This document shows positions 1 to 64,000 of a stretch of DNA of 64,000 nucleotides, piece after piece. Made by a program: the position numbers and the translations under genes. Within the stretch, counting starts at the first letter, position 1, and every line of letters starts with the position of its first letter. The stretch is from the IMG/VR virus record IMGVR_UViG_3300045988_052724, positions 96,001 to 160,000 of that record. One strand, 5' to 3'. The notes beneath the pieces were generated by a model. That model saw nothing but the letters and a program-made list of their open reading frames with translations, made no database searches and was not told the DNA's origin. The DNA is from a virus.

Positions 1-1783
1 CAGTACCTATCTCTGAAGTTAATGTAGAGTTATTACTAAATGCAATGTTACTATTGTCAGGTTTGCCAAATGTAGCTGTTGGGGTAGAGCCAAAGAAGTT
101 ATTTATTACACTTTGGTCTGGTTTACCTGCATAAGTTCTATCATCGAAGTCAAAGTCTGCAGCTGGTCTAATAGTAATATCATATACACCTGTCTTTCTT
201 GTATTGTATCTATAGTTAGGTTTAGCATCAGACGTAACTTCTTTAATATAGTCTAGTGGGCTAACTATGTCCTTGTCTACAAATGTCTGACTATCATGAA
301 CTTTAATAGCAGTAGTGATATTTCCATTCCTTACAGATGTATTTACCTCATTCTTAGTTCCTAATAAAACTTTCTGTCTCGCACTTCCACTAGGTAACTT
401 ATTAAAGTCTGGAGTTTCTTCAAAGCTATCATTGAAATAGCTTCCAGTATATACTAACTCATATCCAACCGTCTTCTTAGTATCACCTACATACCTATCA
501 ATTCTTACTATGTATATCCAACTCTTTCTAATTGTTGAATCTCCGAATGGAATTATCTCTTCGAAAGAACCATTATAGTATTCTTTAGATATGGTATATA
601 CATAATCACCGTTTAGAGTTGCAGCAGATTTAGCCTCAGCTGAATCATTTATATCAATAAATGTAAACTCAATTTTGGTAATGTTAGAGTCTTCATTCAA
701 ATTGTAGTAGTCATACCCCCAACCAATCTTTAGATATGTATCTGTCACATAAAATCTCCACTCCCCTAATACCTCAGAATTAGTTCTAATAGCATCAAAG
801 TCTATAGTGCCAATTTTAGCCATTCTCTCTAATGCACCATAAGGGCAGACTGGTAATATTTTATATGTTTGTTTACCTGTTTTACCACTTTTAACGATTA
901 TAGATTTTACTGCATAATCAGCCTCCTCTAATATTCCAATCTCAGCTGGATTCTTCTTAGATGTTCCTTCATATACACCAGTAGTTTCACCTGAGAACTC
1001 TACACTGATAACCTTGGATTCATCATTACATGAATACTTTCTTATCAGGTTAAATGTGTCAAAGGTCTTTAGCTCAATTACTAAAATTAATGCTCCAGAT
1101 GATTTAGCACTAAATACTTGTACAAGTTCTTTAGATTTAATAACATCTAACATAGGAGTGTCAGTATTCTCGTAAATCCACAATCCATTTTCATATATCT
1201 TTAAGTTCTTCTCATCTATATAATCAATGTTACCGCTGCTATTTATAACTCCAAGTCTTAATTTAACTACACCTTTGTTTATAGCTTCTTTTATAGCAGT
1301 ATCTATAGTGGTAGAAGTTATTACAAATCTATCACCAGGATGAAATATCTTTACTTCACCTGTGTTCTCAGTCTGGAATAACCTTTCCTTATAATATTCC
1401 AATTCTATGTAAGGTACACTTCCCTTCATCGTTATAAATTTGGAGAAGTCAAACCGTATAGGTGTTACATTTAAATCTTCTCCTTCATACAGTTGCTGAG
1501 GGGAGGGGAATGAGCCTATCTGACTCTTACCAGTGACAGGATTATGGGCAGCTACATAGATTATACCTCCATGCTCTTTCATTCCTACAGGCACATAACC
1601 TTTATCAAGATAGGCAGTATGGACTTCTCCATTCCCCATATCATTCTGCAGTACAAATTCATTACCATTGTACGTTATTATAGTACCGTTTAAGCAGTTC
1701 GTTAATACATTACTAGGGGTAGTTAGTGGATGTAAATCCATTATTAAACCTTCCCCAAAGGTATTAATTGCTTCTTTTCTCAT
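1..1783 (-). CDS. Virion structural protein (tail or baseplate-like), partial; the 3' end runs off the window edge
   Basis: I translated the minus frame from the ATG at 1783-1781 down to position 1 and found no stop (about 594 codons). It is missing from the ORF track because it is edge-truncated. It lies at the end of the structural operon. An alternative start is the ATG at 1741. Confidence 0.6.
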   Translation of the reverse strand, partial: MRKEAINTFGEGLIMDLHPLTTPSNVLTNCLNGTIITYNGNEFVLQNDMGNGEVHTAYLDKGYVPVGMKEHGGIIYVAAHNPVTGKSQIGSFPSPQQLYEGEDLNVTPIRFDFSKFITMKGSVPYIELEYYKERLFQTENTGEVKIFHPGDRFVITSTTIDTAIKEAINKGVVKLRLGVINSSGNIDYIDEKNLKIYENGLWIYENTDTPMLDVIKSKELVQVFSAKSSGALILVIELKTFDTFNLIRKYSCNDESKVISVEFSGETTGVYEGTSKKNPAEIGILEEADYAVKSIIVKSGKTGKQTYKILPVCPYGALERMAKIGTIDFDAIRTNSEVLGEWRFYVTDTYLKIGWGYDYYNLNEDSNITKIEFTFIDINDSAEAKSAATLNGDYVYTISKEYYNGSFEEIIPFGDSTIRKSWIYIVRIDRYVGDTKKTVGYELVYTGSYFNDSFEETPDFNKLPSGSARQKVLLGTKNEVNTSVRNGNITTAIKVHDSQTFVDKDIVSPLDYIKEVTSDAKPNYRYNTRKTGVYDITIRPAADFDFDDRTYAGKPDQSVINNFFGSTPTATFGKPDNSNIAFSNNSTLTSEIGT

Positions 1784-2366
1784 ATTTTATAAGTTCATAG
1801 TTGTTACTACTAATAAGTATGTCCTTGAACGTACTTGGGCTATCTCTTACTAATGCAACTTCTAAGTCATTGCATTTCATTGTATCTTTAAAGAATGTAT
1901 ATCCCATATCGGTAACATATCTATACCTTACGATATATTTAGACCAGCTATAAAATACTTTAGCTTCATCAAAAACCTTCATTCCGAATTTGTTGTGGAA
2001 TATAAAATTCTTCTTCTTTCTTCCCCTTCCAGTAGTAGATTTAACTACTGATTTATATTCATCTTCTGTTAATCCTATATAATAGTATCCATCCCACTCT
2101 TTAACCTTTTTAGAATATAGTACTCTTAGCTTCCTCCTAAGCATTCTCCTATAGTAATTATAGTGTTTAATTGAGTCACGTGTAAGTTGTCCACAATAAA
2201 ACCAATACCTATACTTGGTACTACTAATAAGAGTATCACATCCCCTAAGATTGTAATAGTATAGCATCCTCCATCCATATTCGACAGCTCGTTTGACATC
2301 CTCTGGAGGTACTGTAGGGAATTGGGATATTAGCTCTGGTAAATAATCATTGACACTTTTAAGCAT
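1764..2366 (-). CDS. Hypothetical protein (200 aa)
   Basis: Track ORF, co-directional, with its start abutting the stop of the upstream gene. No motif recognised. Confidence 0.6.
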   Translation of the reverse strand: MLKSVNDYLPELISQFPTVPPEDVKRAVEYGWRMLYYYNLRGCDTLISSTKYRYWFYCGQLTRDSIKHYNYYRRMLRRKLRVLYSKKVKEWDGYYYIGLTEDEYKSVVKSTTGRGRKKKNFIFHNKFGMKVFDEAKVFYSWSKYIVRYRYVTDMGYTFFKDTMKCNDLEVALVRDSPSTFKDILISSNNYELIKYEKRSN

Positions 2367-2824
2367 TAATAGTATTGTTTACCTTGGTTTGTATATTCTA
2401 ATATCCTATCTCTATGCTCAGGGTCTAGATATATTAACTTCTCCCTCATAACCCCTTCGGATTGAAAGCGGAACACCATTTGATATGCACAGAAGTTAGA
2501 TGTTAGAAAGTCTACCTTAGCCCACTTACCATTTCTTCTCGCCTTAGAGAACTCATCCCTCTCGAATCTCTTCATCCTTAACTCCGCCTGTCTAGACCTA
2601 GTCGGGAGAATAAATGTTACATTATTCTCAATTATATCTTCTAAAACCATATTCAAGGCACTCTTAAATATCTTCTTAGCGATGATTTCCTTGTGCCTAT
2701 TACCTATTAATTCCTCACACGCCTTCGCAGTCATCTTCATCTTCTTAGTGGGAAAGGAGATGAATAACTCGTCTATATTCATGGCATATCCTGTAGCGTA
2801 ATTCATTATTTTACAAATTTCCAA
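2366..2824 (-). CDS. Hypothetical protein (152 aa)
   Basis: Track ORF, tightly packed in the operon. Confidence 0.6.
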   Translation of the reverse strand: MEICKIMNYATGYAMNIDELFISFPTKKMKMTAKACEELIGNRHKEIIAKKIFKSALNMVLEDIIENNVTFILPTRSRQAELRMKRFERDEFSKARRNGKWAKVDFLTSNFCAYQMVFRFQSEGVMREKLIYLDPEHRDRILEYTNQGKQYY

Positions 2825-3495
2825 GTTTTATTAAATATCTTCCTATTCCAGCTTGTCTTAGCATCGAGGATTTCGTTCATATCATTCTGATTAATGTACA
2901 TTGGAACTCTGGCAGCATCACATAGTCTATACCACCTTTGCTCAAGAAGTTGTGCCTCTTGTAACATATTTTGATTATGCTTACTCCAGCCCTCTTTAAA
3001 CCTGTCCGTGTATGCACAATAACAAGCTATTGCATCCTTCTCTTTCTCATTGATAAATGGTAATCCATCATCATCTAGTAAGATTCCCTTATACAGTATA
3101 TTAACTGAACCATAATCCTTGTCAAAGTACAGAGTATCATTCACTCTCTCATACTTAGCTAGCTTACCACTAATGTAGAATGGATTGTTATATACCTTAC
3201 GTCCTTCAATATAGTTCTCAATGAATTGTGATTGGTAATCTCCATTGACTGTATCATTAGTAGTATATCTCCAGTCCTCAAAGTCGTATGTTACAGCCTC
3301 AACAAAGTCACAATTACATGGTAGTGTAACCGTTAAGGTTTCACAATCTATCTTACATCTATATCTGTATAGTTTAGTTTGTCTATTACCTATCTTATTC
3401 CAGGCAATCAGACCTATTTCTTCAAACTCTTCTGGTGCTAATTCAATACCATATAGTAGATTAGCTTGAGCATATGCTGATTGGAAGTTTTCCAT
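2806..3495 (-). CDS. Hypothetical virion-module protein (229 aa)
   Basis: Track ORF, 2-nt gap to the upstream gene. Confidence 0.6.
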   Translation of the reverse strand: MENFQSAYAQANLLYGIELAPEEFEEIGLIAWNKIGNRQTKLYRYRCKIDCETLTVTLPCNCDFVEAVTYDFEDWRYTTNDTVNGDYQSQFIENYIEGRKVYNNPFYISGKLAKYERVNDTLYFDKDYGSVNILYKGILLDDDGLPFINEKEKDAIACYCAYTDRFKEGWSKHNQNMLQEAQLLEQRWYRLCDAARVPMYINQNDMNEILDAKTSWNRKIFNKTWKFVK

Positions 3496-3496
3496 A

Positions 3497-4171
3497 TTAA
3501 TGTGGTGCTTGGTCGTTAGGTAACAATGGAGATTGAAGCTGACGATAATATCTTAGCTTCTTCTCCGTCAATCTCTTCTTTATTTCTGCATCGATGAAAG
3601 TCATATTATTAATGTCTAATGCAGAACAACATCCATAAGTTTGTAACTGACGTGGGTCTTTGAATATACCTACCACAGATACTTGCTTTATAACTGGAAG
3701 ATTGAATATCCAGCAGTCATACATATTGTTGGCATTAGGAGTAACATCAATATACACATAAGGTCTGTTCTTAGCCCTCTTTCTGTATTTATGATATTGC
3801 ATTACTGTTGGACTTATGTACCATATAAATGGCTGTCCTTTATCTACGGAGCCTATGTATTCAATTCCTCCTCCGAACTCAGTTAGTAACTGTGGTATTT
3901 CAAAGTGGAATGTTGGTGTACCATCTGCTTTATTGCCACAGGTACAGCTCTCTATATCCTTACAGTCTACGTTGATACAATTAATAGACATTAATAAATC
4001 CCTCTTAGGAATAAGTCCTTTCATGGAATATTCCTTAATGATTTGCAATCTTTCATCTACAATATCATCTTCTAGTTGTTCTATTGATAATGTGTTTGTA
4101 GTAGTATAACCTCTAAGTCCAGACACTATATCGTTATAGATTGCAGATGCTAATTTAAAATAATATCCCAT
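3497..4171 (-). CDS. Hypothetical virion-module protein (224 aa)
   Basis: Track ORF. It is the first gene after the terminator at 4183-4214. Confidence 0.6.
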   Translation of the reverse strand: MGYYFKLASAIYNDIVSGLRGYTTTNTLSIEQLEDDIVDERLQIIKEYSMKGLIPKRDLLMSINCINVDCKDIESCTCGNKADGTPTFHFEIPQLLTEFGGGIEYIGSVDKGQPFIWYISPTVMQYHKYRKRAKNRPYVYIDVTPNANNMYDCWIFNLPVIKQVSVVGIFKDPRQLQTYGCCSALDINNMTFIDAEIKKRLTEKKLRYYRQLQSPLLPNDQAPH

Positions 4172-4182
4172 AAGTATAAAGT

Positions 4183-4214
4183 AAAAAAGGCGAAGGCTTA
4201 ATTGCCCTCGCCTT
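4183..4214 (-). terminator. Intrinsic terminator after the 373-aa gene
   Basis: On the minus strand the stem is AAGGCGA / TCGCCTT (7 bp). It is followed directly by TTTTTT, a few nt after the stop at 4220. Confidence 0.75.
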
Positions 4215-4219
4215 CAGTT

Positions 4220-5341
4220 TTAAGCACTTGCTTGAGTGACTGTAATTTCTTTAGCTGCCACAGCACCAGTTTCGTCCTTTACAGTAACCTTTACTAATGC
4301 ACTGCGAGATTTACCAGTTCCATTATCTGTACCAGTAATACCAACCTTAGTTGCACCAGGAGTTACAGTAATCCAATCTGCTTCTGTCTCTGCATCTACC
4401 CATTTAACAGTTCCTTCTTCAATAACAGGAGTTATATCTTGTTTAGTACCAAGCTTTACAAGACTAACATCCTGAACTCCACTCTTAATGAAGATAGGTT
4501 TCTTCTCTGTAGTTAGGGTACCTAGCACAGCTAATGCTGCTTCGAACTCTGCAGCGATAGACTCTAGTACATAGAATACATGAGTAGTCTTAGATGTAAC
4601 TTGCTGACCAACAGCAGCACCCCCAAACAGACCTCTATCTACTGTGTAGTAAATAGTATATTGGTTGTACTTCATTCCTGGGATAGGAAGTTCCTCTTGG
4701 TTTACAGCTTCAAATCTTCTAGCCTCAATAGTAGGTAATCTAAGGTCTTTTAGGATGTGAGTATAGGTACCAAATCCCTCAATACTCTTAGTAATTGTAC
4801 CTTCTATAATATCCTCATATACTTCGTTAGTAAGTGGATTATTAGCAGCTGTATTAAGCTTTTGAATCTTAGCCTCAGTGAATAATTGATACTCATCAAC
4901 TCCGTGGATTATTAACTTATCGCCTTTAACCTCAGTTCTGATGTATTTATCACCGTAGAAAGCCTGAATCTTATCAATAACTCTTTTAATTTCTTTAGCA
5001 ACATCAGTTGCAGAGGTGGAACCAGAGGTGATTCTGAACTCATAAACAAAAGGCTTACCTTTGAATACGAAGTCATTAGAGTAGTATGAGTTCTGACTTC
5101 CAGATAATCTGATGTATAACTTCAACCTATAGATACCTACGCCTGGGTTAGTAATAGTGAACTCTGCCTTACCAATAACTGGGTCGGAAGCAGTTCTCTT
5201 GTGCATAGCACTTACGTTCTTCTTGAGGAACTTGTTTACACGTCTTACCTCAATGTTGTCTGAACCCTTAACGATTTTATCTAAACCAGTGGTTACATCT
5301 TTCAGTGAGTTTAATACAATAGTGTTAGTGTACTGAAACAT
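4220..5341 (-). CDS. Virion surface protein with a C-terminal Ig-like/BACON-like domain (373 aa)
   Basis: The C-terminal ~90 aa (…WVDAETEADWITVTPGATKVGITGTDNGTGKSRSALVKVTVKDETGAVAAKEITVTQ) follows the pattern of BACON/Ig-like display domains. The gene is followed by a strong terminator, as highly expressed structural genes often are. Confidence 0.5.
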   Translation of the reverse strand: MFQYTNTIVLNSLKDVTTGLDKIVKGSDNIEVRRVNKFLKKNVSAMHKRTASDPVIGKAEFTITNPGVGIYRLKLYIRLSGSQNSYYSNDFVFKGKPFVYEFRITSGSTSATDVAKEIKRVIDKIQAFYGDKYIRTEVKGDKLIIHGVDEYQLFTEAKIQKLNTAANNPLTNEVYEDIIEGTITKSIEGFGTYTHILKDLRLPTIEARRFEAVNQEELPIPGMKYNQYTIYYTVDRGLFGGAAVGQQVTSKTTHVFYVLESIAAEFEAALAVLGTLTTEKKPIFIKSGVQDVSLVKLGTKQDITPVIEEGTVKWVDAETEADWITVTPGATKVGITGTDNGTGKSRSALVKVTVKDETGAVAAKEITVTQASA

Positions 5342-5348
5342 AAATTAA

Positions 5349-6299
5349 TTATTTTTTGGTTTGTGACTGTTGCTGAGCTGGATTTGCAATAGTCTGATTA
5401 ACTGCTAAATTAGTTTGAAGCCTTGGGTCACCTGCGTTCTCCAATAATAGCTTTGCCAGCTCATTTATAATCTCTTGACACACATAATCTGGAAACTCCA
5501 TGACTTGTGATGTATCTTCAACCATTTCAATCTGGTCTTGTGTTAGTCTAATTTTTTGAGGAGTCTTAATGTAATCAACAAATATATCAGTTAATTGAAA
5601 TACAGAAGAATCCTTGCCATACCTAATTTCAAGTCTAACTTGAGATGGATTTCCATACCTATTAACTCCTGGCTGTTCTATTAAGTCTACTGACTTACCC
5701 CCAATAGTAATTTTAGTTGGAAGTGAGCCATCTGTACCAGTAGTTTGCTGAATAGTTGTGTTTGGTGATATACTTCCTTCTCCAGCAGTAAGTCTTACTG
5801 GATTAGTAGGCATTGTCGTAGCACTATTTACATTGTGTATGAAGTAATAAGGATTTCTATAGGAGGGTTGCATATAGAAGTTCCTTATTATCTGTGACCA
5901 AAGGTCTGAGGTTAGACGCTTAGCACCAATTTGTACATAAGTACCAGCATCATAGCACTCGTATGTCTTTACTACTTTGAAATTGCATACACAATTCAAA
6001 ATATGTAAATAATCCAATGGTAGATTTACTTCATAAACAGCTCCATACAGTGAGTTAGTTTGAGAACTAACAGCAGCGTATGTGTTTGTAGCCAGAGTAG
6101 GCTGGAGGATGGCAGTAGATTTTAAAACTCTAATGTCATCTGTTGATTGTTGATTTACATCATAAATGTTGTACTTCTTATTAATGTATTGGTATATCGC
6201 CTTATTTAATAAGTAGTTAAAGTCCTCAAGTAAAATACTTGGAGCAGCAGTCTTATTCATTTCAACTAATGCTCCTCTGTATACTTGTTTTGCTGTCAT
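5349..6299 (-). CDS. Hypothetical structural protein (316 aa)
   Basis: Track ORF in the capsid-proximal operon. Confidence 0.6.
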   Translation of the reverse strand: MTAKQVYRGALVEMNKTAAPSILLEDFNYLLNKAIYQYINKKYNIYDVNQQSTDDIRVLKSTAILQPTLATNTYAAVSSQTNSLYGAVYEVNLPLDYLHILNCVCNFKVVKTYECYDAGTYVQIGAKRLTSDLWSQIIRNFYMQPSYRNPYYFIHNVNSATTMPTNPVRLTAGEGSISPNTTIQQTTGTDGSLPTKITIGGKSVDLIEQPGVNRYGNPSQVRLEIRYGKDSSVFQLTDIFVDYIKTPQKIRLTQDQIEMVEDTSQVMEFPDYVCQEIINELAKLLLENAGDPRLQTNLAVNQTIANPAQQQSQTKK

Positions 6300-6309
6300 T
6301 TAGGTAATG

Positions 6310-7146
6310 TTATTTCTTAGATGCACTTTCTTCTAAGTACATATCGGGATAAGTATCTCTCTTAATAAGTTCAAGTACCTTACTGTTAGTAGGGTTCTTC
6401 ATCCAAGTGATTACTGCATCATCAGTTGCACCCAATACAATGCTATCACCATATAGATAAACCTTGTTCTTAACGTATATGACATTTTTGTCTTTAGCGT
6501 CAATAAACATCAATCTCAGATTAATATCTCCACCAGTATATAGGTCAATAATCTTCTCTGGAGATTTATGTGATATTTCAAGCAAGTAGTCTGTAATATC
6601 TGCGTCTGGTGCATTACGCATATTCTTACCAAGCAATCTAGCTTTAAGTGCTCTACCTTCTGCACCTTTAGGGTCTCCGTAGATGTAGGAGTCAGCATCG
6701 TGGATAAGTTTCTTCTTAGAGATTCTCTTAGCAGTATCATATCCAGGTCTTTCTACATATAGTTCAGCTGTACCATAACGAGCACGAGCCTTACCCTCAG
6801 CTATTTCACCATCAATTAGTAAATTTCCTTTAGAGTCCCTTGCATCTCTTGATAATGCAATAAGAGGACAATGTTGTATTGAGTGCCACTCAGCAGCCTG
6901 CCATTCATCATTTAGATTGAATGTAGTACCATCTTCTATAATGAATACTTTATTCTCAGGAATAAGTGGTTTACCTTCATTTCTATCCTTATCAGAGATA
7001 ATCATATCACCCTTACTATCTACTGGTCTAACACAATCAGGAAATCTACCAGTCTTCGGGTCTCTAACAGGATTCATGAAGTATTTCTGCCCAACTTTAC
7101 CGAACACACTTCTTAAAATAATTATATCGTCTAAAACATCAGCCAT
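6310..7146 (-). CDS. Hypothetical structural protein (278 aa)
   Basis: Track ORF directly downstream of the capsid gene. Confidence 0.6.
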   Translation of the reverse strand: MADVLDDIIILRSVFGKVGQKYFMNPVRDPKTGRFPDCVRPVDSKGDMIISDKDRNEGKPLIPENKVFIIEDGTTFNLNDEWQAAEWHSIQHCPLIALSRDARDSKGNLLIDGEIAEGKARARYGTAELYVERPGYDTAKRISKKKLIHDADSYIYGDPKGAEGRALKARLLGKNMRNAPDADITDYLLEISHKSPEKIIDLYTGGDINLRLMFIDAKDKNVIYVKNKVYLYGDSIVLGATDDAVITWMKNPTNSKVLELIKRDTYPDMYLEESASKK

Positions 7147-7248
7147 ATTAATTCGTATTTTTATTGTATATCATACATCATCTTTATAATGAGTATGAGA
7201 GGGACTATAGATTAGCCCCTCCCAACACATCTTGATTATATATTTTTA

Positions 7249-7441
7249 TTATGCTTCTTTCATAATGAAGCTTCTGTATGGAGAGAATACTCCAACACCA
7301 GAATAACCCCAGTTGATTACCTTAGATGCAGCTGTAGTACTTGAAACAATACCAGAGCTTAGACCATCTAAACCACCCACACCAGGATACTTGTTAGTAA
7401 TGAAGTCACCACCCTTTAATGTGAACATTTGGCATATAATG
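7249..7441 (-). CDS. Major capsid protein candidate, exon 2 (the 5' boundary is approximate, within 7427-7447)
   Basis: The open frame has no ATG at its head; the track ORF begins at a TTG. It lies 39 nt downstream of the homing endonuclease stop. It can be joined in frame to the 8367-9604 ORF at a U / omega-G pair of splice sites. Confidence 0.55.
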
Positions 7442-8366
7442 CCCAACGTGTTACCACGTTGATTAGACTATATCTTAAGTTTAGTCAATGTACTTAAACG
7501 TAAAACCTCCTGCTTGCTTACGTGTTCCCTTTAAAACATGAACACATCCACAGAAGTCTCTTTTACATTCCCTTACTGTATTGTACACTTTTACTAAGTC
7601 TCCTTGTAATGTGTACTGTCCAACACGTTTTGGTTTGTTTACTTTATCGTAGATTTCAAGTTTATCTACCTTATCATAAGACCACATATAACCACCAGCT
7701 TGACCTTTAGTTTTAATTGCTCTTGCAATGTTTAAACTCTTGGTTCCTTTTAAAGCTTTAGTGGCTAGTGCCACTGATTCGAAGGTTTGTATGTACTCTC
7801 CATCTAACGAGTACTGATGAACCTCTCTCATACTATGAGGAGGAACGTTTCCGCCTTCAGTGATGTTATAAGTATCCTTCCGCTTTATAAATTCAGTAGT
7901 AACTAACCATGCTTCTAAGTCTAAAGCATCTTGTAAGTTATTAAACTCTTTAAGAGTTACTCTAATGAATTTATCTGGACCGTACTTATTAACTGCATAC
8001 TGGAATGGAGTTTGACTGAACTTGTAAGTAGATGGTTTGTATGTTAAAACTCCACATCCTAAGTATCCGTCAAATTTATCCATTAATGTCTTATGAACTC
8101 CAATATAAATTTTACCGTTTATTGTGTTAGTAGTAAGGTACACTATGTACCTTGGATTTAAACTTTCTCCCATTTCAATTAATTTAATTATTAATTTACG
8201 TCAAACTGACTAGTCGTTGAACCTTACTGAGAGCTACTCTATGAGCCTGCTTATCCTCAGTCTTGGCTGCTGATTGTCCTACTGTTTCAAGGAGTCCCAG
8301 CAATTAAAGAGATTTTAATTTTGCGTTAATTATAATGGCTACGCTGCCCAGCAACCCGAATGTTCA
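7442..8366 (-). mobile_element. Putative group I intron carrying a GIY-YIG homing endonuclease ORF
   Basis: An 8-bp P1-like pairing joins the exon end CCAGCGAU (8374-8367) to the internal guide GUUGCUGG (8355-8348). It includes a terminal U.G pair. The 193-nt segment at 8174-8366 is noncoding, visibly GC-richer and rich in helices. A G precedes the in-frame exon 2 junction. A HEG ORF lies inside. Confidence 0.55.
7481..8173 (-). CDS. GIY-YIG homing endonuclease with C-terminal NUMOD/IENR-like DNA-binding repeats (230 aa)
   Basis: The N-terminus RYIVYLTTNTINGKIYIGVH is a GIY-YIG motif, with …YNITEGGN downstream. Two C-terminal repeats are present: KSLNIARAIKTKGQAGGYMWSY and VLKGTRKQAGGFTFKY. 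Confidence 0.8.
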   Translation of the reverse strand: MGESLNPRYIVYLTTNTINGKIYIGVHKTLMDKFDGYLGCGVLTYKPSTYKFSQTPFQYAVNKYGPDKFIRVTLKEFNNLQDALDLEAWLVTTEFIKRKDTYNITEGGNVPPHSMREVHQYSLDGEYIQTFESVALATKALKGTKSLNIARAIKTKGQAGGYMWSYDKVDKLEIYDKVNKPKRVGQYTLQGDLVKVYNTVRECKRDFCGCVHVLKGTRKQAGGFTFKYID

Positions 8367-9604
8367 ATCGCTGGTTCACCGCTAGTCTTATCAGCAGTAA
8401 GGTCAAGCATTAGACCAAAGCCCTTTTCAGAACCCCATTCACGAGAGAATGTTCTGTCTACCTTGAATGAAATAGTGTTACCACCGATTTCGTAGCTATT
8501 GAATGTAGCACCAACGTCTACATATCCATTAGCCTTCTTAGACCATAGATAAGTACCACAAGTTTTGAATCTAGCAAGCCATTCTGATAGACAGCTTTGA
8601 ATGTCATTCCACATCTTCTCGTTGCAGATGAATACATACTTGTTACCAGTTGGGTTCTCACTCTTCTCATTCATCATAGCCATAGCTGTAGTGAATGCTT
8701 CTGGAGTAAGTTTGTTGTATACATACTTAGATGCAAATCTCTCGATTTGTGGGATGATACCATCACCAATATAGATTGGACGACCAGTGTCAGGGTCAGA
8801 GATTGTTGGTTTACCGTTCTTATCTACGTTAGTCTTATTAAATAATAGACCTTGGTTACGTACTTCAAGGAAGTTTCTTAATAGATTCTTCTCAAGAGTA
8901 TCCATCTTATACATTGTCTCTTTTACAGCACCATTGCCTTCACCTTTACCAATACTGATGAATGTTTGCTCAAGTGGCTTGAATAGAGAAGTATAGCTAT
9001 CATCAACACGATGTGTTGTAATGTAACCTCTGTGTCTCTCAATGTTAGATTGATACTTAACATAACCCTCTTCATGAGCTTCAGGCATAGCGTTAGATTG
9101 GAATCTTGTAGTGTCACCAATCTGACATCCGTCTAAGTCAAGAATTGAAGAATAGTCATTATCAATTAGTCTTACCTCAACAGTCCAATAGTTATCTGCA
9201 ACTCTTGTAGGTCTAGAGATAACTTGGCATTGCTGCATTGTTTTGTCAATCTTAAAAATGTCATACTTCTGGTAATAGTTCTCTTTGAAAGCCATTACGA
9301 TGGTTGTACCACCTTCACCATTAGTTGCTGGAACATCTGCGAACTCAACTCTCTTGATGTAGTTGGTTTCAACTTCCCACTCGAAGTACATACTATCAAT
9401 GCTTCTGTATTTGCTATTTGACTTAGAATCCATGTAGAAGATATTTCTTAGGGACTCTGTCAAGTAAGAAGCAGTTAGGTTAGGGTAAAGTCTTGAAACT
9501 ATACCAAGTCTAGTTGGTTTTGTGCCTAAGAACTTATAGAAATCTTCATAAGTTCTAGTTTCGCTCATTGTAGGGCGATTGGTTACGAAATTTGCTACTA
9601 TCAT
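8367..9604 (-). CDS. Major capsid protein candidate, exon 1 (the uninterrupted track ORF runs to a stop at 8339)
   Basis: A 421-aa ORF lies immediately downstream of an acidic coiled-coil scaffold-like gene and behind a canonical promoter. Exon 1 plus exon 2 would give about 475-480 aa. Confidence 0.6.
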
Positions 9605-9620
9605 ACTTTATAATTTAAAT

Positions 9621-10712
9621 TTAATCTAAATCATCAATTGTTATTACTTTCTTAGCAGGGGCAGCCGTACTACCTGCTGTTTTTTTGACCACTGTCTTAG
9701 CTGCATTTGGAGCTTTACCTCTCTTAGCATCTTCAAACCCTTTATTATAATTGTATTTAGATGCTTCTGTAATCTTCTGTTTGTAATAATCAGTAATTTG
9801 ACTAAACGCCTCCTGTCCTTTAAGCGCATACCAAACCATGCCAACTAAGGTCTTAGGGTCATTTAACGCTTTGGCGATGTGTCTCACTCCTGCAACATCT
9901 GAATCTAAGATAAAGCTAGCAATTTCATTCATATCGTCCTCAGACAAGGTTAATGAGGACTCACCCAAGTCAATGGTATCATTCTCTTGAATTGCAGCCA
10001 CAATAGTGTCTTCGAACTCTTGAGCAGCTTTCTCAGCGGCTAACCTTTGTTCTTCCTCCTCTTGTTGAGCTAGCAACTCTTCTTTCTTCTTGTATTCATT
10101 GCGGATACCTTGAACCTTCTTCTGATATAGTGCTTCATTCTGTTTAGCTAATTCTAACTCAGCAGAAGCATCTTCCTCAGTAAGCTCTGGGACTTTAGCT
10201 TTTAAATCTATAAGATATAGTTCATCATCTGGGATAGAATCAATCTCATATACAGGAGTATCTTCTTGATTAGAATCTAAATACTCTTGAATAGCTTGCT
10301 GGGCGATATACTTCTTATATTCATCTGCGCTCAGATTACTTGCCCTTAGCTCATTAATAAGACTAACTTCATCTTCTGCTAAACCAAAGTCATCATCTGA
10401 CTCGTCATAATTTAAGATTTGAAGTTGTTCCTCCCTTGAAAGTTCATTAAAACTTTTCTCTTCAATCTCTCCTGCCTCATTCTCAAATTTAATAGCTTCA
10501 GGATTGATTCCTTTATCTTTTAGTAGGGTAGTGATGATGTCGTCCTCAGTTGGCTCACCAGGCGGCTCATCTTCGTGAACTTCCTCGTCTTGCGGTGCAG
10601 AACCATCAAGCCAAGGCTTCTCATAGGTATCCTCATCAAACTCAGCTCCATGAGTTACGTCTTCGTCTAATCCTACATCGTCAATGTCTAAATCCTCTAA
10701 TTTCATTTCCAT
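9621..10712 (-). CDS. Scaffolding-like protein (acidic, coiled-coil); start moved to the ATG at 10712
   Basis: Very D/E/Q/K-rich helical sequence directly upstream of the capsid gene. The track's N-terminal extension (10713-10802) overlaps the promoter at 10737-10767, so MEMKLEDL is the likelier start. Confidence 0.55.
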   Translation of the reverse strand: MEMKLEDLDIDDVGLDEDVTHGAEFDEDTYEKPWLDGSAPQDEEVHEDEPPGEPTEDDIITTLLKDKGINPEAIKFENEAGEIEEKSFNELSREEQLQILNYDESDDDFGLAEDEVSLINELRASNLSADEYKKYIAQQAIQEYLDSNQEDTPVYEIDSIPDDELYLIDLKAKVPELTEEDASAELELAKQNEALYQKKVQGIRNEYKKKEELLAQQEEEEQRLAAEKAAQEFEDTIVAAIQENDTIDLGESSLTLSEDDMNEIASFILDSDVAGVRHIAKALNDPKTLVGMVWYALKGQEAFSQITDYYKQKITEASKYNYNKGFEDAKRGKAPNAAKTVVKKTAGSTAAPAKKVITIDDLD

Positions 10713-10736
10713 ATTATTCCCTTTTAAAGTTATTTG

Positions 10737-10767
10737 CAAAATTAAGGAATTTTTAGGGTGTCCCAAA
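10737..10767 (-). promoter_or_regulatory. Bacteroidota sigma-A type promoter (-33 TTTG, 19 nt, -7 TAATTTTG)
   Basis: The minus strand reads TTTG-GGACACCCTAAAAATTCCT-TAATTTTG, about 25 nt upstream of the scaffold ATG. This is an exact match to TTTG/TAnnTTTG. Confidence 0.7.
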
Positions 10768-10811
10768 ATGAAATATTGAAATTCATTAATAATTAGGAAC
10801 ACCCTTACTTA

Positions 10812-11405
10812 TTACCCCTGTATTGACTTGATATAATCCAATATACCCTGTACGTGTAGACGAGCTATAGTTGCTCTACCCTCATCAGACAACAGATACT
10901 CTACATCTGCCTTATTATCTTGAAACAGATTTTCTGTTAAAACTGCTGGGCACTTAGTCTCCCTGCATATAGCTAGATTCTGTTTCCAATATACTTGTGT
11001 TTGTGAATATTTCCTTAGTGTTAAACCCTCTTTACGTGCTGCTTCAAACAAGCACTCTGCTAGTTTCTTACTCTTGCTTGAGCTATTGTTGGATATAAAT
11101 ACACTCCAACCTTTAGCATTCATCCAATCTGCCCCTCCACCAGCAGCATTACAGTGAATCGACACCAATGCAGTATTAGCTTTTCCATGTATATCACAGT
11201 ATTGGTTTACTATTCGGCATCTCTGCATAAGTGGTACATCTACATCGTCTGTAACTACCAACTCAACATTAAAGCCCTTATTAATTAATTGTTTCTTAAC
11301 CTCGTCAGCAATCTCTCTACAGTATTTATACTCCCTAAGTCTTCCATCTGGGCTTCTTTTACCAGGAGTTGATTCTCCGTGACCTGCGTCTAATAGTATT
11401 ATCAT
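10812..11405 (-). CDS. N-acetylmuramoyl-L-alanine amidase (Amidase_3-like), endolysin candidate
   Basis: N-terminus MIILLDAGHGESTPGKRSP, then SIHCNAAGGG, then a conserved E further on. This is the typical zinc amidase signature. Confidence 0.8.
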   Translation of the reverse strand: MIILLDAGHGESTPGKRSPDGRLREYKYCREIADEVKKQLINKGFNVELVVTDDVDVPLMQRCRIVNQYCDIHGKANTALVSIHCNAAGGGADWMNAKGWSVFISNNSSSKSKKLAECLFEAARKEGLTLRKYSQTQVYWKQNLAICRETKCPAVLTENLFQDNKADVEYLLSDEGRATIARLHVQGILDYIKSIQG

Positions 11406-11716
11406 AATTTACTAAATTTTAGACAAGTGTCTACTATACTTATATCTATATTATTCTCATCATCTAGCTTTTTAATAACATCTTTTATTATTTTAATTTG
11501 TTCGAATGTTATCTCAAACTCTTTATCCTCTTCCTTAGTAACATCCCATGTAACCTTCCCATCTTCTGTTTTAAGATTTAGAGATTCTGTTTCTTCTTTC
11601 GTAAACTTTATAGTTTTTATTAGTTCTAGAATCTCTACTAAGTCGGTTAATTTCCCCTGAGTGGGAAGTATAGCTATAATAGCCATTCTATCCTTCGCTG
11701 TTAGTCCTATTTTCAT
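11402..11716 (-). CDS. Hypothetical protein (104 aa)
   Basis: Track ORF with a 4-nt overlap with the amidase start. No transmembrane segment seen. Confidence 0.55.
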   Translation of the reverse strand: MKIGLTAKDRMAIIAILPTQGKLTDLVEILELIKTIKFTKEETESLNLKTEDGKVTWDVTKEEDKEFEITFEQIKIIKDVIKKLDDENNIDISIVDTCLKFSKL

Positions 11717-11721
11717 TTTAA

Positions 11722-14700
11722 TTAACTATGTCTTGATAATCCTACTACCAGCCCATTAACTACAGTAATTGAGGCGTGGTCAAAATCTACATCTTTACCA
11801 TCAAAAGTACATCCAGAATACACCAGACCTGGAGTTAAAGTTCCTGGTGCCGGGTTCAATACAACTCTATTATTTTGATTATCTACAACAGAGCCATATT
11901 GGTCTTGTCTAGCTTGGCTAAAAGGCCAATTACCTTGTCGATACCCATCTGGACACTTTGTAAATATCATATTACCTAGGTTTACAGATTGTGTGCAATA
12001 AACATCCCCATCAAAATATCCCGCTATCATTACATCCCCATTGGGTGTTCTGGTTGGAGGGTCAACACTCTCAGTAACTGCCGCCCATAGAGCAGCATTC
12101 ATATGCCCTGCCACTTTTATGCCATAGCGGTTATCCTTATAGGTGAACGCATTAGCATAGTTGAATATTTCAAGGAAGGCGGGATTAGAATCAAATAATT
12201 CCCTTTTTCCAACACCTAGCTTGAACCCAGACCTCTCATAAGCTGAGCCCCACATAAAATTTTCAAGTTTCTGCCATAAGATATGTGTAGCATCATAGTA
12301 CAAACTATAAGATACAGGTTCTATATGTATGGACCCTATTCTTCCAGAGTCTGCCACAATAGTACCCTGAACATAAGCATTCTTCATGTATGCATTGTAT
12401 AAATAGGCATCCTGACCATATATATCACCATTTTGGTCTATCTTGGCATTTAATTGGTATGTATCTGGAACTAACTCTCTGGTCCCGTCTGGCTTCCACT
12501 CACTTCGTTGTCCCCATATCTCCAACCCATTAGCTTTAACCCATCCATTAATATCTAATAAGACATTATCTAACTTACCCGTAGTCTTATCAAACATCTT
12601 ACCAAGTGTCATAGCTAACTTGTCCCCAATATAGAAATAAAACTTATCAGCATTCATACTGATAGATGTTTCATAAACAGGATTGCCGTCTTTATCAAGT
12701 ACTGGTTCTCCATTCTCATCTAAGACAGGAATCTTCTCGCCTTGGTCATTTAGAGTTTCCTTTATTTCTAATCCAGCATTCTTGAACTTTAATAATATAT
12801 TCTCTTCAGAGAAGTCTACTATAGACTGACCATTATTTAAATAAAACTCACCAGTTAGAAACACATTCTCACCGTATAGACCAAATCCATAGGGTTGTTT
12901 CTTGCCAAACATTTCATTGTAAATACCATCAAGTCTTCCAATTCTTACTTTTGTAGTCTTTGTAAGAGAATGTCTGTACTTGTTATCTCTCATCCTAATA
13001 ACAGATGTTTGTGTAGGATATTCTGTACAATAATATGTTTTAGTTATAACATTCTCTCCATCTTTAATATCTACTGTAAAGGTAGGAACACCTTCTATTG
13101 AGGGAGATTCCTGATAATAGTAATTATGCTTAGTTGACTTATATACTAATTCCCTTCTATCATATAATGGAACATCATATAGAACTGAATAATCAGGCCT
13201 ATTTAATTCAGTGATTACATCCATATATGGACCACCATCATCACTTGATGTTAAATATAAAGCACCTTGTCTCTCAGTGTTAAATATGTTTCCCATTTGA
13301 ATCATATCATCACCTTCAGATATATCATCCAATCTATCACTAGTAGTATTAGATGAAGATACTTGCTTCCTGGCTCCCGTATTAACATCATAGCTAGTTT
13401 CGGTCTTACTGTACTGAGTATTGTTATAAGACTCTTCTGAAGAAGCTACTGAACCATCTTCATTATAATGGATTTCAGTATAAATATCAAATACAGATGT
13501 AGCTTTCTGAATTATAAATTGTCTAGATTCCATCTGCGACATTACTACAGCATCATAATACTTTATATTGCCACCTGTATATTTCTGACACCTTATTATA
13601 TCTCCTGGTTTAAACAGGGGATATTCCTCATCATCAGTATTTACTACCCACAAATTAGGCATCACAACAGTAGTATTCATACTACTATTAAATTGGCTAT
13701 TTGATTCTGCAATAGCTTGATTAACTATTGTTGTGTCAAGTCCGAAGTATTTATAGAATGGCTGTATTGGTGTTAGGTAAGTACTATTAAATCCATTCTT
13801 CTCAAAGTCTTCTGTGGCAACTTTATCACCCTTCGGAATCATATAGAAAGCCGTATCCTTATTAAAAGTCTCAGTTAATGTCCACTCTAATGGGATAGTA
13901 CCTTCATCCCATTGTCCTTCATTTCCTCCCCACTTAGTAACCGTCATTCCCATACTGATATAGTATAGAGTTATACACTTTCTAAATGCAATGTGGTTTT
14001 GGTCTGATGAAGTTGATGTTAATAGGGACTCATCGTATAAAGTCTGAGGTCCTCTAAACAGAGTATTACTAACAAGACCTCTAGGGTCTTTAACATGAAT
14101 TATAAACTTGTAGTTTACAAATGTTTTAGGCGTGGTATTAATTGAATCTGCCTTAGATATTTCTTTCGTTCTGGTGACTGTACTAAGTGTATTAGCTCCA
14201 TTACCTGGAAGGGGGATATAATATCCATCTGTTGATAATAGCTTTAACATAGCATCTATGTTCTCACTTGACCCAGTCCATGTGCCAATACTTCTAAGTT
14301 GTGCATCTGTTAAAATAGTGGGTTGCACAGCCTTACTACATTTACTTGAATTAGTAACCCAGATACTTCCATTGGTTGCACTTATCTTATTGATTACCAA
14401 TTCATATACTCTCATAGCTTTTCTAACTACAAGATAGTCAACTGTTAGTGTATTGGTATTTGCATCCAATCTCCAACCATAGCCACCAAATCCTGACATA
14501 AAATCAGGGGATGTTAAGCTTCTGCTGGTAACTAAATCTCCATACATACGGACATTATCCTTAAAAACCCAAGTACCCTCAGAGACTCCTTTGCCTTTAA
14601 ATGTCCAATTTCCATATATATATTCATCTACGTTCTTCTTTGCCAAATCATCGGATGAATATCCATTAATAAATTCAGCATTTAAGTTACTAACTAGCTT

Positions 14701-15117
14701 AGACGAAGCCACTATTAAAGGGGGACCAACAGTATTGATTTCTAACTGTCCTGTCATTGTGTCTCCCTTACGTCTTACATATCCATCATCAGCACCTTCT
14801 GCTGCCTCTATTAAGGCTATATATCTCTCATCATAAGAAATATATAGAGTGGATGTAAGTGTATTATAAATGAAGAATCCATCTCCTGGATACTCCATCT
14901 GCTCCATCTCAAGTAAGCTACCAACTATAATAGTTTGACTTCTTATTTCTGATTCCTGTACTTGGTCTAATAATTTTAGAACATCACTAAGCACTCTAGA
15001 ATTATTGCCGGTTTTGATATAAACCTTACCAAGAGTCTCAAGTACTAAATCAGTATATTTATTGCCAACTATAACTTTATCATTCCCTAAGAATGACTCA
15101 ACTCGAATGTTTTCCAT
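11722..15117 (-). CDS. Tail fibre/spike protein (1131 aa)
   Basis: Contains GDTMTGQLEI…PPLIVASSKLVSNLNAEFINGY. The same module recurs in the 1813-aa fibre. Confidence 0.7.
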   Translation of the reverse strand: MENIRVESFLGNDKVIVGNKYTDLVLETLGKVYIKTGNNSRVLSDVLKLLDQVQESEIRSQTIIVGSLLEMEQMEYPGDGFFIYNTLTSTLYISYDERYIALIEAAEGADDGYVRRKGDTMTGQLEINTVGPPLIVASSKLVSNLNAEFINGYSSDDLAKKNVDEYIYGNWTFKGKGVSEGTWVFKDNVRMYGDLVTSRSLTSPDFMSGFGGYGWRLDANTNTLTVDYLVVRKAMRVYELVINKISATNGSIWVTNSSKCSKAVQPTILTDAQLRSIGTWTGSSENIDAMLKLLSTDGYYIPLPGNGANTLSTVTRTKEISKADSINTTPKTFVNYKFIIHVKDPRGLVSNTLFRGPQTLYDESLLTSTSSDQNHIAFRKCITLYYISMGMTVTKWGGNEGQWDEGTIPLEWTLTETFNKDTAFYMIPKGDKVATEDFEKNGFNSTYLTPIQPFYKYFGLDTTIVNQAIAESNSQFNSSMNTTVVMPNLWVVNTDDEEYPLFKPGDIIRCQKYTGGNIKYYDAVVMSQMESRQFIIQKATSVFDIYTEIHYNEDGSVASSEESYNNTQYSKTETSYDVNTGARKQVSSSNTTSDRLDDISEGDDMIQMGNIFNTERQGALYLTSSDDGGPYMDVITELNRPDYSVLYDVPLYDRRELVYKSTKHNYYYQESPSIEGVPTFTVDIKDGENVITKTYYCTEYPTQTSVIRMRDNKYRHSLTKTTKVRIGRLDGIYNEMFGKKQPYGFGLYGENVFLTGEFYLNNGQSIVDFSEENILLKFKNAGLEIKETLNDQGEKIPVLDENGEPVLDKDGNPVYETSISMNADKFYFYIGDKLAMTLGKMFDKTTGKLDNVLLDINGWVKANGLEIWGQRSEWKPDGTRELVPDTYQLNAKIDQNGDIYGQDAYLYNAYMKNAYVQGTIVADSGRIGSIHIEPVSYSLYYDATHILWQKLENFMWGSAYERSGFKLGVGKRELFDSNPAFLEIFNYANAFTYKDNRYGIKVAGHMNAALWAAVTESVDPPTRTPNGDVMIAGYFDGDVYCTQSVNLGNMIFTKCPDGYRQGNWPFSQARQDQYGSVVDNQNNRVVLNPAPGTLTPGLVYSGCTFDGKDVDFDHASITVVNGLVVGLSRHS

Positions 15118-15445
15118 TGTTCGCTTTTAACGTCTTAAATATCCTCTCGAACTCATCAATGTCAGCCTCACCAAATTTGACTGATTTACCAAATAGCTTA
15201 ACGACATATCCGTCTTTAGCACGAGCCTTCATAACGTCACGTAGCGCATTTCCAAATAAATCTATGTTTATATTACCATCCTTATCAAGGAATGGCTCCA
15301 AATACATTCCATACTTGTCCTCCATATTATTAACTACGTAAGTTATGAGAGCATCAGTACCTATTGTGTTTATACCGAATAAGTTACCTACCAAGTTTTT
15401 AGTGAATGTGTTTGCTGCCTGAAATATCAATTCTTTATCACTCAT
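15098..15445 (-). CDS. Hypothetical protein (115 aa)
   Basis: Track ORF in the operon. Confidence 0.55.
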   Translation of the reverse strand: MSDKELIFQAANTFTKNLVGNLFGINTIGTDALITYVVNNMEDKYGMYLEPFLDKDGNINIDLFGNALRDVMKARAKDGYVVKLFGKSVKFGEADIDEFERIFKTLKANNGKHSS

Positions 15446-15894
15446 TATTTAGCTGTTTTGTTCATCATGAGTTCATCAAATCTTTTCTTCATCTCCGGGT
15501 CACTCTCCATCAGTTCTAATAATGTATTAACCTTTTCTTCTTTTGCTTTTATCTGAGATTGTATATACTCCTTACTCTTTCTAATAGTGGCTAACAGATT
15601 CTCCGCTGCCACTTTACCATCAGGGGAATTTACATATTCTGAACTAAACTTAGTCCCTAAGAATGCCATAAATCCTGCCTCATAGGTCTGTTTAGCCATT
15701 TGATATTCTTGTGTTTTAGCCAATACGTTCTGCTCGTCAACAGACAACGACCCAACCTCCCTGTTTATTTCATCAAGGATGGGTTGAGTCTTCTGTTGTG
15801 CTTGCTGAGCTTGTTGCATAACTTGTAGTTGCTGCAAGTATTGGTTTTGTAAATCAGTATAATTAGTACCGAAAGGTTGTCCAAATAAGCTCAT
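15445..15894 (-). CDS. Hypothetical coiled-coil protein (149 aa)
   Basis: Track ORF with a Q-rich helical N-terminus. Confidence 0.55.
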   Translation of the reverse strand: MSLFGQPFGTNYTDLQNQYLQQLQVMQQAQQAQQKTQPILDEINREVGSLSVDEQNVLAKTQEYQMAKQTYEAGFMAFLGTKFSSEYVNSPDGKVAAENLLATIRKSKEYIQSQIKAKEEKVNTLLELMESDPEMKKRFDELMMNKTAK

Positions 15895-15906
15895 ATCATG
15901 TGATTA

Positions 15907-16353
15907 TTATGCTGCAGGAATCTGTATCTCGAATACTGAGTAAGCACAATTACCTTTAACTGGCAATGATGTTGGTAACTCATCTAAGATAGCTTGATTA
16001 ACAATACTAACTCCGTTAGGAATTATAACATCAATTACCTTATTAACTTCTGGAACAAGTGTAGTTATTGTCTCACTTGTAGCTGGAGAAGCTAGTATAG
16101 TTGATGTTTCTTCTGTAACCAATCTTACATTACCCTTACAATCAGTATACTGAGTGTTGTGTATAATATCAAACTTAGTAACCTGCATATAAGAAGCTGC
16201 ACCTGTTGTAGCTGTGTTAATCACTTTAGCCCATCTTTGTGTAATTGTTAATGTAGACACTGGAGCTACAGATGCTCTTGCCCCACATGGTAACGATACA
16301 TTAAATTCAATTAATTGAGCACTTTCTCCGATAGGAGTAATTTTTACTTTCAT
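15907..16353 (-). CDS. Hypothetical beta-rich protein (148 aa)
   Basis: Track ORF. Confidence 0.55.
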   Translation of the reverse strand: MKVKITPIGESAQLIEFNVSLPCGARASVAPVSTLTITQRWAKVINTATTGAASYMQVTKFDIIHNTQYTDCKGNVRLVTEETSTILASPATSETITTLVPEVNKVIDVIIPNGVSIVNQAILDELPTSLPVKGNCAYSVFEIQIPAA

Positions 16354-16370
16354 AAGTGTTTGTGTTTAAA

Positions 16371-16410
16371 ATAAAAAATAAAAGGGAGACTATTCGCATA
16401 ATCTCCCTTT
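16371..16410 (-). terminator. Intrinsic terminator
   Basis: A 9-bp stem AAAGGGAGA / TCTCCCTTT with a 12-nt loop. On the minus strand it is followed by TTTTATTTTTT, just after the stop at 16417. Confidence 0.8.
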
Positions 16411-16416
16411 AATATC

Positions 16417-17091
16417 TTACTGAGCTGTACAAGATGGACAAGCACTGTTAATAGCTGTATTTACTGCATTCCAGTTAGAAGCAGCTTGACCAGCGTACAT
16501 ACCTGTGCCATATTGTGTGAATGGACTACAGTATAGTGGAGAAATACTAGGAACTGGAGCACATAGGTCACTATAAGCATATTTCAGCTGTCCAGTAATC
16601 TTGTGGTCTAGTTGTCTCTGTAAATCACCAGCAGCAACCAATAGTTGTTTCTCTGACTTGCAGCAGCAGTTATCTGAATACCTTTCAGCATTAACTTTGT
16701 TAAGTTCGAACATTAGAGGTAAAGCAGCAGCAGTTGCAGCTTCCTTCTTCTCTAACTCAACTAAACGTGTGTTAAGTCTCTCGAACAAATCTGCCTTCTC
16801 TTGTACGTCTTGTTCCCTTCTCTTATAAAGCTCATCACATAGTCTTAGGTTCTGAGCATTATCACGAGTGATTATATCAACGTACATTCCACTCTTTTCT
16901 TGTAGGTCTTCTACTCTACCCTTCCAGATTTGGTTTGTTAGAACCTGAGTTTCGTTTCCAATTCTTTCGTTAGTAGCTAAATTCCTACCATTGATGTAAG
17001 TGTATAGGTCAATATCATCTTGCATAGACTGTACTCTGTTGTTCCAAGCTAGATTCTGAGACATTTGTCCTTGTGCCATAGCAGTCTGCAT
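16417..17091 (-). CDS. Cys-rich coiled-coil protein (224 aa from the ATG at 17091; possibly longer, see findings)
   Basis: Track ORF. A further 58 stop-free in-frame codons lie upstream (17092-17265). An in-frame TAA sits at 17268-17266 and an ATG at 17289. Confidence 0.6.
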   Translation of the reverse strand: MQTAMAQGQMSQNLAWNNRVQSMQDDIDLYTYINGRNLATNERIGNETQVLTNQIWKGRVEDLQEKSGMYVDIITRDNAQNLRLCDELYKRREQDVQEKADLFERLNTRLVELEKKEAATAAALPLMFELNKVNAERYSDNCCCKSEKQLLVAAGDLQRQLDHKITGQLKYAYSDLCAPVPSISPLYCSPFTQYGTGMYAGQAASNWNAVNTAINSACPSCTAQ

Positions 17092-17356
17092 AGCCTTCTC
17101 AGCTATACAATTACCGTTATTACCTCCAAATAGACCTCCGAGAATACCGTTGTTACCACAGCCGCAGCCATTGTTACCTGCAAAAGCTCCAAGTGCTGTT
17201 CCGATAATACCAAGAGTCAGAGCGGCATTAGTTCTACCCTTCTTACCGAATTTATCCTCTGCCTCTTACATTGTTAAAAATTCTGCCATAATTTGTTGTG
17301 TTTGTGTGTGTTTTTATACCCAATCTGTTAAGCGCGCTTCTTTAATTTTCATAGTG

Positions 17357-17388
17357 CAAAGTTAATGATTCTTAAAGGTCATACCAAA
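17357..17388 (-). promoter_or_regulatory. Bacteroidota sigma-A type promoter (-33 TTTG, 20 nt, -7 TAACTTTG)
   Basis: The minus strand reads TTTG-GTATGACCTTTAAGAATCAT-TAACTTTG, about 68 nt upstream of the ATG at 17289. Confidence 0.7.
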
Positions 17389-17476
17389 GAAATATTGTTA
17401 ATCAATGTTAACTACAAAATAATTGTATTAAAATATCCAAAAATCATCTCTATGGTAATCACCTATTTGAATTATG

Positions 17477-20400
17477 TTACAGCCATTCAGCAGGAACCAA
17501 TCTAGCCTCAAGACTTTCAGCATTGGTAATATTAGCCTTTGTTACTCCAGATAGGTAACCAGATACTACATTCAATACTGGGTAAGAAGCGGATGGGAAT
17601 GGTGGAACAGCCCCAGCTAACGCAGCACAGTAATAAAACATATTACTGATATTGTTTATATTGTAACAAGTCTTTAATAAATCTTCAGTGATTAAAAGTA
17701 GTCCGTAAGGCTTTTCTTTAGATGCACCTGAGACTGTTACTGCAAATAAATTTGAAGCATTAGTTATTTTAGTGTTATTCTTAAACATATTAGCAAAATC
17801 TATTTGAGAATATATCTCTTGAGTTCCTTCTGCCTTATATGCCCTTTTATCGAACAGACAATTAGACCATACACCACTAACGCTCTTAAGATTAGCATTG
17901 TTGGCAAATAAGTCACTATTAATATCTACTCCAACTTCTATACTAGTTTGGGCAAATATATTCGATATATCTTCTAATTTAGTGTTATACTTAAATAAGT
18001 CTGGCGGGTATTTAATTCCCCTAGTAAAGGTTTGCCCTTGAAGATTAACGAAGGCGCAGAACTTAATGCCTTTAAAAACTGACGTTAGACTGGTATTGTC
18101 TTTCAACGCTTCAAATAGCTTACAAGGTATTCTGCCTACCATTCCATCGTATTCCTCAGTTCCTTCTACTGAATAGTTACCTGTTTCAGCATCAAACTTT
18201 TTAATGTTGGACTTATATGTAAAGTCAGCTAAAGAGTTCTCGAAGTTACAGTTAGAAGAGCAATATCTAAAGTAGTCAGTGGGGAACATGTAATTCTGAT
18301 AACCTACCTCCGACCTGTCTAGGTCTTGCTGAGATATAGCCACCTTTTGTTGGGAATCATACTTAAAGTATCTTTCATTTAGTCTAGTCTTAGCAGCATC
18401 TAATCCACTCTCACTACTAGAAGCACCTTCCCAACCATATCCGTCTAAGTACCACACATCAAATGCTTGTTCACCGGGATTATATTCCTCACTATCTGGG
18501 TCTTCATTCCTATCGTAGTTATATGATTTCTTCATATTACTAACATCTAGCTTAAATGGAACTCTATTACCAACGGTCTGTATAATATGGTCTGCCCATA
18601 CAGTCTTAGTCATTCCAGTTATTAAATCAGAACCCACATCTATAGTTCTGGTTTCATCATATCCAAGACACCAGCATCCTGAGAACACTCCAGCCATGTC
18701 GGTAATAGTCTGATTAATAACCTTACTTCCATCACTCTTAGATTTAGTCATAAAGAACAGTCTATAAGGAATCATTCCAAACACTCCACTGTTCTCAAAT
18801 GCATAAGATACATCACTAAGGGCACAATTCTTGAAACCTTCTCCAACTAATTTTAACTTTAGATTGTTACACCCACTAAATAATCTCCTAATATTCTGTA
18901 GTGAAACACAATCGTCAAACATTCCAGCAGGAGGAAACTCATAAACTTTACCATCATTATTAATATCTATGCCACTAAAGAACGATTCAATACTGTTAAG
19001 GATAGTACAATGTTTAAATATGTCAGCTGGAATAGATTGTGCACCTTCTTCATCGGAGCATTCTAAACCACTAAATATACCAACAGCTTGTCGTAGAGTA
19101 CTACTAATAGCCTGAAACATACTTCCCATCTCTGATAGATTTACTTGCAATCCTGCCCCACCACTATATTGGAATGGGAATTGGATAGAAGTAAATGTTG
19201 GAATATACCAAGTAGTTCCATTATCACTAATAGTCTGACTTATACCTCCAAATACATTAGGACCTATCTTACCCACTAGCTTTATTCCATTATACACAGA
19301 ATCTGTAAGTACTAAACTTTGAGTTACCTTATTTACGGTATGGAATAGATAAGTATTACCACTTGCATCATTATCAACAGTCATTTTAACCTTATCACAT
19401 CCAGTAAACACACCTTTAGGATAGGTTCCAGCTAAGTTTCTTAGATTAGTAAAGAATGTCTTAGAGCTTAGAAATCCCTCTGTAATTGGCGTAGTTCTAG
19501 TACTAACACAGCTCTTTAGAGAGTAACAACCTCTAAACATATAGTCAATCTTTACTAAAGGAGAGTATGTAGTAGTTCTACCATTAACAATAGGTGCAAA
19601 TACATTATTATCTATCCATTCTATACTTGTATTATCAAATGCAGCTTCAGTATCAGTCAGCTTAGGAACGAAATCTAGGATGCCCCATGTAGAATCCTTA
19701 GCTGGATTGTAGTCCTGACCTCTAGAGAAGAAGATTCCACTTAGTCTAGTATTGCTAAATGCTTCCTTAATAGTGTTAACATTTGGACATGGTCTAAACA
19801 TATCATACCATAAATCTCCAGATATATTACTACATCCTTTGAAGGCCCCCTCCAAAGAGGTTACTTTATCAGTAAGTCTAACCATCAAGTATTTAAAGTC
19901 ATTGTAGGATAAGTTACTACAATCTTCAAACATGAAGTAAACTTCTGTAAGATTTCTATCAAATGTTATATTAGTTGCATCATCCCCTGTCAAGAATACA
20001 TCAGTTCCAAATTGGGTATACAGTTCATTTGGATTTAGATAGAACGAATTACAGCCTCTAAAGACTTCACTACCTTGTAGGGCTATATGCCCTTTGACTC
20101 TCTGTAGGGAATTACAATCCTTAAATGCACCTAATGCTACTTCAATTGGATTGTCTTTATCATTTTTACATCTAACCTCTGTAAGCATTTTACAGTTGGC
20201 TGCTCTAATATTTTCTAGGTCTGGGAATGCAGTTAAGTCTAAATAGTCAAACGTCCTATCATTGTACTTAAGTGTATACAAAGATGTTCCAGAAATATCT
20301 AGTGACCTCAAGCTAGAGAAATTCGGCTCACCATTTACATATAAAGATGCCAGTACTATATCCTCAGTCTTTGTGTAGCTTAAATCTAACACTTCAAGGT

Positions 20401-23400
20401 TCCAAGCACCAGTTAACTCCAACTTTAGACCAGGGTTATTCTGTCCAGAAATGCCAAATTCTCTCATACCTGGGCAATTGTCAATAGTTACCTGAACTAA
20501 GGGACTTACAGAGTTATTAATAGAAGAGTAAGGAATCCGGATAGTTTCCATCTTCTCACAATTCCTAATAATTACAGTCTTTACATTAGAAGGTACCGAT
20601 AAAGTCTTTATTGCACTACAGTTATTTATCTCTATAGACGTCAGTTTTAGGCAGTCTTCAATAAGTAGTGATTCAAGAAAGGATTGATTCTCTAACTTCA
20701 AACTAGTGATATCAGTTCCTGACATATTTAATACTTTCAGTACAGCAGATGTTGGGAACGTAATCTTAGTAATAGTAGAATAGGAAACATCTAACTCCTG
20801 GATTTTGTGACATCCACTTAAGTCTAATGTATACGCAAATGCAGTGGAACCAATAGGCTTTACTTTACTTAGATTTAGTTTCTTAATGTTCTTTAGACCT
20901 ATGTCATTAGCCTTGTTATATACACCTCCTTGGAAGAAATAAGCTGCATCCACATTGCCTAATCCACTTAAATCAAGTTCTTGCAACATAGGTAGATTAA
21001 TATTATCTAAACCAGTCCAAGGATAACTTTTGAATTTAGTAAAGTCAGTAATATATTTGTTAGCATACATATACACCACGGTCTCACCAGTAGGCATAGG
21101 TAATATAACTGACGTGGGAGTATCTGTAATCCAGAATGCACCAGTAGTCTTATCATGTGAATAATGATAAAGTATTTGGCTACTCGCTGTTATATCAGTA
21201 CTGAATCTTACTTCGGTAGCAGAACCTGTAGCTTTGTTAGAAGCCCATAGTCCAGTAATAGGAGATTCAATAGTAGTAGGTAATAGATTAGTATTATCCT
21301 TATAACCATATACTCCGTCTAAGAACATAATCCTCTTTCTAAACCAATCCTTAACGTGCATTACACGATTACCATGTAAGAACTTTAACTGACTAAAGTC
21401 TGTACTATCCTCATATTTACCAGTGTTTGGGTCATATGTCTTAGATATAGCAAGATACTTAATCTTATAATCATAGTTAAACATGATAGAACCTGTCTTC
21501 TCTGTATATGATTGATAGTAATCCTTAATAAATTTGTCAGGGTCAGGGAACAGGTTAGTTCTTAGATTTACATATAATGATTCTAAGCTAGTTCTACTCT
21601 CTGTGCTACCACTATCTATGCCAGCTAAGTTTTCAAGCACCTCCCATATTCTATTCCACCAAGAGGCAAAGAACTGCTTATAGCTATCAGATGATACATA
21701 ATTCTTCTCCTGTGTGTATTGGGTAATGCCAGTATCTTGTGAAGCAATATTATACCACCTATGTAAATGTGCCCAATATTCTACAATATCTTGTCCGGCA
21801 TTATTAAGCCCAAATGCTGTATCCATATCATAGAAACAGCAATACCATACATCTGTACCCCAACTACGAATAGTTAAATTCTTACACATTGAGTCCACAC
21901 AACCAAATAGTAATGCAATCATAAAATAAGCACAAGCGTTATCCCAGTTTAGGTGTTGGTCACAAGCACTAAAGTTATAATAAGCATTCTTATCCAAATC
22001 GTAGAACTCTCCAGGAATAGGCTTAGTAGGAGTCTGCCCAGCGTCATCCATTGTATATTTCTGGATACGAGTAAGAGCCATATTAGCCATCTGAGTATAG
22101 AACTTCTGCACTTGATTATATCCAATTGCCTCGTCTCTGGATGTATACATTACGTCACCCATAAACTGTACAATCTTCATATCGTCTTGTTGGAATGCAC
22201 CTTGAGCAGAAGAGTTCTGGTTTATTTCAACAGAGTATACTCCATTACTAACACCTGTATTCCACCTGCTAGCATCTTCTGTGTAATCTGTTACTAGTGT
22301 TGGTCCATCTTGGTTTACTTTAGTGTAGTCTAAAAGTAATTTTAGTCCAAGATTGAAGTAAGCATACCTACCCAGGTTGAAATTGTATATACCGCAGAAT
22401 TTAGGTTGTTTGATGGTACCATCAGCATCTGGTGCATATCTAATAAATAGTAACACTGGGAAACCTTCTGAGGTATGTTTAATCTTACCCCTAATAGCAT
22501 TGGCCTTATCAGCATCCCCTCCCCAAACATCATTACCTAACGACATGGGTGGGGTTGCTCCAAATGGAGTAATAGATTGTCCAGAAGTGTTCTTGGCTCT
22601 ACCATTTACAATCTGACCAATTACTACGTTATTAACGTGTGCAGAGTCTACTACGTCAGCCTTTAATGTAAACTCATTCTCTGGCAACCAATCATCAGTA
22701 GGTTGGAATAGCATCTTCTTACCGGTCTGGTCAACATCACCCATATAAATCTCAAAGTTCTTAGCATTATAAGACAGTGAAGACGTACCCTGTAAACCAA
22801 TAGTAACACCATTATTCTCTGACACTCCACTAGGAGTATTAATAACTACTTTACCCTTACTATCTTGATAAGTAATTTTAACGGGGAATTTCTTGCCCAT
22901 TACTTCTACCTTATCAGATGCAGAGAATATTGCAGTTGAATATGGTTCAAATAGTGTAGGGCTGTTAGATGTTTCCTCTACTAACACAATAGGATAAGGT
23001 GTGTTAATTTCCATTTGCTCTACTAACTTAGAGTATAATAACTCACCTGTTAGGAAACCACCCTTACCTCCATCCAGAGTCTTATCCCATATTAAGCAGT
23101 TACCTGCACTATCAAATAGATTCTTAGTTCTTAACTCAGCATCTAAAGATGCATCAATCTGACCTCTTACAAGTCTTGCCTGTTCAGTGGCAGATATATA
23201 GTTCTGAACAATAGCATATTCACTCTGTGAAGATGTATAAATCTTAATATCATAAATATTAACATCAGAGAATCTACTTCTTACCCCATTATCATTTCTA
23301 CATCCGAAATAGAAGTCAGTACCAAACATCCAGTCAATATCGGATTGTAGTACCCTACTTACAGCAGACAGCACACCATTGACATAGATTTTAAAGTACC

Positions 23401-25222
23401 AAGCATTTCCTGATAGTAATGATACATCTAGGTCTACAGTAAGTAACTCATTCTGCGGAAGTTTAACTGTAAGTGTATCAGCAGAACCAATCTTACATAC
23501 AGCTTTCTCTAATGATACTTCATAACCAGTTTTTAATTCACCATCCTCATACTGACCTATACCGCATACTACTTCTTCTGGATAAGAAGAGGCGTCTGCC
23601 TTATAAGTACAGGATATATGGAATCCCATAGGTTGGAAGAATGATACACCAGCACCAATATCAATGGCAGGGAACATAACATCCGCTACTTCAAGATAAC
23701 CGTAAGCCTCACCACTCAGTCTTGTTGCAGGTATTTGATTCACACCATCAATGTCCTGAATAAAACCACTAGTTTTACCATTTACTCCCTTTAGAGTAAA
23801 ATTCACACCATCTGGGAACTTAGATGCGAATGCACCCTCGTATATGAAATCCCCGCTAGTTTTGATAGGATAATTCCAAGTACCAGTAGAAGTGTTAGGG
23901 AATCCAGTAATTTTACTATAATACGCAAGTAGTGTATGTAGGTCATTGTTAGCATATAAGTCAGTACTTACACTCTCTACTATCCTACAAGTAACTGTCT
24001 TGGTATATTGAGCAGAAGTATCACCAGGGTCATTTACTGCATATCCAAATAGGGTGATTCTTAAATACTCATCATCCTTATTAACAGATAGGTTTACTGT
24101 ACTATATACAAATCTATTAGTTTCACTCTTATTAATATTCTTAATTGTACCTGTGTCGAGTAATGATACTTCACCACTTCTATTCATTAGATGGATTTTA
24201 TAATCCATGTTGAATGTACTATACTTACTAAGACCATAACTAAAGTAATAACTAAATCCTAATTGAGAACCCTGACCATACTGTGTTAAATCCTCAAGAG
24301 TTTCTCCGGGATTTGAGGATGGGGTAAACTCTGTAATATCCTCGGTTACAATAACTAAGTTATTACTATCTGCTACAGTAATGTCGAATTTAATCTGTTC
24401 AGACTGTATTACATCACCATTAAGTGTAGTACTTGCCTGTGCTATAAAATAGAATCTTTGTCCAGCTTTTGGATTAAAGTGCTCACTCTCAAACAGTAGC
24501 TTACGAGCGTCATAACTTAGTGCACGAATAGCTGTAGTAATGTTACCTACCCTAGCAACTTCAATACCATTAATAGTCATCCAGAACTCGGCAGGGCTTT
24601 GCAGGATATTATTAGTTACAGTGTAGTTAAGAGGTACTTCTGCAACACCACCCATATACATAGTCTTAGGTGGTATAGATTGAATCTCTAAAGAGATGGC
24701 ACCAGCCACAATCTTTACGTATGTAGGAGTGGTGTATACATTATCACTATCATAGGCAGACAATTCTACGTCAGTAGTTCCAGATAATCCAGTAATGGTA
24801 ATGTCTGTTCTAGCCATAGAGTACTTCTTCCATGTTCCTAATGTTTTGTTGGTAGCCAAATCTTTAGCAATTACAGTAAATGACTTTTTAACACCACCAC
24901 TTTTAATTAAGATATTAAGTGTAACAGTATTAGTAGCTGTATAGACTGTACTACCTTCAGCTACATCAATGGTGTATTCTGAGCCATCCCCTCCACCACC
25001 GCCGCCTCCACCACCGCCGATTGCACCATTAAGGTACACCCAGGCTAGGTTTTGTTCTAACTTAGTCATTCTATTATCTAGCTTTGTGAAGCCATTGTCA
25101 ATAGAAACTGATTCCCCAGCTTCATTTAAGAAGCCAGGGTTTGTCAGTTCCAATTCTGAAGCATTAGAAGCACCGTCGATTACCCATCTTCCAGTTACTT
25201 CATCATAATGTTTTATTTTCAT
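17477..25222 (-). CDS. Giant multidomain virion-module protein (2581 aa): N-domain, Gly10 linker, LamG-like, CotH-like and leucine-rich repeat regions
   Basis: GLQGTSSLSYNAKNFEIYMGD and WYCCFYDMDTAFGLNNAG resemble CotH kinase-fold motifs (about 21300-22900). Classical LRRs are present (LDLSG…LNLSK…LDVSYSTITKI…LNMSGTDITSL). Many BspA-type repeats follow (F.GC.NL…) at about 17500-21000. Confidence 0.6.
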   Translation of the reverse strand: MKIKHYDEVTGRWVIDGASNASELELTNPGFLNEAGESVSIDNGFTKLDNRMTKLEQNLAWVYLNGAIGGGGGGGGGGDGSEYTIDVAEGSTVYTATNTVTLNILIKSGGVKKSFTVIAKDLATNKTLGTWKKYSMARTDITITGLSGTTDVELSAYDSDNVYTTPTYVKIVAGAISLEIQSIPPKTMYMGGVAEVPLNYTVTNNILQSPAEFWMTINGIEVARVGNITTAIRALSYDARKLLFESEHFNPKAGQRFYFIAQASTTLNGDVIQSEQIKFDITVADSNNLVIVTEDITEFTPSSNPGETLEDLTQYGQGSQLGFSYYFSYGLSKYSTFNMDYKIHLMNRSGEVSLLDTGTIKNINKSETNRFVYSTVNLSVNKDDEYLRITLFGYAVNDPGDTSAQYTKTVTCRIVESVSTDLYANNDLHTLLAYYSKITGFPNTSTGTWNYPIKTSGDFIYEGAFASKFPDGVNFTLKGVNGKTSGFIQDIDGVNQIPATRLSGEAYGYLEVADVMFPAIDIGAGVSFFQPMGFHISCTYKADASSYPEEVVCGIGQYEDGELKTGYEVSLEKAVCKIGSADTLTVKLPQNELLTVDLDVSLLSGNAWYFKIYVNGVLSAVSRVLQSDIDWMFGTDFYFGCRNDNGVRSRFSDVNIYDIKIYTSSQSEYAIVQNYISATEQARLVRGQIDASLDAELRTKNLFDSAGNCLIWDKTLDGGKGGFLTGELLYSKLVEQMEINTPYPIVLVEETSNSPTLFEPYSTAIFSASDKVEVMGKKFPVKITYQDSKGKVVINTPSGVSENNGVTIGLQGTSSLSYNAKNFEIYMGDVDQTGKKMLFQPTDDWLPENEFTLKADVVDSAHVNNVVIGQIVNGRAKNTSGQSITPFGATPPMSLGNDVWGGDADKANAIRGKIKHTSEGFPVLLFIRYAPDADGTIKQPKFCGIYNFNLGRYAYFNLGLKLLLDYTKVNQDGPTLVTDYTEDASRWNTGVSNGVYSVEINQNSSAQGAFQQDDMKIVQFMGDVMYTSRDEAIGYNQVQKFYTQMANMALTRIQKYTMDDAGQTPTKPIPGEFYDLDKNAYYNFSACDQHLNWDNACAYFMIALLFGCVDSMCKNLTIRSWGTDVWYCCFYDMDTAFGLNNAGQDIVEYWAHLHRWYNIASQDTGITQYTQEKNYVSSDSYKQFFASWWNRIWEVLENLAGIDSGSTESRTSLESLYVNLRTNLFPDPDKFIKDYYQSYTEKTGSIMFNYDYKIKYLAISKTYDPNTGKYEDSTDFSQLKFLHGNRVMHVKDWFRKRIMFLDGVYGYKDNTNLLPTTIESPITGLWASNKATGSATEVRFSTDITASSQILYHYSHDKTTGAFWITDTPTSVILPMPTGETVVYMYANKYITDFTKFKSYPWTGLDNINLPMLQELDLSGLGNVDAAYFFQGGVYNKANDIGLKNIKKLNLSKVKPIGSTAFAYTLDLSGCHKIQELDVSYSTITKITFPTSAVLKVLNMSGTDITSLKLENQSFLESLLIEDCLKLTSIEINNCSAIKTLSVPSNVKTVIIRNCEKMETIRIPYSSINNSVSPLVQVTIDNCPGMREFGISGQNNPGLKLELTGAWNLEVLDLSYTKTEDIVLASLYVNGEPNFSSLRSLDISGTSLYTLKYNDRTFDYLDLTAFPDLENIRAANCKMLTEVRCKNDKDNPIEVALGAFKDCNSLQRVKGHIALQGSEVFRGCNSFYLNPNELYTQFGTDVFLTGDDATNITFDRNLTEVYFMFEDCSNLSYNDFKYLMVRLTDKVTSLEGAFKGCSNISGDLWYDMFRPCPNVNTIKEAFSNTRLSGIFFSRGQDYNPAKDSTWGILDFVPKLTDTEAAFDNTSIEWIDNNVFAPIVNGRTTTYSPLVKIDYMFRGCYSLKSCVSTRTTPITEGFLSSKTFFTNLRNLAGTYPKGVFTGCDKVKMTVDNDASGNTYLFHTVNKVTQSLVLTDSVYNGIKLVGKIGPNVFGGISQTISDNGTTWYIPTFTSIQFPFQYSGGAGLQVNLSEMGSMFQAISSTLRQAVGIFSGLECSDEEGAQSIPADIFKHCTILNSIESFFSGIDINNDGKVYEFPPAGMFDDCVSLQNIRRLFSGCNNLKLKLVGEGFKNCALSDVSYAFENSGVFGMIPYRLFFMTKSKSDGSKVINQTITDMAGVFSGCWCLGYDETRTIDVGSDLITGMTKTVWADHIIQTVGNRVPFKLDVSNMKKSYNYDRNEDPDSEEYNPGEQAFDVWYLDGYGWEGASSSESGLDAAKTRLNERYFKYDSQQKVAISQQDLDRSEVGYQNYMFPTDYFRYCSSNCNFENSLADFTYKSNIKKFDAETGNYSVEGTEEYDGMVGRIPCKLFEALKDNTSLTSVFKGIKFCAFVNLQGQTFTRGIKYPPDLFKYNTKLEDISNIFAQTSIEVGVDINSDLFANNANLKSVSGVWSNCLFDKRAYKAEGTQEIYSQIDFANMFKNNTKITNASNLFAVTVSGASKEKPYGLLLITEDLLKTCYNINNISNMFYYCAALAGAVPPFPSASYPVLNVVSGYLSGVTKANITNAESLEARLVPAEWL

Positions 25223-28200
25223 TGTAATGTCTTTTCAATTACTATATTATTACTTGGGTTAGTAGCACCATTACCTCCAACCTTCTTTAAGTCAGTATAA
25301 GCTATAGGTACATTATACTTATAAGCCCAAACTTTAGTATTATCCTTTAGCTGCAGTTTATAAGACTTACCAAGTATTCTCTCCCTACTAGCTGTGGTCA
25401 TGGATGGCACTTCAACTTCATTTCCCGTTCCTACATTCCATATAATATAGTTAGGATATTGTTGGGCACTGTTAACCTTAACAGTAGCAGTATTAGTATT
25501 TGGGTTTTCAATCTGGCTAGATACAGGATAATATTCTAGTAACCAAGGTATGTTCTTGGCAGGCAACTCTTTATTAGAGGTTAACTTATATCCAGTTGCT
25601 TGACACATTACATATCTTACATAGTTTAGACTAGCGTCAGTAGAGATTTGAACACACTGTCTTTCTCTATCAGGTAGATTGGTATACCATGTTGGGGACA
25701 GTGACTGGTCATATACTATAGGTTCCATTGTCCTATTAGGATTCTCACGTATATATCTTGAATTTGCATATGTATGTTTATGTCCACATAGGCATAGTTT
25801 AAATGCATTATCCTGTAACCATTGACTAAACCAGTAATTACCAACTGTATTTAGATGACTTCCGCCCCTCTTAATATCTAAGTTTTTATCGTAAGAACCA
25901 CCTTCATTATGCTTTAAATAGCTCATAATTAAATCGGCGGTGATGATGGTAAATGGAGCTTCATGACAGAACGCAACCTTCCACTTAATTTTGGCATCAG
26001 CTGCGTGTTGTGCCAAATCAGCAGTTGCCCAGTCTTTTAAGTCATTATATACATTCACGCCAGCTATATCTCCGAACACGTCTGTCCTTGCTAATTCAGT
26101 GATTTCAGAGTTCATAGACAAGAAATAGGTATTGCCATATACGAAACTATAGCAGCAGGGTATGTACACTCCAGCAGACGAAATGGGTACTGTATAAGGG
26201 TGCTCAAATGTAAAGAAAAATTCCACATTGGCGGGATTAGTTTTACTTTTATCTTCCCCATCCCCTAACGTGTATACATCCACAGGGGTTAAATCATTAT
26301 TACCTACTGAATACATTTGCTCTGTATCTCTATAGATAACATCTCCACCCTTGTAATAGTCAATCCATTCGTTAAATCTATTACCATTCTGAGTCTGGTC
26401 TCCAGTATTTAAGCACCATTCATATGGATTCTCAGCTTTATCAGAGTTGATGTATTCTGCACTAACTCTCCACATTTCATATTCTTCTGCATTAAATCCT
26501 TGCTGGTCACTTACTTGTAGGAAGTTAAATCCTCTTTCAATAACCTTATCTCTATTTCTAAGAGTAAATGACCTTTCCTCAGTCCATGCCCCATCTCTAC
26601 CTACCTTGTAATAATACTTCTGAGTATCAGCAGGTTCATCGAAGTCCTTAATGAACTTATGAACTGTAAATGGTGTGCCATCTGTAGTTATGCTTCTAAT
26701 CCTATTATATATTTTATTAGTCCAATTCTTATGATTATCTGGTCTATTAGGATTAGTACTCTCATTCTCAGAGTTAATATCCTCCTTCTTAAAGGATTCA
26801 AATTTATTTTCTGGAGTATAATCTTCACCATCCTTTCTAATCCAGATGTACTCATCGTAGTATCCTACTGATACCCAGTTAAAGCATCTTGTCTTATGGG
26901 CATCATGTCCTAGTGTGCAAGTAACTATGTTAGGAGTACCTTCCACTAATAGATGCTTATTAAAGAATATATTCTTATTCTGTGATGAGTTCTTCGGAGT
27001 ATACTCTTGAATATCAATAGCAGGATTAATTTTGTCCATATTAATATACGTCCAATCCTTAACATTACTCCTAGCACTCAGAGCCTTAGTAGCTTGCTTT
27101 ACTGGGTCCATATTATAGTAACGCATTAATAATACATTACTTCCCTTAGTGGCAATGGGAGATGCCTCACATGGCATTGATTTATCATTATAACTACCTA
27201 TTCCGACTAAGTCCACATACCATTTAATTACTCCGTTAGTAGTCCAAGGTGCAGTACTATTCATAACAGTAGTCTTGAAGTAATCTGTTGTTTCCTCACT
27301 ACTAATGTAGAATGCACAGTCATAGCTAAATTTAATACAATCGTCTTTACTTGACCATATACTATGAGGCTGTACTCCTGCGCCTGTATCTCCAGCAATC
27401 TCAAGCCTTGTATTATTAAGAGTAGCATCTTTAGTCCAATACATATCAGGTTCACCAACTCTAATTAGTGTAGTATTGATGTTCTCTACGGAACATTGAG
27501 CACCCTTAATCAAGAATGTACCTTGAGATTTAAGAGTACCAATTAGAGGTAATGTAACCCAATCTCCACTATTCCTTTCTGTGTAATGTAAGTATAGTCC
27601 TTTTAGATTTAAGTCCTTCTTACCAAGGTTACACAACTCTACGAAATTGTGAGATACTGGATTGTAGTCCTTATCCTCTGATGTTCCTCCGCAGTACACC
27701 ATATTAACATAAATCTTTGGAGAGTCTTTAGAACCCACCTCTTCTGGGATGATAGGGAAATATGGAGTAGTGTAGTAAATTCCAGTACCTTGAGTCTGAG
27801 CATTACCAGCTAAAGTATTCTTATCTAATCTATAATCGTGTATATCTAACTTACCATCCTTAACCTGAATAAGGAATGTATTCTCTTTATTCGTCATGTC
27901 CGCGAACTCAATACCAATAATCTTGGTCTTAGCTCCACTGCCGCTTCCAATGACTTCGGTTAATATTCCATCCATTGTTTCTGGGTCTGGTCCAGGTCCT
28001 GGGTCTTCACCACCACCTGTACTACCTATTTTAATTAATTTATAAGTCTTAGGGTCTTTAATCCATAATGTCTGAGTGTCATAACACCATAACAATTCCT
28101 TTGGTAAGAAATCACCTTTATTAGCTTGCATTTCTGCGTATGTACCACTTTTGATACATATATGCTTAGCATTAGGTAAATACTCTTTATATTCAGTAGG

Positions 28201-28914
28201 TTCAGGTGCATCAGCAAGAACCACATCCTTGTTAGCCTCTTGAGTGGCGTTGTCCTCTTCTTCTGAAGTACCGTAGTTAGGCTCCTCATTAGGCATACCA
28301 TCATAGGCGTACCTCTGATTGTTTCTAAAGTCACCAGAATCTATCTGGCAGTTAAATGCAAACTCTAACTTCTGTACCTTGTCTTGTAGTACTGATATAA
28401 CCTTTAACAGGTCTTGAATCACAGTACTGCTTGTCATATGTTCTTTATTCTCAGAAGTATCTATCCAAATACCTCCCTTATCTTCAGGTGGTGTATCCTG
28501 TATATAAATTTTGGAGAAGGATTCCCAAACAAATCCATTAAAGTAACGTATTTCATTAATATCATTAACGAATACTATTTGCCCCTTAACTCTAAGGTCA
28601 TCCCTATCAAGTAGTTCTTCTAAAGTGTCAACTACTACAATAGACATTCCTCCTCCTCCACCTCCTCCACCTCCTTGTACTTTCCATACGTTCCACACCC
28701 CGTTATAGAATTGATACATATGGTTGCTGTCAGGTGAATTTTTGACGTAACATAGCATACCCTCCTTTAACTTCTTTGTGTTGAGAAAGGCTTCCATATC
28801 ACTCATATTGGTAACTTGGATGTAACCACCACGTAAATCATTAACATCTGCTAGTGCAAAGCTAGCATTGTTCTTGGGTTTTAATTGACCAATTACCTCA
28901 ATATATTCATTCAT
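25219..28914 (-). CDS. Large protein (1231 aa) with a Gly9 linker, a lamin-tail-like domain and a purple-acid-phosphatase-like metallophosphoesterase domain
   Basis: LTD-like: HNFVELCNLGKKDLNLKGLYLHY…GDWVTLPL. Metallophosphatase motif series: VSDQQG, TGDQTQNG, VGNNDL, FCHEAPF, LCGHKHTY. Confidence 0.55.
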   Translation of the reverse strand: MNEYIEVIGQLKPKNNASFALADVNDLRGGYIQVTNMSDMEAFLNTKKLKEGMLCYVKNSPDSNHMYQFYNGVWNVWKVQGGGGGGGGGMSIVVVDTLEELLDRDDLRVKGQIVFVNDINEIRYFNGFVWESFSKIYIQDTPPEDKGGIWIDTSENKEHMTSSTVIQDLLKVISVLQDKVQKLEFAFNCQIDSGDFRNNQRYAYDGMPNEEPNYGTSEEEDNATQEANKDVVLADAPEPTEYKEYLPNAKHICIKSGTYAEMQANKGDFLPKELLWCYDTQTLWIKDPKTYKLIKIGSTGGGEDPGPGPDPETMDGILTEVIGSGSGAKTKIIGIEFADMTNKENTFLIQVKDGKLDIHDYRLDKNTLAGNAQTQGTGIYYTTPYFPIIPEEVGSKDSPKIYVNMVYCGGTSEDKDYNPVSHNFVELCNLGKKDLNLKGLYLHYTERNSGDWVTLPLIGTLKSQGTFLIKGAQCSVENINTTLIRVGEPDMYWTKDATLNNTRLEIAGDTGAGVQPHSIWSSKDDCIKFSYDCAFYISSEETTDYFKTTVMNSTAPWTTNGVIKWYVDLVGIGSYNDKSMPCEASPIATKGSNVLLMRYYNMDPVKQATKALSARSNVKDWTYINMDKINPAIDIQEYTPKNSSQNKNIFFNKHLLVEGTPNIVTCTLGHDAHKTRCFNWVSVGYYDEYIWIRKDGEDYTPENKFESFKKEDINSENESTNPNRPDNHKNWTNKIYNRIRSITTDGTPFTVHKFIKDFDEPADTQKYYYKVGRDGAWTEERSFTLRNRDKVIERGFNFLQVSDQQGFNAEEYEMWRVSAEYINSDKAENPYEWCLNTGDQTQNGNRFNEWIDYYKGGDVIYRDTEQMYSVGNNDLTPVDVYTLGDGEDKSKTNPANVEFFFTFEHPYTVPISSAGVYIPCCYSFVYGNTYFLSMNSEITELARTDVFGDIAGVNVYNDLKDWATADLAQHAADAKIKWKVAFCHEAPFTIITADLIMSYLKHNEGGSYDKNLDIKRGGSHLNTVGNYWFSQWLQDNAFKLCLCGHKHTYANSRYIRENPNRTMEPIVYDQSLSPTWYTNLPDRERQCVQISTDASLNYVRYVMCQATGYKLTSNKELPAKNIPWLLEYYPVSSQIENPNTNTATVKVNSAQQYPNYIIWNVGTGNEVEVPSMTTASRERILGKSYKLQLKDNTKVWAYKYNVPIAYTDLKKVGGNGATNPSNNIVIEKTLQ

Positions 28915-28920
28915 GCTGAT

Positions 28921-28955
28921 AAAAATAAAGGGCTATGTTATTCACACAGCCCTCG
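28921..28955 (-). terminator. Intrinsic terminator
   Basis: The minus-strand stem is AGGGCT / AGCCCT with a 13-nt loop, followed by TTATTTTTAT. It lies just after the stop at 28963. Confidence 0.65.
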
Positions 28956-28962
28956 TTTTATA

Positions 28963-29412
28963 TTACTGTTCTACGAATAAGCTATGAAGCACTTCTAGAA
29001 AATCAGCAGCACATAACTTCTGTCCATTTATTTCAACATCATTGGCTGCATTTACTTCAACAATCTGAGCATACTCATCTTCGTTGAAGTGGGCACAGTC
29101 AGCTACTTCATCCTTACTCCTTTGGTCAAGGTAGGTGTTGTATTCCTCAGTTATTTGCTTATTCCATTCCTTTATCTTCTCTCTCTCATCTTGAGTTAGG
29201 TCACTTTTACTAGCTAACTCTCTATATTCACTCGGAGTTAATTGTGAGATAGCTTCTTGTAAATCATCCTCCACTTGTCTACGAAGTTTACCTAATTCAA
29301 TACGCATTGACATAATCTTTACCTTTAAATCTTTACTGAGTTCCTTGTCCTTATCCCTAAGTATAATCTTAGTAATAAAGTTGTGCCTAATCATCATTTC
29401 GTTTACTGTCAT
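28963..29412 (-). CDS. Hypothetical helical protein (149 aa) in its own promoter-terminator cassette
   Basis: Track ORF bracketed by the promoter at 29442-29472 and the terminator at 28921-28955. Confidence 0.6.
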   Translation of the reverse strand: MTVNEMMIRHNFITKIILRDKDKELSKDLKVKIMSMRIELGKLRRQVEDDLQEAISQLTPSEYRELASKSDLTQDEREKIKEWNKQITEEYNTYLDQRSKDEVADCAHFNEDEYAQIVEVNAANDVEINGQKLCAADFLEVLHSLFVEQ

Positions 29413-29441
29413 AGTCCTTTTCTAATTTTGTTAATTCTGTG

Positions 29442-29472
29442 CAAATATACACATTATTGAGTATGAAACAAA
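29442..29472 (-). promoter_or_regulatory. Bacteroidota sigma-A type promoter (-33 TTTG, 19 nt, -7 TATATTTG)
   Basis: The minus strand reads TTTG-TTTCATACTCAATAATGTG-TATATTTG, about 30 nt upstream of the ATG at 29412. Confidence 0.7.
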
Positions 29473-29511
29473 GTATAGTTAGTTAAAATTATAAAATTAG
29501 CTATGAGACAA

Positions 29512-29775
29512 TCAAATTGACTCATAATTTGCTATGCATTCCTTTACCTTTGTTTCTACTTTCTTCATAAGCTCATCTGTCACTATCCCTTGAGATGTGG
29601 TATAGTATGTAATCTCATTCTTAGAGCAAGAACCACTTACAGACATACCTTCTGTAGTAAAGTTAAAGGAAGCCTCGGAAGGGGCTTGAGTCTCTTCGTA
29701 GTTCATTGTTACATAAACCTCGATAGTATCTACTGTTACTGAACCAGATAAATTAATCATTCTAGTAAATTTCAT
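29512..29775 (-). CDS. Hypothetical protein (87 aa)
   Basis: Track ORF. Confidence 0.5.
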   Translation of the reverse strand: MKFTRMINLSGSVTVDTIEVYVTMNYEETQAPSEASFNFTTEGMSVSGSCSKNEITYYTTSQGIVTDELMKKVETKVKECIANYESI

Positions 29776-29811
29776 AGTTAAAAAAATTAATATTAAATAA
29801 AAACATATAAA

Positions 29812-32800
29812 CTAATAACCTAAAGCCATCCAATTAATCATAGAGTTAACCGTTTCACAATTGGCTATAGTACAACTTGTTCTAGTGTAATTACCTGCTA
29901 CACAAACCTTGTCCCAGTTAGTTGCAGTTGTTTTATGTGTTACTTGTACCGATATACAAGCTGTTGGGAATGCAATCGGGAAGGATTTATGTCCCGTAGA
30001 ATTTGCACCTACATATGCTTCACCCCATTGAATTATAAATCCGTTAGGGAATTTAACATATCCAGAAGCGTCTTTAGAAGCTGCCCAATTTGAGTTCAGT
30101 GTAAAGTCTGACAATGCTTTATACCCACCAGCACCAAGTACTACATTATTATTACTACCACCTTTAGTTATATATGAACCATCGTGGTTATGGTTACTGT
30201 TTGCTTTAGAGTTAGGGTCAAAGTTCTTGGTATCCCATACTTTTACCCATCCATACCAATTGTCAGTAGTATCTCTTAACGCTCTGTACCACAATCCCAT
30301 ACCAGCAGTCCATCCTCCAGCAATTTCAACCGTACCTCCAGTACTTCTTCCAAATCCTATAACGGATGTATATGTAGTTGGTGCACCATTACTAGTTCCA
30401 CTAACTGTATTATAGGAGTACACATTACCTAGGTTTTGGGTTCTTCCTGTTTGTGGATTGAGGTTTCCTCTAGAATTTATATAGTTATGTGAATGGTCTG
30501 CAGGAGCGCCTCCAATATCAGCAAAAGACCATGAAACATTGGCAGAACCATTTACTGACTTAGTAGTATTACCAATAGTAAAGTTCCTAGCTGTTCCCCA
30601 ATAAGAGGTAGTAATATTTGCAGTACCGTCGAAGTTAGTTCCATTAATAGAGCGGGCTATTGTAAGTCTGTCTGCACTAGCAGCATGATTGGTATAACTT
30701 GAATTAGGTCTACTAACATTAGTGTTATAATTATTAGCCACAGTGCTTGAATAAGAAGTATTAGTAAACTGACCTGCCGATATACTACCACCATTATTAG
30801 TTACTGTATATTCAAGGCTTATATTAGTCCAATCGCTAGGTTGCCTTACTTGTACCTCCCAACTGTTGTTATTATATCGTACTATCCTAATCATATCCCA
30901 AGTACAATAAGGAGGAAGGTATAGATAACTTTGATTTAACATTGAGTCTGCAGTACCGCTATAAGCATACATTATCGCTTCAAATGGTATATCTATTACG
31001 TGCCCTTGATTGTGATTACCTGTTATATAGTAGATTGTACCTTTGACTTTACAGCTTTGATATTGCCCTCCACCTGTACAAACATAGGTTACTATCTTCT
31101 TCCAGTTCTTGTCTGTACCACCTCCCCATCTATCAACCCTGTATTTAGTTGAAGTAGTCCAGCCCATACTGAATGCTGCTTGGTGGTAGCCATCTAATAA
31201 ATCCGCATTTAAATTATTCCATTGTGCTGTACTACTAGATGTCATGTTAGAACCATTCCAAGTAAATCTATAGTTGTTTCCACCTCTCCATGAAGCACCC
31301 TGTTGGATAAATGCTAGTCCAGTTGCTCCGTTTAATCCTTGTAATCCAAGGCAGCCTCCGATATTACAGTCACCGAAACCGCAATCATCTCCAGCATTGT
31401 TTCTAGTACCATTAGCTAGATGTAATGCACCAGTCATAGTATCACCAGTAACATTAACATACCTACCGTCTATAATTCCAGCATAGTTATTAGTATCTAA
31501 CACTCTATACCATCCATAGTTAGTACCCCCTTGTATTCTTCTCCAGTAAATACCATCAGATGTATTTAAAGGGACTGCTATATCAGCGAAATACCCAGAA
31601 CCATTTCCATGATTCATTCTTAATATATGCCACCATTGAGCTGTTGGTCCAACATTCTGATTAGCAGCAGTACCAGCACCTAGATTTGCATTGAAGTAAG
31701 TTAATCCATTTAGTCCAAATGTTAACTGACTATTAGTAGCCAATCTCTTAGACCATTCAGCAGTACCATTTAAAGCACCAGTAAATGTTGGAGCTGTGAC
31801 TGTGCCAGGGAATATTGTATTTCCATTAGCATCCAATAATGTTGCTGTCCTCTTTATGGTAGTAAATACGCCCGTGTATTGTCTTACATATATAGGTTCA
31901 TCTCCATCATCACAAGAAGCTATCTCCATCCATCCTGCATTACTTGCAGTTCCCCCAAAAGCTATTCTACCATAATCGTTATCCCCACCTTGGAATCTAA
32001 CTTGCCTAGTTCCAGTAGTGCTAGCTTGGTTTATTATAATATCTCCGTTCTGGGTTAAGGTTCCATTGTTAGTAATACCAGTAGTGGTAAGTAATGCAGT
32101 AAATAAACCTCCACCAATAACATGAAGCTTCTGTGTTGGAGTTGTAGTGCCAATTCCTACATTTCCTAATCCAGTTAATACCATTTTAGCACTCATAGCC
32201 GGGTCTGTTCCAGCCTCTCCAACAGAACTCATAAAGGCTAGGTAATTATTATCATTAGTACCACTAAAGTATGGGGTTAATCCAAATTTATCACCAAAGC
32301 CATTCTCTTTCCAATATATAGTATTAGCACCCATTCCAAGAGTACCAGTCATGGTATCACCTGCTTTCTTTACGTAACGTCCGTCAGAATAGCTGGCGTA
32401 GTTTCCACTATGTATTAACACAACCCAATCATTCCACTTTGAATCATCATGCCTTCTGTATTTAATCGTGTTTGTATCATAATGGAAAGCTAACTGAGTA
32501 TTTCTTGTTGGAACGTCACCTAGACTTAGCACAGTAGTATTTGCAGATAGGGTAACATCATCCGTAGGTTTAGGGTCAATAGTAACTACGTTTCCATTTC
32601 CAAAATATTGGTTTACAGTAGTGTATCTACCTCTAAGCCAAGAACGCATAACACCCTCTCTTCCACTAAATCCTGCCAAATGTACTCCATCAAGCAAATC
32701 TGCATTTAAATTATTAACAAGCGTATTGCTTGAAACTATCAACGGTGATAACCCTGTGGCAACAGTTGACATAAACCTAGGTGCTCTCACATCATTTGGA

Positions 32801-35253
32801 GTGACACGTAAAACTAGCTTGTTGTTATGGTCTACGACACCAAATCCTGCACTATCCGTACTACCTCCTCTAAGGTTTCCTATATACCAGTATGTGTCAT
32901 ACCAGTTGAACCTTAATCCGTTTCTTATAGAAGTTAACCCACCATCATCGTTCCTGATAACTTCGTTATCTTTATAGATATTGGTAATATCACAATTTTC
33001 CAATCCCTTGAATACGATTGAGCTGGAAGTAGATGCGGATGTAAGTGTTCCAGTCATAGTATCGCCAGTCTTCTTAAGGTAACGTCCATCGAGAGTTCCT
33101 GCATAATTAGTAACATCTAATATATCTACCCAAGAACCATAGGAAGTAGAATCATTACCTGTACGATACTTTAGCCCACGTATGCCTTTTGTTGGTAATG
33201 CAAGTTGTGTAACCCAGGTCTTGTTTCCTACAATTCCCATATTAGAACCACCCCAGTTCATAGATATGATATGCCACCAGTTGCCGTTTATACCTGACTT
33301 TGTAGTCATTCCCATGTAATAACCATCGTAAGTGGCTGGGTCAAAGTCTTCTTCCTTGTAGAATATAAAGCTTTTAGCGTGTAACCCATCAAGTAAATCA
33401 GCGTTAAGATTACTTACTAAGGTATTACTAGCTACAACTAATGGTGCAGTTCCACTAGCTACTGTAGATATGATAGGAGTTGTAAACGTCTTGCTACCAT
33501 TAATAGTCTGTTCAGTATCTAATGTTACATATATAGGGTGTGTATGGTCTGTTGTTGATACTTTTTTACCATCACTATATAGACAGTTATCAGCACCAAC
33601 GTATACGTATCTATTACTGTATGTTTGAGGACTTTCAGTCTGTGATTCTGCTCCGATTAAGAATAACTTTGTGTTTATTAAATCAGTAGCTCCAGCTGTA
33701 TTTACAGTATCATTTCCAGGGTCTGCAGCTAAAGTTAAATTACCTTGGTTATCTGGAGTAATAAACATATTGTCTCCAGCAATGAAATTTACTTTCTTAG
33801 CTTCATAGCCATCAAACGATGTAAACTCGACTCCCTTTACTTGGAATGATAATGCATGATTCAATCTATCAGGTTTATTGGCCCATGTAGGTGTGCCAGA
33901 CTCATTGATTACTAGCATTTGCCCTACTGAACCGTTTGGTAGACCTTTTATCAACTTACCCGTTATACTATCAAACACTGCCAGTTGTCCTATTGTAGAG
34001 GATGAAGGTCCACTAACAACTCCAGTAGTATTAGTCTGAACATATGTCCACTTCTTAGAAACCTCTTCCCAGTTAGTACCATCAGAAGCAGCAGTAGCTT
34101 CCTTACATATAAGTAAGTCACCAACCTCTACCGACACTCCGTTTATATACCCCACACTATCCCTATAAGCACCATTACCAAAGGTTACAACATAAGTATT
34201 ACCTACATCTGCCATTGGTGTATAAGTACCTGGAGAAGATATACCAGCCTCTAATGCTCCCTTAAATAGCATAGCATTATTAGAGCCGAGGATACTATCA
34301 GCATAACTCTTAGCAGTTTCTATAGCGTTCCATACCATTAATGGGGATGCTGCAATAGCTGCAACTACGTTAGTGTCATTTATATTCTCATTATCACTTG
34401 ATGGGTCCGGCTTTCTACTTAATATGTCCTGCAGTTTTACGTGACCATATAATTTAGTAGAAGCACCACCATATTCTGGTTTTAGAGATAAGTGAATCTT
34501 AGGAGTAGCTTGTCCTTCTACATCTCCCTTTAGCTTACCAATAATATAACCATCTAATACAGAAACGTCTCCATGATTAACTGTTACTGCTCCATCGGAA
34601 GTCATTCCTCCTGCTATAGTTATTCTCTGTGTAGCATCATTAAATGTCAAACCATTAGCCTTTCTAACTTGAGATGTGTCCATATTATTATTAGCTTCAT
34701 TATAGGATAATAATACGTTCCTCTCAGCCATCTGATTAGATGGAGCTACCTGTTCAACATAGTCCCTAATCTCAATATTATGATTCTCTGCAAATGTTAT
34801 ATGTCCTGTAGCATCTACTATAAAGTTTGGAACAACAAACACACTAGCATTTCCTAGATTAGTTGATTGTCCATAAGAGCCTGAAGCTACACCGCTCTCC
34901 ATGTGTAATAACTTCCTATTAGAAGCATCCCACTTCAAAGGAGGTTCAGTATCCACTCTATTAAGTGCATTACTGCTGATAATAATTCTATTACCATCAC
35001 CTTTTCTAAGGCTAATACTGTCACCTGTAGGAGTTAGCAGGAAGAAGCTATTTCCTATTTGAACCTTAACAGAGCCGCTAACTTCTGATACTTCTATACT
35101 TGGATAGCCAATACTAAAGTAAGTACCACAAGTCCACATCTCTCTAGTATCCTCAATGAACACTACTGGATTAAGCCCTTCTGGTATTGTGGGTATTAGT
35201 GGCTCAAACTCTTCTTTCTTTCTAGCATATACAATCTTCTTATTTATTATCAT
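29812..35253 (-). CDS. Long tail fibre (1813 aa) with triplicated internal modules and a gp53-like C-terminal domain
   Basis: There are three copies each of GDTMTG(T/A)L and of PL(V/I)V(A/S)SNTLV(S/N)NLNADLLDG.H. The C-terminus is GYVKFPNGFIIQWGEAYVGANSTGHKSFPIAFPTACISVQV, which fits the tail-fibre C-terminal pattern G.iiQWG…FP.aFp. Confidence 0.8.
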   Translation of the reverse strand: MIINKKIVYARKKEEFEPLIPTIPEGLNPVVFIEDTREMWTCGTYFSIGYPSIEVSEVSGSVKVQIGNSFFLLTPTGDSISLRKGDGNRIIISSNALNRVDTEPPLKWDASNRKLLHMESGVASGSYGQSTNLGNASVFVVPNFIVDATGHITFAENHNIEIRDYVEQVAPSNQMAERNVLLSYNEANNNMDTSQVRKANGLTFNDATQRITIAGGMTSDGAVTVNHGDVSVLDGYIIGKLKGDVEGQATPKIHLSLKPEYGGASTKLYGHVKLQDILSRKPDPSSDNENINDTNVVAAIAASPLMVWNAIETAKSYADSILGSNNAMLFKGALEAGISSPGTYTPMADVGNTYVVTFGNGAYRDSVGYINGVSVEVGDLLICKEATAASDGTNWEEVSKKWTYVQTNTTGVVSGPSSSTIGQLAVFDSITGKLIKGLPNGSVGQMLVINESGTPTWANKPDRLNHALSFQVKGVEFTSFDGYEAKKVNFIAGDNMFITPDNQGNLTLAADPGNDTVNTAGATDLINTKLFLIGAESQTESPQTYSNRYVYVGADNCLYSDGKKVSTTDHTHPIYVTLDTEQTINGSKTFTTPIISTVASGTAPLVVASNTLVSNLNADLLDGLHAKSFIFYKEEDFDPATYDGYYMGMTTKSGINGNWWHIISMNWGGSNMGIVGNKTWVTQLALPTKGIRGLKYRTGNDSTSYGSWVDILDVTNYAGTLDGRYLKKTGDTMTGTLTSASTSSSIVFKGLENCDITNIYKDNEVIRNDDGGLTSIRNGLRFNWYDTYWYIGNLRGGSTDSAGFGVVDHNNKLVLRVTPNDVRAPRFMSTVATGLSPLIVSSNTLVNNLNADLLDGVHLAGFSGREGVMRSWLRGRYTTVNQYFGNGNVVTIDPKPTDDVTLSANTTVLSLGDVPTRNTQLAFHYDTNTIKYRRHDDSKWNDWVVLIHSGNYASYSDGRYVKKAGDTMTGTLGMGANTIYWKENGFGDKFGLTPYFSGTNDNNYLAFMSSVGEAGTDPAMSAKMVLTGLGNVGIGTTTPTQKLHVIGGGLFTALLTTTGITNNGTLTQNGDIIINQASTTGTRQVRFQGGDNDYGRIAFGGTASNAGWMEIASCDDGDEPIYVRQYTGVFTTIKRTATLLDANGNTIFPGTVTAPTFTGALNGTAEWSKRLATNSQLTFGLNGLTYFNANLGAGTAANQNVGPTAQWWHILRMNHGNGSGYFADIAVPLNTSDGIYWRRIQGGTNYGWYRVLDTNNYAGIIDGRYVNVTGDTMTGALHLANGTRNNAGDDCGFGDCNIGGCLGLQGLNGATGLAFIQQGASWRGGNNYRFTWNGSNMTSSSTAQWNNLNADLLDGYHQAAFSMGWTTSTKYRVDRWGGGTDKNWKKIVTYVCTGGGQYQSCKVKGTIYYITGNHNQGHVIDIPFEAIMYAYSGTADSMLNQSYLYLPPYCTWDMIRIVRYNNNSWEVQVRQPSDWTNISLEYTVTNNGGSISAGQFTNTSYSSTVANNYNTNVSRPNSSYTNHAASADRLTIARSINGTNFDGTANITTSYWGTARNFTIGNTTKSVNGSANVSWSFADIGGAPADHSHNYINSRGNLNPQTGRTQNLGNVYSYNTVSGTSNGAPTTYTSVIGFGRSTGGTVEIAGGWTAGMGLWYRALRDTTDNWYGWVKVWDTKNFDPNSKANSNHNHDGSYITKGGSNNNVVLGAGGYKALSDFTLNSNWAASKDASGYVKFPNGFIIQWGEAYVGANSTGHKSFPIAFPTACISVQVTHKTTATNWDKVCVAGNYTRTSCTIANCETVNSMINWMALGY

Positions 35254-35255
35254 TC

Positions 35256-35630
35256 CTATATGATTTGAGTTGTTAATAATTCATCAAACCTCTGAGCTGT
35301 TTGAGCAACAGTTAGACCTTTATCTATAAAGTTACCTGACCACCCAATAAGTAAGTCAGTACCGTCTAGTACTGGATTATTCTTAATAGCCTTCTTATTT
35401 ACAGTCTTATTGCCCAGGTTCTCGATTTCTTTTTGCATATTATCAAGCTTCTCTTGAATCTTATTCACAATGTCGATAATCTCTTTATTATCAAGGAATA
35501 CAACCCATTGTTCCCCATCAAATAAGAGCATCTTACTGTTATCTTTAATCCAAATGTGGTAAATGGTTGGAGGGATTTGGTCACCCCTCCAGAAATTTAC
35601 CTGCTTGTTATTTACCATTTCATTTGCCAT
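35256..35630 (-). CDS. Hypothetical fibre-associated protein (124 aa)
   Basis: Track ORF between two fibre genes. Confidence 0.55.
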   Translation of the reverse strand: MANEMVNNKQVNFWRGDQIPPTIYHIWIKDNSKMLLFDGEQWVVFLDNKEIIDIVNKIQEKLDNMQKEIENLGNKTVNKKAIKNNPVLDGTDLLIGWSGNFIDKGLTVAQTAQRFDELLTTQII

Positions 35631-35631
35631 T

Positions 35632-38460
35632 CTATTCTAATACTATCGTTTTACTTAAATCAAGACCTTGCACCAACTTCTCTAATGCTGTAAGTCTTTC
35701 AACTAAGGCTTCAGTTCCAGTGGAAGAAGATGTTATAAATTCCTTATTAAATGTATATGTCGTTTTAGTTCCTACTACTAATGTAAATGTTAACTTCAAG
35801 TCCTGAAGTTCATCATAGTGAAACATCATTACCACTTCTACAGTTCTAACATCATCAGTGTCTTTGGTATCTGTAGCTGTCTTTCTATAAGCCGTTACAA
35901 ATTTTAAAGTTGCATATTCTAATGTTACTAATCTAGCCTTGGATAAAGCTACTATAAAATCGTGTGCATCTTCAGCCTCAGTATAATAATCAGATAGGTT
36001 CTCAGACAGATAAAGAGCCTTCTCAATATGCATGACATAGCCCTGCACATCTGACTTAAATACATTAAGTAGTCCTATCTGTTCTTTTACGTATGTATCA
36101 TTATAATTCTCGAGTGATTGTAACTTAGCTTTGTTCTCATTAGTAAAGTCATTAGTAGACAATCCTTTACCTTCAACCTTATCAACCTTAGTACTAATGT
36201 CTGGAAGTTCACTCTTTAGAGCATAATTACTTAAATCAGTTTCTGGAATATTAGCTATAGCTTGCTTGACATACTCTTCAGTAGCTAAGCCTACTATACT
36301 AGGAATTTCAGGTTTCCCAACTAAGTCTTGATACTCACCGGAGAATAATTCACTTCTATCTGCTTTGCCACCTAATGTAGTATTTATTGCAGCGATGTCT
36401 TTATTATTCTTTATAATTGCATCTCCGACCTCTTTGAATGTGTTATAAGAAGGGTCAGAATCTTGAGTAAGTATGTCAAACTGCTGTCTAGTAAAGTTGT
36501 TAGCTATCTCAAGTATTTCTGCTGCTGTCCCAGCCCTTTCTGCACCTAACTCTTCGAGGGTATATGTAGGTTTATTAGGTTGTTTAGCCCACTCAGGAAC
36601 AGTTGGGTCAGTTTCAGTATAGCTAGTTAGAAACCCTTTACTATTCAATTCTTCTTCAGTAACTAAGTTATTTGGAATTGTTGTTAAGTAATGTTTATCA
36701 TTCTCTAACTGAGATACTTTAGTAGGTACATCCTCTATATCGGCTTTATTACTAACATCAGGGATTTCACTCCTATCTGCTTTTGTGTTAACCTTCTCAT
36801 CAACTTCTTTAATCAGTTCTCTAACACTAGTATCACTATAGTTAGTTAGCCCTTTTAGTTTATTCTTCTCTTCTAATGTAAAGCTTTGCTCAGATAAGCC
36901 CATTCCTTGGACTTTGTCTACCTTGTTGTTCCAATTTTGTATATCAGTAGTGTTTATAGTTGCAGCTGCACTAGCTATAAATGCCGGCTCAATCTCTTCT
37001 GTTAAATACCCTCGGCTATCAAGCTCATGCTTTGTAACATATTCGTCTGGAATATCTGTAATGTAGTGAGAGTCATTCTCTAGTTGAGATACCTTAGTAG
37101 GTACGTCTTCTATGTCTGCCTTACCTGATACATCTGGAATTAGTGCTTTAACTTCATCCTTAGTATAATAATTATTAAGCTGAATGTCTCCTGATTCTAT
37201 GTCCTGCAACTTCTTATCAATTTCTTCCTTAGTGTAGACAGTATACTTATCAACTTTAGATGCTAAAAGCTCTTTAATTGTAGTAGTGTCAAACCCTTTA
37301 GAATCAAATCCAGCTTGACTTAATATTTCTATTGTTGTTTCCCCAAGCCCTGCATTAGCACTCTTGAATATATAGTATATATTACCAAATATTTCCTGTG
37401 TACCTAAGAGTCTAAATCCACCAATAATATTACTAACTGCCAACACTGCACTGGAGCCATTTGGAATCATAACGTATATGTACTCACTGCCATTTGCAGT
37501 AGTAGTAAATATATTGTCAATAGTCTTGTTTAACTTAGTATAGTCTGGTGAGGTTCCATAGTAGTTAGGATATTTAATGTCAAATGTTACTACCTTTACA
37601 GCAGTAATATCCTCATATTTATATCGTAACGTAATAACCATAGAAGTAGTCATTCCAGCAAATGTATACTGCCTAGCTTCAGGCTTAAGAGTTACACCAT
37701 TAATTGTCTGCTCAGTTACATCTTTGTAGTATTCCCAAGTTACAGTTACATCAGTAGGCTCATCACCATAACTCATATACTCTGGGTCTACTGATATGGC
37801 TTTAATATTTTCATCTATAGCTGCTGCTTCAATTCTAGCATTAACCCATTCAGTAGATGCAATCCTATTAGAACTATCTGTCATTAATGGTAATGTAGTA
37901 GTTGGAGTTCCAGTAAACTTAGGTGAGTATATGTCAGCTTTGTTATTTAATCTTATTTCAATTTCACACGCCCATTGAGCAAGTTTTAGATTTATTTCAT
38001 CAATTACCTTATTAATATCAAAGGCTATTGAATCAGTCACAAAGGTATATAAATCTTTTTGATTAGACAAGTTACCTTTGATGTTTCCCCACTTTAGAGC
38101 ATATTCATCTGCTATACCAAGATTAATTCTGGCTATAGTTCTCTGATACTCATCAGTTAACTCTGAGAATAGATTCTCCTTTTGGAATCCATCATCCCCG
38201 CCAGTACACCCATAATATTTAGAAGTATCACAATCATCCTTAATACAGATGTGGTCTACTCCTTCCTCTTCTACTTTTACACTGTCTATCTTGTCTATTG
38301 TAATAACACCATAGTCAGCACAGATTCCTTCTACCTCTTCCTTCTCAATAACTCCGTCAATTATTTTAGTATCGGGCTTTATATTGGAAATAGAATGAGG
38401 ATAATCGGGTAAAATGGGGGCATCCTGTTCTTGTTCATCAAGACGTATAAACTCTGCCAT
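35632..38460 (-). CDS. Tail fibre (942 aa) with internal duplicated modules
   Basis: Duplicated peptides are KADIEDVPTKVSQLEND(S/K)HY and VDKV.G.GLS…F…EK.KL. The C-terminal part is coiled-coil. Confidence 0.75.
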   Translation of the reverse strand: MAEFIRLDEQEQDAPILPDYPHSISNIKPDTKIIDGVIEKEEVEGICADYGVITIDKIDSVKVEEEGVDHICIKDDCDTSKYYGCTGGDDGFQKENLFSELTDEYQRTIARINLGIADEYALKWGNIKGNLSNQKDLYTFVTDSIAFDINKVIDEINLKLAQWACEIEIRLNNKADIYSPKFTGTPTTTLPLMTDSSNRIASTEWVNARIEAAAIDENIKAISVDPEYMSYGDEPTDVTVTWEYYKDVTEQTINGVTLKPEARQYTFAGMTTSMVITLRYKYEDITAVKVVTFDIKYPNYYGTSPDYTKLNKTIDNIFTTTANGSEYIYVMIPNGSSAVLAVSNIIGGFRLLGTQEIFGNIYYIFKSANAGLGETTIEILSQAGFDSKGFDTTTIKELLASKVDKYTVYTKEEIDKKLQDIESGDIQLNNYYTKDEVKALIPDVSGKADIEDVPTKVSQLENDSHYITDIPDEYVTKHELDSRGYLTEEIEPAFIASAAATINTTDIQNWNNKVDKVQGMGLSEQSFTLEEKNKLKGLTNYSDTSVRELIKEVDEKVNTKADRSEIPDVSNKADIEDVPTKVSQLENDKHYLTTIPNNLVTEEELNSKGFLTSYTETDPTVPEWAKQPNKPTYTLEELGAERAGTAAEILEIANNFTRQQFDILTQDSDPSYNTFKEVGDAIIKNNKDIAAINTTLGGKADRSELFSGEYQDLVGKPEIPSIVGLATEEYVKQAIANIPETDLSNYALKSELPDISTKVDKVEGKGLSTNDFTNENKAKLQSLENYNDTYVKEQIGLLNVFKSDVQGYVMHIEKALYLSENLSDYYTEAEDAHDFIVALSKARLVTLEYATLKFVTAYRKTATDTKDTDDVRTVEVVMMFHYDELQDLKLTFTLVVGTKTTYTFNKEFITSSSTGTEALVERLTALEKLVQGLDLSKTIVLE
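36698..36764 (-). repeat. Intragenic direct repeat, copy A
   Basis: A 67-nt segment is about three-quarters identical to 37073-37139. The offset of 375 nt is in frame. Confidence 0.7.
37073..37139 (-). repeat. Intragenic direct repeat, copy B
   Basis: See copy A. It encodes IPDVS.KADIEDVPTKVSQLEND.HY. Confidence 0.7.
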
Positions 38461-38462
38461 AT

Positions 38463-39443
38463 TTAGATTTGAATAATTTGATAAGCATATGTCATAGGGT
38501 CTAAGAAGGATATAATTGTAGCCTCATTAACCTTATGAATTGTTTTAGTAATGGTCATTGATAAGCTAGTATCTCCAATAGGAAATACTTTATTATATAA
38601 TGAACCTTCCATATAACATACGTTCTCATTGAACATATTATTAACGGAATTCCATCTTAAAGTTGTATCATGACAACCTCTTAGGAAGGTATTACCTCTA
38701 CAGTCTGCTTCTAGCACATTATCGTAAGTATCACCTAGAAAGATATTATTAGTACATCCTTGTTTTAATTCATTATGCTTAGTATTATGTAATTCAGAGC
38801 TGTCAGTGATAACTCCTCCAGTTAAGTCTGAGAATGTATAGAAATCTCCATATGCTGCCCCAAGATTAAGATTAGTATTATCTAACTCCTCCGCAGTTCT
38901 TCTGAATTTAATATTCTTGAAATCATAGTGAGCTGAATTGAAATGATTGTCTCTCATAAATGTTATCCTACCTTTAGTGGTAGCCCCATCTTCGAGAGTT
39001 TCTTTAGTAGGGTCATATTCAATAACCCAATCCTTCATTTTATTATCATCAATAACAATCCTTGGGTCTAATCTGTTATTAGTAATAGCTGTTACAATTA
39101 ACTTCCAAACAGGAGAAGGGTTAGTGGAGTCTTCAGTACCCCACGTAACCTTTTGACCTGAATTATTAGTAACATTAGAAGAGTAAATAGTTTGAAAGTC
39201 TGTAATAACATACCTTGCTCCTGTTATTAAGCTATTCTTACTTATGTAATCATTAAGTAGCGTATATGTCACTTCCAATGGCTTAGCTTGTCCGCCTTCT
39301 CCGCTATAATCAATAATACCTATATTCTTCCTTAACTGTTCCTGCTCTAGTTCGGTTAAACCTCCTAGTAAGTCTTTCTTCTTGAAATAATTATTCAAAT
39401 CATGAATACAGGCATAACGTCTTGTATCCCTTTCTATTGCCAT
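38463..39443 (-). CDS. Hypothetical tail-module protein (326 aa)
   Basis: Track ORF. Confidence 0.6.
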   Translation of the reverse strand: MAIERDTRRYACIHDLNNYFKKKDLLGGLTELEQEQLRKNIGIIDYSGEGGQAKPLEVTYTLLNDYISKNSLITGARYVITDFQTIYSSNVTNNSGQKVTWGTEDSTNPSPVWKLIVTAITNNRLDPRIVIDDNKMKDWVIEYDPTKETLEDGATTKGRITFMRDNHFNSAHYDFKNIKFRRTAEELDNTNLNLGAAYGDFYTFSDLTGGVITDSSELHNTKHNELKQGCTNNIFLGDTYDNVLEADCRGNTFLRGCHDTTLRWNSVNNMFNENVCYMEGSLYNKVFPIGDTSLSMTITKTIHKVNEATIISFLDPMTYAYQIIQI

Positions 39444-39444
39444 G

Positions 39445-39630
39445 TTAATTATTCATTAGAAATTCGTATATTCCATCTATTTTATCAAAGTATTGACAAG
39501 TCTGAATAAAGGATATTTGATGTAGAATCATGTCATAATTATCTATATAGCCTTTATTTAGTCTGTTAAGGAACTTATTAAAGTCCTTAATCACTTTAAG
39601 CTTCAGGTTAGTTATTGCATCCACAACCAC
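39445..39630 (-). CDS. Hypothetical small protein (61 aa)
   Basis: Track ORF that fills a gap in the operon. Confidence 0.4.
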   Translation of the reverse strand: MVVDAITNLKLKVIKDFNKFLNRLNKGYIDNYDMILHQISFIQTCQYFDKIDGIYEFLMNN

Positions 39631-40402
39631 CTCCTCCTATAGTATTCTTATCAATCATAACATCTCTACAAATTCCTCCGCACTGAGTAACATCCTCTAA
39701 TACTCTCTGAGCTTCGTAATACTGTCCCAGCTCAATTAGATATTTAATAATATTGATAGCCATCCATATAATATCTCTATTGTAGATTAGTGATTTAACA
39801 TCATCAAGCCTATTCTTGCACCTTCCAGGTAAATCTCCTAAAAGATTTTTACATAGTCTGTAAAAGCATTCATTAATATGGCATATACAGAACGTATTCT
39901 TATCACCTCTGATAATCGTAGTAGTTTTCTCAGTGACAGTAGATGGGGGTGTAGCATTCACCTCTAATACCTCTTCTATAGTTACCTCAACAGACTCTTC
40001 ATCAACATACTTCATAAATACTTCAGATTTGGTATCATAGTAGTAAATAGAGTTATAAGCTGTTAAAGCAGTTGCATTCCTCTCTAACACATAATCCAAC
40101 CATGCATCAGTGGGTAGTATTATATGTGTAACTTCATATAAACCGTCAATAGGCATTTCCATTTCAGATTCATCAATACAATCTATAACGTGTTCAACAA
40201 TGTCATACTTCTGTGTTATTTCTTCTCCAGAAGATTTAATACTTGTTATAGCATTAATAGTTACAGTTTGACTGTAGGTATAATTACGAGTACTTACTGC
40301 AACTTCTCCATCCTCATTTAAGTATTCATCATTGTCTTTCTCTAGCCCAGTGATTGTAATACCGCAGGCTCCCTTCTTGCATATTTTAAATACTGAATCC
40401 AT
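39608..40402 (-). CDS. Hypothetical protein (264 aa), Cys/Gly-rich C-terminus
   Basis: Track ORF ending in …IGGGGCGCNN. Confidence 0.55.
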   Translation of the reverse strand: MDSVFKICKKGACGITITGLEKDNDEYLNEDGEVAVSTRNYTYSQTVTINAITSIKSSGEEITQKYDIVEHVIDCIDESEMEMPIDGLYEVTHIILPTDAWLDYVLERNATALTAYNSIYYYDTKSEVFMKYVDEESVEVTIEEVLEVNATPPSTVTEKTTTIIRGDKNTFCICHINECFYRLCKNLLGDLPGRCKNRLDDVKSLIYNRDIIWMAINIIKYLIELGQYYEAQRVLEDVTQCGGICRDVMIDKNTIGGGGCGCNN

Positions 40403-40404
40403 AA

Positions 40405-40782
40405 TTATACGTTGAAGTCAGCTCTTACTTTAGTTTTGATTTCTCCTACCAGTGTAAGATAATCTAGGTATTTCTGTCTATCAGTTTGATTATCAGATAA
40501 ACCTAAAACAATACTATTGGAGCTGTTAATTAAATCAAACTCTTCATCTTGGTCTACATACTGTCTAATAATAGCTTTAATGCATTCTTTGTGGTCTGGT
40601 TGACCATGTAGATGAACTTGTATATATGTCCACCTTGTTTCCTTCGTTACATCTTCTGTTTCTGGGTCTGTAACATTAACCTCTTTTGATTTAATATCAT
40701 AGTTATAGTAATATGTACCATTACCTAATTTCTCTATTAAGTCTGGCTGCACATCCATTTCTATTCTTCTTGGTTCTAACAT
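40405..40782 (-). CDS. Hypothetical acidic protein (125 aa) overlapping the 3' end of the RT gene
   Basis: Track ORF with a 62-nt overlap with the RT ORF. The true start is uncertain. Confidence 0.45.
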   Translation of the reverse strand: MLEPRRIEMDVQPDLIEKLGNGTYYYNYDIKSKEVNVTDPETEDVTKETRWTYIQVHLHGQPDHKECIKAIIRQYVDQDEEFDLINSSNSIVLGLSDNQTDRQKYLDYLTLVGEIKTKVRADFNV

Positions 40783-41977
40783 AAGGTCTTATTTTAAAAT
40801 TTACTGGGAATGAATATCTGGTTAGAGAGTAGAATAGATTCCTACTCTTACTCTCAAAGTAATAGGATTTATTATTGTATACAAGGTTAACTCTAGAACA
40901 CTTACTATAGCCAACTATATCTACAATATGAATGTACTTGTTATAAAATCTTGAAATATTAGATTTCTTCCCATCCCAATTAGAGAATCTCAAACCTGTA
41001 TCTCTTTGAATCTTCCTTAGTAGATTCTTAGAATTACAAAACTTTAGCCAACCAAAATATGATTGCATTCTCCTTCTTAATTCTTGTTTATCAATCTTGC
41101 CTGATTGATACCTTCTAATAAGCTTGAATAATCTAATCTTAATTGACTTCCTTAATAATACATGGGTATGATAGAACCTATAACCTACAAAGTCTACACC
41201 TCTATCATCTACTGGGAATATTTGGTAATTTGATTTTAACCTTAAATTTAGAACCTCCTTTAAGTACATCTTAATTGCTATAAGTATGTTTCTCAAGAAG
41301 TTCTTATCACTGCTGAGAATTACAATATCATCAGCATACCTGAAATAGAATTTACACTTTAACTCCTCCTTGACCCAATGGTCAAAGTAAGCTAAATATA
41401 GATTAGCAAAGAACTGAGATAAGTAATTACCTATAGGAACCCCATCGGCTGAATAGATAATCCCAATAAGTAATGTTAGAAGATATTTGTCCTTTATCTT
41501 CTTTTTAATTATATCACATAATATATCGTGGTTTACAGATGGGTAAAACTTCCTAACATCCATCTTCAAACAATATATAGTTTCTTCTGGATGTTCAATT
41601 AATGCAGTCTTTAAGTCATGAGCTACATTATGAATACCTCTATTCTTAATACAAGAGTAAGTCTGCTTAATAAATATTTTAGTCCAAATAGGTTCCATCA
41701 CGTTCATTATAGCGTGATGTGTTATTCTATCTGGATAGTATGGTAGTCTAAATATCAACCTTTCTTTAGGTTCATATACTTTAAAGGTACTATATTCAGA
41801 GGTTTCATATACCAAGTCCCTTAGCTGCTCAGATAACCTCTCATTCTCATTTTGTCTATTTCTATCGTGCTTAACGATTCCCCATCTAATTGATTTATTC
41901 TTTCTAGCCTTATCATCAGCTATTTCGATATTCTCTATATCATAAACCTGTTCATGTAAATAACCTATACGTTTCAA
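40721..41977 (-). CDS. DGR-type reverse transcriptase (418 aa), TTG start
   Basis: RT motifs are present: KERLIFRLPYYPDRITHHAI, then IGNYLSQFFANLYL (the DGR-characteristic I/LGxxxSQ), then FRYADDIVILS (YxDD). The only start available after the upstream in-frame TAA is the TTG at 41977-41975. The gene is adjacent to the TR. Confidence 0.85.
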   Translation of the reverse strand: MKRIGYLHEQVYDIENIEIADDKARKNKSIRWGIVKHDRNRQNENERLSEQLRDLVYETSEYSTFKVYEPKERLIFRLPYYPDRITHHAIMNVMEPIWTKIFIKQTYSCIKNRGIHNVAHDLKTALIEHPEETIYCLKMDVRKFYPSVNHDILCDIIKKKIKDKYLLTLLIGIIYSADGVPIGNYLSQFFANLYLAYFDHWVKEELKCKFYFRYADDIVILSSDKNFLRNILIAIKMYLKEVLNLRLKSNYQIFPVDDRGVDFVGYRFYHTHVLLRKSIKIRLFKLIRRYQSGKIDKQELRRRMQSYFGWLKFCNSKNLLRKIQRDTGLRFSNWDGKKSNISRFYNKYIHIVDIVGYSKCSRVNLVYNNKSYYFESKSRNLFYSLTRYSFPVNFKIRPYVRTKKNRNGCAARLNREIR

Positions 41978-42122
41978 GTCTTATATATTTATTATGGAAG
42001 CGTTCGAGACTTAACCTACTAACACCCAGTTATTAAATACTACGTTGTCTTTTGCCAAGAGGCAAGGGTACTATTTAGACTGTAAAATGAAACCAAATTA
42101 CCTAAATAAAGAAATATATAAT

Positions 42123-42224
42123 AAGCCTACATTGGAATTGACATTGCTGACTCCATTGTTAGAATTGAAGTTACTAAGACTGGCATTACTACCATTATTA
42201 GCGTTGCTGCTAACGATGAGTGTT
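42123..42224 (-). repeat. DGR template repeat (TR)
   Basis: A 102-nt match to 42333-42434. All 17 differences lie at TR adenines on the coding strand. The TR sits between the target stop and the RT. Confidence 0.9.
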
Positions 42225-42304
42225 TGTAGTAATTTGAATTAATCAGCACCAACAGAAGTGTAGGTAAATAGCACCCCTAATCTCGTATTTTATCTGTTTA
42301 TGTA

Positions 42305-44245
42305 TTATTGAGTTATTCTGTTTAATGTTCTGAAGCCCACATTGGAACCGACATTGCCGACCCCATTGTTAGAATGGAAGTGACTAAGACCGGCATCACC
42401 ACCATTAGAAGCGCCGCCGCCAACGATGAGAGTTCTTAAAGATGTACTAGCAGCATTGCACCAATGATAGTCACACATATAAGTAGTAGCTGAACCACCG
42501 ACTACTGAAGGTATAATTTCACCCTTACTTCCAAGGTCAAAATCCTTTGTATATCCATCAGACACTATTTCTTTACCTGCAACAGTCATTTTACCTTTAG
42601 CAGTATTATCATCTCCAAATGCACTCGGATTAGATGTAGTATACACACTACTTGGTTGATTAGCTGCTGTTCTTTCTAAGATAATACCATCTAGGTTTGT
42701 CCAAATGTCTCCGAATGGATTGTCAAATCCCCTCCACCTTGGAACTTTAAATGTCTTAGTGGGGACTGTTGCAGATTCATTCACTATGGTCTCTGGAATA
42801 ACTAACTCCTTAATTCCAGTGAAGTTACCAATATCATTACAATATCCGCATGGTGTTATTGGATAAGTCCCATTATATCCAGACCACCCATTAGCATTGT
42901 TGTTCCAATCAGTAATTCCGGGACCAAGTCCTCCTTGATGATAACCATCAGCTGTTAACTCAGCGTTATAAGTAGCTTGTGAATTAAATGTTGCATATTC
43001 AATAACCCAAGCCCAGTAGAATATCCACTTGTAATATTCATAGCATAGCATTTCTGAACCAGCATTAGTGGCATAAGTTCTCATGTTTGCTCTTGAAATA
43101 TTAGTTCTTGGTTTACCTAAGTCACTTCTAAATTTATCAGATGATAGATATGTATCGTTAGCTGTTCTATTACCACCACCTCTAAATTGAGCTGTAGTGT
43201 TAACTACTGATACAGCCTTATTACCAGTCTGGTTCACCGTACTCCTATAGGCATCTAACAGCATTTCTGGAATCTCTACCCATGTATCATCACATTTAAC
43301 TGTAGAAATTCTAACCCATCTCTTATTACCTTCAACTCCAGACTTACCATAGAATTTGGGAATGTGTACTCTTACAGTACCATCAGTCCCATCAAGGACA
43401 GAAGGGGTTCCATCAGCTTTCTTAGACCAATCGTTAGGGTCTAAATAATAATTAACTTTAGCACCATTAGCTACACAACCCTTATATTGAGATTGCACTG
43501 GTAATGACTTATGTAGCAATGGATTACCAATTCTAGTTAATGTGGGGTCTGCTACTGTAGAATCCCATTCAACTCCATAGGAGTAAATATCTTCCAATCC
43601 AGTTAAATCAATACCAGGCTCTACATCTTTCCATTCTCCAGTACCATCGCCACTGTTGACTAACACCTGCCCTACTGTACCACCAGCAGGTAGATGTTTA
43701 TTTCCAGCTGTAGTTGGATGGGTATAGTTATTAGCATTGGCAGCAATACCTTGCAATTTATTCTTCTCACTTGTTGTATAATCATTGGTAGATAATTGCT
43801 TACCATCAACCTTATCAACCTTTAGAGCAAGTGCACTAGTAGTTCTACCTTCTACTCCTTCAATTGCTTCATTAACCTCGGCCTTAGTATAATAATCTTT
43901 TAAGTTTACGTCTACGTGTTTATTTCCTAAGAACTCCCAGCCAGTCTTTTGTTCTGTAATAAGATAAATATATTCATCATATACATCATTTGTTCTTGAG
44001 CTTTCGTTAGGAATTAGGTAGATTTTATTTACATCTCCCTTTGCAGGTAATTCAGTAACAACTACTGTCTTACCGCCAGCATTATTAATTGCTTCTATAA
44101 CCCATGCCTCTGTTGCTAACCCTTCTTTGATTTTAGAAATAGTAGCTGACTTATTACTTCCGTTCTGTACTATAGGAACTAACTCATCTCCAGCAAGGGT
44201 GTTAGTAGCATCCATTTGAGATATTTTTACTCCTGTTGCTGCCAT
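42305..44245 (-). CDS. DGR target: tail fibre/receptor-binding protein (646 aa) with a variable C-terminus
   Basis: The N-terminus has a fibre-type pattern. It carries the shared module VDKVDGKQLSTNDYTTSEKNKLQGI. The C-terminus ends …NVGFRTLNRITQ and contains the VR. Confidence 0.85.
   Translation of the reverse strand: MAATGVKISQMDATNTLAGDELVPIVQNGSNKSATISKIKEGLATEAWVIEAINNAGGKTVVVTELPAKGDVNKIYLIPNESSRTNDVYDEYIYLITEQKTGWEFLGNKHVDVNLKDYYTKAEVNEAIEGVEGRTTSALALKVDKVDGKQLSTNDYTTSEKNKLQGIAANANNYTHPTTAGNKHLPAGGTVGQVLVNSGDGTGEWKDVEPGIDLTGLEDIYSYGVEWDSTVADPTLTRIGNPLLHKSLPVQSQYKGCVANGAKVNYYLDPNDWSKKADGTPSVLDGTDGTVRVHIPKFYGKSGVEGNKRWVRISTVKCDDTWVEIPEMLLDAYRSTVNQTGNKAVSVVNTTAQFRGGGNRTANDTYLSSDKFRSDLGKPRTNISRANMRTYATNAGSEMLCYEYYKWIFYWAWVIEYATFNSQATYNAELTADGYHQGGLGPGITDWNNNANGWSGYNGTYPITPCGYCNDIGNFTGIKELVIPETIVNESATVPTKTFKVPRWRGFDNPFGDIWTNLDGIILERTAANQPSSVYTTSNPSAFGDDNTAKGKMTVAGKEIVSDGYTKDFDLGSKGEIIPSVVGGSATTYMCDYHWCNAASTSLRTLIVGGGASNGGDAGLSHFHSNNGVGNVGSNVGFRTLNRITQ
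42333..42434 (-). repeat. DGR variable repeat (VR)
   Basis: It lies within the last ~43 codons of the target and encodes LIVGGGASNGGDAGLSHFHSNNGVGNVGSNVG. The TR-encoded version is LIVSSNANNGSNASLSNFNSNNGVSNVNSNVG. Confidence 0.9.
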
Positions 44246-44442
44246 GTTTCACTATTTAATATTTCATTTAATTCTACACTGTCGTATGGGTAGAATATAA
44301 TCTCTTCATCATTATTAATAACTGGTTTAATGAAATCTTCATGTAGAATTACTTCTGAGCTATCTAAGCTCCTTCTTGCGTGGATGGGAGGAACAATCCC
44401 ATGTTCCATACACCATTCTATTGTTACTATAACGTATCTCAT
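44227..44442 (-). CDS. Hypothetical small protein (71 aa)
   Basis: Track ORF overlapping both neighbours by a few nt. Confidence 0.5.
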   Translation of the reverse strand: MRYVIVTIEWCMEHGIVPPIHARRSLDSSEVILHEDFIKPVINNDEEIIFYPYDSVELNEILNSETWQQQE

Positions 44443-45977
44443 TGTGTTATTATATTTTTAAGTACATAATCAATCAAATCCTGTTCGGTGAATCCGTCAG
44501 TTTCCTTGGTAGGAACTGAATCGAATAAGATAGATTTATAAAACGCCATAGAGCCAAATCTAGTCTTATTGTTGCTATCCGACAAGAATAATGACATATT
44601 TGTACCAGTTTGTCCATAAGTACCTGCTAGAGTTGCCTTCTCTTCACCTACATAGCAAGTCATTAATTCATTATTTGCCGAGAGAACATAACTGATTTTA
44701 TCCTCTACACTAGGCGTAAACTTAAAGTCTGTATAAACGTAGTTACCGAACTTTACAGAATTTGCACTTCGTCCTTGCAATAACATCCATCCTCGATTAC
44801 TTGTCGCTATTGAAGTTGTCGAGAACATACCTTTAAGAGCGGTAGGTCTTATGATAGCACATTGGAAGAACATCATGTAATTTTGCAGTGATTTAAAGTT
44901 CTCCACAACACCGTAATCATCCGCTCCATCAGTTACTAGTGAGTTGGGATATTTAGGCAGGAACTCTATTGTTACGTCCATATCTCCTATATCCCCTGTA
45001 ACTCCTATGGCGTTATACAATGAAGTGGTTCCTTCGGGATAGGTTAATGTCACCTCATGTTCTCCGTTGTCAAAAGTATAAAATCCGCCATTTCTGTTTA
45101 CCAAACTAACTTGTCTGCCATCAGAAAGACCTGTAACCTTAAACTTATGCGTTGGGTTAGAGTTTGCCGGAACTATGTTTACCATGTTATCCGTAGTGGA
45201 TAGTTTTTTAGTAATATGAATAATTCTGTTATCTGTAACAGTAACATTTGCTCTATCGGGTAGAATATTGGTGCTAGAAATGTCATACCCTCCCACACCG
45301 CTCATTGCAGCGAACAGGAAATTGTTAAGTTTCAATCGTCTGTTGTTTCCACTGAAATCCTGCAAATAAGGATTAGCTTTTAGTATTTCGTTTGTGGGAA
45401 CGGATTGTCCTGACGGGAGCTGGGTAATGGTGATATTACAAGCACCGACTATGTTTATACTCCTAAAACCTATATTTCCTGTTACACTATTAATAGGTTC
45501 TAGTGTATAAGTTCCATTTTTAGGCATCCTTACCAATGGATCGTTATTATATCCCCATGCTATTTCTTGACCGTCCAATAATCCATCTACCGTAATCGTT
45601 ATGCCATTAAACTTTTTAGATTTGGCGATATATATAGACGCATTATTTACGGCATCAAAATTTGTTATATTGACGCTCTTATTTGTCACGGTATATTTTG
45701 CTCCTGTGAATTTCGTCCAATCATTAAAGTTTTCCGCATAAACATCCACAGGCTTTGACATATCATACCAAAACACCATGTGTTCTTTCACCCAGGTAGC
45801 GATTTCATCTTCTGTAACATATTTATCTAATAATATATGCTTACCTCTTTCAGTAAGTACAGCGATTTCATCTTCTGTAATTATATAGTAATCGTTAGGC
45901 CCAATTGGTTGCCCTCCGCCATCACCAATCTGCCTAACTCTACCTATATAATTACCAATACCTACAAATATTCCCAT
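44439..45977 (-). CDS. Hypothetical structural protein (512 aa)
   Basis: Track ORF in the operon. Confidence 0.6.
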   Translation of the reverse strand: MGIFVGIGNYIGRVRQIGDGGGQPIGPNDYYIITEDEIAVLTERGKHILLDKYVTEDEIATWVKEHMVFWYDMSKPVDVYAENFNDWTKFTGAKYTVTNKSVNITNFDAVNNASIYIAKSKKFNGITITVDGLLDGQEIAWGYNNDPLVRMPKNGTYTLEPINSVTGNIGFRSINIVGACNITITQLPSGQSVPTNEILKANPYLQDFSGNNRRLKLNNFLFAAMSGVGGYDISSTNILPDRANVTVTDNRIIHITKKLSTTDNMVNIVPANSNPTHKFKVTGLSDGRQVSLVNRNGGFYTFDNGEHEVTLTYPEGTTSLYNAIGVTGDIGDMDVTIEFLPKYPNSLVTDGADDYGVVENFKSLQNYMMFFQCAIIRPTALKGMFSTTSIATSNRGWMLLQGRSANSVKFGNYVYTDFKFTPSVEDKISYVLSANNELMTCYVGEEKATLAGTYGQTGTNMSLFLSDSNNKTRFGSMAFYKSILFDSVPTKETDGFTEQDLIDYVLKNIITQ

Positions 45978-45978
45978 A

Positions 45979-46242
45979 TTAATTACCTACTTGTAATGTA
46001 TTCTCAGGTACGGCCTTAATCCCTATAACTAACTCAGGGTTCCATCCAGGATAGAACACGGTAGATATATACTGACCCTCTGCATCTTTTAATAACACCT
46101 CTACAGTTACATTATCTTCAGTAATATTCTTAACAAGAACTGCATTACTTCCATAAGGCAACTCAAAGTTACCTGCGGGCAGTAGAGATAATCTACTTAC
46201 TTGTAGGGAGGTTGGTCTTTCATTCTGATTGAGATTTATCAT
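45979..46242 (-). CDS. Hypothetical small structural protein (87 aa)
   Basis: Track ORF directly after the portal candidate. Confidence 0.5.
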   Translation of the reverse strand: MINLNQNERPTSLQVSRLSLLPAGNFELPYGSNAVLVKNITEDNVTVEVLLKDAEGQYISTVFYPGWNPELVIGIKAVPENTLQVGN

Positions 46243-46244
46243 TT

Positions 46245-48467
46245 CTATGCGTTTTTAACTTCGTTATTCATTTGGTTACCATCGAATAATTGAGCATATT
46301 CAATGTCTGTTCTCTTAGTATCGTTCTCAGCATCACTCTGAGATTTGTCTCTTTGAGTCCTAGCATTATACCAGTTAATATCAGCCTCATTCTGAACCTT
46401 CTGTCTCTCAATGTCCAACTTAGCCTCATTAAGACTTTCAATCTTGCCTTGAGCTTGTTGTAGTTGTTGTTGTAACTTCTGATTCTCTTGCTGTAATTGT
46501 TCAAGCTGTTGTTGCATTTGACCTACCTCATTCATCTCCTTCTTCTTCTTAGCAAAGGCTTTGGTAACCTTAGCCTTAAGTTCAGTAAGACTTCTAGCAG
46601 TTAAAGCATCAACAATCATATCTGGGTCTAATTGACCACTCTTTATAAGCTCAATAATGATTTGCTGAACATTCTGCATCTCCTTCATAATCTGAGTACT
46701 CGGCACAATATGCACATCGTAATCAGTATGAGTAAAATGCTCTGGTAGTGCGGTAAATACTTTCTGTAGTTTATCTCCAAGAATTAGAGTTCCAGTTAAT
46801 CCTTTCTTCCACACTATCTTAGCTATATCAAGACAATCTCTAAGAATGTCTATTGATAATGTATCCATAGTCTGATAGAATGGTTTAGTAATAGTATATG
46901 AGTTTCTAGCTCCAGCCTCTACATTACTAACTGCATCCTTTTGCTGAATACCATTAAGTCTTTCTCTAAATACACCAGTGATAGATGATGTTTGGTCTTC
47001 CACTCTTTGTAGTGCTAAATCAAAGGCTTGAATAGTCTGCACTTTAATAGTATCAGTAAATCCAGCAAATGAAGTATTGTTATTAAATGCCCTACCTTCC
47101 TGACTGGTATCTACTAAAGCTACTCCAGTCTTTTTAAATGCAATCCATTTCTGTATTCTTTCAGTAAGGTCATCACCTAATATTGTTGGAAGCATAGATA
47201 AGTCTAGCCAATCACCATCAGTACCACTATTAGCTAAGATATTATCTCTAAAGTAAGTAATTAAGTCATACTTATCCTGTAGGTGAGCACATTGTAATAC
47301 TAAAGACTGTGGAACATTGTCTCTATTAACCAGATATATACCATTAACAGATAATCCACACTTAGTAGGGGCATCCTTAGTTCTAATTACATTCTCTGAT
47401 TTACCAGTAAGAACATATATAGACTGTCCTATCCTAACTCCCTCGTACCTATTCTGAACGTATTCATTACCTTCTTTGTCTATGTCAATCCATTCTGTTT
47501 CATAAACAGGTAATAGCTTATAGTTAAATGACTCATAAGTATCAGCAGGAAATCCTGGGACAATACCTTTACCTGCATCTAATCCAGCACCCTCACCTTC
47601 CATAATAGGTCTACATCCTACTTGGTTCTCCATAGCTCTAATATACATATAGGAACTATCAGAGTAATGCTCATACATATCTTCTAATTCAGCTCTACTC
47701 TCATCATTTAGGTCTTTACCATACTCAATAAGAATTTGCTGTTTAGTCATCCATTTCCTAATTACGACCCTATAACTATCCTTTACATAAGGAGATTCAG
47801 GGTTCCTATCAACAAATGTATTTAAGGGATTAAGAACATCAATACTAATATTAGTTCCACTAGCTGATGGTTTAACCTTATAGAATGAGCATCCAGTAAC
47901 AAGTAAGTCTAATAGTAATGCCTTTAGCTTATTAGCCAAGTCAGTGTTCCTTGATTGAATTACGTACTCAATAACATTCTGGGCAGCTATTTCGTAGTCA
48001 CTAATAAAGTTATTATTAATATCCTCAATTAGCTTCTCTATGTCGGCCTCAACTGAAGCATCACTAACATTACCTCCTCCTATAAAGGCTAGAATCTGAT
48101 TGTTCAAATGCCTCTGTAAGAATGTATAGACTTGCTGGCTTATTTCTAACTCCTTCTGCCTAGTAATCTTGGAGATTGTTTCCTTATCTTTACAAGATAC
48201 CTTTGGAAGAATTGGAATGTCTAAATACTCTCCAATTAAAGCATCAACGTGTTTCTTTATAAGGGGAGTGAACTCAATAGAAGTAGGATTACCTATTCCA
48301 AAGTTTTCTTCAAGATACCTAAATTGTTCGGCGTCTCTCTTACCGTTATAATAGTTGTATGCCTTCTGTAACTTCCATTTGTTGAAGACTAACTCATTTA
48401 CAGCTTTGTCAATCTTCTCTATCAAATAATCATCACTTCTTTGCTTTGCACTCATCTTCGTAATCAT
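46245..48467 (-). CDS. Portal protein candidate (740 aa)
   Basis: The size, the position next to the large terminase and the Q-rich coiled-coil C-terminus fit a portal. No diagnostic motif could be verified by eye. Confidence 0.6.
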   Translation of the reverse strand: MITKMSAKQRSDDYLIEKIDKAVNELVFNKWKLQKAYNYYNGKRDAEQFRYLEENFGIGNPTSIEFTPLIKKHVDALIGEYLDIPILPKVSCKDKETISKITRQKELEISQQVYTFLQRHLNNQILAFIGGGNVSDASVEADIEKLIEDINNNFISDYEIAAQNVIEYVIQSRNTDLANKLKALLLDLLVTGCSFYKVKPSASGTNISIDVLNPLNTFVDRNPESPYVKDSYRVVIRKWMTKQQILIEYGKDLNDESRAELEDMYEHYSDSSYMYIRAMENQVGCRPIMEGEGAGLDAGKGIVPGFPADTYESFNYKLLPVYETEWIDIDKEGNEYVQNRYEGVRIGQSIYVLTGKSENVIRTKDAPTKCGLSVNGIYLVNRDNVPQSLVLQCAHLQDKYDLITYFRDNILANSGTDGDWLDLSMLPTILGDDLTERIQKWIAFKKTGVALVDTSQEGRAFNNNTSFAGFTDTIKVQTIQAFDLALQRVEDQTSSITGVFRERLNGIQQKDAVSNVEAGARNSYTITKPFYQTMDTLSIDILRDCLDIAKIVWKKGLTGTLILGDKLQKVFTALPEHFTHTDYDVHIVPSTQIMKEMQNVQQIIIELIKSGQLDPDMIVDALTARSLTELKAKVTKAFAKKKKEMNEVGQMQQQLEQLQQENQKLQQQLQQAQGKIESLNEAKLDIERQKVQNEADINWYNARTQRDKSQSDAENDTKRTDIEYAQLFDGNQMNNEVKNA

Positions 48468-48747
48468 ATAATTGTATAGCAGTGAAGTACTTAGTTCTCA
48501 CTAAGCTTCTCTCCCTTAATTCTTTCTCAATAAACTTTATAAACTCCTCAGCCGTACCATCACATGCAATGGACAATGGCTTCTCATCTTTATTAAGTCC
48601 AAGGTCCATTCTGTATCCCACGTGCTCAGATTCTTCGCCTGGAAATTTATAAGTGGTTTCATAAACCTTTAGGACTCCTTGATATTCTACGCAATATAAA
48701 GATTTAATTAAATCTCGGATTGCTTGTTCGATGTCCTGTGTCGTCAT
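48433..48747 (-). CDS. Hypothetical protein (104 aa) between terminase and portal
   Basis: Track ORF overlapping both neighbours. Confidence 0.5.
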   Translation of the reverse strand: MTTQDIEQAIRDLIKSLYCVEYQGVLKVYETTYKFPGEESEHVGYRMDLGLNKDEKPLSIACDGTAEEFIKFIEKELRERSLVRTKYFTAIQLYDYEDECKAKK

Positions 48748-50953
48748 AATATTGTGTAGGGAATAAGTTAAACTTAGGTACTATAGACTGTTTGTCTGGA
48801 ATAACTCCTTTATGTTTTATGCCATATTCATCAGTCCAGTAGCCAAATAGCTTCAACTTCCTACCCCCATTATCAGCTTCCTGTGGTGGAATACCACTTA
48901 ACTCCTCATCTCCTAATTCAGCCATACCCATTGCTGCTACAATATCGAACTTTCTTTTATTCTCATATGAATAAGTGATAAGCTCGTTAATCATTGGTTC
49001 AAACCACATATTGTGACAATAGTCATTGATGTAGCAATCAATAAGGTCTAACTGATGTTGAATAACTGCTTCAGTTGCAGGAGCACCAAACTGTTTACTC
49101 CTACCACCCTGTATATCAGATTGAGTAGCTCTTGGTCTTCTCATTAAGAATCTCTCTTCCTTATGCTTAGTTCTAAACCATGTTAAGATACTAATACGGG
49201 TAGATTCCAAACAAGCTTTACAGTTATAGTATTCTAATATCTTTAGGGTAGTTCTATATGCCTCTTCAAGGTTGTTAGGTCTGTCTTTATAGACACAAAC
49301 ATACATTGGCTCTTGTAAACCAAAGCATCTCTTTTTAACTACTACACAGAAGTCTGATGGGTCCCTTGTATTATCTGATGTATCATTCATACCCATATCA
49401 ATACCGTCAATACCAGCTACATATAGGTTTCTAAAGTCTACACCATTCTCGCTCTTAATAGGATGTTCAATAATGCAAACTTTACCTTTATCACTAGGGA
49501 TAAACCTCACTCCATTCTTAGCTTCTTCAGAATGTACATTGTTTTGAAATATATATTCTAGTTGTCCCCATTTAGGTTTTAACTCCGGAGGAGTAACTTT
49601 GTGTAATTTAATTGCAGCTAACTGTTCTGTTAGTAATACAGTATTAAACTGGTTATCACCTTCCAAAGCTAATGCTTCATCAGGAGTGAAGCAATACTCA
49701 GCAGAGTATAACATTAATCCTTTGGGGTCAGCTATCTTGGTAGCCCTCTTAGCCATGTAGAACTCCTTACCCTTCTCTGGGTCTGTCCATCCTCTGTGGT
49801 CTACATATCCTGGAGCAGTAACAATAGTATATGCGGGAATGAAATATGCAGTCTCTACATAAGTACCTTCCTTAGTATAGTTATGTTTATAGGGAAGAAC
49901 ATCATATCCTCTAGGGTCATGGAATGCAGCAGCCACACCCTCCAATGCAGGACCACTATCACCACCTGTACCCCAAGCTAGTTTAATGCCGAATCTCTGT
50001 CCTTGAATATCAATCAAAGCATCACCCTGAATGAAAGCTTTCTTCCAATTGGGCCATGAACCGCTTTCTTCATACATCAAAATATCAGTACGGTCACCTC
50101 TAATCTTATTAGGCTTATCAGCTGTAATACCTTCAATTTCTGACATCCATCCAGATTCTACACCATCTACATTCTTACTAGAAGCTCTCTTCCATTTAGC
50201 TGTATTGTGAACCTGCCTTAGTTTTCTCATACCATCTTCTGTATTATCATCTAAGTATGATAATTGCATCCAGCACTTACTAAGGGTATCGTCAACATAA
50301 CCTTCTTGTTGTGCAGCTACTACTCCTCTAAAGTGTGGCCTTGTTATATAACCATTAATAAGGATAGCGGCAGCTATTTCTGAGAATCCAACACCTCTGG
50401 CTTTTAATCCAATGGCATTCTTTCTCAATACTTTACATAATTCTATGTAATGGAAGTACTCATATTGTTTTACAAAGAAATTTGGGAAGTCTACTGAACG
50501 ACCACCACCAGCTTTAGTAGCAGAAGATAGATTAGGTAACTGGTAGTAATTTATAAAATAATAATTATCACCAGTAATAGTATAACCATTAACAGTCATA
50601 CCATTTCTACATCTATCATATTCTTGGTCCCAGAACTCACCATAAGCCTTACCAAACATTGGTTCATTACAGTACTTACCAGTAGCAGCCTTAGTTCGTC
50701 TAGCTTCCATAAACCATTCTGGGTCAAAGTCTAATCCTCTCGTACCATCAATGGGTCTATAGCCAGTAAGTTCATAAGATAGATTAGAGTCAAAATAGTC
50801 TACTGGGTCCCCAATTTTAACATCCCATTCAAATTCTGTAGGCTTCTGTTCTAGTACTCCAGTATTCTCCCCTACCTCAGTAATCTTTTCAACTAAGGCT
50901 TGGACGGTAGGGGATTCTGGTAATTTATTCTTAGGTTTCCTTCCACGTGCCAT
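48704..50953 (-). CDS. terL: Terminase large subunit (749 aa)
   Basis: ATPase motifs: GLKARGVGFSE (Walker A-like), DILMYEESGSW (Walker B), AWGTGGD. Nuclease aspartates: YVAGIDGIDMG and DIVAAMGMA. Confidence 0.85.
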   Translation of the reverse strand: MARGRKPKNKLPESPTVQALVEKITEVGENTGVLEQKPTEFEWDVKIGDPVDYFDSNLSYELTGYRPIDGTRGLDFDPEWFMEARRTKAATGKYCNEPMFGKAYGEFWDQEYDRCRNGMTVNGYTITGDNYYFINYYQLPNLSSATKAGGGRSVDFPNFFVKQYEYFHYIELCKVLRKNAIGLKARGVGFSEIAAAILINGYITRPHFRGVVAAQQEGYVDDTLSKCWMQLSYLDDNTEDGMRKLRQVHNTAKWKRASSKNVDGVESGWMSEIEGITADKPNKIRGDRTDILMYEESGSWPNWKKAFIQGDALIDIQGQRFGIKLAWGTGGDSGPALEGVAAAFHDPRGYDVLPYKHNYTKEGTYVETAYFIPAYTIVTAPGYVDHRGWTDPEKGKEFYMAKRATKIADPKGLMLYSAEYCFTPDEALALEGDNQFNTVLLTEQLAAIKLHKVTPPELKPKWGQLEYIFQNNVHSEEAKNGVRFIPSDKGKVCIIEHPIKSENGVDFRNLYVAGIDGIDMGMNDTSDNTRDPSDFCVVVKKRCFGLQEPMYVCVYKDRPNNLEEAYRTTLKILEYYNCKACLESTRISILTWFRTKHKEERFLMRRPRATQSDIQGGRSKQFGAPATEAVIQHQLDLIDCYINDYCHNMWFEPMINELITYSYENKRKFDIVAAMGMAELGDEELSGIPPQEADNGGRKLKLFGYWTDEYGIKHKGVIPDKQSIVPKFNLFPTQYYDDTGHRTSNPRFN

Positions 50954-50954
50954 A

Positions 50955-51542
50955 TTACTTCAGTTTTGGTACATATCCCTCAACAGCACCAGCACGAAGA
51001 CCTGTAGCAGCTTTCTGTTTCTTCTTAATACGGGCTTCTAAGGCATCTAATTCGTCTAATACCTTAGATATAGATGACATTTCACCAATAACATCTTTAG
51101 CCTTAAAGATTGGCTTGCCAGTGATTGGGTCTCTTTCTTGTAAATCTGAACCTTCATTGAAATAATCAATTAGTTCATCTACCTTATTCTGAGCTGCCCT
51201 TATTAACTTAATGTCTCTTGCTGATTCTTGTATCTCTCTATATTTCCTACATGCAGCTCTAAACAGAGGGTCATTAAACTCCTCTTCTGTAATACCACTA
51301 TCCTGTTTAGCAGCCTCATTACGTTCTGCTTCAGTAAATTGTGAATAGTGTGATTGCCAGTCAATCATTAGATACATATAGGTAAACTCTTTAAATGCTC
51401 TTAGCTTTTTAATACCCTTTGGGTCTTCCTTACTGATATTTCTATCATTAGTCCATAACTCAGCAAACTCCTTAATAAGGAGAATCTCTGGCTCGTTTAA
51501 TCGCAATTCATGATTTACATTATCATATAGAAATATTGTCAT
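50955..51542 (-). CDS. Terminase small subunit candidate (195 aa)
   Basis: Called only from its position immediately upstream of terL and its helical, charged sequence. Confidence 0.35.
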   Translation of the reverse strand: MTIFLYDNVNHELRLNEPEILLIKEFAELWTNDRNISKEDPKGIKKLRAFKEFTYMYLMIDWQSHYSQFTEAERNEAAKQDSGITEEEFNDPLFRAACRKYREIQESARDIKLIRAAQNKVDELIDYFNEGSDLQERDPITGKPIFKAKDVIGEMSSISKVLDELDALEARIKKKQKAATGLRAGAVEGYVPKLK

Positions 51543-51547
51543 AATAA

Positions 51548-52180
51548 TTACTGTTTAATTATACGTCTTTGGACTGTTCCTCCGAAGTAATTCTTACCAA
51601 TTCCTTTATTCTTTACAGCTCCTGCCCCGCCAGCACCTCTACCATTAGCTTGGTCTTTCATATCAACCTTAACTTTATCCCTATCAGATAGTTTTCTATA
51701 ATCAGCAGGAGTCATCTTTTTATAAGGAAGCTTCTTATTACTAACATTATATACTCCCTTATTTGTGTGTACAGTATCAGCCTTATTAACTACAGCACCT
51801 TTTTGGTCTTTCTTAACTCTCTTCTTAGCTTTACCTCCACATTTATCCTTAAATATATCTACTACTTTAGCACCCTCAGCTTTCTTCTTGCACTTAACAC
51901 AACCTCCAGCCATATACTTCTCAACCTCGTATCCTTCTGGGCACTCACCTCTAAGGGTTTGAACATAACTTAATTTGGCTCCTAATTTAGCCATTGAAAT
52001 TTGATTACCTTCCATTGCTTTGTATTGTTTATAAAACTCTTTTAATTCGTTCTCTGATAGCTGTGCTACTTTGTTTTCAAAGTCCGCTGCATCTTTAGGG
52101 TTTAGGACTTTAATAAGATAGGCAGTGAACGCTTTTTGTTCTTCGTTCATCTGCCCACCCTGTTGAAACATACTTATCAT
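51548..52180 (-). CDS. Lys-rich hypothetical protein (210 aa)
   Basis: Track ORF with a basic C-terminal half and a CPEG…CVKC pair. Confidence 0.55.
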   Translation of the reverse strand: MISMFQQGGQMNEEQKAFTAYLIKVLNPKDAADFENKVAQLSENELKEFYKQYKAMEGNQISMAKLGAKLSYVQTLRGECPEGYEVEKYMAGGCVKCKKKAEGAKVVDIFKDKCGGKAKKRVKKDQKGAVVNKADTVHTNKGVYNVSNKKLPYKKMTPADYRKLSDRDKVKVDMKDQANGRGAGGAGAVKNKGIGKNYFGGTVQRRIIKQ

Positions 52181-52196
52181 ACTTTAACTAAATCAA

Positions 52197-52424
52197 TTAT
52201 ACCTTCAAAAGGTCTTTGGTATTAAAAATAGCTTCCTGCAAAACTCCTTCTGTAGAGAACCACCTACATCTAATACCTTTAAAATAATCTTCTGCCATAT
52301 TTGAAACACCATGAGTCCTAATGCTCATAGTCTCTTTCTTAACCACAATCATTACAGGTTTGTTAGGTATATCTTGCTTAAGAGTTACTACCTCACCTGG
52401 CATAAAATAAACTTTCTCTTCCAT
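52197..52424 (-). CDS. Hypothetical small protein (75 aa)
   Basis: Track ORF. Confidence 0.5.
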   Translation of the reverse strand: MEEKVYFMPGEVVTLKQDIPNKPVMIVVKKETMSIRTHGVSNMAEDYFKGIRCRWFSTEGVLQEAIFNTKDLLKV

Positions 52425-53047
52425 TATACATTATCACTTTTAAATTCCTTTGTATATCTATCTTTTAATCCAGAATTAACTACTACTTGAACTTGAGGTT
52501 CAGCTACAACTTCAAATCCTTGTCCGAAGAATGGGATAGGAACTCCACAAGCTCTTCTATAGTAAATAATATCGCCCTCCTTCACAAATTTACATAAAGG
52601 ACTAGCTTCTATTACTAATGCTTGAACTGATAAGTTCTCTTCTTGGTCCATTTCACCAGAGTCTGGATTTTTAAATGTACCTGTATATTCTGGAAGTATC
52701 AACCCCGACTCAGTTACCTTCATCTTCTGGAATGGGTTCTTAGCATAAGGTTGTACTAATATATAACTGTTGATAGGGACAATCTGTAAGTCCTTCATCT
52801 TCTCATCCATCATCTTAGCGTGTCTTTCCTGCTCTTCAATTTTAGCATTCCATTCTGCTCTAGCCTCTTCAACTTGTTCATTGAACTTTACTTTAGCATC
52901 CTGTTTAGCCATTTCAGCTACAGTAGGAGACATAATAAATACATCACCATTGCCCATTAAATTATTCTTGCCATTACCATCTCCTTTGACTAATTGATTC
53001 TTTGTTCTTAATACTGCTTCTACTGTACTTAAATTATCCATACTCAT
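52424..53047 (-). CDS. GroES/gp31-like co-chaperonin candidate with an N-terminal coiled-coil extension (207 aa)
   Basis: The C-terminal ~110 aa read ILVQPY…VTESGLILPE…VQALVIEASP…VKEGDIIYY…FEVVAEPQVQVVV. This follows the GroES pattern (hVhp…sGIhLP…G.VhAhG…hKhGD.Vhh…). Confidence 0.45.
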   Translation of the reverse strand: MSMDNLSTVEAVLRTKNQLVKGDGNGKNNLMGNGDVFIMSPTVAEMAKQDAKVKFNEQVEEARAEWNAKIEEQERHAKMMDEKMKDLQIVPINSYILVQPYAKNPFQKMKVTESGLILPEYTGTFKNPDSGEMDQEENLSVQALVIEASPLCKFVKEGDIIYYRRACGVPIPFFGQGFEVVAEPQVQVVVNSGLKDRYTKEFKSDNV

Positions 53048-53056
53048 TTAATTAAA

Positions 53057-53329
53057 TTACCATTTCCCTATAGGACACGTTGCGTTAGGTAGAGTTGTTT
53101 TAGCTCTTAACCTACACCCACATCCATTAATATAACCATCTTTCTTCTCTGTACTTACATCTTCATTATCGGGGTTTACCCATAACTTACTGTTACATAT
53201 CTCCCCCAATACTACACTCTTCTTGTAGAGTTTACATCCTTTACACAAACGGATGCGGACTTCTGATATATTCTTATTAAGCCCGAACATCTCGTTAGTG
53301 TGCCCATTTAAAATAGCACCAAGACCCAT
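53057..53329 (-). CDS. Cys-rich (zinc-binding?) small protein (90 aa)
   Basis: CKGCKL…C…GCGCRL…CPIGKW. Confidence 0.5.
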   Translation of the reverse strand: MGLGAILNGHTNEMFGLNKNISEVRIRLCKGCKLYKKSVVLGEICNSKLWVNPDNEDVSTEKKDGYINGCGCRLRAKTTLPNATCPIGKW

Positions 53330-53401
53330 ATTATTCTTTTTAATTCATAAGTTGCTAATATCTCAAACCTAAATGTTTGAAAGATACTCATATAGGTAAT
53401 A

Positions 53402-54319
53402 TTAGAATTCTATAGGTCTTCTGCTATTCTTTCTGGCTTCTAATATAGCTTCCTTCTTATAGAACCTACACATTCTTTCTACATCATCTCTTAGGTAATC
53501 TAGCTCATGCTCGGAGACATTGCCTTGATGGTCGTAATGTATAAGTATTAATTTTTTAACTACGAACTTAGGGTTTAGTTTCTGAAGCATCCAAGCATAG
53601 GTTGATAATTGTAATGCATAGTGCATCTTGTTACAATCCATAATATTATTCATAGGATACTTCATCATTTGACATTTCTTTGTTCTCTTATCAAAGAATG
53701 ACTTATCATCCAATTTCTTATTGGTCTTATAGTCTATGATGTAGATGTCGTTGCCATCCTTAATTAGTAAGTCAATCTGACCTGCCAACCTAAATTTACC
53801 ATCTTCTGACTTCCTATATATCATATACTCAGGGAATACCCCCTTATCAATGTCAAGTAAATCCTTGTTATGCTTCATTAAAGAATCATTGGTGTTCACT
53901 TCAAATTTACCCCCAAGCCCAAACTTCTTTATTTCACATTGCTTCTTAGAAGTGTATTTACCTTCTAGTTCTGCATGAATTTTAGAACCTCTTTCACAGG
54001 ATTCAGCATTAGTCTTCTGCCACTCATCTAAAATATCCTGCTGAGCTTTATTGTAATCATTAACAGTAAACCCATACATATCACAGAAGTATTTAACATC
54101 TATCTTATGTGTGTTTAGTAACTGAGACTTCTCAGCCTTAAATTCGTCTGCTGATAATAACTTCTCCAATGCCTTATAACCTGACCAGAAATCCTTATCA
54201 AAATCTTGGCAGAATTTGCCAATTAATGTTGTTACTGATACATATACTCCATTTTCATCCCAGTACATATGCTTCTCATCGTTGTAGCAAACGTTCTGGT
54301 TCTGCTTGTCCACTTTCAT
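53402..54319 (-). CDS. PD-(D/E)XK (RecB/Cas4-like) nuclease (305 aa)
   Basis: EKHMYWDENGVYVSVTTLI at the N-terminus, and GQIDLLIKDGNDIYIIDYKTNKK (a D…D/ExK core). Confidence 0.6.
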   Translation of the reverse strand: MKVDKQNQNVCYNDEKHMYWDENGVYVSVTTLIGKFCQDFDKDFWSGYKALEKLLSADEFKAEKSQLLNTHKIDVKYFCDMYGFTVNDYNKAQQDILDEWQKTNAESCERGSKIHAELEGKYTSKKQCEIKKFGLGGKFEVNTNDSLMKHNKDLLDIDKGVFPEYMIYRKSEDGKFRLAGQIDLLIKDGNDIYIIDYKTNKKLDDKSFFDKRTKKCQMMKYPMNNIMDCNKMHYALQLSTYAWMLQKLNPKFVVKKLILIHYDHQGNVSEHELDYLRDDVERMCRFYKKEAILEARKNSRRPIEF

Positions 54320-55013
54320 ATAGCCTTTTAAATTTATCCTTTACTGAATTATAATCTAACCATGTTGTAAGAGGTTGAAGAGATGGGGCTATTATAGATT
54401 GATAATATCCCAGGTAGTACTCCTTCTTCACAGGATAGATAACTATTAACATTCCTACAGGTCCATCTACACCTGATAACGTGTAGAACGCAGCCGACTT
54501 AGCTTTGCTACGTTGCAACAGTTCAGTTAAATTCGGAAGACTTATACTGTACTGTTGAATGCTATCCATTCTTAAAGACTTACTTTCATTTACCTTTTCA
54601 ATCTCATCTCCATAGTTTGTATATTCTAACTCCTTCCATATCCTTAGACAGCTCCTAGTGTTTAGACCTCTCTTCTTCTCAGTTAGTGCTGTAAGATACC
54701 TATACGATAATCCATGAGTACTAACCAAGGAATTGTGGTAATTCATTAGGATAACATTAGATGCCTCTTTGTCTTGTACTAGTATTCTTTCAATGTACTC
54801 ATTAATAGAAGGGGAGATTATCTTTGTGTATTCCTCAGCGAGGTACTTTTCCTGCCGGACTTGTTCAGTATAATCTTGTAAGATAAGTTTCGTATGACCT
54901 CTAAAACCTGTTTCCAATACTATTATTGATAAAACTATAATAATGATAGTCTTAACATTTGGACCTAAGTTATTAATCCAGCCATAAATTGCTTCTAGTC
55001 TACTTAACGACAT
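54276..55013 (-). CDS. Membrane-anchored hypothetical protein (245 aa)
   Basis: Track ORF with an N-terminal hydrophobic segment (VKTIIIIVLSIIVLETGF). It is the first gene of the minus-strand block. Confidence 0.55.
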   Translation of the reverse strand: MSLSRLEAIYGWINNLGPNVKTIIIIVLSIIVLETGFRGHTKLILQDYTEQVRQEKYLAEEYTKIISPSINEYIERILVQDKEASNVILMNYHNSLVSTHGLSYRYLTALTEKKRGLNTRSCLRIWKELEYTNYGDEIEKVNESKSLRMDSIQQYSISLPNLTELLQRSKAKSAAFYTLSGVDGPVGMLIVIYPVKKEYYLGYYQSIIAPSLQPLTTWLDYNSVKDKFKRLYESGQAEPERLLQR

Positions 55014-55181
55014 TAATCTATTTCCTTTAAATGTTGAATGTTAGTCCGCCTAAAAATAAACTCTAATTCATTTTCATCAATCCATTATTTATAATTTACC
55101 ACCTTTCATTTGATAATGTGCAAATTTAGTGATAACTTGCGACATAAAAAAGTAAAGTTTAAACTTAATATAAAATGAATC

Positions 55182-55868
55182 ATGGGAGAACGTAAATTGA
55201 TTAATGGTAAAGAGGATTTAAAGGTAAAAGAGATAAATGGAGCACATTATAAGCACTGCCCAAAGTGTAAAAAGTACAAACCAATGACTGATGAATTCTT
55301 TCATAAAAATAAAAACTTGTCTACTGGATATGACTCATACTGTAAGGAATGTAAGAAATTATTAAGGTCAGAGTATACTAGATATAAAGAAATTGACAGT
55401 AATGGAAATCTATACTGTTTAAGTTGTAAAACATATAAACCATTATCTGAATTTAGTAAAACTCCAGGACATAACCCAAAAAGAGGAGAATATCATATTA
55501 ATTGTAATGACTGTATGCAATTAAAATCCAATCCATTAAAGTCACATATATCTAAAATAATATACGAGTGTAATTATACAAAATCTAAATATAAGAGAGA
55601 ATATGAGGTGCTGATAAATATAGAGGACATATTAAATTTGTATGAAGAACAAAATCATAGATGTGCTTTAACAGGACTTGAATTAACATATTCTAAAGAT
55701 GATACTCACACTAATCTGTCAATAGATAGGATAAACCCAGGTAAAGACTATTCCATTGACAATATTAGACTGGTATGTAAAACTGTAAATATAATGAGGA
55801 ACTCCCTATCAGATGAGGAATTTATTAAGTGGTGCAATTTAGTTGTTTTACATAATGAAAATGATTAA
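55182..55868 (+). CDS. His-Me finger (HNH / endonuclease VII-like) nuclease candidate with CxxC zinc-ribbon repeats (228 aa)
   Basis: Three CxxC…CxxC-type ribbons are present (CPKCKKYKP…CKECKK; CLSCKTYKP…CNDC). The C-terminus is NHRCALTGLEL…LSIDRINPGKDYSIDNIRLVCKTVNIMRN. Confidence 0.45.
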   Translation: MGERKLINGKEDLKVKEINGAHYKHCPKCKKYKPMTDEFFHKNKNLSTGYDSYCKECKKLLRSEYTRYKEIDSNGNLYCLSCKTYKPLSEFSKTPGHNPKRGEYHINCNDCMQLKSNPLKSHISKIIYECNYTKSKYKREYEVLINIEDILNLYEEQNHRCALTGLELTYSKDDTHTNLSIDRINPGKDYSIDNIRLVCKTVNIMRNSLSDEEFIKWCNLVVLHNEND

Positions 55869-55907
55869 TTTTGTAAATAAAAAAATGAAACATAAACTTA
55901 TTTAATT

Positions 55908-56819
55908 ATGGAACTAAATCAGAGAGAATTGAAGGCATTGTATATCTCTTTAAAGGAGATGTGTAGTAATGTGGATTGTGATAGTATTCCTATGTTTAGA
56001 CAGGGAAGTAAGTTAATACCAAGATGTAAGAATGGAAGTGGTATTCATATTAAGAAGGAGAATAGAGGTAAGTTTACAGCATCAGCTAAGAGGGCAGGTC
56101 AGGGAGTTCAGGAGCATGCTCGTTCTGTACTTAATAACCCAAATGCTACTCCTCTACAGAAAAAGAGAGCTAACTTTGCTAGGAATGCTGCCAAGTGGAA
56201 ACACCAGGAAGGAGGGATACTTTATAATGGAACTCTTCCAGAAATTACAGTAACTCCTAGCAAATACCAAAATCAATATTTTAAAGAAATGCGGCCCTAT
56301 TTAGATAAAAAAGTAGCTACTGCTTTAGCTCATGATTTTGATAGAGACAGACTAAAATATGGTGATGAGATTATGGCTGCTTTAGCAGATATTCATAAAA
56401 TGTCAGGAAAGCCTAGAATAACTTCCACTGATAGGTTAAACAACAATCCTAAAGATAGTATTCCTAGACCCTATTGGGTTCCTGTAGTTAATAATATTCA
56501 TAGTGCACATGGTATTGAAGATATAATTAGTGAATTAGCACATCCCTTGCAGTCGAAATATGGAAATAACTATGAAATATTAAATAAAATTAATAGCTGG
56601 ATTCACCTTAAACCATATAATGCTGATAAGGGAATCAATGGAGTTTCTTGGTATAATAATCCTTCAGGGATGGAATACGAAACCCATAAAATATTTGAAC
56701 CTATGATTAAGAAAGAAATTTACTATTCAAATCCCCCACTTAATGAAAAAGAAATCTTTACTAAAGAAAATATAAGGGATTGGGCTGACTGGGCTAAAGA
56801 ATATTACAATGAAAAGTAA
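55908..56819 (+). CDS. Hypothetical protein (303 aa)
   Basis: Track ORF. Confidence 0.6.
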   Translation: MELNQRELKALYISLKEMCSNVDCDSIPMFRQGSKLIPRCKNGSGIHIKKENRGKFTASAKRAGQGVQEHARSVLNNPNATPLQKKRANFARNAAKWKHQEGGILYNGTLPEITVTPSKYQNQYFKEMRPYLDKKVATALAHDFDRDRLKYGDEIMAALADIHKMSGKPRITSTDRLNNNPKDSIPRPYWVPVVNNIHSAHGIEDIISELAHPLQSKYGNNYEILNKINSWIHLKPYNADKGINGVSWYNNPSGMEYETHKIFEPMIKKEIYYSNPPLNEKEIFTKENIRDWADWAKEYYNEK

Positions 56820-57075
56820 ATACTATAAAGAGAATAGAAAAATATTTAATAATGCTAAAACAAAGTGTTGTTTATGTGGTGAGTCAAATAAGTGTTGTTT
56901 AGAATTTCATCATAATCAAGAGAAGCATTTTAATATATCTAAATCACTTAAATATATAACCCCGAAACAATTGATAGATGAACTGAAATTAACTTGTTGT
57001 GTTTGCTCAAATTGCCACAAGAAAATACATAATAATATTAAATATGGAGATAATAAACAAATTACAGAAGGGTAA
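56809..57075 (+). CDS. HNH endonuclease (88 aa)
   Basis: CCLCGESNKCCLEFHHNQEKHFNIS … CCVCSNCHKKIHNN, a C..C…HH…N…C..CH..H signature. Confidence 0.8.
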   Translation: MKSKYYKENRKIFNNAKTKCCLCGESNKCCLEFHHNQEKHFNISKSLKYITPKQLIDELKLTCCVCSNCHKKIHNNIKYGDNKQITEG

Positions 57076-59299
57076 TGTAGTTAAACAAGACAATACTAGA
57101 GTATCTAAACCAATCATCCCAGAAATTATTAAGGCAACCCCAAGACAGTATCAATTTGTTGACCTAGGGGGAGGGCCTTCTACTGATACAAGAACAGCTG
57201 CTGAAAGGAATAGAGACTATTGGCATCCCATTAAAGGAGCTAAAGAAAGGTTTAAATCTTCTATGAAGAATGAGACTAACCCACTAGTAGGTATAGAAAG
57301 AACTATAATGCCTGCTATGGCTGGTGCAACATTAGTAACAACTCCAGCTACAGTAGGAGGTTTATTAGGAAGTGAAGCTGTTAATAATGCTACTGGTGGA
57401 TTTGGTCAATGGTTGGAAGGTAAGGTTGGAATACCAGCTGAAGTTGGAGAATATCTAAACCCTGGTGCAGTATATGGAGGAGGCAAAGGTCTTAATGTTA
57501 CTAAGAACAAATTAGTTTCTAAGTTTATTAAAGGGGATGCTGACTTAGGTTGGAATGCTCTTAATAGAAATCATTGGATATTTAATAGAGAGGCTCGTAC
57601 ACCTACTAATATTGCTATGGCTACTGCTAATAGAGCAATGCCATTCTTATCTAATGTAGAGAAGACTCCAGCAAGAATTGCAGCTTATAAAGTAGGTAGA
57701 AGAACCAAAGGTAATGCTTCTGTATCTTTAAAGGATATAAAGAATAATGAGTCTACATACACAGGTTCAGCAACACCAGAAGGTAATAATGGTGATAGGG
57801 ACTTATTAGGAATGTATCTATTTCAGAATGACCCATTAATAAGTAAGAGTCCTTGGTTTCAGAAGGTAGCTAAATCATTTAAACCTGCTAAAGGAAAAGG
57901 GTTCAGTCATGGAGATAGATATAATCAACTATATCCTGGTATTGAGAATAGAAGATACCAAATGCAATCTGTAGTTAAAGATTCAAGACCTTTAAGGTTT
58001 AGAAATATAGAAGAGTTTAATGAATACTCTAATGGTATAGGTAAATTACAAGGTAAAGAAGGTGATATGGTTATAGAGATGCCAGATGGATTTCAAACCT
58101 TTAGACAGCCTGGAACTAATTATGTAGGACCTATAGATGATGTAGGAGGTCATGTTATAAAGATTGATTACAACAATAAGGGAAAGCTAACCCAAATATC
58201 TCAAGATATGTGGAAGTTTAATCCAGCTGACTATGCTAAGAGATGGTCTGGCAAGAGTGTAGCAGAGGGAGTTAGGGCTACTAAACAAGCTGCACTTATG
58301 GATAAGGTGGGAACTCCATTTATATTACAGCAAGAGAATCCTATCTATATAGGTGGAAGAAGAGTATGGGATAGCATTAAGAGTATTCCTAAGAATCCAT
58401 ATATAAGAAGACAACCTATGATGCAAGGTGCATTATTAACTATGAAGAAAGGTGGTAGTCTAGTATCTGATGGTAGAAGATTCAAGTTTAAAGATTCTAC
58501 ACTAGTAAAGAACTCTAAGACTCTTAACAATAAGAGAGATATGAGGAAGAAATTCATGAAATCTGACAGACCTACATATAGTAACAATAGAGTTAGGAAG
58601 GGACAAGAAGGATTACGATTTACTAGGTATGATGTTATAGAAAGACCTACTCTTAATATGGATAATACATTTGAAGAATACAGATTCCCAGTTGATAATA
58701 CTCCAACTTATACTATTAAGAGAGAGGAAACTCCAGTAGATGTACAGCAACCCATTATTAAAGAAGAAGAAACACCTATTATGAAGAGAGAGTTATTCAA
58801 CATCAAACCATCTAAAGGATTAGATGAGTTTAATAAGTGGTACGATGAGGTAGAACAAGAAGACCCAGAAGCTAAGAACTATAGACAATTCCTTACTAAG
58901 ATGGCTGAACAGGAATCAGGATTTAATAGTGCAATACAAAATAGAGCTGGCGCTCCTGCCTATGGCTACTTCCAATTCATGCAAGATGGTAAAAAATATA
59001 ATAATATTTCTGCTTATGCTGGAACAGATGTAGATACATTTAGGAATAATCCTAAACTACAGATTAAAGCCGCTATTAAATTAGCTAAGCAATTTGAAAG
59101 AGGGTTTAATAAACAAGATTTAGAGCTAGCTGCACAAAAAGGATATACTAAATTTGGATTGTTAGGTGGGGCATGGTTGGCTGGTAATGGTGGAGTTAGA
59201 AAATATCTACAAGGATTGGCTAACCCATCTGATAAACATTGGAGTAAATCTGGAAGTGGAACGGATGTAGCTAGTAGAATACAGATGTTTAATTTCTAA
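57044..59299 (+). CDS. Large protein with a C-terminal lytic transglycosylase (SLT) domain (about 751 aa from the ATG at 57044)
   Basis: C-terminus: …MAEQESGFNSAIQNRAGAPAYGYFQFMQ…, with the catalytic E-S and a GxxQ motif. The track start at 56999 lies deep inside the HNH ORF, so 57044 is preferred. Confidence 0.7.
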   Translation: MEIINKLQKGNVVKQDNTRVSKPIIPEIIKATPRQYQFVDLGGGPSTDTRTAAERNRDYWHPIKGAKERFKSSMKNETNPLVGIERTIMPAMAGATLVTTPATVGGLLGSEAVNNATGGFGQWLEGKVGIPAEVGEYLNPGAVYGGGKGLNVTKNKLVSKFIKGDADLGWNALNRNHWIFNREARTPTNIAMATANRAMPFLSNVEKTPARIAAYKVGRRTKGNASVSLKDIKNNESTYTGSATPEGNNGDRDLLGMYLFQNDPLISKSPWFQKVAKSFKPAKGKGFSHGDRYNQLYPGIENRRYQMQSVVKDSRPLRFRNIEEFNEYSNGIGKLQGKEGDMVIEMPDGFQTFRQPGTNYVGPIDDVGGHVIKIDYNNKGKLTQISQDMWKFNPADYAKRWSGKSVAEGVRATKQAALMDKVGTPFILQQENPIYIGGRRVWDSIKSIPKNPYIRRQPMMQGALLTMKKGGSLVSDGRRFKFKDSTLVKNSKTLNNKRDMRKKFMKSDRPTYSNNRVRKGQEGLRFTRYDVIERPTLNMDNTFEEYRFPVDNTPTYTIKREETPVDVQQPIIKEEETPIMKRELFNIKPSKGLDEFNKWYDEVEQEDPEAKNYRQFLTKMAEQESGFNSAIQNRAGAPAYGYFQFMQDGKKYNNISAYAGTDVDTFRNNPKLQIKAAIKLAKQFERGFNKQDLELAAQKGYTKFGLLGGAWLAGNGGVRKYLQGLANPSDKHWSKSGSGTDVASRIQMFNF

Positions 59300-59303
59300 G
59301 AAC

Positions 59304-59561
59304 ATGAAATTTATAACCTTTATAAAGGGGATGGTTACTTCACATTCTGGTATTAGTAGTAAGAGAGTGTGTGGAGTATTAGGATGGATAGTTGCTATAA
59401 TAGTGTTACTATATTGTACTATTCATGTTATCCAAGCCCCATTAATGATAGATACATTCTTAGTATGCTGTATGGCATTACTTGGTATAGATTCAATAAC
59501 TGGTATCTGGAAGAAATTTGATAAACATGATAGACCAAATAAAGAAATTCCTGAAGGGTGA
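59304..59561 (+). CDS. Small two-TM membrane protein, holin candidate (85 aa)
   Basis: Two hydrophobic helices (VLGWIVAIIVLLYCTI; FLVCCMALLGIDSI) and a charged C-terminus. It follows the SLT gene. Confidence 0.45.
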   Translation: MKFITFIKGMVTSHSGISSKRVCGVLGWIVAIIVLLYCTIHVIQAPLMIDTFLVCCMALLGIDSITGIWKKFDKHDRPNKEIPEG

Positions 59562-59760
59562 TAAAATATTACATATGATATGCTGCTTTGCTATTGTAGT
59601 AATATTTGGATTAATCTTAAATATAGTTAGTGGAATTGCTCTAGCTCTAATAGCTTCATTTGGTAAAGAAACTTATGATGAAGTAAAATACAAAGGTTGG
59701 AGCTGGGATGATTTGCTAGCAGATTTATTAGGAATAGTTTTAGGAATCTTAGTACTATGA
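59518..59760 (+). CDS. Small membrane protein (80 aa)
   Basis: Hydrophobic helices flank GKETYDEVKYKGWSWDDLLADLLG. Confidence 0.5.
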   Translation: MINMIDQIKKFLKGDKILHMICCFAIVVIFGLILNIVSGIALALIASFGKETYDEVKYKGWSWDDLLADLLGIVLGILVL

Positions 59761-59948
59761 ATTATAATCAAGCTACACTTCACGCTGCTACTGGTAAGAT
59801 ATTAATGCTTCCAGGTTGGCACGGATACTTTTATTGGAACTATAGTACTAAGGAACTAAACTTTAGAGATGGCGATTATCATTTAGATGGGAAGCAATTA
59901 CGAGATATGAACATTAGAGATAGGAATGATTGGTATTATATTACCTAA
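59757..59948 (+). CDS. DUF2829-like small protein candidate (63 aa)
   Basis: The pattern is N-terminal …A…A.GK….PGW.G…, then …DG…, then C-terminal DWYYI. This resembles the DUF2829 profile as I recall it. Confidence 0.35.
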   Translation: MNYNQATLHAATGKILMLPGWHGYFYWNYSTKELNFRDGDYHLDGKQLRDMNIRDRNDWYYIT

Positions 59949-59978
59949 GTTTTATTAACAATTAAACACAACACAATT

Positions 59979-60179
59979 ATGAGACATTTTATGATGGACG
60001 TTTGGATTTGGACAGAGGATAAGCACTCTAAGCCATTAAAGACAATTAGATTTGAGCAAGACCATTTTCCTACTGAGAAGGAATGTTGGCATTGGTTTAC
60101 TAAAGATGAAGATGTAGAAGTATATATGAAAAGTGGTATTTGTGTAAAATTCAATAATATACATGAGTATCAGAAATAA
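59979..60179 (+). CDS. Hypothetical small protein (66 aa)
   Basis: Track ORF, last gene of the plus block, followed by a terminator. The antisense ORF 59945-60154 was rejected. Confidence 0.5.
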   Translation: MRHFMMDVWIWTEDKHSKPLKTIRFEQDHFPTEKECWHWFTKDEDVEVYMKSGICVKFNNIHEYQK

Positions 60180-60184
60180 ACAAA

Positions 60185-60229
60185 AAGGCGGCTCTAGCTT
60201 AATTGCTAAAGTCGCCTTTAAATTTTTAC
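60185..60229. terminator. Bidirectional terminator between convergent blocks
   Basis: The stem is AAGGCG (60185-60190) / CGCCTT (60213-60218), with an inner TAGC/GCTA pairing. An A-run lies upstream and TTTAAATTTTT downstream. Confidence 0.6.
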
Positions 60230-60231
60230 TA

Positions 60232-60582
60232 CTATTGTGGATTGCATCTTCCTACAAATACAAGAATTGGATAGCCATCTTCATCTAATTCTTCATCATA
60301 CATCTTATTAGATGTCAAGTTAGAGTAGCATACTTCTAGCTCTACTGCTGGGTATTTAAGATAGTCCCAGCCTGGATGTACATAAGCTCTTTCTTGTATA
60401 GCTCTACACTTTAGATTATATAGTGCAGGAGGCATTGGATTAGCATAATTAAGAACAGCTAAATTAAATAATGCTGCACCCTTCTCACCAGTTATAAATG
60501 TGAAGTCATTATCTTCTTTAATAGCATTTAGCTTATTAATAGTATCCTTAAAGGTTTCCCAGGTTAGGTTATTGTAACTCAT
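60232..60582 (-). CDS. Hypothetical protein (116 aa)
   Basis: Track ORF. Confidence 0.55.
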   Translation of the reverse strand: MSYNNLTWETFKDTINKLNAIKEDNDFTFITGEKGAALFNLAVLNYANPMPPALYNLKCRAIQERAYVHPGWDYLKYPAVELEVCYSNLTSNKMYDEELDEDGYPILVFVGRCNPQ

Positions 60583-60847
60583 TGAAATTTATTTTAAAAC
60601 TCTTAGATGTATAACTTAATGAACTATTATCAACATGAGATGGAAAGTCTACATCCTTAGTCTTTACATATAATTGACAGTGGCACATACCCTCTTCCAT
60701 TTCTCTAAACTCTTTACACATACATACTGTATCATCGTCCCTTACTAAGGAGCAAGGGCAGTATCTTTTACCATACTTCTCCTTGTTCCTTTGTAAGCCT
60801 GCTAATACAGCTTCCTTCACTTCTTTATCATCGGTTACTCTTACCAT
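60569..60847 (-). CDS. Ferredoxin-thioredoxin-reductase catalytic-chain-like Cys-cluster protein (92 aa)
   Basis: YCPCSLVRDDDTVCMCKEFREMEEGMCHCQLY gives a CPC…CxC…CHC arrangement like the FTR beta chain. Confidence 0.5.
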   Translation of the reverse strand: MVRVTDDKEVKEAVLAGLQRNKEKYGKRYCPCSLVRDDDTVCMCKEFREMEEGMCHCQLYVKTKDVDFPSHVDNSSLSYTSKSFKINFNELQ

Positions 60848-60872
60848 ATATTTATACTTATATTTCTAATGC

Positions 60873-61046
60873 TCATCTTCTCCCTGTCTTTATTAGTCTG
60901 ACCATCTCTTCATGGGCTTTTGCTATATTCATAAGTAATAACTCCTCTGCAATCTGAGGATTAGTTGGAACCACATGAGAGATTTTTACAGTATACTTCC
61001 CCTCTTTAAGGAGTATATAGCACACTCCACCATTATAATATATCAT
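60873..61046 (-). CDS. Unlisted small ORF (57 aa)
   Basis: My translation is MIYYNGGVCYILLKEGKYTVKISHVVPTNPQIAEELLLMNIAKAHEEMVRLIKTGRR. Its ATG overlaps the upstream TGA (ATGA). It fills an otherwise empty gap. Confidence 0.5.
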   Translation of the reverse strand: MIYYNGGVCYILLKEGKYTVKISHVVPTNPQIAEELLLMNIAKAHEEMVRLIKTGRR

Positions 61047-61318
61047 AGTATATTAGACCACTTCTTATTTGGAGCAATGTCTTGAATGCAGCCTGGAATA
61101 CGTTTAGTTTCATATTCTGTGATAGTCTTAGCACCTAGAATGTTGCCAGCTTGTAGTATCTTTTCCCTTAGCTCTTTAATATATTTATCTCTAATAGTAA
61201 TCATCCCGCATAAAGATGATATTGCTCTTTGTACAACATTAGCATCTTCATCGGATAGGTGTGATAATATTTCATCAACAGCCTCTACATCATATAATTC
61301 AATTTCATCAATAGTCAT
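61043..61318 (-). CDS. Hypothetical protein (91 aa)
   Basis: Track ORF. Confidence 0.55.
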   Translation of the reverse strand: MTIDEIELYDVEAVDEILSHLSDEDANVVQRAISSLCGMITIRDKYIKELREKILQAGNILGAKTITEYETKRIPGCIQDIAPNKKWSNIL

Positions 61319-61461
61319 TATTTCTTTAGTTTATTTTCTAGCTCAAGAATCTTAGCCTTTAATTCGGAGTTCTCCTTAGCTAGTGCTATATTATCATTCT
61401 TAACCTGTTCTGCTTTCTTCATAAACTCTTCTACACCCTGCTCAAACAGAGTTAGATTCAT
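61318..61461 (-). CDS. Unlisted small coiled-coil ORF (47 aa)
   Basis: My translation is MNLTLFEQGVEEFMKKAEQVKNDNIALAKENSELKAKILELENKLKK. Its stop overlaps the next ATG (TAATG). Confidence 0.5.
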   Translation of the reverse strand: MNLTLFEQGVEEFMKKAEQVKNDNIALAKENSELKAKILELENKLKK

Positions 61462-61462
61462 T

Positions 61463-61852
61463 TTAATTTGTCTGATTTCTGGAATCATTGTTAAACTTAT
61501 CCTCTAGTTCATTAATAATTCTGTGAAGACTTGGAATCTTACTTGTAATAATACTATCCAAGTAATCTTTAATATCATCCAGAGTCATTGCATCAAATTC
61601 ATCTTTAGATAAATTACGTGATTCAATTGTCTCTATAAATACATCAATAGCATCTTTAATAGCTTGTTTGTCTCTTAGTAGCTGTTCATGTGTTAGATGA
61701 ACATTAGTAATCTTAGAGAACAATGCTGGGTGTCTAGTAAATATCTCTTCTAATTCCTCATCACTAATTAGTTGCAGTAATTCTACTGCCTTATTATAGA
61801 GTACTTGTGCCTCTATAACATCGTACTTATCAAGTATAGATTTTAATTGCAT
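61463..61852 (-). CDS. Hypothetical helical protein (129 aa)
   Basis: Track ORF. Confidence 0.55.
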   Translation of the reverse strand: MQLKSILDKYDVIEAQVLYNKAVELLQLISDEELEEIFTRHPALFSKITNVHLTHEQLLRDKQAIKDAIDVFIETIESRNLSKDEFDAMTLDDIKDYLDSIITSKIPSLHRIINELEDKFNNDSRNQTN

Positions 61853-62055
61853 AGATTTCTGTAAATATTAGATAGTGTTAGACAATGCTCAATATTAGCA
61901 CCATTCTCTAGTCCTGATATGATTTTATCTAATACTGTCAGTTTAGCTACCATAGCCTTACCCCATACAATAGAATCCTCTTTAGGTTCGCAAGAACCAC
62001 ACTGACATTTACAACCTTCTTCTGTTGTTACAATTTCTTTTACTTCTTTAGCCAT
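61843..62055 (-). CDS. Small Cys-cluster protein (70 aa), first gene of the minus-strand small-gene operon
   Basis: Track ORF with the motif CKCQCGSCEP. Confidence 0.5.
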   Translation of the reverse strand: MAKEVKEIVTTEEGCKCQCGSCEPKEDSIVWGKAMVAKLTVLDKIISGLENGANIEHCLTLSNIYRNLCN

Positions 62056-62191
62056 AATTCAAAATTTTATAATTAATACGTTATTTCTTCCTTATTGTTT
62101 GGTAATACAAAGATAATACATTCTAAATAGATTACCTAATGAGTTATACTTAAATATACTTAATATAGGCGAACTCAATTACTAGGTACTC

Positions 62192-62210
62192 CAAAAATAC
62201 GCCCCTCCCC
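62192..62210 (+). repeat. Direct repeat copy 1 (CAAAAATACGCCCCTCCCC)
   Basis: It shares CAAAA.ACGCCCC.TC with 62354-62370. It forms a GC-rich island in AT-rich intergenic DNA. Confidence 0.5.
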
Positions 62211-62263
62211 ATTGAGGTGACCAGTCAATAAATATTTGAGTTTTATTGGTAGATAATTGTTAG

Positions 62264-62287
62264 ATTTGCAATTCGCGAATTGCAAAT
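62264..62287. repeat. Perfect 24-bp palindrome ATTTGCAATTCG/CGAATTGCAAAT (candidate operator or origin element)
   Basis: I read it directly, and both halves are exact reverse complements. It is located in the divergent intergenic region. Confidence 0.85.
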
Positions 62288-62353
62288 TCTTTAGTCTGAG
62301 TTTGTCATGGGATATGTGAGTAGGAGCTATGTTGTGAGAGGGAGGGTAGTGTA

Positions 62354-62370
62354 CTACAAAACGCCCCCTC
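62354..62370 (+). repeat. Direct repeat copy 2 (CTACAAAACGCCCCCTC)
   Basis: See copy 1. The two copies flank the palindrome. Confidence 0.5.
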
Positions 62371-62414
62371 TGGGTTGCTCAAGAAAAATTGAATTAAAAT
62401 TGAAGTTGCCGATG

Positions 62415-62499
62415 CACTATTACTAATATATTTCATCAGTCTTTGCTTGAATTGTTGAACTTAAAACCTTGCGGTGTAGAGGCTAACCGCAATACAGTC
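62415..62499 (+). promoter_or_regulatory. Leader/promoter cassette copy 1 (CACTATTACT… TTGAATTGTTGAACTT … hairpin GCGGT-N10-ACCGC)
   Basis: It is one of three ~85-nt units with the same order of blocks and the same distance (82-85 nt) to an ATG. Confidence 0.6.
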
Positions 62500-62580
62500 A
62501 TGCAAACTACATACGTTTTATTCAATGGCGTTTTGGTTACTTTACAAGAGTACAAAGAAATGATTGCAGAGCAACAATAG
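62500..62580 (+). CDS. Micro-ORF (26 aa) MQTTYVLFNGVLVTLQEYKEMIAEQQ
   Basis: It is a paralogue of 62713-62790, and several of the differences between them are synonymous. It has its own leader cassette and a downstream hairpin. Confidence 0.55.
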   Translation: MQTTYVLFNGVLVTLQEYKEMIAEQQ

Positions 62581-62595
62581 TGCTCTGCTTTCAAA

Positions 62596-62628
62596 AGGAG
62601 ATTGTCTCCCTTTAATTCTTTTCTTTTA
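62596..62628 (+). terminator. Hairpin plus T-rich tract after micro-ORF 1
   Basis: GGAGA-TTG-TCTCC is followed by CTTTAATTCTTTTCTTTT. A second hairpin, GCAGAGCA/TGCTCTGC (62566-62588), spans the stop codon. Confidence 0.45.
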
Positions 62629-62630
62629 TA

Positions 62631-62712
62631 TACTATTACTTGTTATATATCTTCATTATGGTTTTGATTATTAACTTAGGCTTTGCGGTTGTGTGTAACC
62701 GTTATCAGAATT
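62631..62712 (+). promoter_or_regulatory. Leader/promoter cassette copy 2 (TACTATTACT… TTGATTATTAACTT … hairpin CGGTT-N6-AACCG)
   Basis: See copy 1. Confidence 0.6.
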
Positions 62713-62790
62713 ATGAATACGACATACGTTCTTTATTGTGGTGCATTGATTACTTTAGCTGAATACAAAGCAATCATCGCTGAACAGTAG
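62713..62790 (+). CDS. Micro-ORF (25 aa) MNTTYVLYCGALITLAEYKAIIAEQ
   Basis: Paralogue of 62500-62580. Confidence 0.55.
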   Translation: MNTTYVLYCGALITLAEYKAIIAEQ

Positions 62791-62797
62791 CATTAAT

Positions 62798-62825
62798 GGG
62801 AGTGGCGACACTCCCTTATTTTTTC
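62798..62825 (+). terminator. Intrinsic terminator
   Basis: GGGAGTG-GCGA-CACTCCC followed by TTATTTTTT. Confidence 0.7.
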
Positions 62826-62845
62826 TAATCATTAATACTTATCTT

Positions 62846-63019
62846 ATGAATACGTTAACAGACAAGGAACTTAATGACTTACTATCATTAATGGTTATGG
62901 TTGGGCAACAACCATCTATTAAAGCTTATGACCTTCTTGACCCATATTATGGAAAGGTCTCTCAGGAGGTGTGGGAACATGCTAACACTCTCATTCAGTT
63001 AAGACTAAGACAGGGTTAA
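62846..63019 (+). CDS. Unlisted small ORF (57 aa)
   Basis: My translation is MNTLTDKELNDLLSLMVMVGQQPSIKAYDLLDPYYGKVSQEVWEHANTLIQLRLRQG. It is followed by a terminator. Confidence 0.5.
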   Translation: MNTLTDKELNDLLSLMVMVGQQPSIKAYDLLDPYYGKVSQEVWEHANTLIQLRLRQG

Positions 63020-63036
63020 TCCCTGTTTTAGTTTTT
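63011..63036 (+). terminator. Intrinsic terminator overlapping the stop codon
   Basis: CAGGG-TTAAT-CCCTG followed by TTTTAGTTTTT. Confidence 0.6.
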
Positions 63037-63044
63037 GAATAATA

Positions 63045-63128
63045 TACTATTACTTAATTAATATCTTCAGAATATCCTTGAATTATTAACTTTCCCTTTT
63101 ACGGTGTGGGTAAAACCGTTAGAAGCAT
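63045..63128 (+). promoter_or_regulatory. Leader/promoter cassette copy 3 (TACTATTACT… TTGAATTATTAACTT … hairpin ACGGT-N9-ACCGT)
   Basis: See copy 1. The closing pair of the hairpin covaries: G-C in copy 1 and A-T here. Confidence 0.6.
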
Positions 63129-63650
63129 ATGGATACATTATTCAGCTTTGCAATCGAGTACAACAAGGCATTCTGTGCCAAGTTAGGTGTTGAGATTAAG
63201 ACTGGCTTAGATGCCTTCGAGTCTAACGACACAGTTGTGCGGCGTTCCTTAGAGGACGCAATGTTTCACGTTGGTGACATCGTGGAAATACCTGCAAAGG
63301 ATAGTGACCAATGGGTTTCGTGTCCCGTAGCTAAAGGAGGCAATGCAGTGGTTCGTCCAGTCTGCAAGGTCACTGCATCAGACGGGACAGTTACAGCACG
63401 CGAGCTGTTTTACGGTACACTCACCAAATCGGTGCAGAATCGTGAGACGAAGCAGACTGTAGCTGTTACTGGCACGATTGTCGACGAACTTCGTAACTGC
63501 ATCATGCAGAAGGAAGGTTGGTTGAAATTGTGCGGCAAGAAGCTCAAGGTGACCAATGCAGTCGAGGTGCCAATCATCCGAAGAGGGTGGAATGGGCAGC
63601 CAGACAGAGCTACCACAACCACAGTCTACAGCATAGACGTGGTTGAGTAA
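63129..63650 (+). CDS. Hypothetical protein (173 aa) encoded by a GC-rich island
   Basis: Track ORF whose composition is clearly GC-richer than everything around it. It is the only place in the window where long antisense ORFs (98 and 70 aa) arise. Confidence 0.65.
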   Translation: MDTLFSFAIEYNKAFCAKLGVEIKTGLDAFESNDTVVRRSLEDAMFHVGDIVEIPAKDSDQWVSCPVAKGGNAVVRPVCKVTASDGTVTARELFYGTLTKSVQNRETKQTVAVTGTIVDELRNCIMQKEGWLKLCGKKLKVTNAVEVPIIRRGWNGQPDRATTTTVYSIDVVE

Positions 63651-63656
63651 CACAGA

Positions 63657-63689
63657 GGAGAGTGGTGACAGCACTCTCCTTTCTTCTTA
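63657..63689 (+). terminator. Intrinsic terminator
   Basis: GGAGAGTG-GTGACAG-CACTCTCC followed by TTTCTTCTT. Confidence 0.65.
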
Positions 63690-63711
63690 AAACAATTAAA
63701 TACATTATATT

Positions 63712-64000
63712 ATGAAAGTTACAATATCAGGAATTACATTAAAAGATGAGAAAACTATTCATCTGTTAGTTGCAGGAAATGCTAAGCCCAATCAGCAAGT
63801 CACATTCCATTACAGTCACAACATTCTGACTGTTGAACATAAATATGGAGCAGTTCAACTTCCAGTAATCAAGTTCAAGTTTAGTAGAAATGATGTAACG
63901 TTCTATTGCTATGATTTGGACGGCAAAACTGTTCTATATTTCAATGGCAGCAAATTCACATCTAACCCTAAAGAGTTCGAAGACACTATTGATAAGTGGG
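63712..64000 (+). CDS. Hypothetical protein, partial (runs off the window edge)
   Basis: From the ATG at 63712 the frame is open to the end of the window (MKVTISGITLKDEKTIHLLVAGNAKPNQQVTFHYSHN…). Confidence 0.5.
   Translation, partial: MKVTISGITLKDEKTIHLLVAGNAKPNQQVTFHYSHNILTVEHKYGAVQLPVIKFKFSRNDVTFYCYDLDGKTVLYFNGSKFTSNPKEFEDTIDKW

Follow-up and report, generated by a model that had tools for sequence, protein, structure and literature searches.

The DNA analysed here, a window of 64,000 nt (64 kb) from an IMG/VR virus record, belongs to a gut crAss-like phage whose major capsid gene contains a 934-nt group I intron with a homing endonuclease gene of its own. The intron (coordinates 7433..8366; all features described below lie on the minus strand) sits inside codon Ile413 of the capsid gene and is very probably, to judge from comparative sequence evidence, a mobile, subgroup IA-like element that both splices itself and homes. 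The original prediction had been built on three frames (8339..9604, 7481..8173 and 7249..7446), all of which were recovered at these places, and had read them as a capsid gene divided by a group I intron with a GIY-YIG homing endonuclease; matches to Rfam family RF00028, intron-less homologues and a structural match to I-TevI agree with this reading. The capsid gene is broken between 8367 and 8366, and again between 7433 and 7432.

The capsid ORF in its unspliced frame (8339..9604) encodes 421 aa. Exon 1 (8367..9604), comprised of codons 1-412 and the first two bases of Ile413, matches the Pfam family Crass_capsid (PF23898; 54.2 bits, E 1.1e-14, cut-off 27) and aligns without gaps to intron-less capsid genes; in RefSeq crAss-like phages, genes annotated as 'major head protein' gave weak tblastn matches, with 22-24% identity to the capsid. 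The exon 1 frame runs into the intron as far as a UAG stop (8339..8341, from the ORF list) at intron nt 26-28, just beyond the guide sequence, and the corresponding stop of a sister intron, described below, is found at its nt 28-30. The open frame 7249..7446 has no ATG at its head, and exon 2 (7249..7432) provides the third base of Ile413, codons 414-473 and the stop codon. Joining U8367 to C7432 yields a protein of 473 aa, somewhat shorter than the product of about 480 aa expected originally, which aligns without gaps, and with 100% identity, to the unbroken capsid ORFs of the intron-less relative L002 and of many others. This exact 473-aa sequence is present in at least 1000 public contigs, and the 421-aa ORF ending early in 95.

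Removal of the element thus restores an intact capsid gene, and precisely this 934-nt stretch is missing from the intron-less alleles. The intron-less sequence MT835470.1 and approximately 70 of 80 IMG/VR relatives have an unbroken ...GEPAIQMFTLKGG... across the insertion site, and the intron-less target in L002 surrounds GAACCAGCTATCCAAATGTTCAC. The ligated exon junction predicted by splicing consists of ...GGUGAACCAGCGAU followed directly by CCAAAUGUUCACAUU..., and the capsid protein across it would read ...TSGEPAIQMFTLK.... Alignment to intron-less homologues, which had been proposed as the way to settle the junction, reads straight through the site and fixes the terminal guanosine (omega G) at G7433 (7433..7433), after which the 3' splice site lies: this is the sole G that restores the GEPAIQMF of the intron-less alleles and at the same time is in frame in all five intron-bearing alleles of this type (type A, see below). 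A 5' splice site after U8366 was also considered and was rejected, because IQM would be restored only if the last intron base were a C.

The two ends of the intron are linked to the exons by a guide sequence. The P1 helix is formed by the 5' exon strand CCAGCGAU (8367..8374), with the 5' splice site after U8367, and by the internal guide sequence GUUGCUGG (8348..8355; intron nt 12-19), which together make 8 bp closed by the wobble pair U8367.G8355. This pairing, with its terminal U.G, had been noticed previously and is also predicted by unconstrained RNAfold; relative to the sister intron it shows A-U to U-A and G.U to U-A covariation. Adjoining the P1 guide, the first 11 nt of the intron (UGAACAUUCGG; 8356..8366) can pair with CCAAAUGUUCA (7422..7432), which begins with the first base of exon 2, and in this P10 helix 10 of 11 positions are paired, from C7432 on and contiguous with P1. 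The complementarity of UGAACAUU and AAUGUUCA, which the original prediction had listed as an additional feature, corresponds to P10 and therefore defines the true 3' splice site. Taken together, P1 and P10 leave a single mismatch between the first 19 nt of the intron and the junction of the ligated exons (18 of 19 positions paired); among 20,000 shuffles the highest value was 17, reached once, with a mode of 11, so that the pairing between guide and junction is far above chance.

The catalytic core P3-P9, with P, Q, R and S elements AAUUGCUGGGA, AAUCAGCAGCC, GGUUCAACGACUA and AAGAUAUAGUC, is present on both sides of the endonuclease ORF. The Rfam group I search that had been suggested for the intron returned RF00028 matches in both ribozyme halves, one at 8151-8362 (37.1 bits, E 2.3e-7) spanning P3, P4, P5, P6, P7 and P3', and one at 7446-7478 (24.3 bits, E 1.6e-3) spanning J8/7, P7' and P9. 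Neither match alone attains the gathering threshold of 50 bits, the model being broken by the 693-nt ORF in P8; simple addition of the two gives approximately 61 bits, a sum that is not valid as a score. From the 5' side, the core starts with a weak P2 hairpin (GCGU ... ACGC; 8323..8344) predicted in the minimum free energy (MFE) fold, followed by the P3 5' strand UCUCUU (8307..8312; Rfam alignment and helix table), by P4 (UUGCUG/CAGCAG) and P5 (UCCU/AGGA) at 8267..8303, aligned by Rfam with high posterior, seen in the MFE fold and containing the P and Q elements, and by P6, P6a and P6b (8221..8266; MFE fold). The P4-P5 core is also present in 58 other viral contigs. The P7 5' strand GACUA (8211..8215; Rfam alignment) lies inside the R element, and the region between P7 and P3' (8177..8210) folds in the MFE structure into P7.1 (GUCA-GUU-UGAC, at 8210-8200) and P7.2 (AAUUAAU-AAUUAA-AUUAAUU, at 8196-8177). 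The P3 3' strand GGGAGA (8166..8171; Rfam alignment and helix table) extends over the final nucleotide of the endonuclease AUG and over codons 2-3; in the helix table, the P8 5' strand AAGUUUA (8159..8165) falls on endonuclease codons 4-6, and the P8 3' strand UAAACUU (7477..7483) includes the endonuclease stop UAA. The second Rfam match places J8/7 and the P7 3' strand, which contain the S element, at 7466..7476 with a posterior of about 1, and Rfam further identifies the P9 hairpin AACGUG-GUAA-CACGUU (7445..7460). Subgroup IA is defined by additional P7.1/P7.2 hairpins that separate P7 from P3' (the definition of Michel and Westhof 1990), and by its predicted hairpins at this position the intron is IA-like.

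Support for these helices comes from a diverged sister intron, which can form all of them, with compensatory differences in P1, P6a, P6b, P7.1, P7.2, P8 and P9. They include a change from ACUGAG/CUCAGU to CAUUGG/CCAAUG in P6a, from GUC/GAC to GCC/GGC as well as CAUUAG/CUAAUG among the P7.1/P7.2 variants, and from a G-C to a C-G pair in P8; in the L075-L077 lineage, P9 carries a compensatory G-C to A-U replacement (AACAUG/CAUGUU). Because insertion points and helix lengths differ between the two intron types, their MAFFT alignment is unreliable in P1, P8 and P9, and the helices were tabulated by hand in a script. Unconstrained RNAfold recovers P1, P2, P4, P5, P6/6a/6b, P7.1 and P7.2 as the minimum free energy fold. 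The 193 nt that separate U8367 from the ATG of the endonuclease, previously described as a noncoding, GC-richer and helix-rich stretch, indeed contain no ORF, and their G+C content of 38.3% exceeds that of the endonuclease ORF (34.9%) and of the window (35.8%), but only marginally so, exon 1 having 38.1%; the thermodynamic support for a helix-rich 5' half is modest (MFE z = -1.65, 16 of 200 shuffles folding equally well). No other group I intron was detected by a whole-window Rfam scan of the 64 kb, no endonuclease paralogues marking further introns were found in the window by phmmer, and no tRNAs were found there. A Pfam scan of the ten neighbouring genes detected a BACON domain and otherwise weak matches.

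The loop of P8 is filled by an ORF of 230 aa (7481..8173), which matches PHROG 314 'homing endonuclease' (E 1.9e-29). The encoded protein has an N-terminal GIY-YIG domain followed by NUMOD1 and I-HmuI-NUMOD-like DNA-binding modules; NUMOD1 is recognized as a separate C-terminal module (27.8 bits, cut-off 22.8), the I-HmuI NUMOD-like match is weak, and both modules are common across the family. The Pfam GIY-YIG model (PF01541) gave 18.2 bits with the protein from the window, below the cut-off of 22.6; it is matched by 15 of 20 relatives (best E 1.5e-6), and SegE_GIY-YIG by four. The motifs IVY (residues 10-12) and YIG (23-25) can be located, with Y12, Y23, G25, E87 and N103 invariant in 24 relatives, as are H27, D35, Y37 and R71 in the family; no Arg equivalent to the catalytic Arg27 of I-TevI is conserved in the family at the corresponding spacing after YIG. 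The AlphaFold model (pLDDT 88) has as its top structural matches in the PDB 1MK0 and 1LN0, the I-TevI catalytic domain, with probabilities of 1.0 and 0.99 and TM values of 0.66-0.68. Sequence searches of the PDB with the endonuclease alone and with a 20-sequence profile returned nothing significant, I-TevI being found by structure search only. On the basis of the modelled fold, together with these domain matches, the ORF is assigned as an I-TevI-like GIY-YIG/NUMOD1 homing endonuclease.

When the capsid gene was compared among close relatives, one allele was found in three states, namely empty, with the present intron (type A), or with the sister intron (type B), whose insertion point is located 1 nt downstream in the same capsid codon (AT/C here versus ATT/CAA in type B). 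Compared with the L075-L077 lineage, the exons have 79-84% nucleotide identity, the ribozyme core 97.4% and the endonuclease gene 92%; an intron that is more conserved than its exons is as expected of a homing element. Between 44 and 46 of the approximately 57 differences in the endonuclease gene are at third codon positions, and the gene is under purifying selection. At exon position -3, GCG is present in all type A alleles and GCT or GCC in all intron-less alleles checked, and the intron-bearing allele is carried by many long contigs of up to approximately 191 kb. No ORF-less derivative of the intron was found among the viral contigs searched. The presence/absence polymorphism, the flanking marker bases and the purifying selection all bear on homing, and suggest indirectly that the endonuclease cleaves the intron-less allele and so promotes the spread of the intron.

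The endonucleases of the two intron types are 54% identical, their guides are colinear and their P4-P5 core is the same, and the capsid alleles that carry them otherwise differ very little. A tentative and rather doubtful explanation is that they are two sister intron/endonuclease pairs of shared ancestry, representing a natural one-base shift of the insertion point, perhaps through reverse splicing, and now rivals that mutually block a single site. Since ordinary homing cannot shift a site by one base, reverse splicing guided by the P1+P10 sequence, which is unusually long (16-19 nt), may be involved. If so, two selfish elements would compete for one target in an abundant gut phage population.

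In the proposed mechanism, the intron would excise itself from the pre-mRNA by two transesterifications, initiated by an external guanosine. On unspliced RNA, ribosomes would halt at the UAG near the intron start and release the 421-aa product. The endonuclease start codon lies directly against P3', and P8 is built from the first codons of the gene; the RNA can therefore probably not fold as a ribozyme while the endonuclease is being translated from it. During co-infection, the endonuclease encoded in the P8 loop would cut intron-less capsid alleles, and repair on the intron-bearing template would copy the intron into them, with a few flanking exon bases carried along.

Other readings of the locus were weighed against this one. 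The complete and conserved endonuclease ORF, the stop codon proper to the 421-aa ORF and the two Rfam matches under the gathering score would also fit a capsid gene that is split without splicing, in which a free-standing endonuclease gene has been inserted and the two pieces are translated apart and assembled post-translationally, as has a precedent in nrdA of Aeromonas phage Aeh1, interrupted by mobE. We consider this highly improbable, since a full group I core flanks the ORF on both sides, with a guide that matches both exons, and shows higher conservation (97.4%) than the exons do (79-84%); an ATG is missing from exon 2, whose sole in-frame start candidate, a TTG at 7446, falls inside P9; and the sequence immediately preceding exon 2 differs in L075-L077 by a 1-nt indel, which shows that this stretch is not coding. 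There is equally little to recommend an intron that no longer splices and resides in defective or helper-dependent genomes, even though splicing is itself deduced and the carrier allele is in the minority (95 versus at least 1000 contigs): the capsid gene is essential, the carrier allele recurs on many long contigs, compensatory changes preserve the pairing of the core helices, exon position -3 is matched to P1, and the endonuclease is kept by purifying selection.

The remaining alternative concerns the position of the 3' junction within an intron that does splice. Originally, U8367 had been joined to C7441, that is after G7442, to give ...GEPA-I-IICQMF... and a protein of 476 aa, a junction that is in frame within the window and leaves a G as last intron base. 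The extra IIC residues, however, are present in no intron-less allele, P10 pairing begins at C7432 and not at C7441, and L075-L077 lack 1 nt in the interval from one candidate site to the other, which would put this junction out of frame there and thereby excludes G7442; the chance that this junction is the right one is negligible. The intron-less alleles, the L075-L077 frame and P10 all point to G7433, which is 9 nt away and in line with the caution, given at the time, that nearby junctions were possible.

The preferred reading, a splicing and homing intron, has its main value in annotation, as gene callers give a 421-aa 'hypothetical protein' and an endonuclease, and miss the last 60 codons. 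With exact splice coordinates, the right capsid sequence becomes available for phylogenies and for peptide databases in gut virome proteomics, and a single allele that occurs empty, as type A and as type B offers a ready natural system in which homing and competition can be followed in human gut metagenomes. The understanding of group I introns or of crAss-like phages is unchanged by the finding. The selfish element is real and well-resolved, but ordinary: capsid-gene group I introns of crAss-like phages have been in the literature since 2021, and the present element therefore belongs to a known kind.

Yutin et al. (2021, Nat Commun 12:1044, PMC7886860) describe group I introns that interrupt the capsid gene and other core genes in the Delta and Zeta groups of crAss-like phages. 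The likeness extends to gut Bacteroidota phages as carriers, to the crAss-type capsid and to endonuclease-encoding group I introns within its gene, and the related contigs of approximately 185-191 kb fall within the 145-192 kb range of the 'Zeta' group. In that paper the introns were found via endonuclease protein domains, splice junctions and RNA structures are not given in the passages considered, and the example capsid gene has several introns (PMC7886860), where the present gene has one; the present capsid is 22-24% identical to RefSeq crAss-like references. Group I introns and homing endonucleases also fragment essential genes of the 'Jug' jumbo gut phages, for which metatranscriptome reads confirmed splicing of 37 of the 76 predicted introns (Sci Adv 2026, PMC12880540), but these phages represent another lineage of 360-402 kb, and the capsid gene is not among the examples, which are terL, nrdD and DNA polymerase.

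Likeness to the td/I-TevI system of phage T4 consists in an IA-type intron in a phage protein gene and in an endonuclease whose GIY-YIG catalytic domain is N-terminal and whose DNA-binding modules are C-terminal. In sequence, GUUCAACGACUA and AAGAUAUAGUC, the R and S elements, are of the phage IA type, as in T4 td. The endonuclease from the window differs from I-TevI in that the catalytic domains are only 22% identical, that sequence searches of the PDB gave no match and that Arg27 has no clear equivalent; the intron resides in a capsid gene here and in a nucleotide-metabolism gene for td, and the endonuclease ORF is located in P6a in td and in P8 in the present intron. P8 is also the location of the endonuclease ORF in the DNA polymerase introns of Bacillus phages SPO1 and SP82 (I-HmuI, I-HmuII). 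Although the catalytic domain of I-HmuI and I-HmuII is HNH, not GIY-YIG, and the host gene is also another, these systems share with the present one an IA-type intron, an endonuclease ORF looped from a core helix, an I-HmuI-type NUMOD-like C-terminal module, and a rivalry of related introns for a single site among phages that are themselves related.

The capsid gene of the window very probably harbours a group I intron that is functional and mobile and encodes an I-TevI-like endonuclease. The frame survey returned, all on the minus strand, a 421-aa capsid ORF (8339..9604), a 230-aa endonuclease ORF (7481..8173) and an open frame with no ATG at its head (7249..7446). The first has a Pfam match to Crass_capsid (54 bits, cut-off 27; E 1.1e-14), and the second has matches to PHROG 314 'homing endonuclease' (E 1.9e-29) and, above cut-off, to NUMOD1, so that the coordinates and descriptions given to all three frames in the original prediction are right. 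The 193-nt noncoding stretch, which had been called GC-richer and helix-rich, is so to a small degree: its G+C content of 38.3% is level with that of the exons (38.1%) and merely slightly over the window mean (35.8%), and its folding energy is modestly better than that of shuffles (z = -1.65). Downstream of the capsid gene, a 373-aa ORF (4220-5341) has a C-terminal BACON domain (E 4e-8), which fits a Bacteroidota-associated phage. Elsewhere, a region of about 0.8 kb (62056-62845), in which a single 52-aa frame is the only ORF to reach 50 aa, lies at a strand switch, where a block of small ORFs on the minus strand meets genes on the plus strand, and could be a regulatory or origin region.

The intron spans 8366..7433 (934 nt, minus strand) and is inserted between bases 2 and 3 of codon Ile413, as established by intron-less alleles, by the reading frame of intron-bearing relatives and by pairing at the junction. 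In GenBank the only related phage record is MT835470.1, whose capsid gene of 473 aa runs uninterrupted, reading ...SGEPAIQMFTLKGGDF...; when U8367 is joined to C7432, so that the intron ends in G7433, the resulting protein of 473 aa shows no gap in alignment with it. The insertion is absent from approximately 70 of the 80 best capsid loci in IMG/VR, and many intron-less loci are 100% identical in protein to the spliced product; the comparison with intron-less homologues, proposed as a check on the junction, thus shows uninterrupted genes matching the spliced exons without a gap. In the public protein collection the exact 473-aa sequence occurs on at least 1000 contigs (e.g. DAH97676.1, 'MAG TPA: major capsid protein'), the truncated 421-aa ORF on 95 and the endonuclease on 184. 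The original prediction, whose core reading of a capsid gene split by a group I intron with a GIY-YIG endonuclease is supported, had placed the 3' splice site at G7442. That junction inserts three residues (IIC) found in no intron-less allele, and it is out of frame in three intron-bearing relatives (L075-L077), owing to a 1-nt deletion between G7442 and G7433; the G7433 junction is in frame in these relatives as well as in the window, and the 3' splice site is corrected accordingly. When the intron is numbered from window position 8366 (nt 1), 10 of 11 positions pair between its nt 1-11 (UGAACAUUCGG) and the first 11 nt of exon 2 (CCAAAUGUUCA), so the additional complementarity noticed between the first intron nucleotides and the downstream frame is real and represents the P10 helix. 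This strand directly adjoins the P1 guide GUUGCUGG (nt 12-19), and together the two are paired with the ligated junction at 18 of 19 positions, above the maximum of 17 that a single one of 20,000 shuffles attained.

The Rfam search that had been suggested recovered both halves of the ribozyme: RF00028 matches 8151-8362 (37.1 bits, E 2.3e-7; P1/P2, P3, P4, P5, P6, P7 5' and P3') and 7446-7478 (24.3 bits, E 1.6e-3; J8/7, P7 3' and P9), with no other group I match in the whole-window scan. Neither reaches the gathering score of 50 bits, a formal shortfall that is expected since the 693-nt ORF splits the model. All four classic elements are present, P AAUUGCUGGGA, Q AAUCAGCAGCC, R GGUUCAACGACUA and S AAGAUAUAGUC, and unconstrained RNAfold of the intron 5' half independently recovered P1, P2, P4, P5, P6/6a/6b and two hairpins between P7 and P3', which we take to be the P7.1/P7.2 pair typical of subgroup IA in the Michel-Westhof scheme. 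The fold comprises P2 (nt 23-26/41-44), P3 (55-60/196-201), P4 (64-69/95-100), P5 (74-77/87-90), P6, P6a and P6b (101-146), P7 (152-156/897-901), P7.1 (157-167), P7.2 (171-190), P8 (202-208/884-890), J8/7 (891-896), P9 (907-922) and the omega G (934), and the exon 1 frame ends at a UAG stop at nt 26-28. The P8 loop is occupied by the endonuclease ORF (nt 194-886), of which the AUG adjoins P3', codons 4-6 supply the P8 5' strand (within window 8159-8173) and the UAA lies inside the P8 3' strand (window 7477-7483), an arrangement suggesting that ribozyme folding and endonuclease translation are probably mutually exclusive. The P4-P5 core is found letter for letter in 58 other viral contigs, in most of which it belongs to a compact intron that lacks an ORF and has R and S at the standard spacing. 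Among these loci, L085, L087, L089 and about 25 others lie on environmental viral contigs and carry such compact group I introns with an identical P4-P5-P4' core sequence. The guide GUUGCUGGG (window 8347-8355) is nearly repeated in the P4 5' strand AUUGCUGGG (8296-8304), so that either the P4 3' strand or the 5' exon might take the wrong partner, a possible misfolding trap.

Within the endonuclease itself, GIY-YIG and I-HmuI NUMOD-like matches are sub-threshold, and among 20 relatives 15 match Pfam GIY-YIG (best E 1.5e-6) and four SegE_GIY-YIG. Sequence-only PDB searches gave no significant match; when an AlphaFold model based on an alignment of 24 sequences (mean pLDDT 88) was compared with the PDB, the I-TevI catalytic domain took the top places (1MK0 and 1LN0, probability 1.0 and 0.99), with TM 0.66-0.68 over approximately 100 residues at 22% identity. 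Residues Y12, Y23, G25, E87 and N103 are invariant in that alignment, as are H27, D35, Y37 and R71 in the family; a clear counterpart of the catalytic Arg27 of I-TevI was not found among family residues 26-45, which contain the invariant stretch H27...D35-G-Y37-x-G-x-G41.

Between the window and L075-L077, identity is 79-84% in the capsid exons (nucleotide level), 97.4% in the ribozyme 5' core and 92% in the endonuclease gene, which makes the intron appear more recent than the split between its host genes, in line with lateral spread through homing. Of about 57 differences in the endonuclease gene, 44-46 are third-position changes, and the protein differs at only 10-12 of its 230 residues; purifying selection thus acts on the endonuclease. 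The Ala412 codon (exon position -3, window 8369) is GCG in every allele with this intron or its close relatives (type A) and GCT or GCC in every intron-less allele examined; the G replaces a U-U clash by a G.U pair in P1, and is either a co-conversion marker or a tuning to the guide sequence.

In the same capsid protein, further alleles carry within the same codon a second, longer intron (type B; L034 4240-5612, and L041, L044, L047, L073 and L078) of 1373-1379 nt, which matches the Rfam group I model (34 bits, E 1.7e-6) and encodes a 356-aa GIY-YIG endonuclease with 54% identity to that of the window. Its guide is colinear with the window's, and its junction must be ATT|CAA, 1 nt downstream of the AT|C of the window; splicing there gives a product identical to the window's spliced protein. 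One capsid allele is known empty, with type A and with type B. Silent differences peculiar to type B alleles cluster on the flanks, within approximately 16 nt of the junction, consistent with co-conversion tracts. Both types allow every core helix to be drawn, and the two show compensatory differences (type A versus type B): A-U versus U-A in P1, ACUGAG/CUCAGU versus CAUUGG/CCAAUG in P6a, GCUC/GAGU versus GCGAU/AUCGU in P6b, AAUUAAU/AUUAAUU versus CAUUAG/CUAAUG in P7.2, and G-C versus C-G in P8. Compensatory variants also occur within type B in P7.1 (GUC/GAC versus GCC/GGC) and within type A in P9 (AACGUG/CACGUU versus AACAUG/CAUGUU). Resting on four distinct sequences, the comparison is qualitative support and carries no statistic, the MAFFT alignment of the two types being unreliable in P1, P8 and P9 for formal covariation counting.

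The capsid protein shares just 22-24% identity with those of RefSeq crAss-like phages. Related contigs cluster at approximately 180-191 kb, a size range fitting the intron-rich 'Zeta' crAss-like group, which spans 145-192 kb according to Yutin et al. 2021 (PMC7886860), and we infer that the phage belongs to it. The same paper describes the capsid gene, among other core genes, as interrupted by group I introns in both the Delta and the Zeta group, and splicing of such introns was confirmed from metatranscriptomes in jumbo gut phages (2026 paper, PMC12880540). Given these precedents, the window adds a well-resolved case to a phenomenon already described, and the exact junction and RNA structure of the capsid intron, the long contiguous P1+P10 guide and the sister intron offset by one nucleotide may be new.

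Follow-up and report, generated by a model that had tools for sequence, protein, structure and literature searches.

Genes and features of the locus

The window, that is, the whole 64,000-nt stretch of viral DNA that was analysed, contains a compact cassette on its minus strand, in which the gene for a 646-aa tail protein (42305-44245), a template repeat (TR, 42123-42224) and a reverse transcriptase (RT) gene of 418 aa (40721-41977) follow one another. The 3' end of the tail protein gene, which is the target of the system, carries the variable repeat (VR, 42333-42434), encoding target residues 605-637. No gene is found between VR and TR, and the latter sits within the 327-nt gap separating the target and RT genes. 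A VR in a protein-coding target and a non-coding TR beside an RT are the arrangement expected of a diversity-generating retroelement (DGR). An earlier note had called this a canonical cassette, which holds for the order target-VR, TR, RT, but not for the Avd gene of the Bordetella prototype, which is absent. Two short ORFs run across the TR (42045-42242 on the plus strand and 42127-42252 on the minus strand); they have no homologues and are regarded as chance occurrences.

The window most likely derives from a Zeta crAss-like phage, as judged by its likeness to the description of Zeta genomes. Members of Crassvirales and the Zeta group are expected to combine a crAss-type structural module with a genome of some 155-190 kb. 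Pfam matches to CrAss_Ring_1 and CrAss_Ring_2 were detected, the portal protein matches phrog_6547 and shows 22-26% identity to the portals of ICTV Crassvirales, and giant ORFs of 1131-2581 aa are present. The GC content of the window (35.8%) and the contig sizes of its relatives (approximately 180-190 kb) fit the 'group 1' Zeta genomes, for which the available text of the Zeta paper (PMC12386605) gives 182-189 kb, 36.4-36.6% GC, no stop-codon recoding and the presence of a DGR.

Template and variable repeats

The two repeats can be aligned over 102 nt without gaps at an offset of 210 nt, with 17 mismatches, all of which fall on TR bases that read T on the plus strand and hence A on the minus, coding strand. 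The differences affect 17 of the 34 TR adenines and none of the 68 other bases (hypergeometric P = 2.4e-10 for 17 of 17 mismatches on 34 adenine positions). This recount agrees with the earlier note in the gapless alignment, the number of mismatches and their confinement to adenines, and the translations of TR and VR quoted there, as well as the target ending ...VGFRTLNRITQ*, were also correct. The next base after the TR (position 42122) is a further T/A mismatch, so the homology may extend to 103 nt. When a pattern fixing only the non-T positions was used, exactly two copies were found in the window, and none would be expected from shuffled sequences. In the VR frame, the 34 TR adenines are arranged as 11 AAY and 6 AGY codons. 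Near the 3' end, a fixed G of the VR lies opposite a TR adenine at positions 73, 77 and 97. The VR ends in ...UCCAAUGUGGGCUU; no GC-rich IMH or BPP-1-type hairpin/cruciform was found 3' of it, which distinguishes this locus from the BPP-1 DGR, and the palindrome ATTAAT was the only inverted repeat in 42225-42345.

Natural copies of the cassette offer a view of its history at the level of the lineage (related genomes) rather than of this one genome. Across eight near-identical genomes, the TR is constant save for one C>T change, which is mirrored in the VR of the same genome (L009) and provides indirect evidence of TR-to-VR transfer. VR polymorphism in these genomes affects 27 of the 34 adenine positions vs 2 of the 68 other positions, so that confinement of VR variation to TR adenines, as predicted in the earlier note, is nearly complete. 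In L003, the VR is only 81% identical, whereas the flanking genes are 99.6-99.8% identical. A scan that penalised non-adenine mismatches heavily, and hence favours adenine-only tracts, detected this VR-TR pair in approximately 70 of 82 related loci, with adenine mismatches numbering 14-28. Among 112 protein variants (96-98% identity), 12 positions with at least 10 different amino acids were found, all of them within residues 605-636; non-consensus residues make up 25.8% within the VR vs 0.68% outside it, and 3687 of 3696 VR cells (99.8%) could be reached by TR adenine changes alone. Both the eight genomes and the protein variants display the adenine-restricted VR hypervariability that, together with a constant TR, is characteristic of DGRs.

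Target protein and reverse transcriptase

The target matches phrog_5302 ('tail protein', 2.4e-89), and its homologues in crAss-like phages carry tail or tail-collar fibre annotations. Its N-terminal part is fibre-like, with a 28/29-aa repeat motif, and its C-terminal part is a variable-protein module, a putative ligand-binding module of 437 aa (42308-43618) ending in the VR. This module has no sequence match in Pfam or the PDB, and it matches 2019 clusters (50% identity) at E<=1e-3. A confident AF2 model (pLDDT 96, pTM 0.94) gave TaqVP (5vf4, E 1.9e-4) and Mtd (1yu4, E 1.6e-3) as the top Foldseek matches; TaqVP and Mtd account for the top 8 PDB matches (E 1.9e-4 to 3.5e-2), after which come the FGE-like proteins CalU17, PvdO and EgtB, with TvpA at E 1.3. 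Since the target model has several domains, its Foldseek TM scores against solved variable proteins reach a modest 0.39-0.44. Thus, the target C-terminus is predicted to adopt the C-type-lectin/FGE-like fold of the DGR variable proteins Mtd, TvpA and TaqVP, in line with the C-type-lectin fold suggested previously. The sharing of fibre modules with neighbouring proteins, also proposed in the earlier note, applies in part: a motif of ~29 aa is shared with the 942-aa ORF at 35632-38460 (E 4e-6), but none with the ORF at 44439-45977. Besides these two, the window contains another fibre-like protein at 38463-39443.

The RT (RVT_1, 5.7e-18; phrog_1423, 1e-113) is the next ORF downstream of the target and starts with a TTG that aligns with the ATG of its relatives. 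IGNYLSQ (residues 182-188) and YADD (214-217) were both confirmed, corresponding to the [I/V/L]GxxxSQ and YxDD motifs, and the catalytic residues D140, D216 and D217 are retained. Both sequence and predicted structure place the protein inside the DGR group, as had been proposed: the best PDB sequence match is the bRT of Bordetella phage BPP-1 (8ub7, 8.4e-44), the next best being a group II RT (9e-16), and the AF2 model (pLDDT 86) has 8ub7_A as its best Foldseek match (TM 0.93, rmsd 1.9 A). Residues R74, I181 and D138 of bRT correspond to R73, I182 and D140 here, YMDD to YADD at 214-217, and SQ to residues 187-188; the bRT counterparts of R73 and I182 are among the residues promoting adenine mutagenesis (PMC7826257). 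An additional feature absent from bRT is a C-terminal extension (residues ~330-400; 40778-40990), which is predicted to form a small beta-rich domain, with strands at 348-356, 361-367, 370-376 and 392-396 and a helix at 379-386 (pLDDT 80-90). It matches no known family in the PDB or Pfam and is kept in 56 RTs at 58-98% identity.

RNA scaffold around the template

The TR is embedded in a covarying RNA scaffold that consists of a flanking duplex, a hairpin with adenosines after it, an RT-17-like core and a priming-like duplex, all on the minus strand. The TR-bracketing duplex is formed by an upstream arm GGGUGCUAUUUA (42265-42276) and a downstream arm UAAAUAGUACCC (42066-42077), the latter abutting hairpin P1. 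Compensatory versions of this duplex occur in 9 lineages, and its length was matched by 0-28 of 2000 shuffles in 12 of 15 loci. The priming-like duplex pairs the 3' side of the TR with the segment before the RT gene: its first arm, UUAUAUAUUU (42112-42121), lies one base 3' of the TR, and its second arm, AAAUAUAUAA (41981-41990), lies 3 nt ahead of the start codon of the RT. Perfect pairing of 7-11 bp was found in 5 sequence versions, a length matched by 8-109 of 5000 shuffles.

Between TR and RT lies the spacer RNA core (41968-42073). It includes hairpin P1 (42052-42065; UUGCC-UCUU-GGCAA), after which comes a conserved AAAAGAYAACGUAG, and helices P2 and P3 (41997-42026) around a conserved UAGUAG...CGAA. 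P1 is 100% paired in 14 diverse sequences, with two-sided changes in 3 of its 5 pairs. For P1-P3 as a whole, 92% of cells are paired and 7 pairs have changed on both sides, in helices partly set by eye on the same sequences that were used for the covariation counts; none of 500 shuffles reached the observed pairing, and slid controls reached at most 55%. Our own covariance model (R1) gave one match per locus in 77 of 88 sources, with a single match in the window.

The spacer is related to the Rfam motif RT-17 (RF03020), which it matches over the full length of the model (27.7 bits, E 0.026), sharing the P1 hairpin CCUUGCC-UCNU-GGCAAAA and the UGGUAG...CGAA core. The same syntenic position, just upstream of the RT gene, is matched in 5 of 7 relatives (28.1-32.9 bits). 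Since all of these scores are below the gathering score of 40.4, the spacer is a divergent relative rather than a curated RF03020 member. RT-17 was published without an assigned function (Weinberg et al. 2017, PMC5737381), whereas here it lies between a TR and a DGR RT.

Comparison with known systems

DGRs in Zeta crAss-like phages were described in 2025 (PMC12386605). According to the available text of that paper, those cassettes resemble the present one in the order of tail fibre protein with VR, TR and RT, in RTs with GxxxSQ and a long variable C-terminus (up to 414 aa vs 418 aa here), in targets with a C-terminal C-type-lectin domain, and in mostly being without Avd. Neither an RNA scaffold nor adenine-restricted variation at the population level is described in that text, which explicitly does not decide whether the cassettes are still operating.

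A second relative is the DGR of crAssphage LMMB (Intestiviridae, 2020), whose RT belongs to lineage 3 of Wu et al. (PMC7290462). It has the same TG-VR-TR-RT architecture without avd, an RT with 56% identity across 97% of the length, C-terminal extension included, a homologous target (29% identity), and the same spacer RNA, with compensatory changes in P1 and both long-range duplexes. On the other hand, it belongs to a different phage family, its VR-TR distance is 270 nt vs 210 nt in the window, and it has 1-2 non-adenine mismatches (PMC7290462), whereas the window has none. The BPP-1 DGR (Mtd, Avd, TR, bRT) shares the RT fold, the active-site residues and the confinement of differences to adenines, and its RNA is resembled by the TR scaffold of the window (bioRxiv 10.1101/2023.10.23.563531). 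Besides the missing IMH, it differs in having avd, which is found neither between VR and TR nor elsewhere in the 64 kb, in lacking the conserved ~70-aa domain of the RT, and in its spacer motif, which is Rfam RT-10 (PMC5737381) rather than RT-17-like.

Interpretation of the cassette

The most satisfactory explanation, to which we assign a probability of about 0.93, is a complete Avd-less DGR of a crAss-like phage that directs mutagenic retrohoming into a tail protein gene. Under this reading, an RNA of ~300 nt including the TR would be transcribed from just past the target stop codon to the RT start, and the cDNA would take the place of the VR by a presumed manner of integration; the last 33 codons of the tail protein would therefore be rewritten at 11 AAY and 6 AGY codons. 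Approximately 6e17 protein variants would be possible, and no stop codon could arise. By analogy with BPP-1, the spacer duplex would prime the cDNA in cis. The mechanism is already known in crAss-like phages, and the locus is a well-documented example rather than a new type of system.

It is plausible that the diversified target serves switching of receptor tropism. A less probable variant, though one that should be kept in mind, is an active DGR whose diversified domain does not bind the infection receptor and instead contacts other glycans (capsule variants, mucus, non-host surfaces) or helps to evade recognition of the protein by a host defence. In general, the C-type-lectin fold serves as a ligand-binding scaffold, and the other fibre-like proteins of the window could carry out primary receptor binding; however, the tail and tail-collar fibre annotations of the target homologues and the structural match to the prototype Mtd, which is the BPP-1 tropism determinant, argue for a receptor role, and crAss-like DGRs are interpreted as host-surface adaptation in the available text of PMC12386605.

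It is very unlikely that the cassette is a fossil in this genome, with a VR diversified formerly and homing that has since ceased. Decayed cassettes do occur in close relatives, one of which (L011) has lost 585 nt from within the RT gene and yet has a VR still showing 17 adenine mismatches. Here, however, the RT ORF is intact with every catalytic and signature residue kept, neither the TR nor any RNA helix is damaged, VRs differ between genomes whose flanks are 99.6-99.8% identical, and a single 90% cluster of the RT comprises 2690 member sequences, as would fit purifying selection. A repeat pair from ordinary duplication or recombination beside an unrelated RT (retron, group II intron or defence RT) has a negligible probability: such a process cannot yield adenine-only mismatches and adenine-restricted population variation, on which grounds plain duplication was rejected, and the group II intron, retron and Drt models of NCBIfam are matched only far under their cut-offs, with bRT by far the best match; in 40300-44400, Rfam detected neither a group II intron nor a retron RNA.

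As a probably active DGR in a tail protein gene, the locus bears on how crAss-like phages, which are among the most abundant human gut viruses, keep pace with variable Bacteroidales surfaces. Hundreds of near-identical genomes, each with its own VR and all with one constant template, provide unusually clean natural evidence for a DGR running now, and the adenine-restricted variation addresses the point on current operation that the available text of the Zeta paper leaves open. For annotation purposes, the locus is ordinary, and a DGR label covering target, VR, TR, spacer RNA and RT is appropriate.

Accessory functions and neighbouring genes

An Avd or other accessory gene is present in most, though not all, DGRs, and bRT needs Avd. 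No Avd-type Pfam family was found among the 46 small ORFs of the 64-kb window (of a genome of ~186 kb), and we infer that this DGR works independently of Avd. A missing Avd is normal for the RT lineage to which it belongs (PMC7290462). As a tentative and rather doubtful extension, the ~70-aa C-terminal beta domain of the RT might replace the Avd barrel in holding the RNA, while RT-17 and the two long-range duplexes might position a spacer adenosine so that cDNA synthesis is primed precisely at the TR's 3' edge; the adenosine in question may be the last A of AAAUAUAUAA, at about 41981. If true, this would give the orphan Rfam motif RT-17 a function, and would imply that the architecture for cis-priming and stop in the BPP-1 RNA predates Avd and does not depend on it. 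With a 418-aa RT and an RNA of ~300 nt with mapped helices, the cassette is a compact Avd-less system suited to mechanistic studies.

Downstream, a 125-aa ORF on the minus strand (40405-40782; phrog_11557) overlaps the end of the RT gene by 62 nt. Its homologues lie 3' of the RT in cr7_1, cr55_1, cr50_1 and Versailles, and in cr111_1 and a Porphyromonas phage, neither of which has a TR, VR or RT, they likewise come after the target homologue. Judged from this gene order, the ORF is a partner gene of the tail protein rather than a DGR component.

Template and variable repeats

The earlier note read this locus as a diversity-generating retroelement (DGR) that diversifies the C-terminus of a tail fibre, and this interpretation is supported by adenine-only differences between the template repeat (TR) and the variable repeat (VR), a reverse transcriptase (RT) similar to that of Bordetella phage BPP-1 (bRT), a target of predicted C-type-lectin type, and natural variation. 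On the plus strand, the TR (42123-42224) aligns without gaps to the VR (42333-42434) at an offset of 210. As had been claimed, all 17 mismatches fall on the 34 T of the TR and none of the 68 other positions differs (P = 2.4e-10 for 17 mismatches all on those 34 of 102 positions); as the genes are encoded by the minus strand, these T are coding-strand adenines. A search pattern that fixed only the non-adenine positions recovered only these two copies in the 64 kb window and none in shuffled sequences. Base 42122 is a further adenine mismatch and the base after it is not, so that the TR/VR homology spans 102-103 nt. In the target frame, the TR reads T-LIVSSNANNGSNASLSNFNSNNGVSNVNSNVG with 11 AAY and 6 AGY codons, and substitution of its adenines could generate about 5.7e17 different peptides and never a stop codon.

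Reverse transcriptase

The RT gene (40721-41977, minus strand) encodes 418 aa from a TTG start that aligns with ATG in its relatives, and the protein matches Pfam RVT_1 and phrog_1423 (1e-113). It keeps IGNYLSQ, the signature of DGR RTs, together with YADD and the catalytic aspartates, and it has counterparts of R74 and I181, two bRT residues that favour mutagenesis at adenines (PMC7826257). The closest sequence relative of solved structure is bRT (8ub7, E 8.4e-44, residues 6-328), followed by a group II intron RT (9e-16), and the AlphaFold2 model (pLDDT 86.4) could be superposed on 8ub7_A with a target-normalised TM-score of 0.93 and an rmsd of 1.9 A. Thus, the assignment to the DGR type, previously proposed from the IGNYLSQ and YADD motifs, holds in both sequence and predicted structure. 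Identity as a group II intron, retron or Drt RT was rejected, the corresponding NCBIfam models being matched only far below their cut-offs.

Unlike bRT, this RT carries a conserved extra C-terminal domain. It continues for ~90 residues past the end of bRT, and residues ~330-400, which show 58-98% identity across 56 RTs, are modelled as a small beta-rich domain (pLDDT 80-90) followed by a disordered stretch of 18 final residues. No relative of this domain was found in PDB or Pfam. Many of the RT homologues P0242-P0260, listed at 85-94% identity and ~100% query coverage, are just 368-399 aa long, which suggests frequent C-terminal truncations or small deletions in natural populations.

Target tail protein

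The target (42305-44245, minus strand) is a 646-aa tail protein of phrog_5302, whose homologues in crAss-like phages carry annotations as tail or tail-collar fibre proteins. Searches at the sequence level, including profile search, gave no match in Pfam, NCBIfam or PDB, and the fold was therefore taken from a structure model. For the last 437 residues (pLDDT 96, pTM 0.94), the top PDB matches were TaqVP (5vf4, E 1.9e-4) and five variants of Mtd, the BPP-1 variable protein, with formylglycine-generating-enzyme-like proteins and, more weakly, TvpA ranking lower; the C-type-lectin fold is common to all of these proteins. As several domains make up the model, its TM-scores reach no more than a modest 0.39-0.44. 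Modelling of the target C-terminus, a check recommended in the earlier note, thus points to a predicted structure that best resembles DGR variable proteins with a C-type-lectin fold, and both homology and fold are consistent with receptor tropism switching by the target. The 437-aa module is widespread, being matched by 2019 clusters at 50% identity (E<=1e-3), in which the N-terminal parts are very different.

The target had also been described as sharing fibre modules with neighbouring fibres, of which one motif of ~29 aa in common with the fibre ORF 35632-38460 could be confirmed and nothing more. In the N-terminal shaft of the target (window residues ~139-167), an 84-nt (28-aa) unit, the same motif as in this fibre ORF, occurs in tandem from one to at least three times in relatives (repeats seen in loci L009, L028, L030 and L033 at locus positions ~3427-3651), and its copy number gives protein lengths of 646, 675, 706 and 732 aa.

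Natural variation and activity

No match to 40400-44300 was detected by megablast among 50,697 phage records, and relatives were therefore sought by protein search; a scan of IMG/VR guided by protein matches yielded 80 related loci. About 70 of the 80 contain paired VR and TR repeats of 92-107 nt that differ at 14-28 adenines and at few other bases or none; since the scan for these repeats penalised non-adenine mismatches, unbiased comparisons weigh more. Among the eight closest genomes, the TR is the same throughout apart from a single C>T in L009, a change also present in the VR of that genome, as expected from TR-to-VR transfer. The VR is polymorphic at 27/34 adenine positions versus 2/68 others, one of the latter two being the mirrored L009 change. 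Comparison of VRs across related genomes, suggested earlier as a check and a possible refutation and run here on public assemblies, thus revealed largely adenine-confined variation with a nearly constant TR. Between the window and locus L003, the VRs are 81% identical, whereas identity is 99.6% over the remaining target gene, 99.2% for the stretch from VR to RT and 99.8% within the RT.

At the protein level, two word-index searches with the target returned only near-identical VR variants, and alignment diversity was obtained from a representative library. The best 120 database matches are separate entries at 96-98% identity, and the 112 with a length of 646 were analysed. Their variation clusters at residues 605-636, where 12 positions show 10-14 different amino acids, and non-consensus residues account for 25.8% within the VR and 0.68% outside. 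In 3687/3696 VR cells, the residue is reachable by TR-adenine changes alone, and Lys, Glu, Gln, Met and Trp occur at none of the AAY codons. By contrast, the RT falls into one 90% cluster with 2690 members. Because the VR varies in an adenine-restricted manner while TR, flanks and RT are nearly constant, these sequences indicate that the lineage is diversifying now, and the intact parts of the cassette in the window point to activity in its own genome as well.

A close relative, L011 (IMGVR_UViG_3300045988_023872), has a 585-nt deletion in the RT gene, equivalent to window 41336-41920, with TR, spacer RNA and VR (17 adenine mismatches) intact, and seems to be a cassette that lost its function recently and whose VR is frozen.

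Bias of adenine substitution

Four-fold synonymous TR adenines (in the window, TR positions 4, 73 and 97, i.e., 42221, 42152 and 42128) were examined in the VR/TR pairs of 69 loci, where the VR base was G in 153 cases, A in 31, T in 6 and C in 1. Thus, 84% of these sites without protein-level selection are changed, and A>G makes up 96% of the changes. In the same loci, TR adenines preceding G or C changed almost solely to G. Misincorporation by bRT in cells has been reported to be cytosine-dominated and dependent on the 3' neighbour (PMC12875486), which fits the A>G bias, although the changed fraction is far higher in these VRs. Nucleotide-level selection, for example on G-rich VR elements required for homing, could also be a source of the G excess. 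Where the TR has one of its six AGY (Ser) codons (residues 609, 610, 616, 619, 621 and 630), the encoded Ser is almost never retained, and Gly is found in 107-112 of the 112 natural VRs, reflecting either A>G bias in most homing events or loss of non-Gly products.

RNA structures around the template repeat

Between TR and RT lies a 145-nt spacer that is conserved from one phage family to another. When the 376-nt region was folded as a single sequence, the result was no better than shuffles (z = -1.28), so that RNA structure was established by comparison across loci only. The Rfam family RF03020 (RT-17) gave a full-length match at 41976-42069 (27.7 bits, E 0.026), below the gathering threshold of 40.4, and matched the same syntenic place in 5/7 relatives with 28-33 bits. 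RT-1 to RT-19 were described as orphan motifs near RT genes; RT-10 sits in the TR-RT spacer of BPP-1, and the guess of the authors was that further motifs of the series act in other DGRs (PMC5737381).

The minus-strand spacer contains a P1 hairpin (42052-65; UUGCC-UCUU-GGCAA, then AAAAGAYAACGUAG) and the P2 and P3 helices (41997-42026; enclosing UAGUAG...CGAA). In an alignment of 14 diverse spacers, P1-P3 were 92% paired with 7 pairs changed on both sides, values reached by 0/500 shuffles and set against at most 55% pairing in slid controls, the helices having been defined partly on the same sequences used for counting. Shifting the P2 register by one column gave a worse fit and no pairs changed on both sides in that helix. 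A covariance model built from this alignment found one match per locus in 77/88 sources, always between TR and RT, with a single match in the window and none in DGR-less relatives.

Two long-range duplexes were also identified on the minus strand. In the first, which brackets the TR (42265-76 / 42066-77), GGGUGCUAUUUA upstream of the TR pairs with UAAAUAGUACCC abutting P1, and nine lineages have compensatory versions of it. No such duplex was detected in the cassettes of cr7_1, cr55_1 and cr50_1. In the second, a priming-like duplex (42112-21 / 41981-90), UUAUAUAUUU, which follows the TR after one base, is paired with AAAUAUAUAA, located three bases ahead of the RT start, and five different complementary versions exist across lineages. 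The length of the bracketing duplex is reached by 0-28/2000 shuffles in 12/15 loci and that of the priming-like duplex by 8-109/5000 shuffles, the AU-rich duplex being of low complexity.

Three elements are functional in the BPP-1 ribonucleoprotein: sequences up- and downstream of the TR pair into a duplex, a stem-loop with adenosines behind it lies next to this duplex, and a TR:spacer duplex offers spacer A56 as primer (bioRxiv 10.1101/2023.10.23.563531). The bracketing duplex, stem-loop with adenosines, and priming-like duplex of the window have a matching arrangement. By analogy with BPP-1, the last A of AAAUAUAUAA could serve as the cDNA primer, and the first templated base would be adenine 42122, the edge of the TR/VR homology.

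In the non-crAss DGR of Bacteroides phage Versailles (L087, 3805-4138), the P1 stem CUUACC...GGUAAAA is split by a hairpin ACUAUC...GAUAGU. Its spacer was recognised neither by Rfam RT-17 nor by the 14-spacer covariance model, indicating that the RNA family is broader than the models capture.

Comparison with known DGRs

In contrast to BPP-1, the cassette lacks the accessory protein Avd throughout the 64 kb (no Avd-type family among 46 small ORFs), and a GC-rich IMH, hairpin or inverted repeat of BPP-1 type was sought 3' of the VR and not found. No gene is encoded between VR and TR. The acidic 125-aa protein of phrog_11557 (40405-40782, minus strand), whose ORF shares 62 nt with the 3' end of the RT gene, was rejected as Avd because its family also trails the target homologue in DGR-less phages. 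In cr7_1, cr55_1, cr50_1 and Bacteroides phage Versailles, the RT is followed by a member of this family; in cr111_1 and a Porphyromonas phage, both without TR, VR and RT, such a member sits directly after the target homologue. It always follows a CLec-type tail protein, directly in the absence of a DGR and beyond the TR-RT unit in its presence. The ORF is part of the tail module and seems to have been separated from the target gene by insertion of the TR-RT unit; its product may be a chaperone or partner of the CLec-type tail protein.

Among named cassettes, the nearest belongs to cr7_1 (L001), with 58% identity in the target and 54% in the RT. The first crAss DGR, LMMB, has the architecture TG-VR-TR-RT without avd (PMC7290462), the same order as in the window. 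DGRs were reported in 18/43 genomes from the Zeta group of crAss-like phages, with RTs of up to 414 aa and variable C-termini, C-type-lectin tail fibre targets and Avd mostly absent (PMC12386605). A DGR on a crAss-like tail protein would be no surprise to a specialist. What this locus adds is clean population evidence for a running element, an Avd-less DGR to which an RT-17-like RNA and two covarying long-range duplexes can be assigned, and the conserved extra RT domain.

Phage of origin and other genes

Pfam matches to CrAss_Ring_1 and CrAss_Ring_2, a crAss-type portal (22-26% identity to the portals of ICTV Crassvirales families) and giant ORFs point to a crAss-like phage as the source, and relatives lie on contigs of 180-190 kb. 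The phage most likely belongs to the Zeta group. The giant ORFs (17477-25222, 25219-28914, 29812-35253 and 11722-15117, minus strand; 2581, 1231, 1813 and 1131 aa), located downstream of the tail genes, presumably encode the crAss-type virion RNA polymerase and cargo proteins.

The window has a GC content of 35.8% and no stop-codon recoding. In-frame TAG codons occur in the target genes of more distant relatives (e.g., 14 in cr7_1, L001 5128-7245; 6 in L079; 8 in L081), and the small ORF after the cr7_1 RT also has internal stops. These stops are in line with amber recoding, which some crAss-like phages are known to use. Pfam domains among the 46 small ORFs of the window include PD-(D/E)XK nuclease, NUMOD1/GIY-YIG homing-endonuclease domains, Amidase_3 (1.6e-31) and the ferredoxin-thioredoxin reductase catalytic beta chain (6.1e-15), a thioredoxin-reductase-like protein being unusual in a phage.

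Follow-up and report, generated by a model that had tools for sequence, protein, structure and literature searches.

Upstream of their early operons, phages with virion polymerases have AT-rich motifs that are specific to the lineage (PMC7598289). In phiKZ and AR9 (PMC7598289) and in P23-45 (bioRxiv 10.1101/2022.12.01.518664), the motifs are ~10 nt long, lie near -10 and have been 5′-end mapped. N4, a phage that injects its own polymerase, has three early promoters (P1-P3) at the start of its early region; the whole promoter (-17 to +1) is a template-strand DNA hairpin with a stem of 5-7 bp and a conserved 3-nt loop with required purines, and transcription starts ~8 nt past the hairpin (PMC4496689). 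In crAss-like phages, a virion RNA polymerase transcribes the early genes (bioRxiv 10.1101/2020.03.07.982082). In phi14:2, transcription of the early genes resists rifampicin, the sequences upstream of the early transcripts yielded no common motif, and single-stranded DNA is a far better template for gp66 than double-stranded DNA (bioRxiv 10.1101/2020.03.07.982082). The early operon of crAss001 leads to a TROVE-like protein (PMC8375218). In T4-like phages, PeSL elements, each a terminator stem-loop with an early promoter of near-consensus host sigma-70 sequence behind it, are repeated between small variable early ORFs, and the breakpoints of indels and gene swaps lie in the repeated element (PMC2839356, PMC4122927).

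The DNA analysed here, a stretch of 64 kb that is referred to as the window, is assigned by its sequence to a Zeta-group crAss-like phage of ~185 kb. The Crassvirales markers terminase, Crass_capsid, CrAss_Ring_1 and crAss_MUZ are present in this phage, contigs measure ~182-189 kb, and a block of the window is common to the DAC/SJC Bacteroides phages, a mark of the Zeta group (PMC7886860). Human gut samples contain this lineage in great abundance, and its 173-aa protein (see below) was indexed in 4018 sample blocks. The phage belongs to the same viral order as phi14:2 (bioRxiv 10.1101/2020.03.07.982082) and crAss001 (PMC8375218) and shares their layout, with a block of small early genes that runs rightward to a TROVE/Ro60-like protein and canonical host-type promoters at the late genes. 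In contrast to phi14:2, a clear repeated motif is seen at the head of the early block, in one Zeta sub-lineage only.

This motif is part of three cassettes of ~88 nt on the plus strand. Each cassette has block A (ACTATTACT), block B (TCWTCA), block C (TTGA(A)TT..AAC), a hairpin of 5-6 bp and a stretch of 9-11 nt before the ATG. The preliminary description of this DNA had reported the same block order before the ORFs at 62500, 62713 and 63129, with the stems GCGGT/ACCGC, CGGTT/AACCG and ACGGT/ACCGT, and all of these elements were found where it had placed them. It had also given 82-85 nt from the first block to the ATG; counted from block A with the preceding C/T, the distance is 85, 82 and 84 nt for cassettes 1, 2 and 3 (c1, c2, c3). 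The features of the locus are as follows.

62235-62286, plus strand: exact match to the host-type promoter, TTTG-N22-TAGATTTG, ~130 nt upstream of cassette 1
62412-62499, plus strand: cassette 1, 84 bits; block A ACTATTACT at 62416-62424, block B TCATCA at 62433-62438, block C CTTGAATTGTTGAACTT at 62446-62462; hairpin GCGGT, 10-nt loop, ACCGC at 62471-62490 (arms 62471-75 and 62486-90); ATG 9 nt on, at 62500
62500-62580, plus strand: micro-ORF 1, 26 aa (MQTTYVLFNGVLVTLQEYKEMIAEQQ)
62594-62628, plus strand: terminator-like hairpin (stem 62597-62609) with a T-rich tail, adjoining cassette 2 on its upstream side
62628-62712, plus strand: cassette 2, 77 bits; block A ACTATTACT at 62632-62640, block B TCTTCA at 62650-62655, block C TTTGATTATTAACTT at 62663-62677; hairpin (G)CGGTT-GTGTGT-AACCG(T) at 62685-62702 (arms 62686-90 and 62697-701); ATG 10-11 nt on, at 62713
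62713-62790, plus strand: micro-ORF 2, 25 aa (MNTTYVLYCGALITLAEYKAIIAEQ), paralogous to micro-ORF 1
62798-62824, plus strand: terminator-like hairpin GGGAGTGGCGACACTCCC followed by TTATTTTTT
62846-63019, plus strand: 57-aa ORF without a cassette of its own, missing from recombinant genomes
63010-63036, plus strand: terminator-like hairpin ACAGGGTTAATCCCTGT with a T-rich tail, adjoining cassette 3 on its upstream side (the stem is palindromic and the scan reported the minus strand; the T run follows on the plus strand)
63042-63128, plus strand: cassette 3, 99 bits; block A ACTATTACT at 63046-63054, block B TCTTCA at 63064-63069, block C CTTGAATTATTAACTT at 63077-63092; hairpin ACGGT-GTGGGTAAA-ACCGT at 63101-63119 (arms 63101-05 and 63115-19); ATG 9 nt on, at 63129
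63129-63650, plus strand: 173-aa ORF behind cassette 3, without a family match
63657-63689, plus strand: terminator-like hairpin GGAGAGTGGTGACAGCACTCTCC with a T-rich tail, at the end of the cassette-3 unit

Mean column identity over the three cassettes is 77% (MAFFT alignment). The pattern ACTAKTACT-N7-9-TCNTCR-N8-TTGA matched three times in the 64-kb window, each time at a cassette, and never in 100 dinucleotide shuffles; the 9-mer of block A alone gave 7 matches against 2.1 expected. No further strong copy was found in the window with nhmmer and a covariance model, and an Rfam covariance-model search of 59000-64000 (E up to 1) returned no relevant match. A fourth A-B-C module lies just past the window end, at ~64092, in front of a paralog (176-178 aa) of the 173-aa ORF, ~1 kb downstream of the latter. 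c1 and c2 are part of a tandem duplication, together with the ORFs behind them, which encode the paralogous 26- and 25-aa peptides. Because of this duplication the three copies are not independent, and the G-C to A-T change of the closing pair inside the window, from which a selected structure had been proposed, is weak evidence by itself.

The support for a selected hairpin comes instead from the relatives. In the alignment of stems, 99% of the cells pair, double compensatory changes are seen at 4 of the 5 pairs (20 distinct variants), and none of 500 shuffles reached this level. GCGGT/ACCGC is replaced by ATGGC/GCCAT in L086, for example, and ACGGT/ACCGT by ACGAT/ATCGT in L001. Stem complementarity is kept in the homologous copies, with a mid-stem mismatch in one lineage (L231-L233), and the helix of the hairpin was the sole helix found by RNAalifold over the whole cassette. 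The hairpin is thus under selection. The loops are of 10, 6 and 9 nt in c1, c2 and c3 and of 5-10 nt in the relatives, and their sequences differ except for a leading GU. The folding energies of the leaders are ordinary (z-scores -0.5 to +0.2); with their 64-65 nt, the leaders fold no better than shuffles. The distance from the hairpin to the ATG is held at 8-11 nt before unrelated ORFs.

This constant distance bears on an N4-like reading, a comparison that the preliminary description had drawn. Here the hairpin, extruded or in single-stranded DNA, would itself be the promoter for a virion polymerase, with a start 8-11 nt on, at or near the ATG, and leaderless mRNAs as products. The spacing is close to that of N4 (PMC4496689). 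Both phages are of a type that injects its own polymerase, and in both the early region opens with three copies of a short inverted repeat, set at a fixed short distance before the point where expression begins. The preference of phi14:2 gp66 for single-stranded DNA (bioRxiv 10.1101/2020.03.07.982082) would suit such a promoter, and the c1 and c2 hairpins, taken as short DNA strands, fold better than all 200 shuffles. The variable loops, however, do not resemble the conserved loop of N4, and the most strongly conserved part of the cassette, blocks A-C at 40-85 nt before the ATG, would be left unexplained. On the sense strand, the wobble cells are four G.U and one U.G, with no A.C or C.A; read on the template strand all five become A.C mismatches, one of them internal in L079 and L229. 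This leans against a hairpin in the template strand, but with only ~3 independent events it is not significant. The crAss polymerase is moreover a two-barrel enzyme, not T7-like.

The two parts of the cassette can also be parted. In the fourth copy, blocks A-C are present and the hairpin is absent, and in L079, L086 and L229 a 10-nt insertion between TTGA and TTATTAAC separates block C from the hairpin module and leaves the distance from hairpin to ATG unaltered. The promoter-like part and the hairpin part are therefore separable. Such a hairpin is missing as well from the promoter-like repeats of the distant L114 family. An N4-type DNA-hairpin promoter is disfavoured, and we regard this reading as very unlikely. 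Of the earlier proposal, the idea of a promoter for a phage or virion polymerase is retained as a candidate, as the cassettes lack the host consensus and head the early block, and the hairpin as the promoter is given up; the alternative that it had offered, a 5′ UTR element, agrees with the hairpin part.

The conservation in relatives was compared along the cassette. In complete relatives the tripartite pattern is kept in 3-4 copies per genome, which cluster on a single strand in a span of 1.65 kb where the rightward early block begins, and it is absent elsewhere in five IMG/VR contigs of 107-185 kb, including one of 185,468 bp. Conservation begins sharply 2-4 nt before block A, the upstream flanks being unrelated, and the c3 leader is more conserved than its ORF among orthologs. 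In being conserved, lineage-specific, AT-rich, confined to early operons and findable computationally, the motif resembles those of phiKZ, AR9 and P23-45. It differs in its extent, ~35-45 nt in three blocks, in having been recognised from sequence alone and in the polymerase families, which are not the same.

The cassette was detected in 5 of the 67 relative loci anchored on the neighbouring SLT gene, some of which may end before the region; with so few it is not a family-wide signal. By DNA similarity (megablast, blastn), the region matched none of 50,697 phage records, and no substitute repeat was found in the close relatives L163 and L166, which lack the cassette. The early region of crAss001 has no significant cassette match; the word TAKTACTT is seen twice upstream of gp104, no more than chance would give. 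Where short metagenome contigs break off inside a cassette (L088, L101), the cause is most likely an assembly break at a repeat and not a transcript end. In the L114 family a different repeated motif, TTTTAGTTCTTTTAAAAYC, is found at the corresponding places, and an HMM of the A-C module fails to detect these repeats. By eye, the fourth module and copy 5 of L114 can be aligned (TAGTACT-N15-TATGTATTTGAATAA and TAGTTCT-N15-TATGTATTTGAGTAA), and no other copies can; a kinship between the two is suggestive only.

The cassettes were then compared with host-type promoters. A regular expression for -33 TTTG / -7 TAnnTTTG (17-22 nt spacing) matched at 55843(+), 62236(+), 29471(-), 17387(-) and 10766(-), and at no cassette. 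Exact TTG-N-TAnnTTTG was found neither in the cassettes nor, apart from the match at 62235, in the other intergenic regions of the 11.5-kb early block, and no consensus of sigma-70 type or Bacteroidetes type was found in the cassettes. The preliminary statement that no cassette has TTG...TAnnTTTG is thus true for exact matches; near-matches to the -7 box occur where block C begins, as TATCCTTG in c3 and TGGTTTTG in c2, and also as TGTATTTG.

These near-matches could mean that the cassettes are weak or deviant host promoters. Block C would then carry a degenerate -7 box (TAnnYTTG), the invariant block A would stand where TTTG is expected at -33 and bind a phage or host regulator (activator or repressor), and the hairpin would be a 5′ UTR element. 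Block A and the TTG-ending 8-mer have the -33/-7 spacing of Bacteroidetes sigma-A promoters; TTAC-N19-TATCCTTG in c3 has the geometry of the canonical TTTG-N19-TAnnTTTG at 29471(-) and 10766(-), and in most copies the 8-mer fits the -7 consensus at 4-5 of 6 positions. The 10-nt insertion of L079 lies downstream of the -7-like box and would be in the transcript. Yet at position 2 of the -7 box most copies have G, C or T instead of the key A, TTTG is never present at -33, and conservation peaks in block A and not in the -7-like box. A host promoter should stay constant across phage lineages; the change of motif in the L114 family, where 3 of 5 copies have no -7-like box, therefore argues against it, as does the rifampicin resistance of the phi14:2 early genes (bioRxiv 10.1101/2020.03.07.982082). 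We consider deviant host promoters unlikely.

The cassettes alternate with terminator-like hairpins. Such hairpins with T runs were seen 6 times against 1.2 expected, and the type at 63657-63689 is found again in L079 and L163. Block A of c2 and of c3 lies 15-25 nt past a hairpin of this kind; c1 has no preceding terminator. Across relatives the peptide of micro-ORF 1 is kept despite numerous synonymous changes. The 57-aa ORF (62846) and the ORF at 63713 have a terminator-like hairpin upstream and no cassette, so read-through must happen somewhere.

Read-through would also fit a reading without promoters in the cassettes. One long early transcript would start, for example, from 62235-62268, the cassettes would be AU-rich processing or ribosome-loading sites with a translation-setting hairpin, and the terminator-like hairpins would be 3′ stabilisers once the transcript has been processed. 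The match at 62235 is the sole exact host-type promoter on the plus strand in the early block and lies just upstream of cassette 1, and the leader hairpin appears to act as a sense-strand element, as this reading expects. The match overlaps a perfect palindrome, TTTGCAATTCGCGAATTGCAAA (62265-62286); in L163 the palindrome is retained and the -7 box lost, and the -7 box is not conserved in L079 either, which speaks against this reading. The 241-nt region upstream of c1 is unexceptional in its folding. Against the single transcript stand further the exact conservation of blocks A-C without predicted pairing, as is typical of a DNA-protein site, and the start of c2 and c3 at 15-25 nt past hairpin and T-run terminators. 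A long transcript with such processing sites seems to us very unlikely.

With a terminator-like hairpin followed by a predicted early promoter, repeated between small variable early ORFs, the locus is arranged like the PeSL elements. The likeness extends to recombination, as junctions were found inside cassettes: in block A in L005, in CTTGAATT in L110 and in TTTGAATTAA in L015/L189/L231. c1-type cassettes, moreover, precede different ORFs (MEFNES.., MELINE..). The differences are that PeSL promoters are close to the host sigma-70 consensus and the cassettes have no host consensus, that the cassettes add a conserved leader stem-loop ~10 nt before the ATG, and that PeSL elements number dozens across hyperplastic regions as against 3-4 copies in one cluster. 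Integron attC-like recombination sites were dropped as a candidate, since there is no extended imperfect inverted repeat. In a lambda-type nut site (boxA + boxB), a hairpin whose conserved loop is bound by an antiterminator lies between early promoters and the terminators downstream. The cassette hairpin, behind a promoter-like module and ahead of terminators, has a fitting position, but the loops of the cassettes differ apart from the leading GU, and no boxA or N-like protein was identified.

Zeta phages are reported to have a polymerase gene (PMC7886860, PMC12386605). None was found in the window or in the 20 kb to its left. The 2581-aa ORF at 17477-25222 was rejected as a virion polymerase, having no DxDxD motif and, as its only hits, weak LRR domains and 'internalin-like' annotations; this ORF matches giant proteins of crAss002 and of DAC phages. 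Five other large ORFs had no match in PDB, Pfam or PHROGs. Beyond the window, the sole candidate is a 3095-aa ORF with a DLDID motif in the close relative L248, without detectable similarity to known polymerases.

Taken together, the cassette may join an early promoter specific to the phage to a leader hairpin that is transcribed, at the head of a short early transcription unit; we give this reading an even chance of being correct. The sequences show the repeat with its few clustered copies and sharp 5′ edge, the covariation of the stem, the separability of the two parts and the junctions within cassettes; that the cassette acts as a promoter, where transcription would start, which polymerase would act and what the hairpin would do are what we infer. 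The 5′ part (block A ATATACTAKTACT, 7-9 nt, block B TCNTCR, 8 nt, block C TTGAWT) would be a lineage-specific promoter off the host sigma-A consensus, most likely used, to judge by its position and by analogy, by a polymerase of the phage itself that is delivered with the virion. The 3′ part (TTAWTAAC, a C/T-rich run, the stem-loop of 5-6 bp, 8-11 nt and the AUG) would be transcribed and act as a 5′ leader RNA element, with the hairpin most plausibly affecting translation start or mRNA stability. A terminator-like hairpin would close each unit, so that terminator and promoter form repeated modules of PeSL-like type, and these modules may double as substrates of homologous recombination by which small early genes are deleted or swapped.

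A bolder proposal, to which we attach rather less than even probability, is that A-B-C represents the first recognisable promoter class for the crAss-type polymerase (two-barrel and virion-delivered), tripartite, ~35 nt long, varying between Zeta lineages and coevolving with the enzyme, and that the hairpin is a dedicated RNA signal for translation or for read-through of the downstream terminators at immediate-early micro-genes. For crAss-like phages, the cassettes offer a testable candidate early promoter sequence. Recombination between these expression signals also illustrates how such phages acquire and lose small early genes, whose roles probably lie in host takeover or counter-defence.

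Three cassettes lie in the window exactly at the positions named in the preliminary description, each running up to the ATG of an ORF:

62412-62499 (+), cassette c1, before the ATG at 62500
62500-62580 (+), ORF1, 26 aa
62628-62712 (+), cassette c2, before the ATG at 62713
62713-62790 (+), ORF2, 25 aa
63042-63128 (+), cassette c3, before the ATG at 63129
63129-63650 (+), 173-aa ORF

The cassettes begin with block A, (A)TATACTATTACT (GCACTATTACT in c1), and an AT-rich spacer, followed by block B (TCWTCA) and, 8 nt past it, block C (TTGA(A)TT(A/G)TT(A/G)AAC(T)T). A C/T-rich run then leads to a 5-6 bp stem-loop, and 9-11 nt separate the stem-loop from the ATG. Mean column identity of c1-c3 was 77% in a MAFFT alignment. 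The pattern ACTAKTACT-N7-9-TCNTCR-N8-TTGA matched three times in the window, at c1-c3 in every case, and never in 100 shuffles; the cassettes are real, beyond chance. They are not independent copies. ORF1 and ORF2 are paralogs, and c1 and c2 therefore stem from a tandem duplication of the whole unit; the 173-aa ORF is unrelated to either. Among relatives, synonymous changes are numerous in ORF1 and ORF2 and the peptides hardly vary, so these micro-genes (consensus TTYVL..G.L.TL.EYK..IAEQ) are real coding genes. Each unit is closed by a terminator-like hairpin with a T run (6 found against 1.2 expected in a hairpin scan), and such hairpins lie 15-25 nt upstream of block A in c2 and c3. The hairpins make up a separate repeat family, whose conserved top is GTGGTGACAGCAC (or GTGGCGACAC), with members at 63657-63679 in the window and, in two related loci, at 9061-9083 and 9366-9388 of L079 and 14650-14672 of L163.

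The distribution of the cassette was followed with nhmmer and with a covariance model built from 25 variants. In the window, and in 515 kb of sequence from the family, strong copies were confined to this locus. Two IMG/VR scans gave multi-copy matches in only five contigs (one of 185,468 bp), all of this lineage, in which the general tripartite pattern matched 3-4 times per contig, on one strand and within about 1.65 kb, and nowhere else. Extrapolation from the relative L001 places a fourth, variant module about 90 nt past the window end, between the next terminator and a paralog of the 173-aa gene. It reads TATACTAGTACT-CCTCACA-TCCTCG-ATATGTAT-TTGAATAAAA, with blocks A, B and C at unchanged spacings, and has no TTATTAAC-hairpin part; about 270 nt of non-coding sequence come after it. 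With the neighbouring SLT gene as anchor, only 5 of 67 relatives showed the cassette, though some of these loci may stop short of the region. It is absent from L163, where the left flank is nearly identical and the early genes are unrelated. The signal is thus sub-lineage-specific. A weak covariance-model match at 46818-46899 (-), inside a 740-aa ORF (27 bits, E 0.09; TATACTATTACTAAACCATTCTATCAGACTATGGATACATTAT), contains, besides block A and a block-B-like word, the 173-aa ORF's first 13 nt, and is probably due to chance. In crAss001, the region upstream of the first early gene (14320-14390 (-)) carries TATTACTT and TAGTACTT 59 nt apart and three copies of ATTAATAG; the match of the cassette model to this region was not significant.

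The cassette splits into two parts, an A-B-C module and a hairpin part, since the fourth module has blocks A-B-C with no hairpin, since a 10-nt insertion in L079, L086 and L229 parts TTGA from TTATTAAC and leaves the hairpin-to-ATG distance constant, and since conservation starts sharply 2-4 nt before block A, the genes and terminators upstream being unrelated. Such a 5′ edge is the pattern that would be expected of a transcription signal. A more distant relative (L113-L117), whose contigs are about 160 kb long and whose counterpart of the 173-aa protein is 40% identical, carries another repeat, TTTTAGTTCTTTTAAAAYC, in five copies. Each directly follows a terminator hairpin and precedes an ATG, at 44-135 nt, or a GC-rich non-coding stretch. 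In copy 5, TAGTTCT-N15-TATGTATTTGAGTAA aligns with TAGTACT-N15-TATGTATTTGAATAA of the fourth module. An HMM of the window-type module did not detect the distant copies, and the two sets are therefore treated as analogous and only possibly homologous. In one of these contigs (L114, 5695-5843), the 20-nt repeat (A/G)TTTACAA(A/T)TGTAAAT occurs at least five times in a cluster just downstream of a 179-aa gene, resembling an iteron or operator array.

Phages equipped with a polymerase of their own have early promoters whose motif varies by lineage and whose placement is constant (PMC7598289), and by analogy the modules would resemble these rather than host promoters. Less probably, the modules could be weak host promoters in which block A binds a regulator: block A lies at -33 distance, and the 8-mers that finish on the block C TTG agree with TAnnTTTG at 4-5 of 6 positions, although a repeat motif that differs by lineage at the same placement is unlike a host promoter. 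No exact host consensus occurs in c1-c3, in agreement with the earlier remark that they lack TTG...TAnnTTTG. The single exact host-type match of the 11.5-kb early block (62235-62268, plus strand), whose -7 box is not kept in L163 or L079, overlaps a feature of the divergent intergenic region:

62265-62286, perfect 22-bp palindrome TTTGCAATTCGCGAATTGCAAA

Its core GCAATTCGCGAATTG is present in both L079 and L163, and so the palindrome looks like an operator. Just upstream of c1 lies a G-rich/C-rich element, GAGGGAGGGTAGTG...CGCCCCCTC (about 62336-62374), and some 130 nt further left a complementary CGCCCCTCCCC (62200-62213); L079, L163 and the distant L114 carry a similar GGGAGGG...CCCCCT element. 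Folding of this region was not exceptional. For the phage-specific module, transcription could start just past block A, if block A acts as do the AT-rich motifs, centred at -10, that jumbo-phage virion polymerases use, or a few bases 3′ of block C.

The hairpin part was compared across 20 distinct variants from metagenomes, Logan assemblies and IMG/VR. Standard pairs occupy 99% of stem cells and four of the five stem pairs changed on both sides, values attained in none of 500 shuffles; slid controls collapsed. GCGGT/ACCGC of c1 becomes ATGGC/GCCAT in L086 (three pairs compensated), ACGGT/ACCGT of c3 becomes ACGAT/ATCGT in L001, L004 and L095, and L011 has ACGGTT/AACCGT against GCGGTT/AACCGC in L015. 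The compensatory change first noted among the three window copies is thus borne out, and complementarity is retained in homologs apart from one lineage (L231-L233) mismatched at the central pair. RNAalifold predicted the leader helix and no other from the full cassette alignment; the leader folded no better than shuffled sequence. Conservation in c3 orthologs is higher over the entire leader, including the loop, than over the coding sequence that follows. On the sense strand all five wobble cells are G.U or U.G, and none is A.C. This pattern, which amounts to only about three independent events, leans towards a structure of the sense strand, most simply of RNA. The hairpin part is in keeping with the 5′ UTR alternative of the preliminary description.

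In N4, each promoter is a hairpin that is recognized on the template strand and has a conserved loop of 3 nt, and all conserved bases fall at -17 to +1 (PMC4496689). A promoter of this type, a minor rival, would account for the fixed hairpin-to-ATG distance of 8-11 nt. However, the cassette loops vary from copy to copy and measure 5-10 nt, the wobble pairs lean against a template-strand structure, most of the conservation is found far upstream of the hairpin, and hairpin-less modules exist. The N4 analogy proposed earlier is therefore disfavoured. The preferred explanation of the fixed distance is a role of the leader stem-loop in translation start.

Chimeric cassettes were found in which a c2 upstream flank is joined to c3 within block A (L005), c1 is joined to c3 within CTTGAATT (L110), or a c2-type 5′ half is joined to c3 within TTTGAATTAA (L015, L189, L231), with loss of the intervening ORFs. 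In L079 and L088, other micro-ORFs follow c1-type cassettes. Recombination within the element with ORF loss or swap is shared with the PeSL promoter-terminator cassettes of T4-like phages (PMC2839356, PMC4122927), whose promoters, unlike the cassettes, are host-type and without a leader hairpin.

The window encodes a terminase, a Crass_capsid major capsid protein and CrAss_Ring_1, with a crAss muzzle protein just to its left, and contigs carrying it are about 182-189 kb. Its structural genes run leftward, with canonical Bacteroidetes promoters (TTTG-N19-TAnnTTTG) at 29471, 17387 and 10766. The cassettes head a rightward block of small ORFs and long non-coding stretches (300-700 nt), followed about 8 kb downstream by a TROVE/Ro60-like protein. 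This layout resembles the early operon of crAss001 (PMC8375218), which also holds a TROVE protein. Further features are:

17477-25222 (-), 2581-aa protein with weak LRR matches
L001 12045-12115, twister-P1-like match (53 bits, under the gathering score of 67; E 8e-10)
L001 17308-17409, RAGATH-34 RNA (86 bits, above the gathering score)
L001 17719-19521, TROVE-like protein of 600 aa (DUF2828, DUF7788, faint Ro60 vWA match)
L248 3635-12919, far end of the rightward block of a close relative, 3095-aa ORF with DLDID at residue 2065

The two RNA matches fall in the long non-coding stretches, 7-10 kb right of the window end, and the TROVE-like protein directly follows the RAGATH-34 RNA. Together with the TROVE protein of crAss001, this hints at a phage ribonucleoprotein. 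Along its full length the 2581-aa protein is 26-27% identical to giant proteins from crAss002, from the cr109_1 group and from the non-crAss Bacteroides phages DAC16-23/SJC03. Sharing of such a protein with DAC/SJC phages marks the Zeta group of crAss-like phages, of 145-192 kb and from the human gut (Yutin et al., PMC7886860). With its weak LRR matches, this protein was rejected as a polymerase. A polymerase gene was found neither in the window nor in the adjoining 20 kb on the left. The 3095-aa ORF is a candidate divergent crAss-type polymerase; its DLDID agrees with the DxD(I/V)D signature reported for polymerases of crAss phages, and no similarity to PDB structures, PHROGs families or annotated phage proteins was detectable. 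In phi14:2 the early genes are transcribed by the virion polymerase, with no common upstream motif (bioRxiv 10.1101/2020.03.07.982082), and our literature search found no defining paper on early promoters of any crAss-like phage.

On the best reading, the early block of a Zeta crAss-like phage opens here with a few PeSL-like units, in each of which a phage-specific early promoter module is fused to a conserved stem-loop in the leader. The putative promoter role first suggested for the cassettes is plausible. They are of value chiefly because they offer a concrete candidate for crAss-like early promoters.
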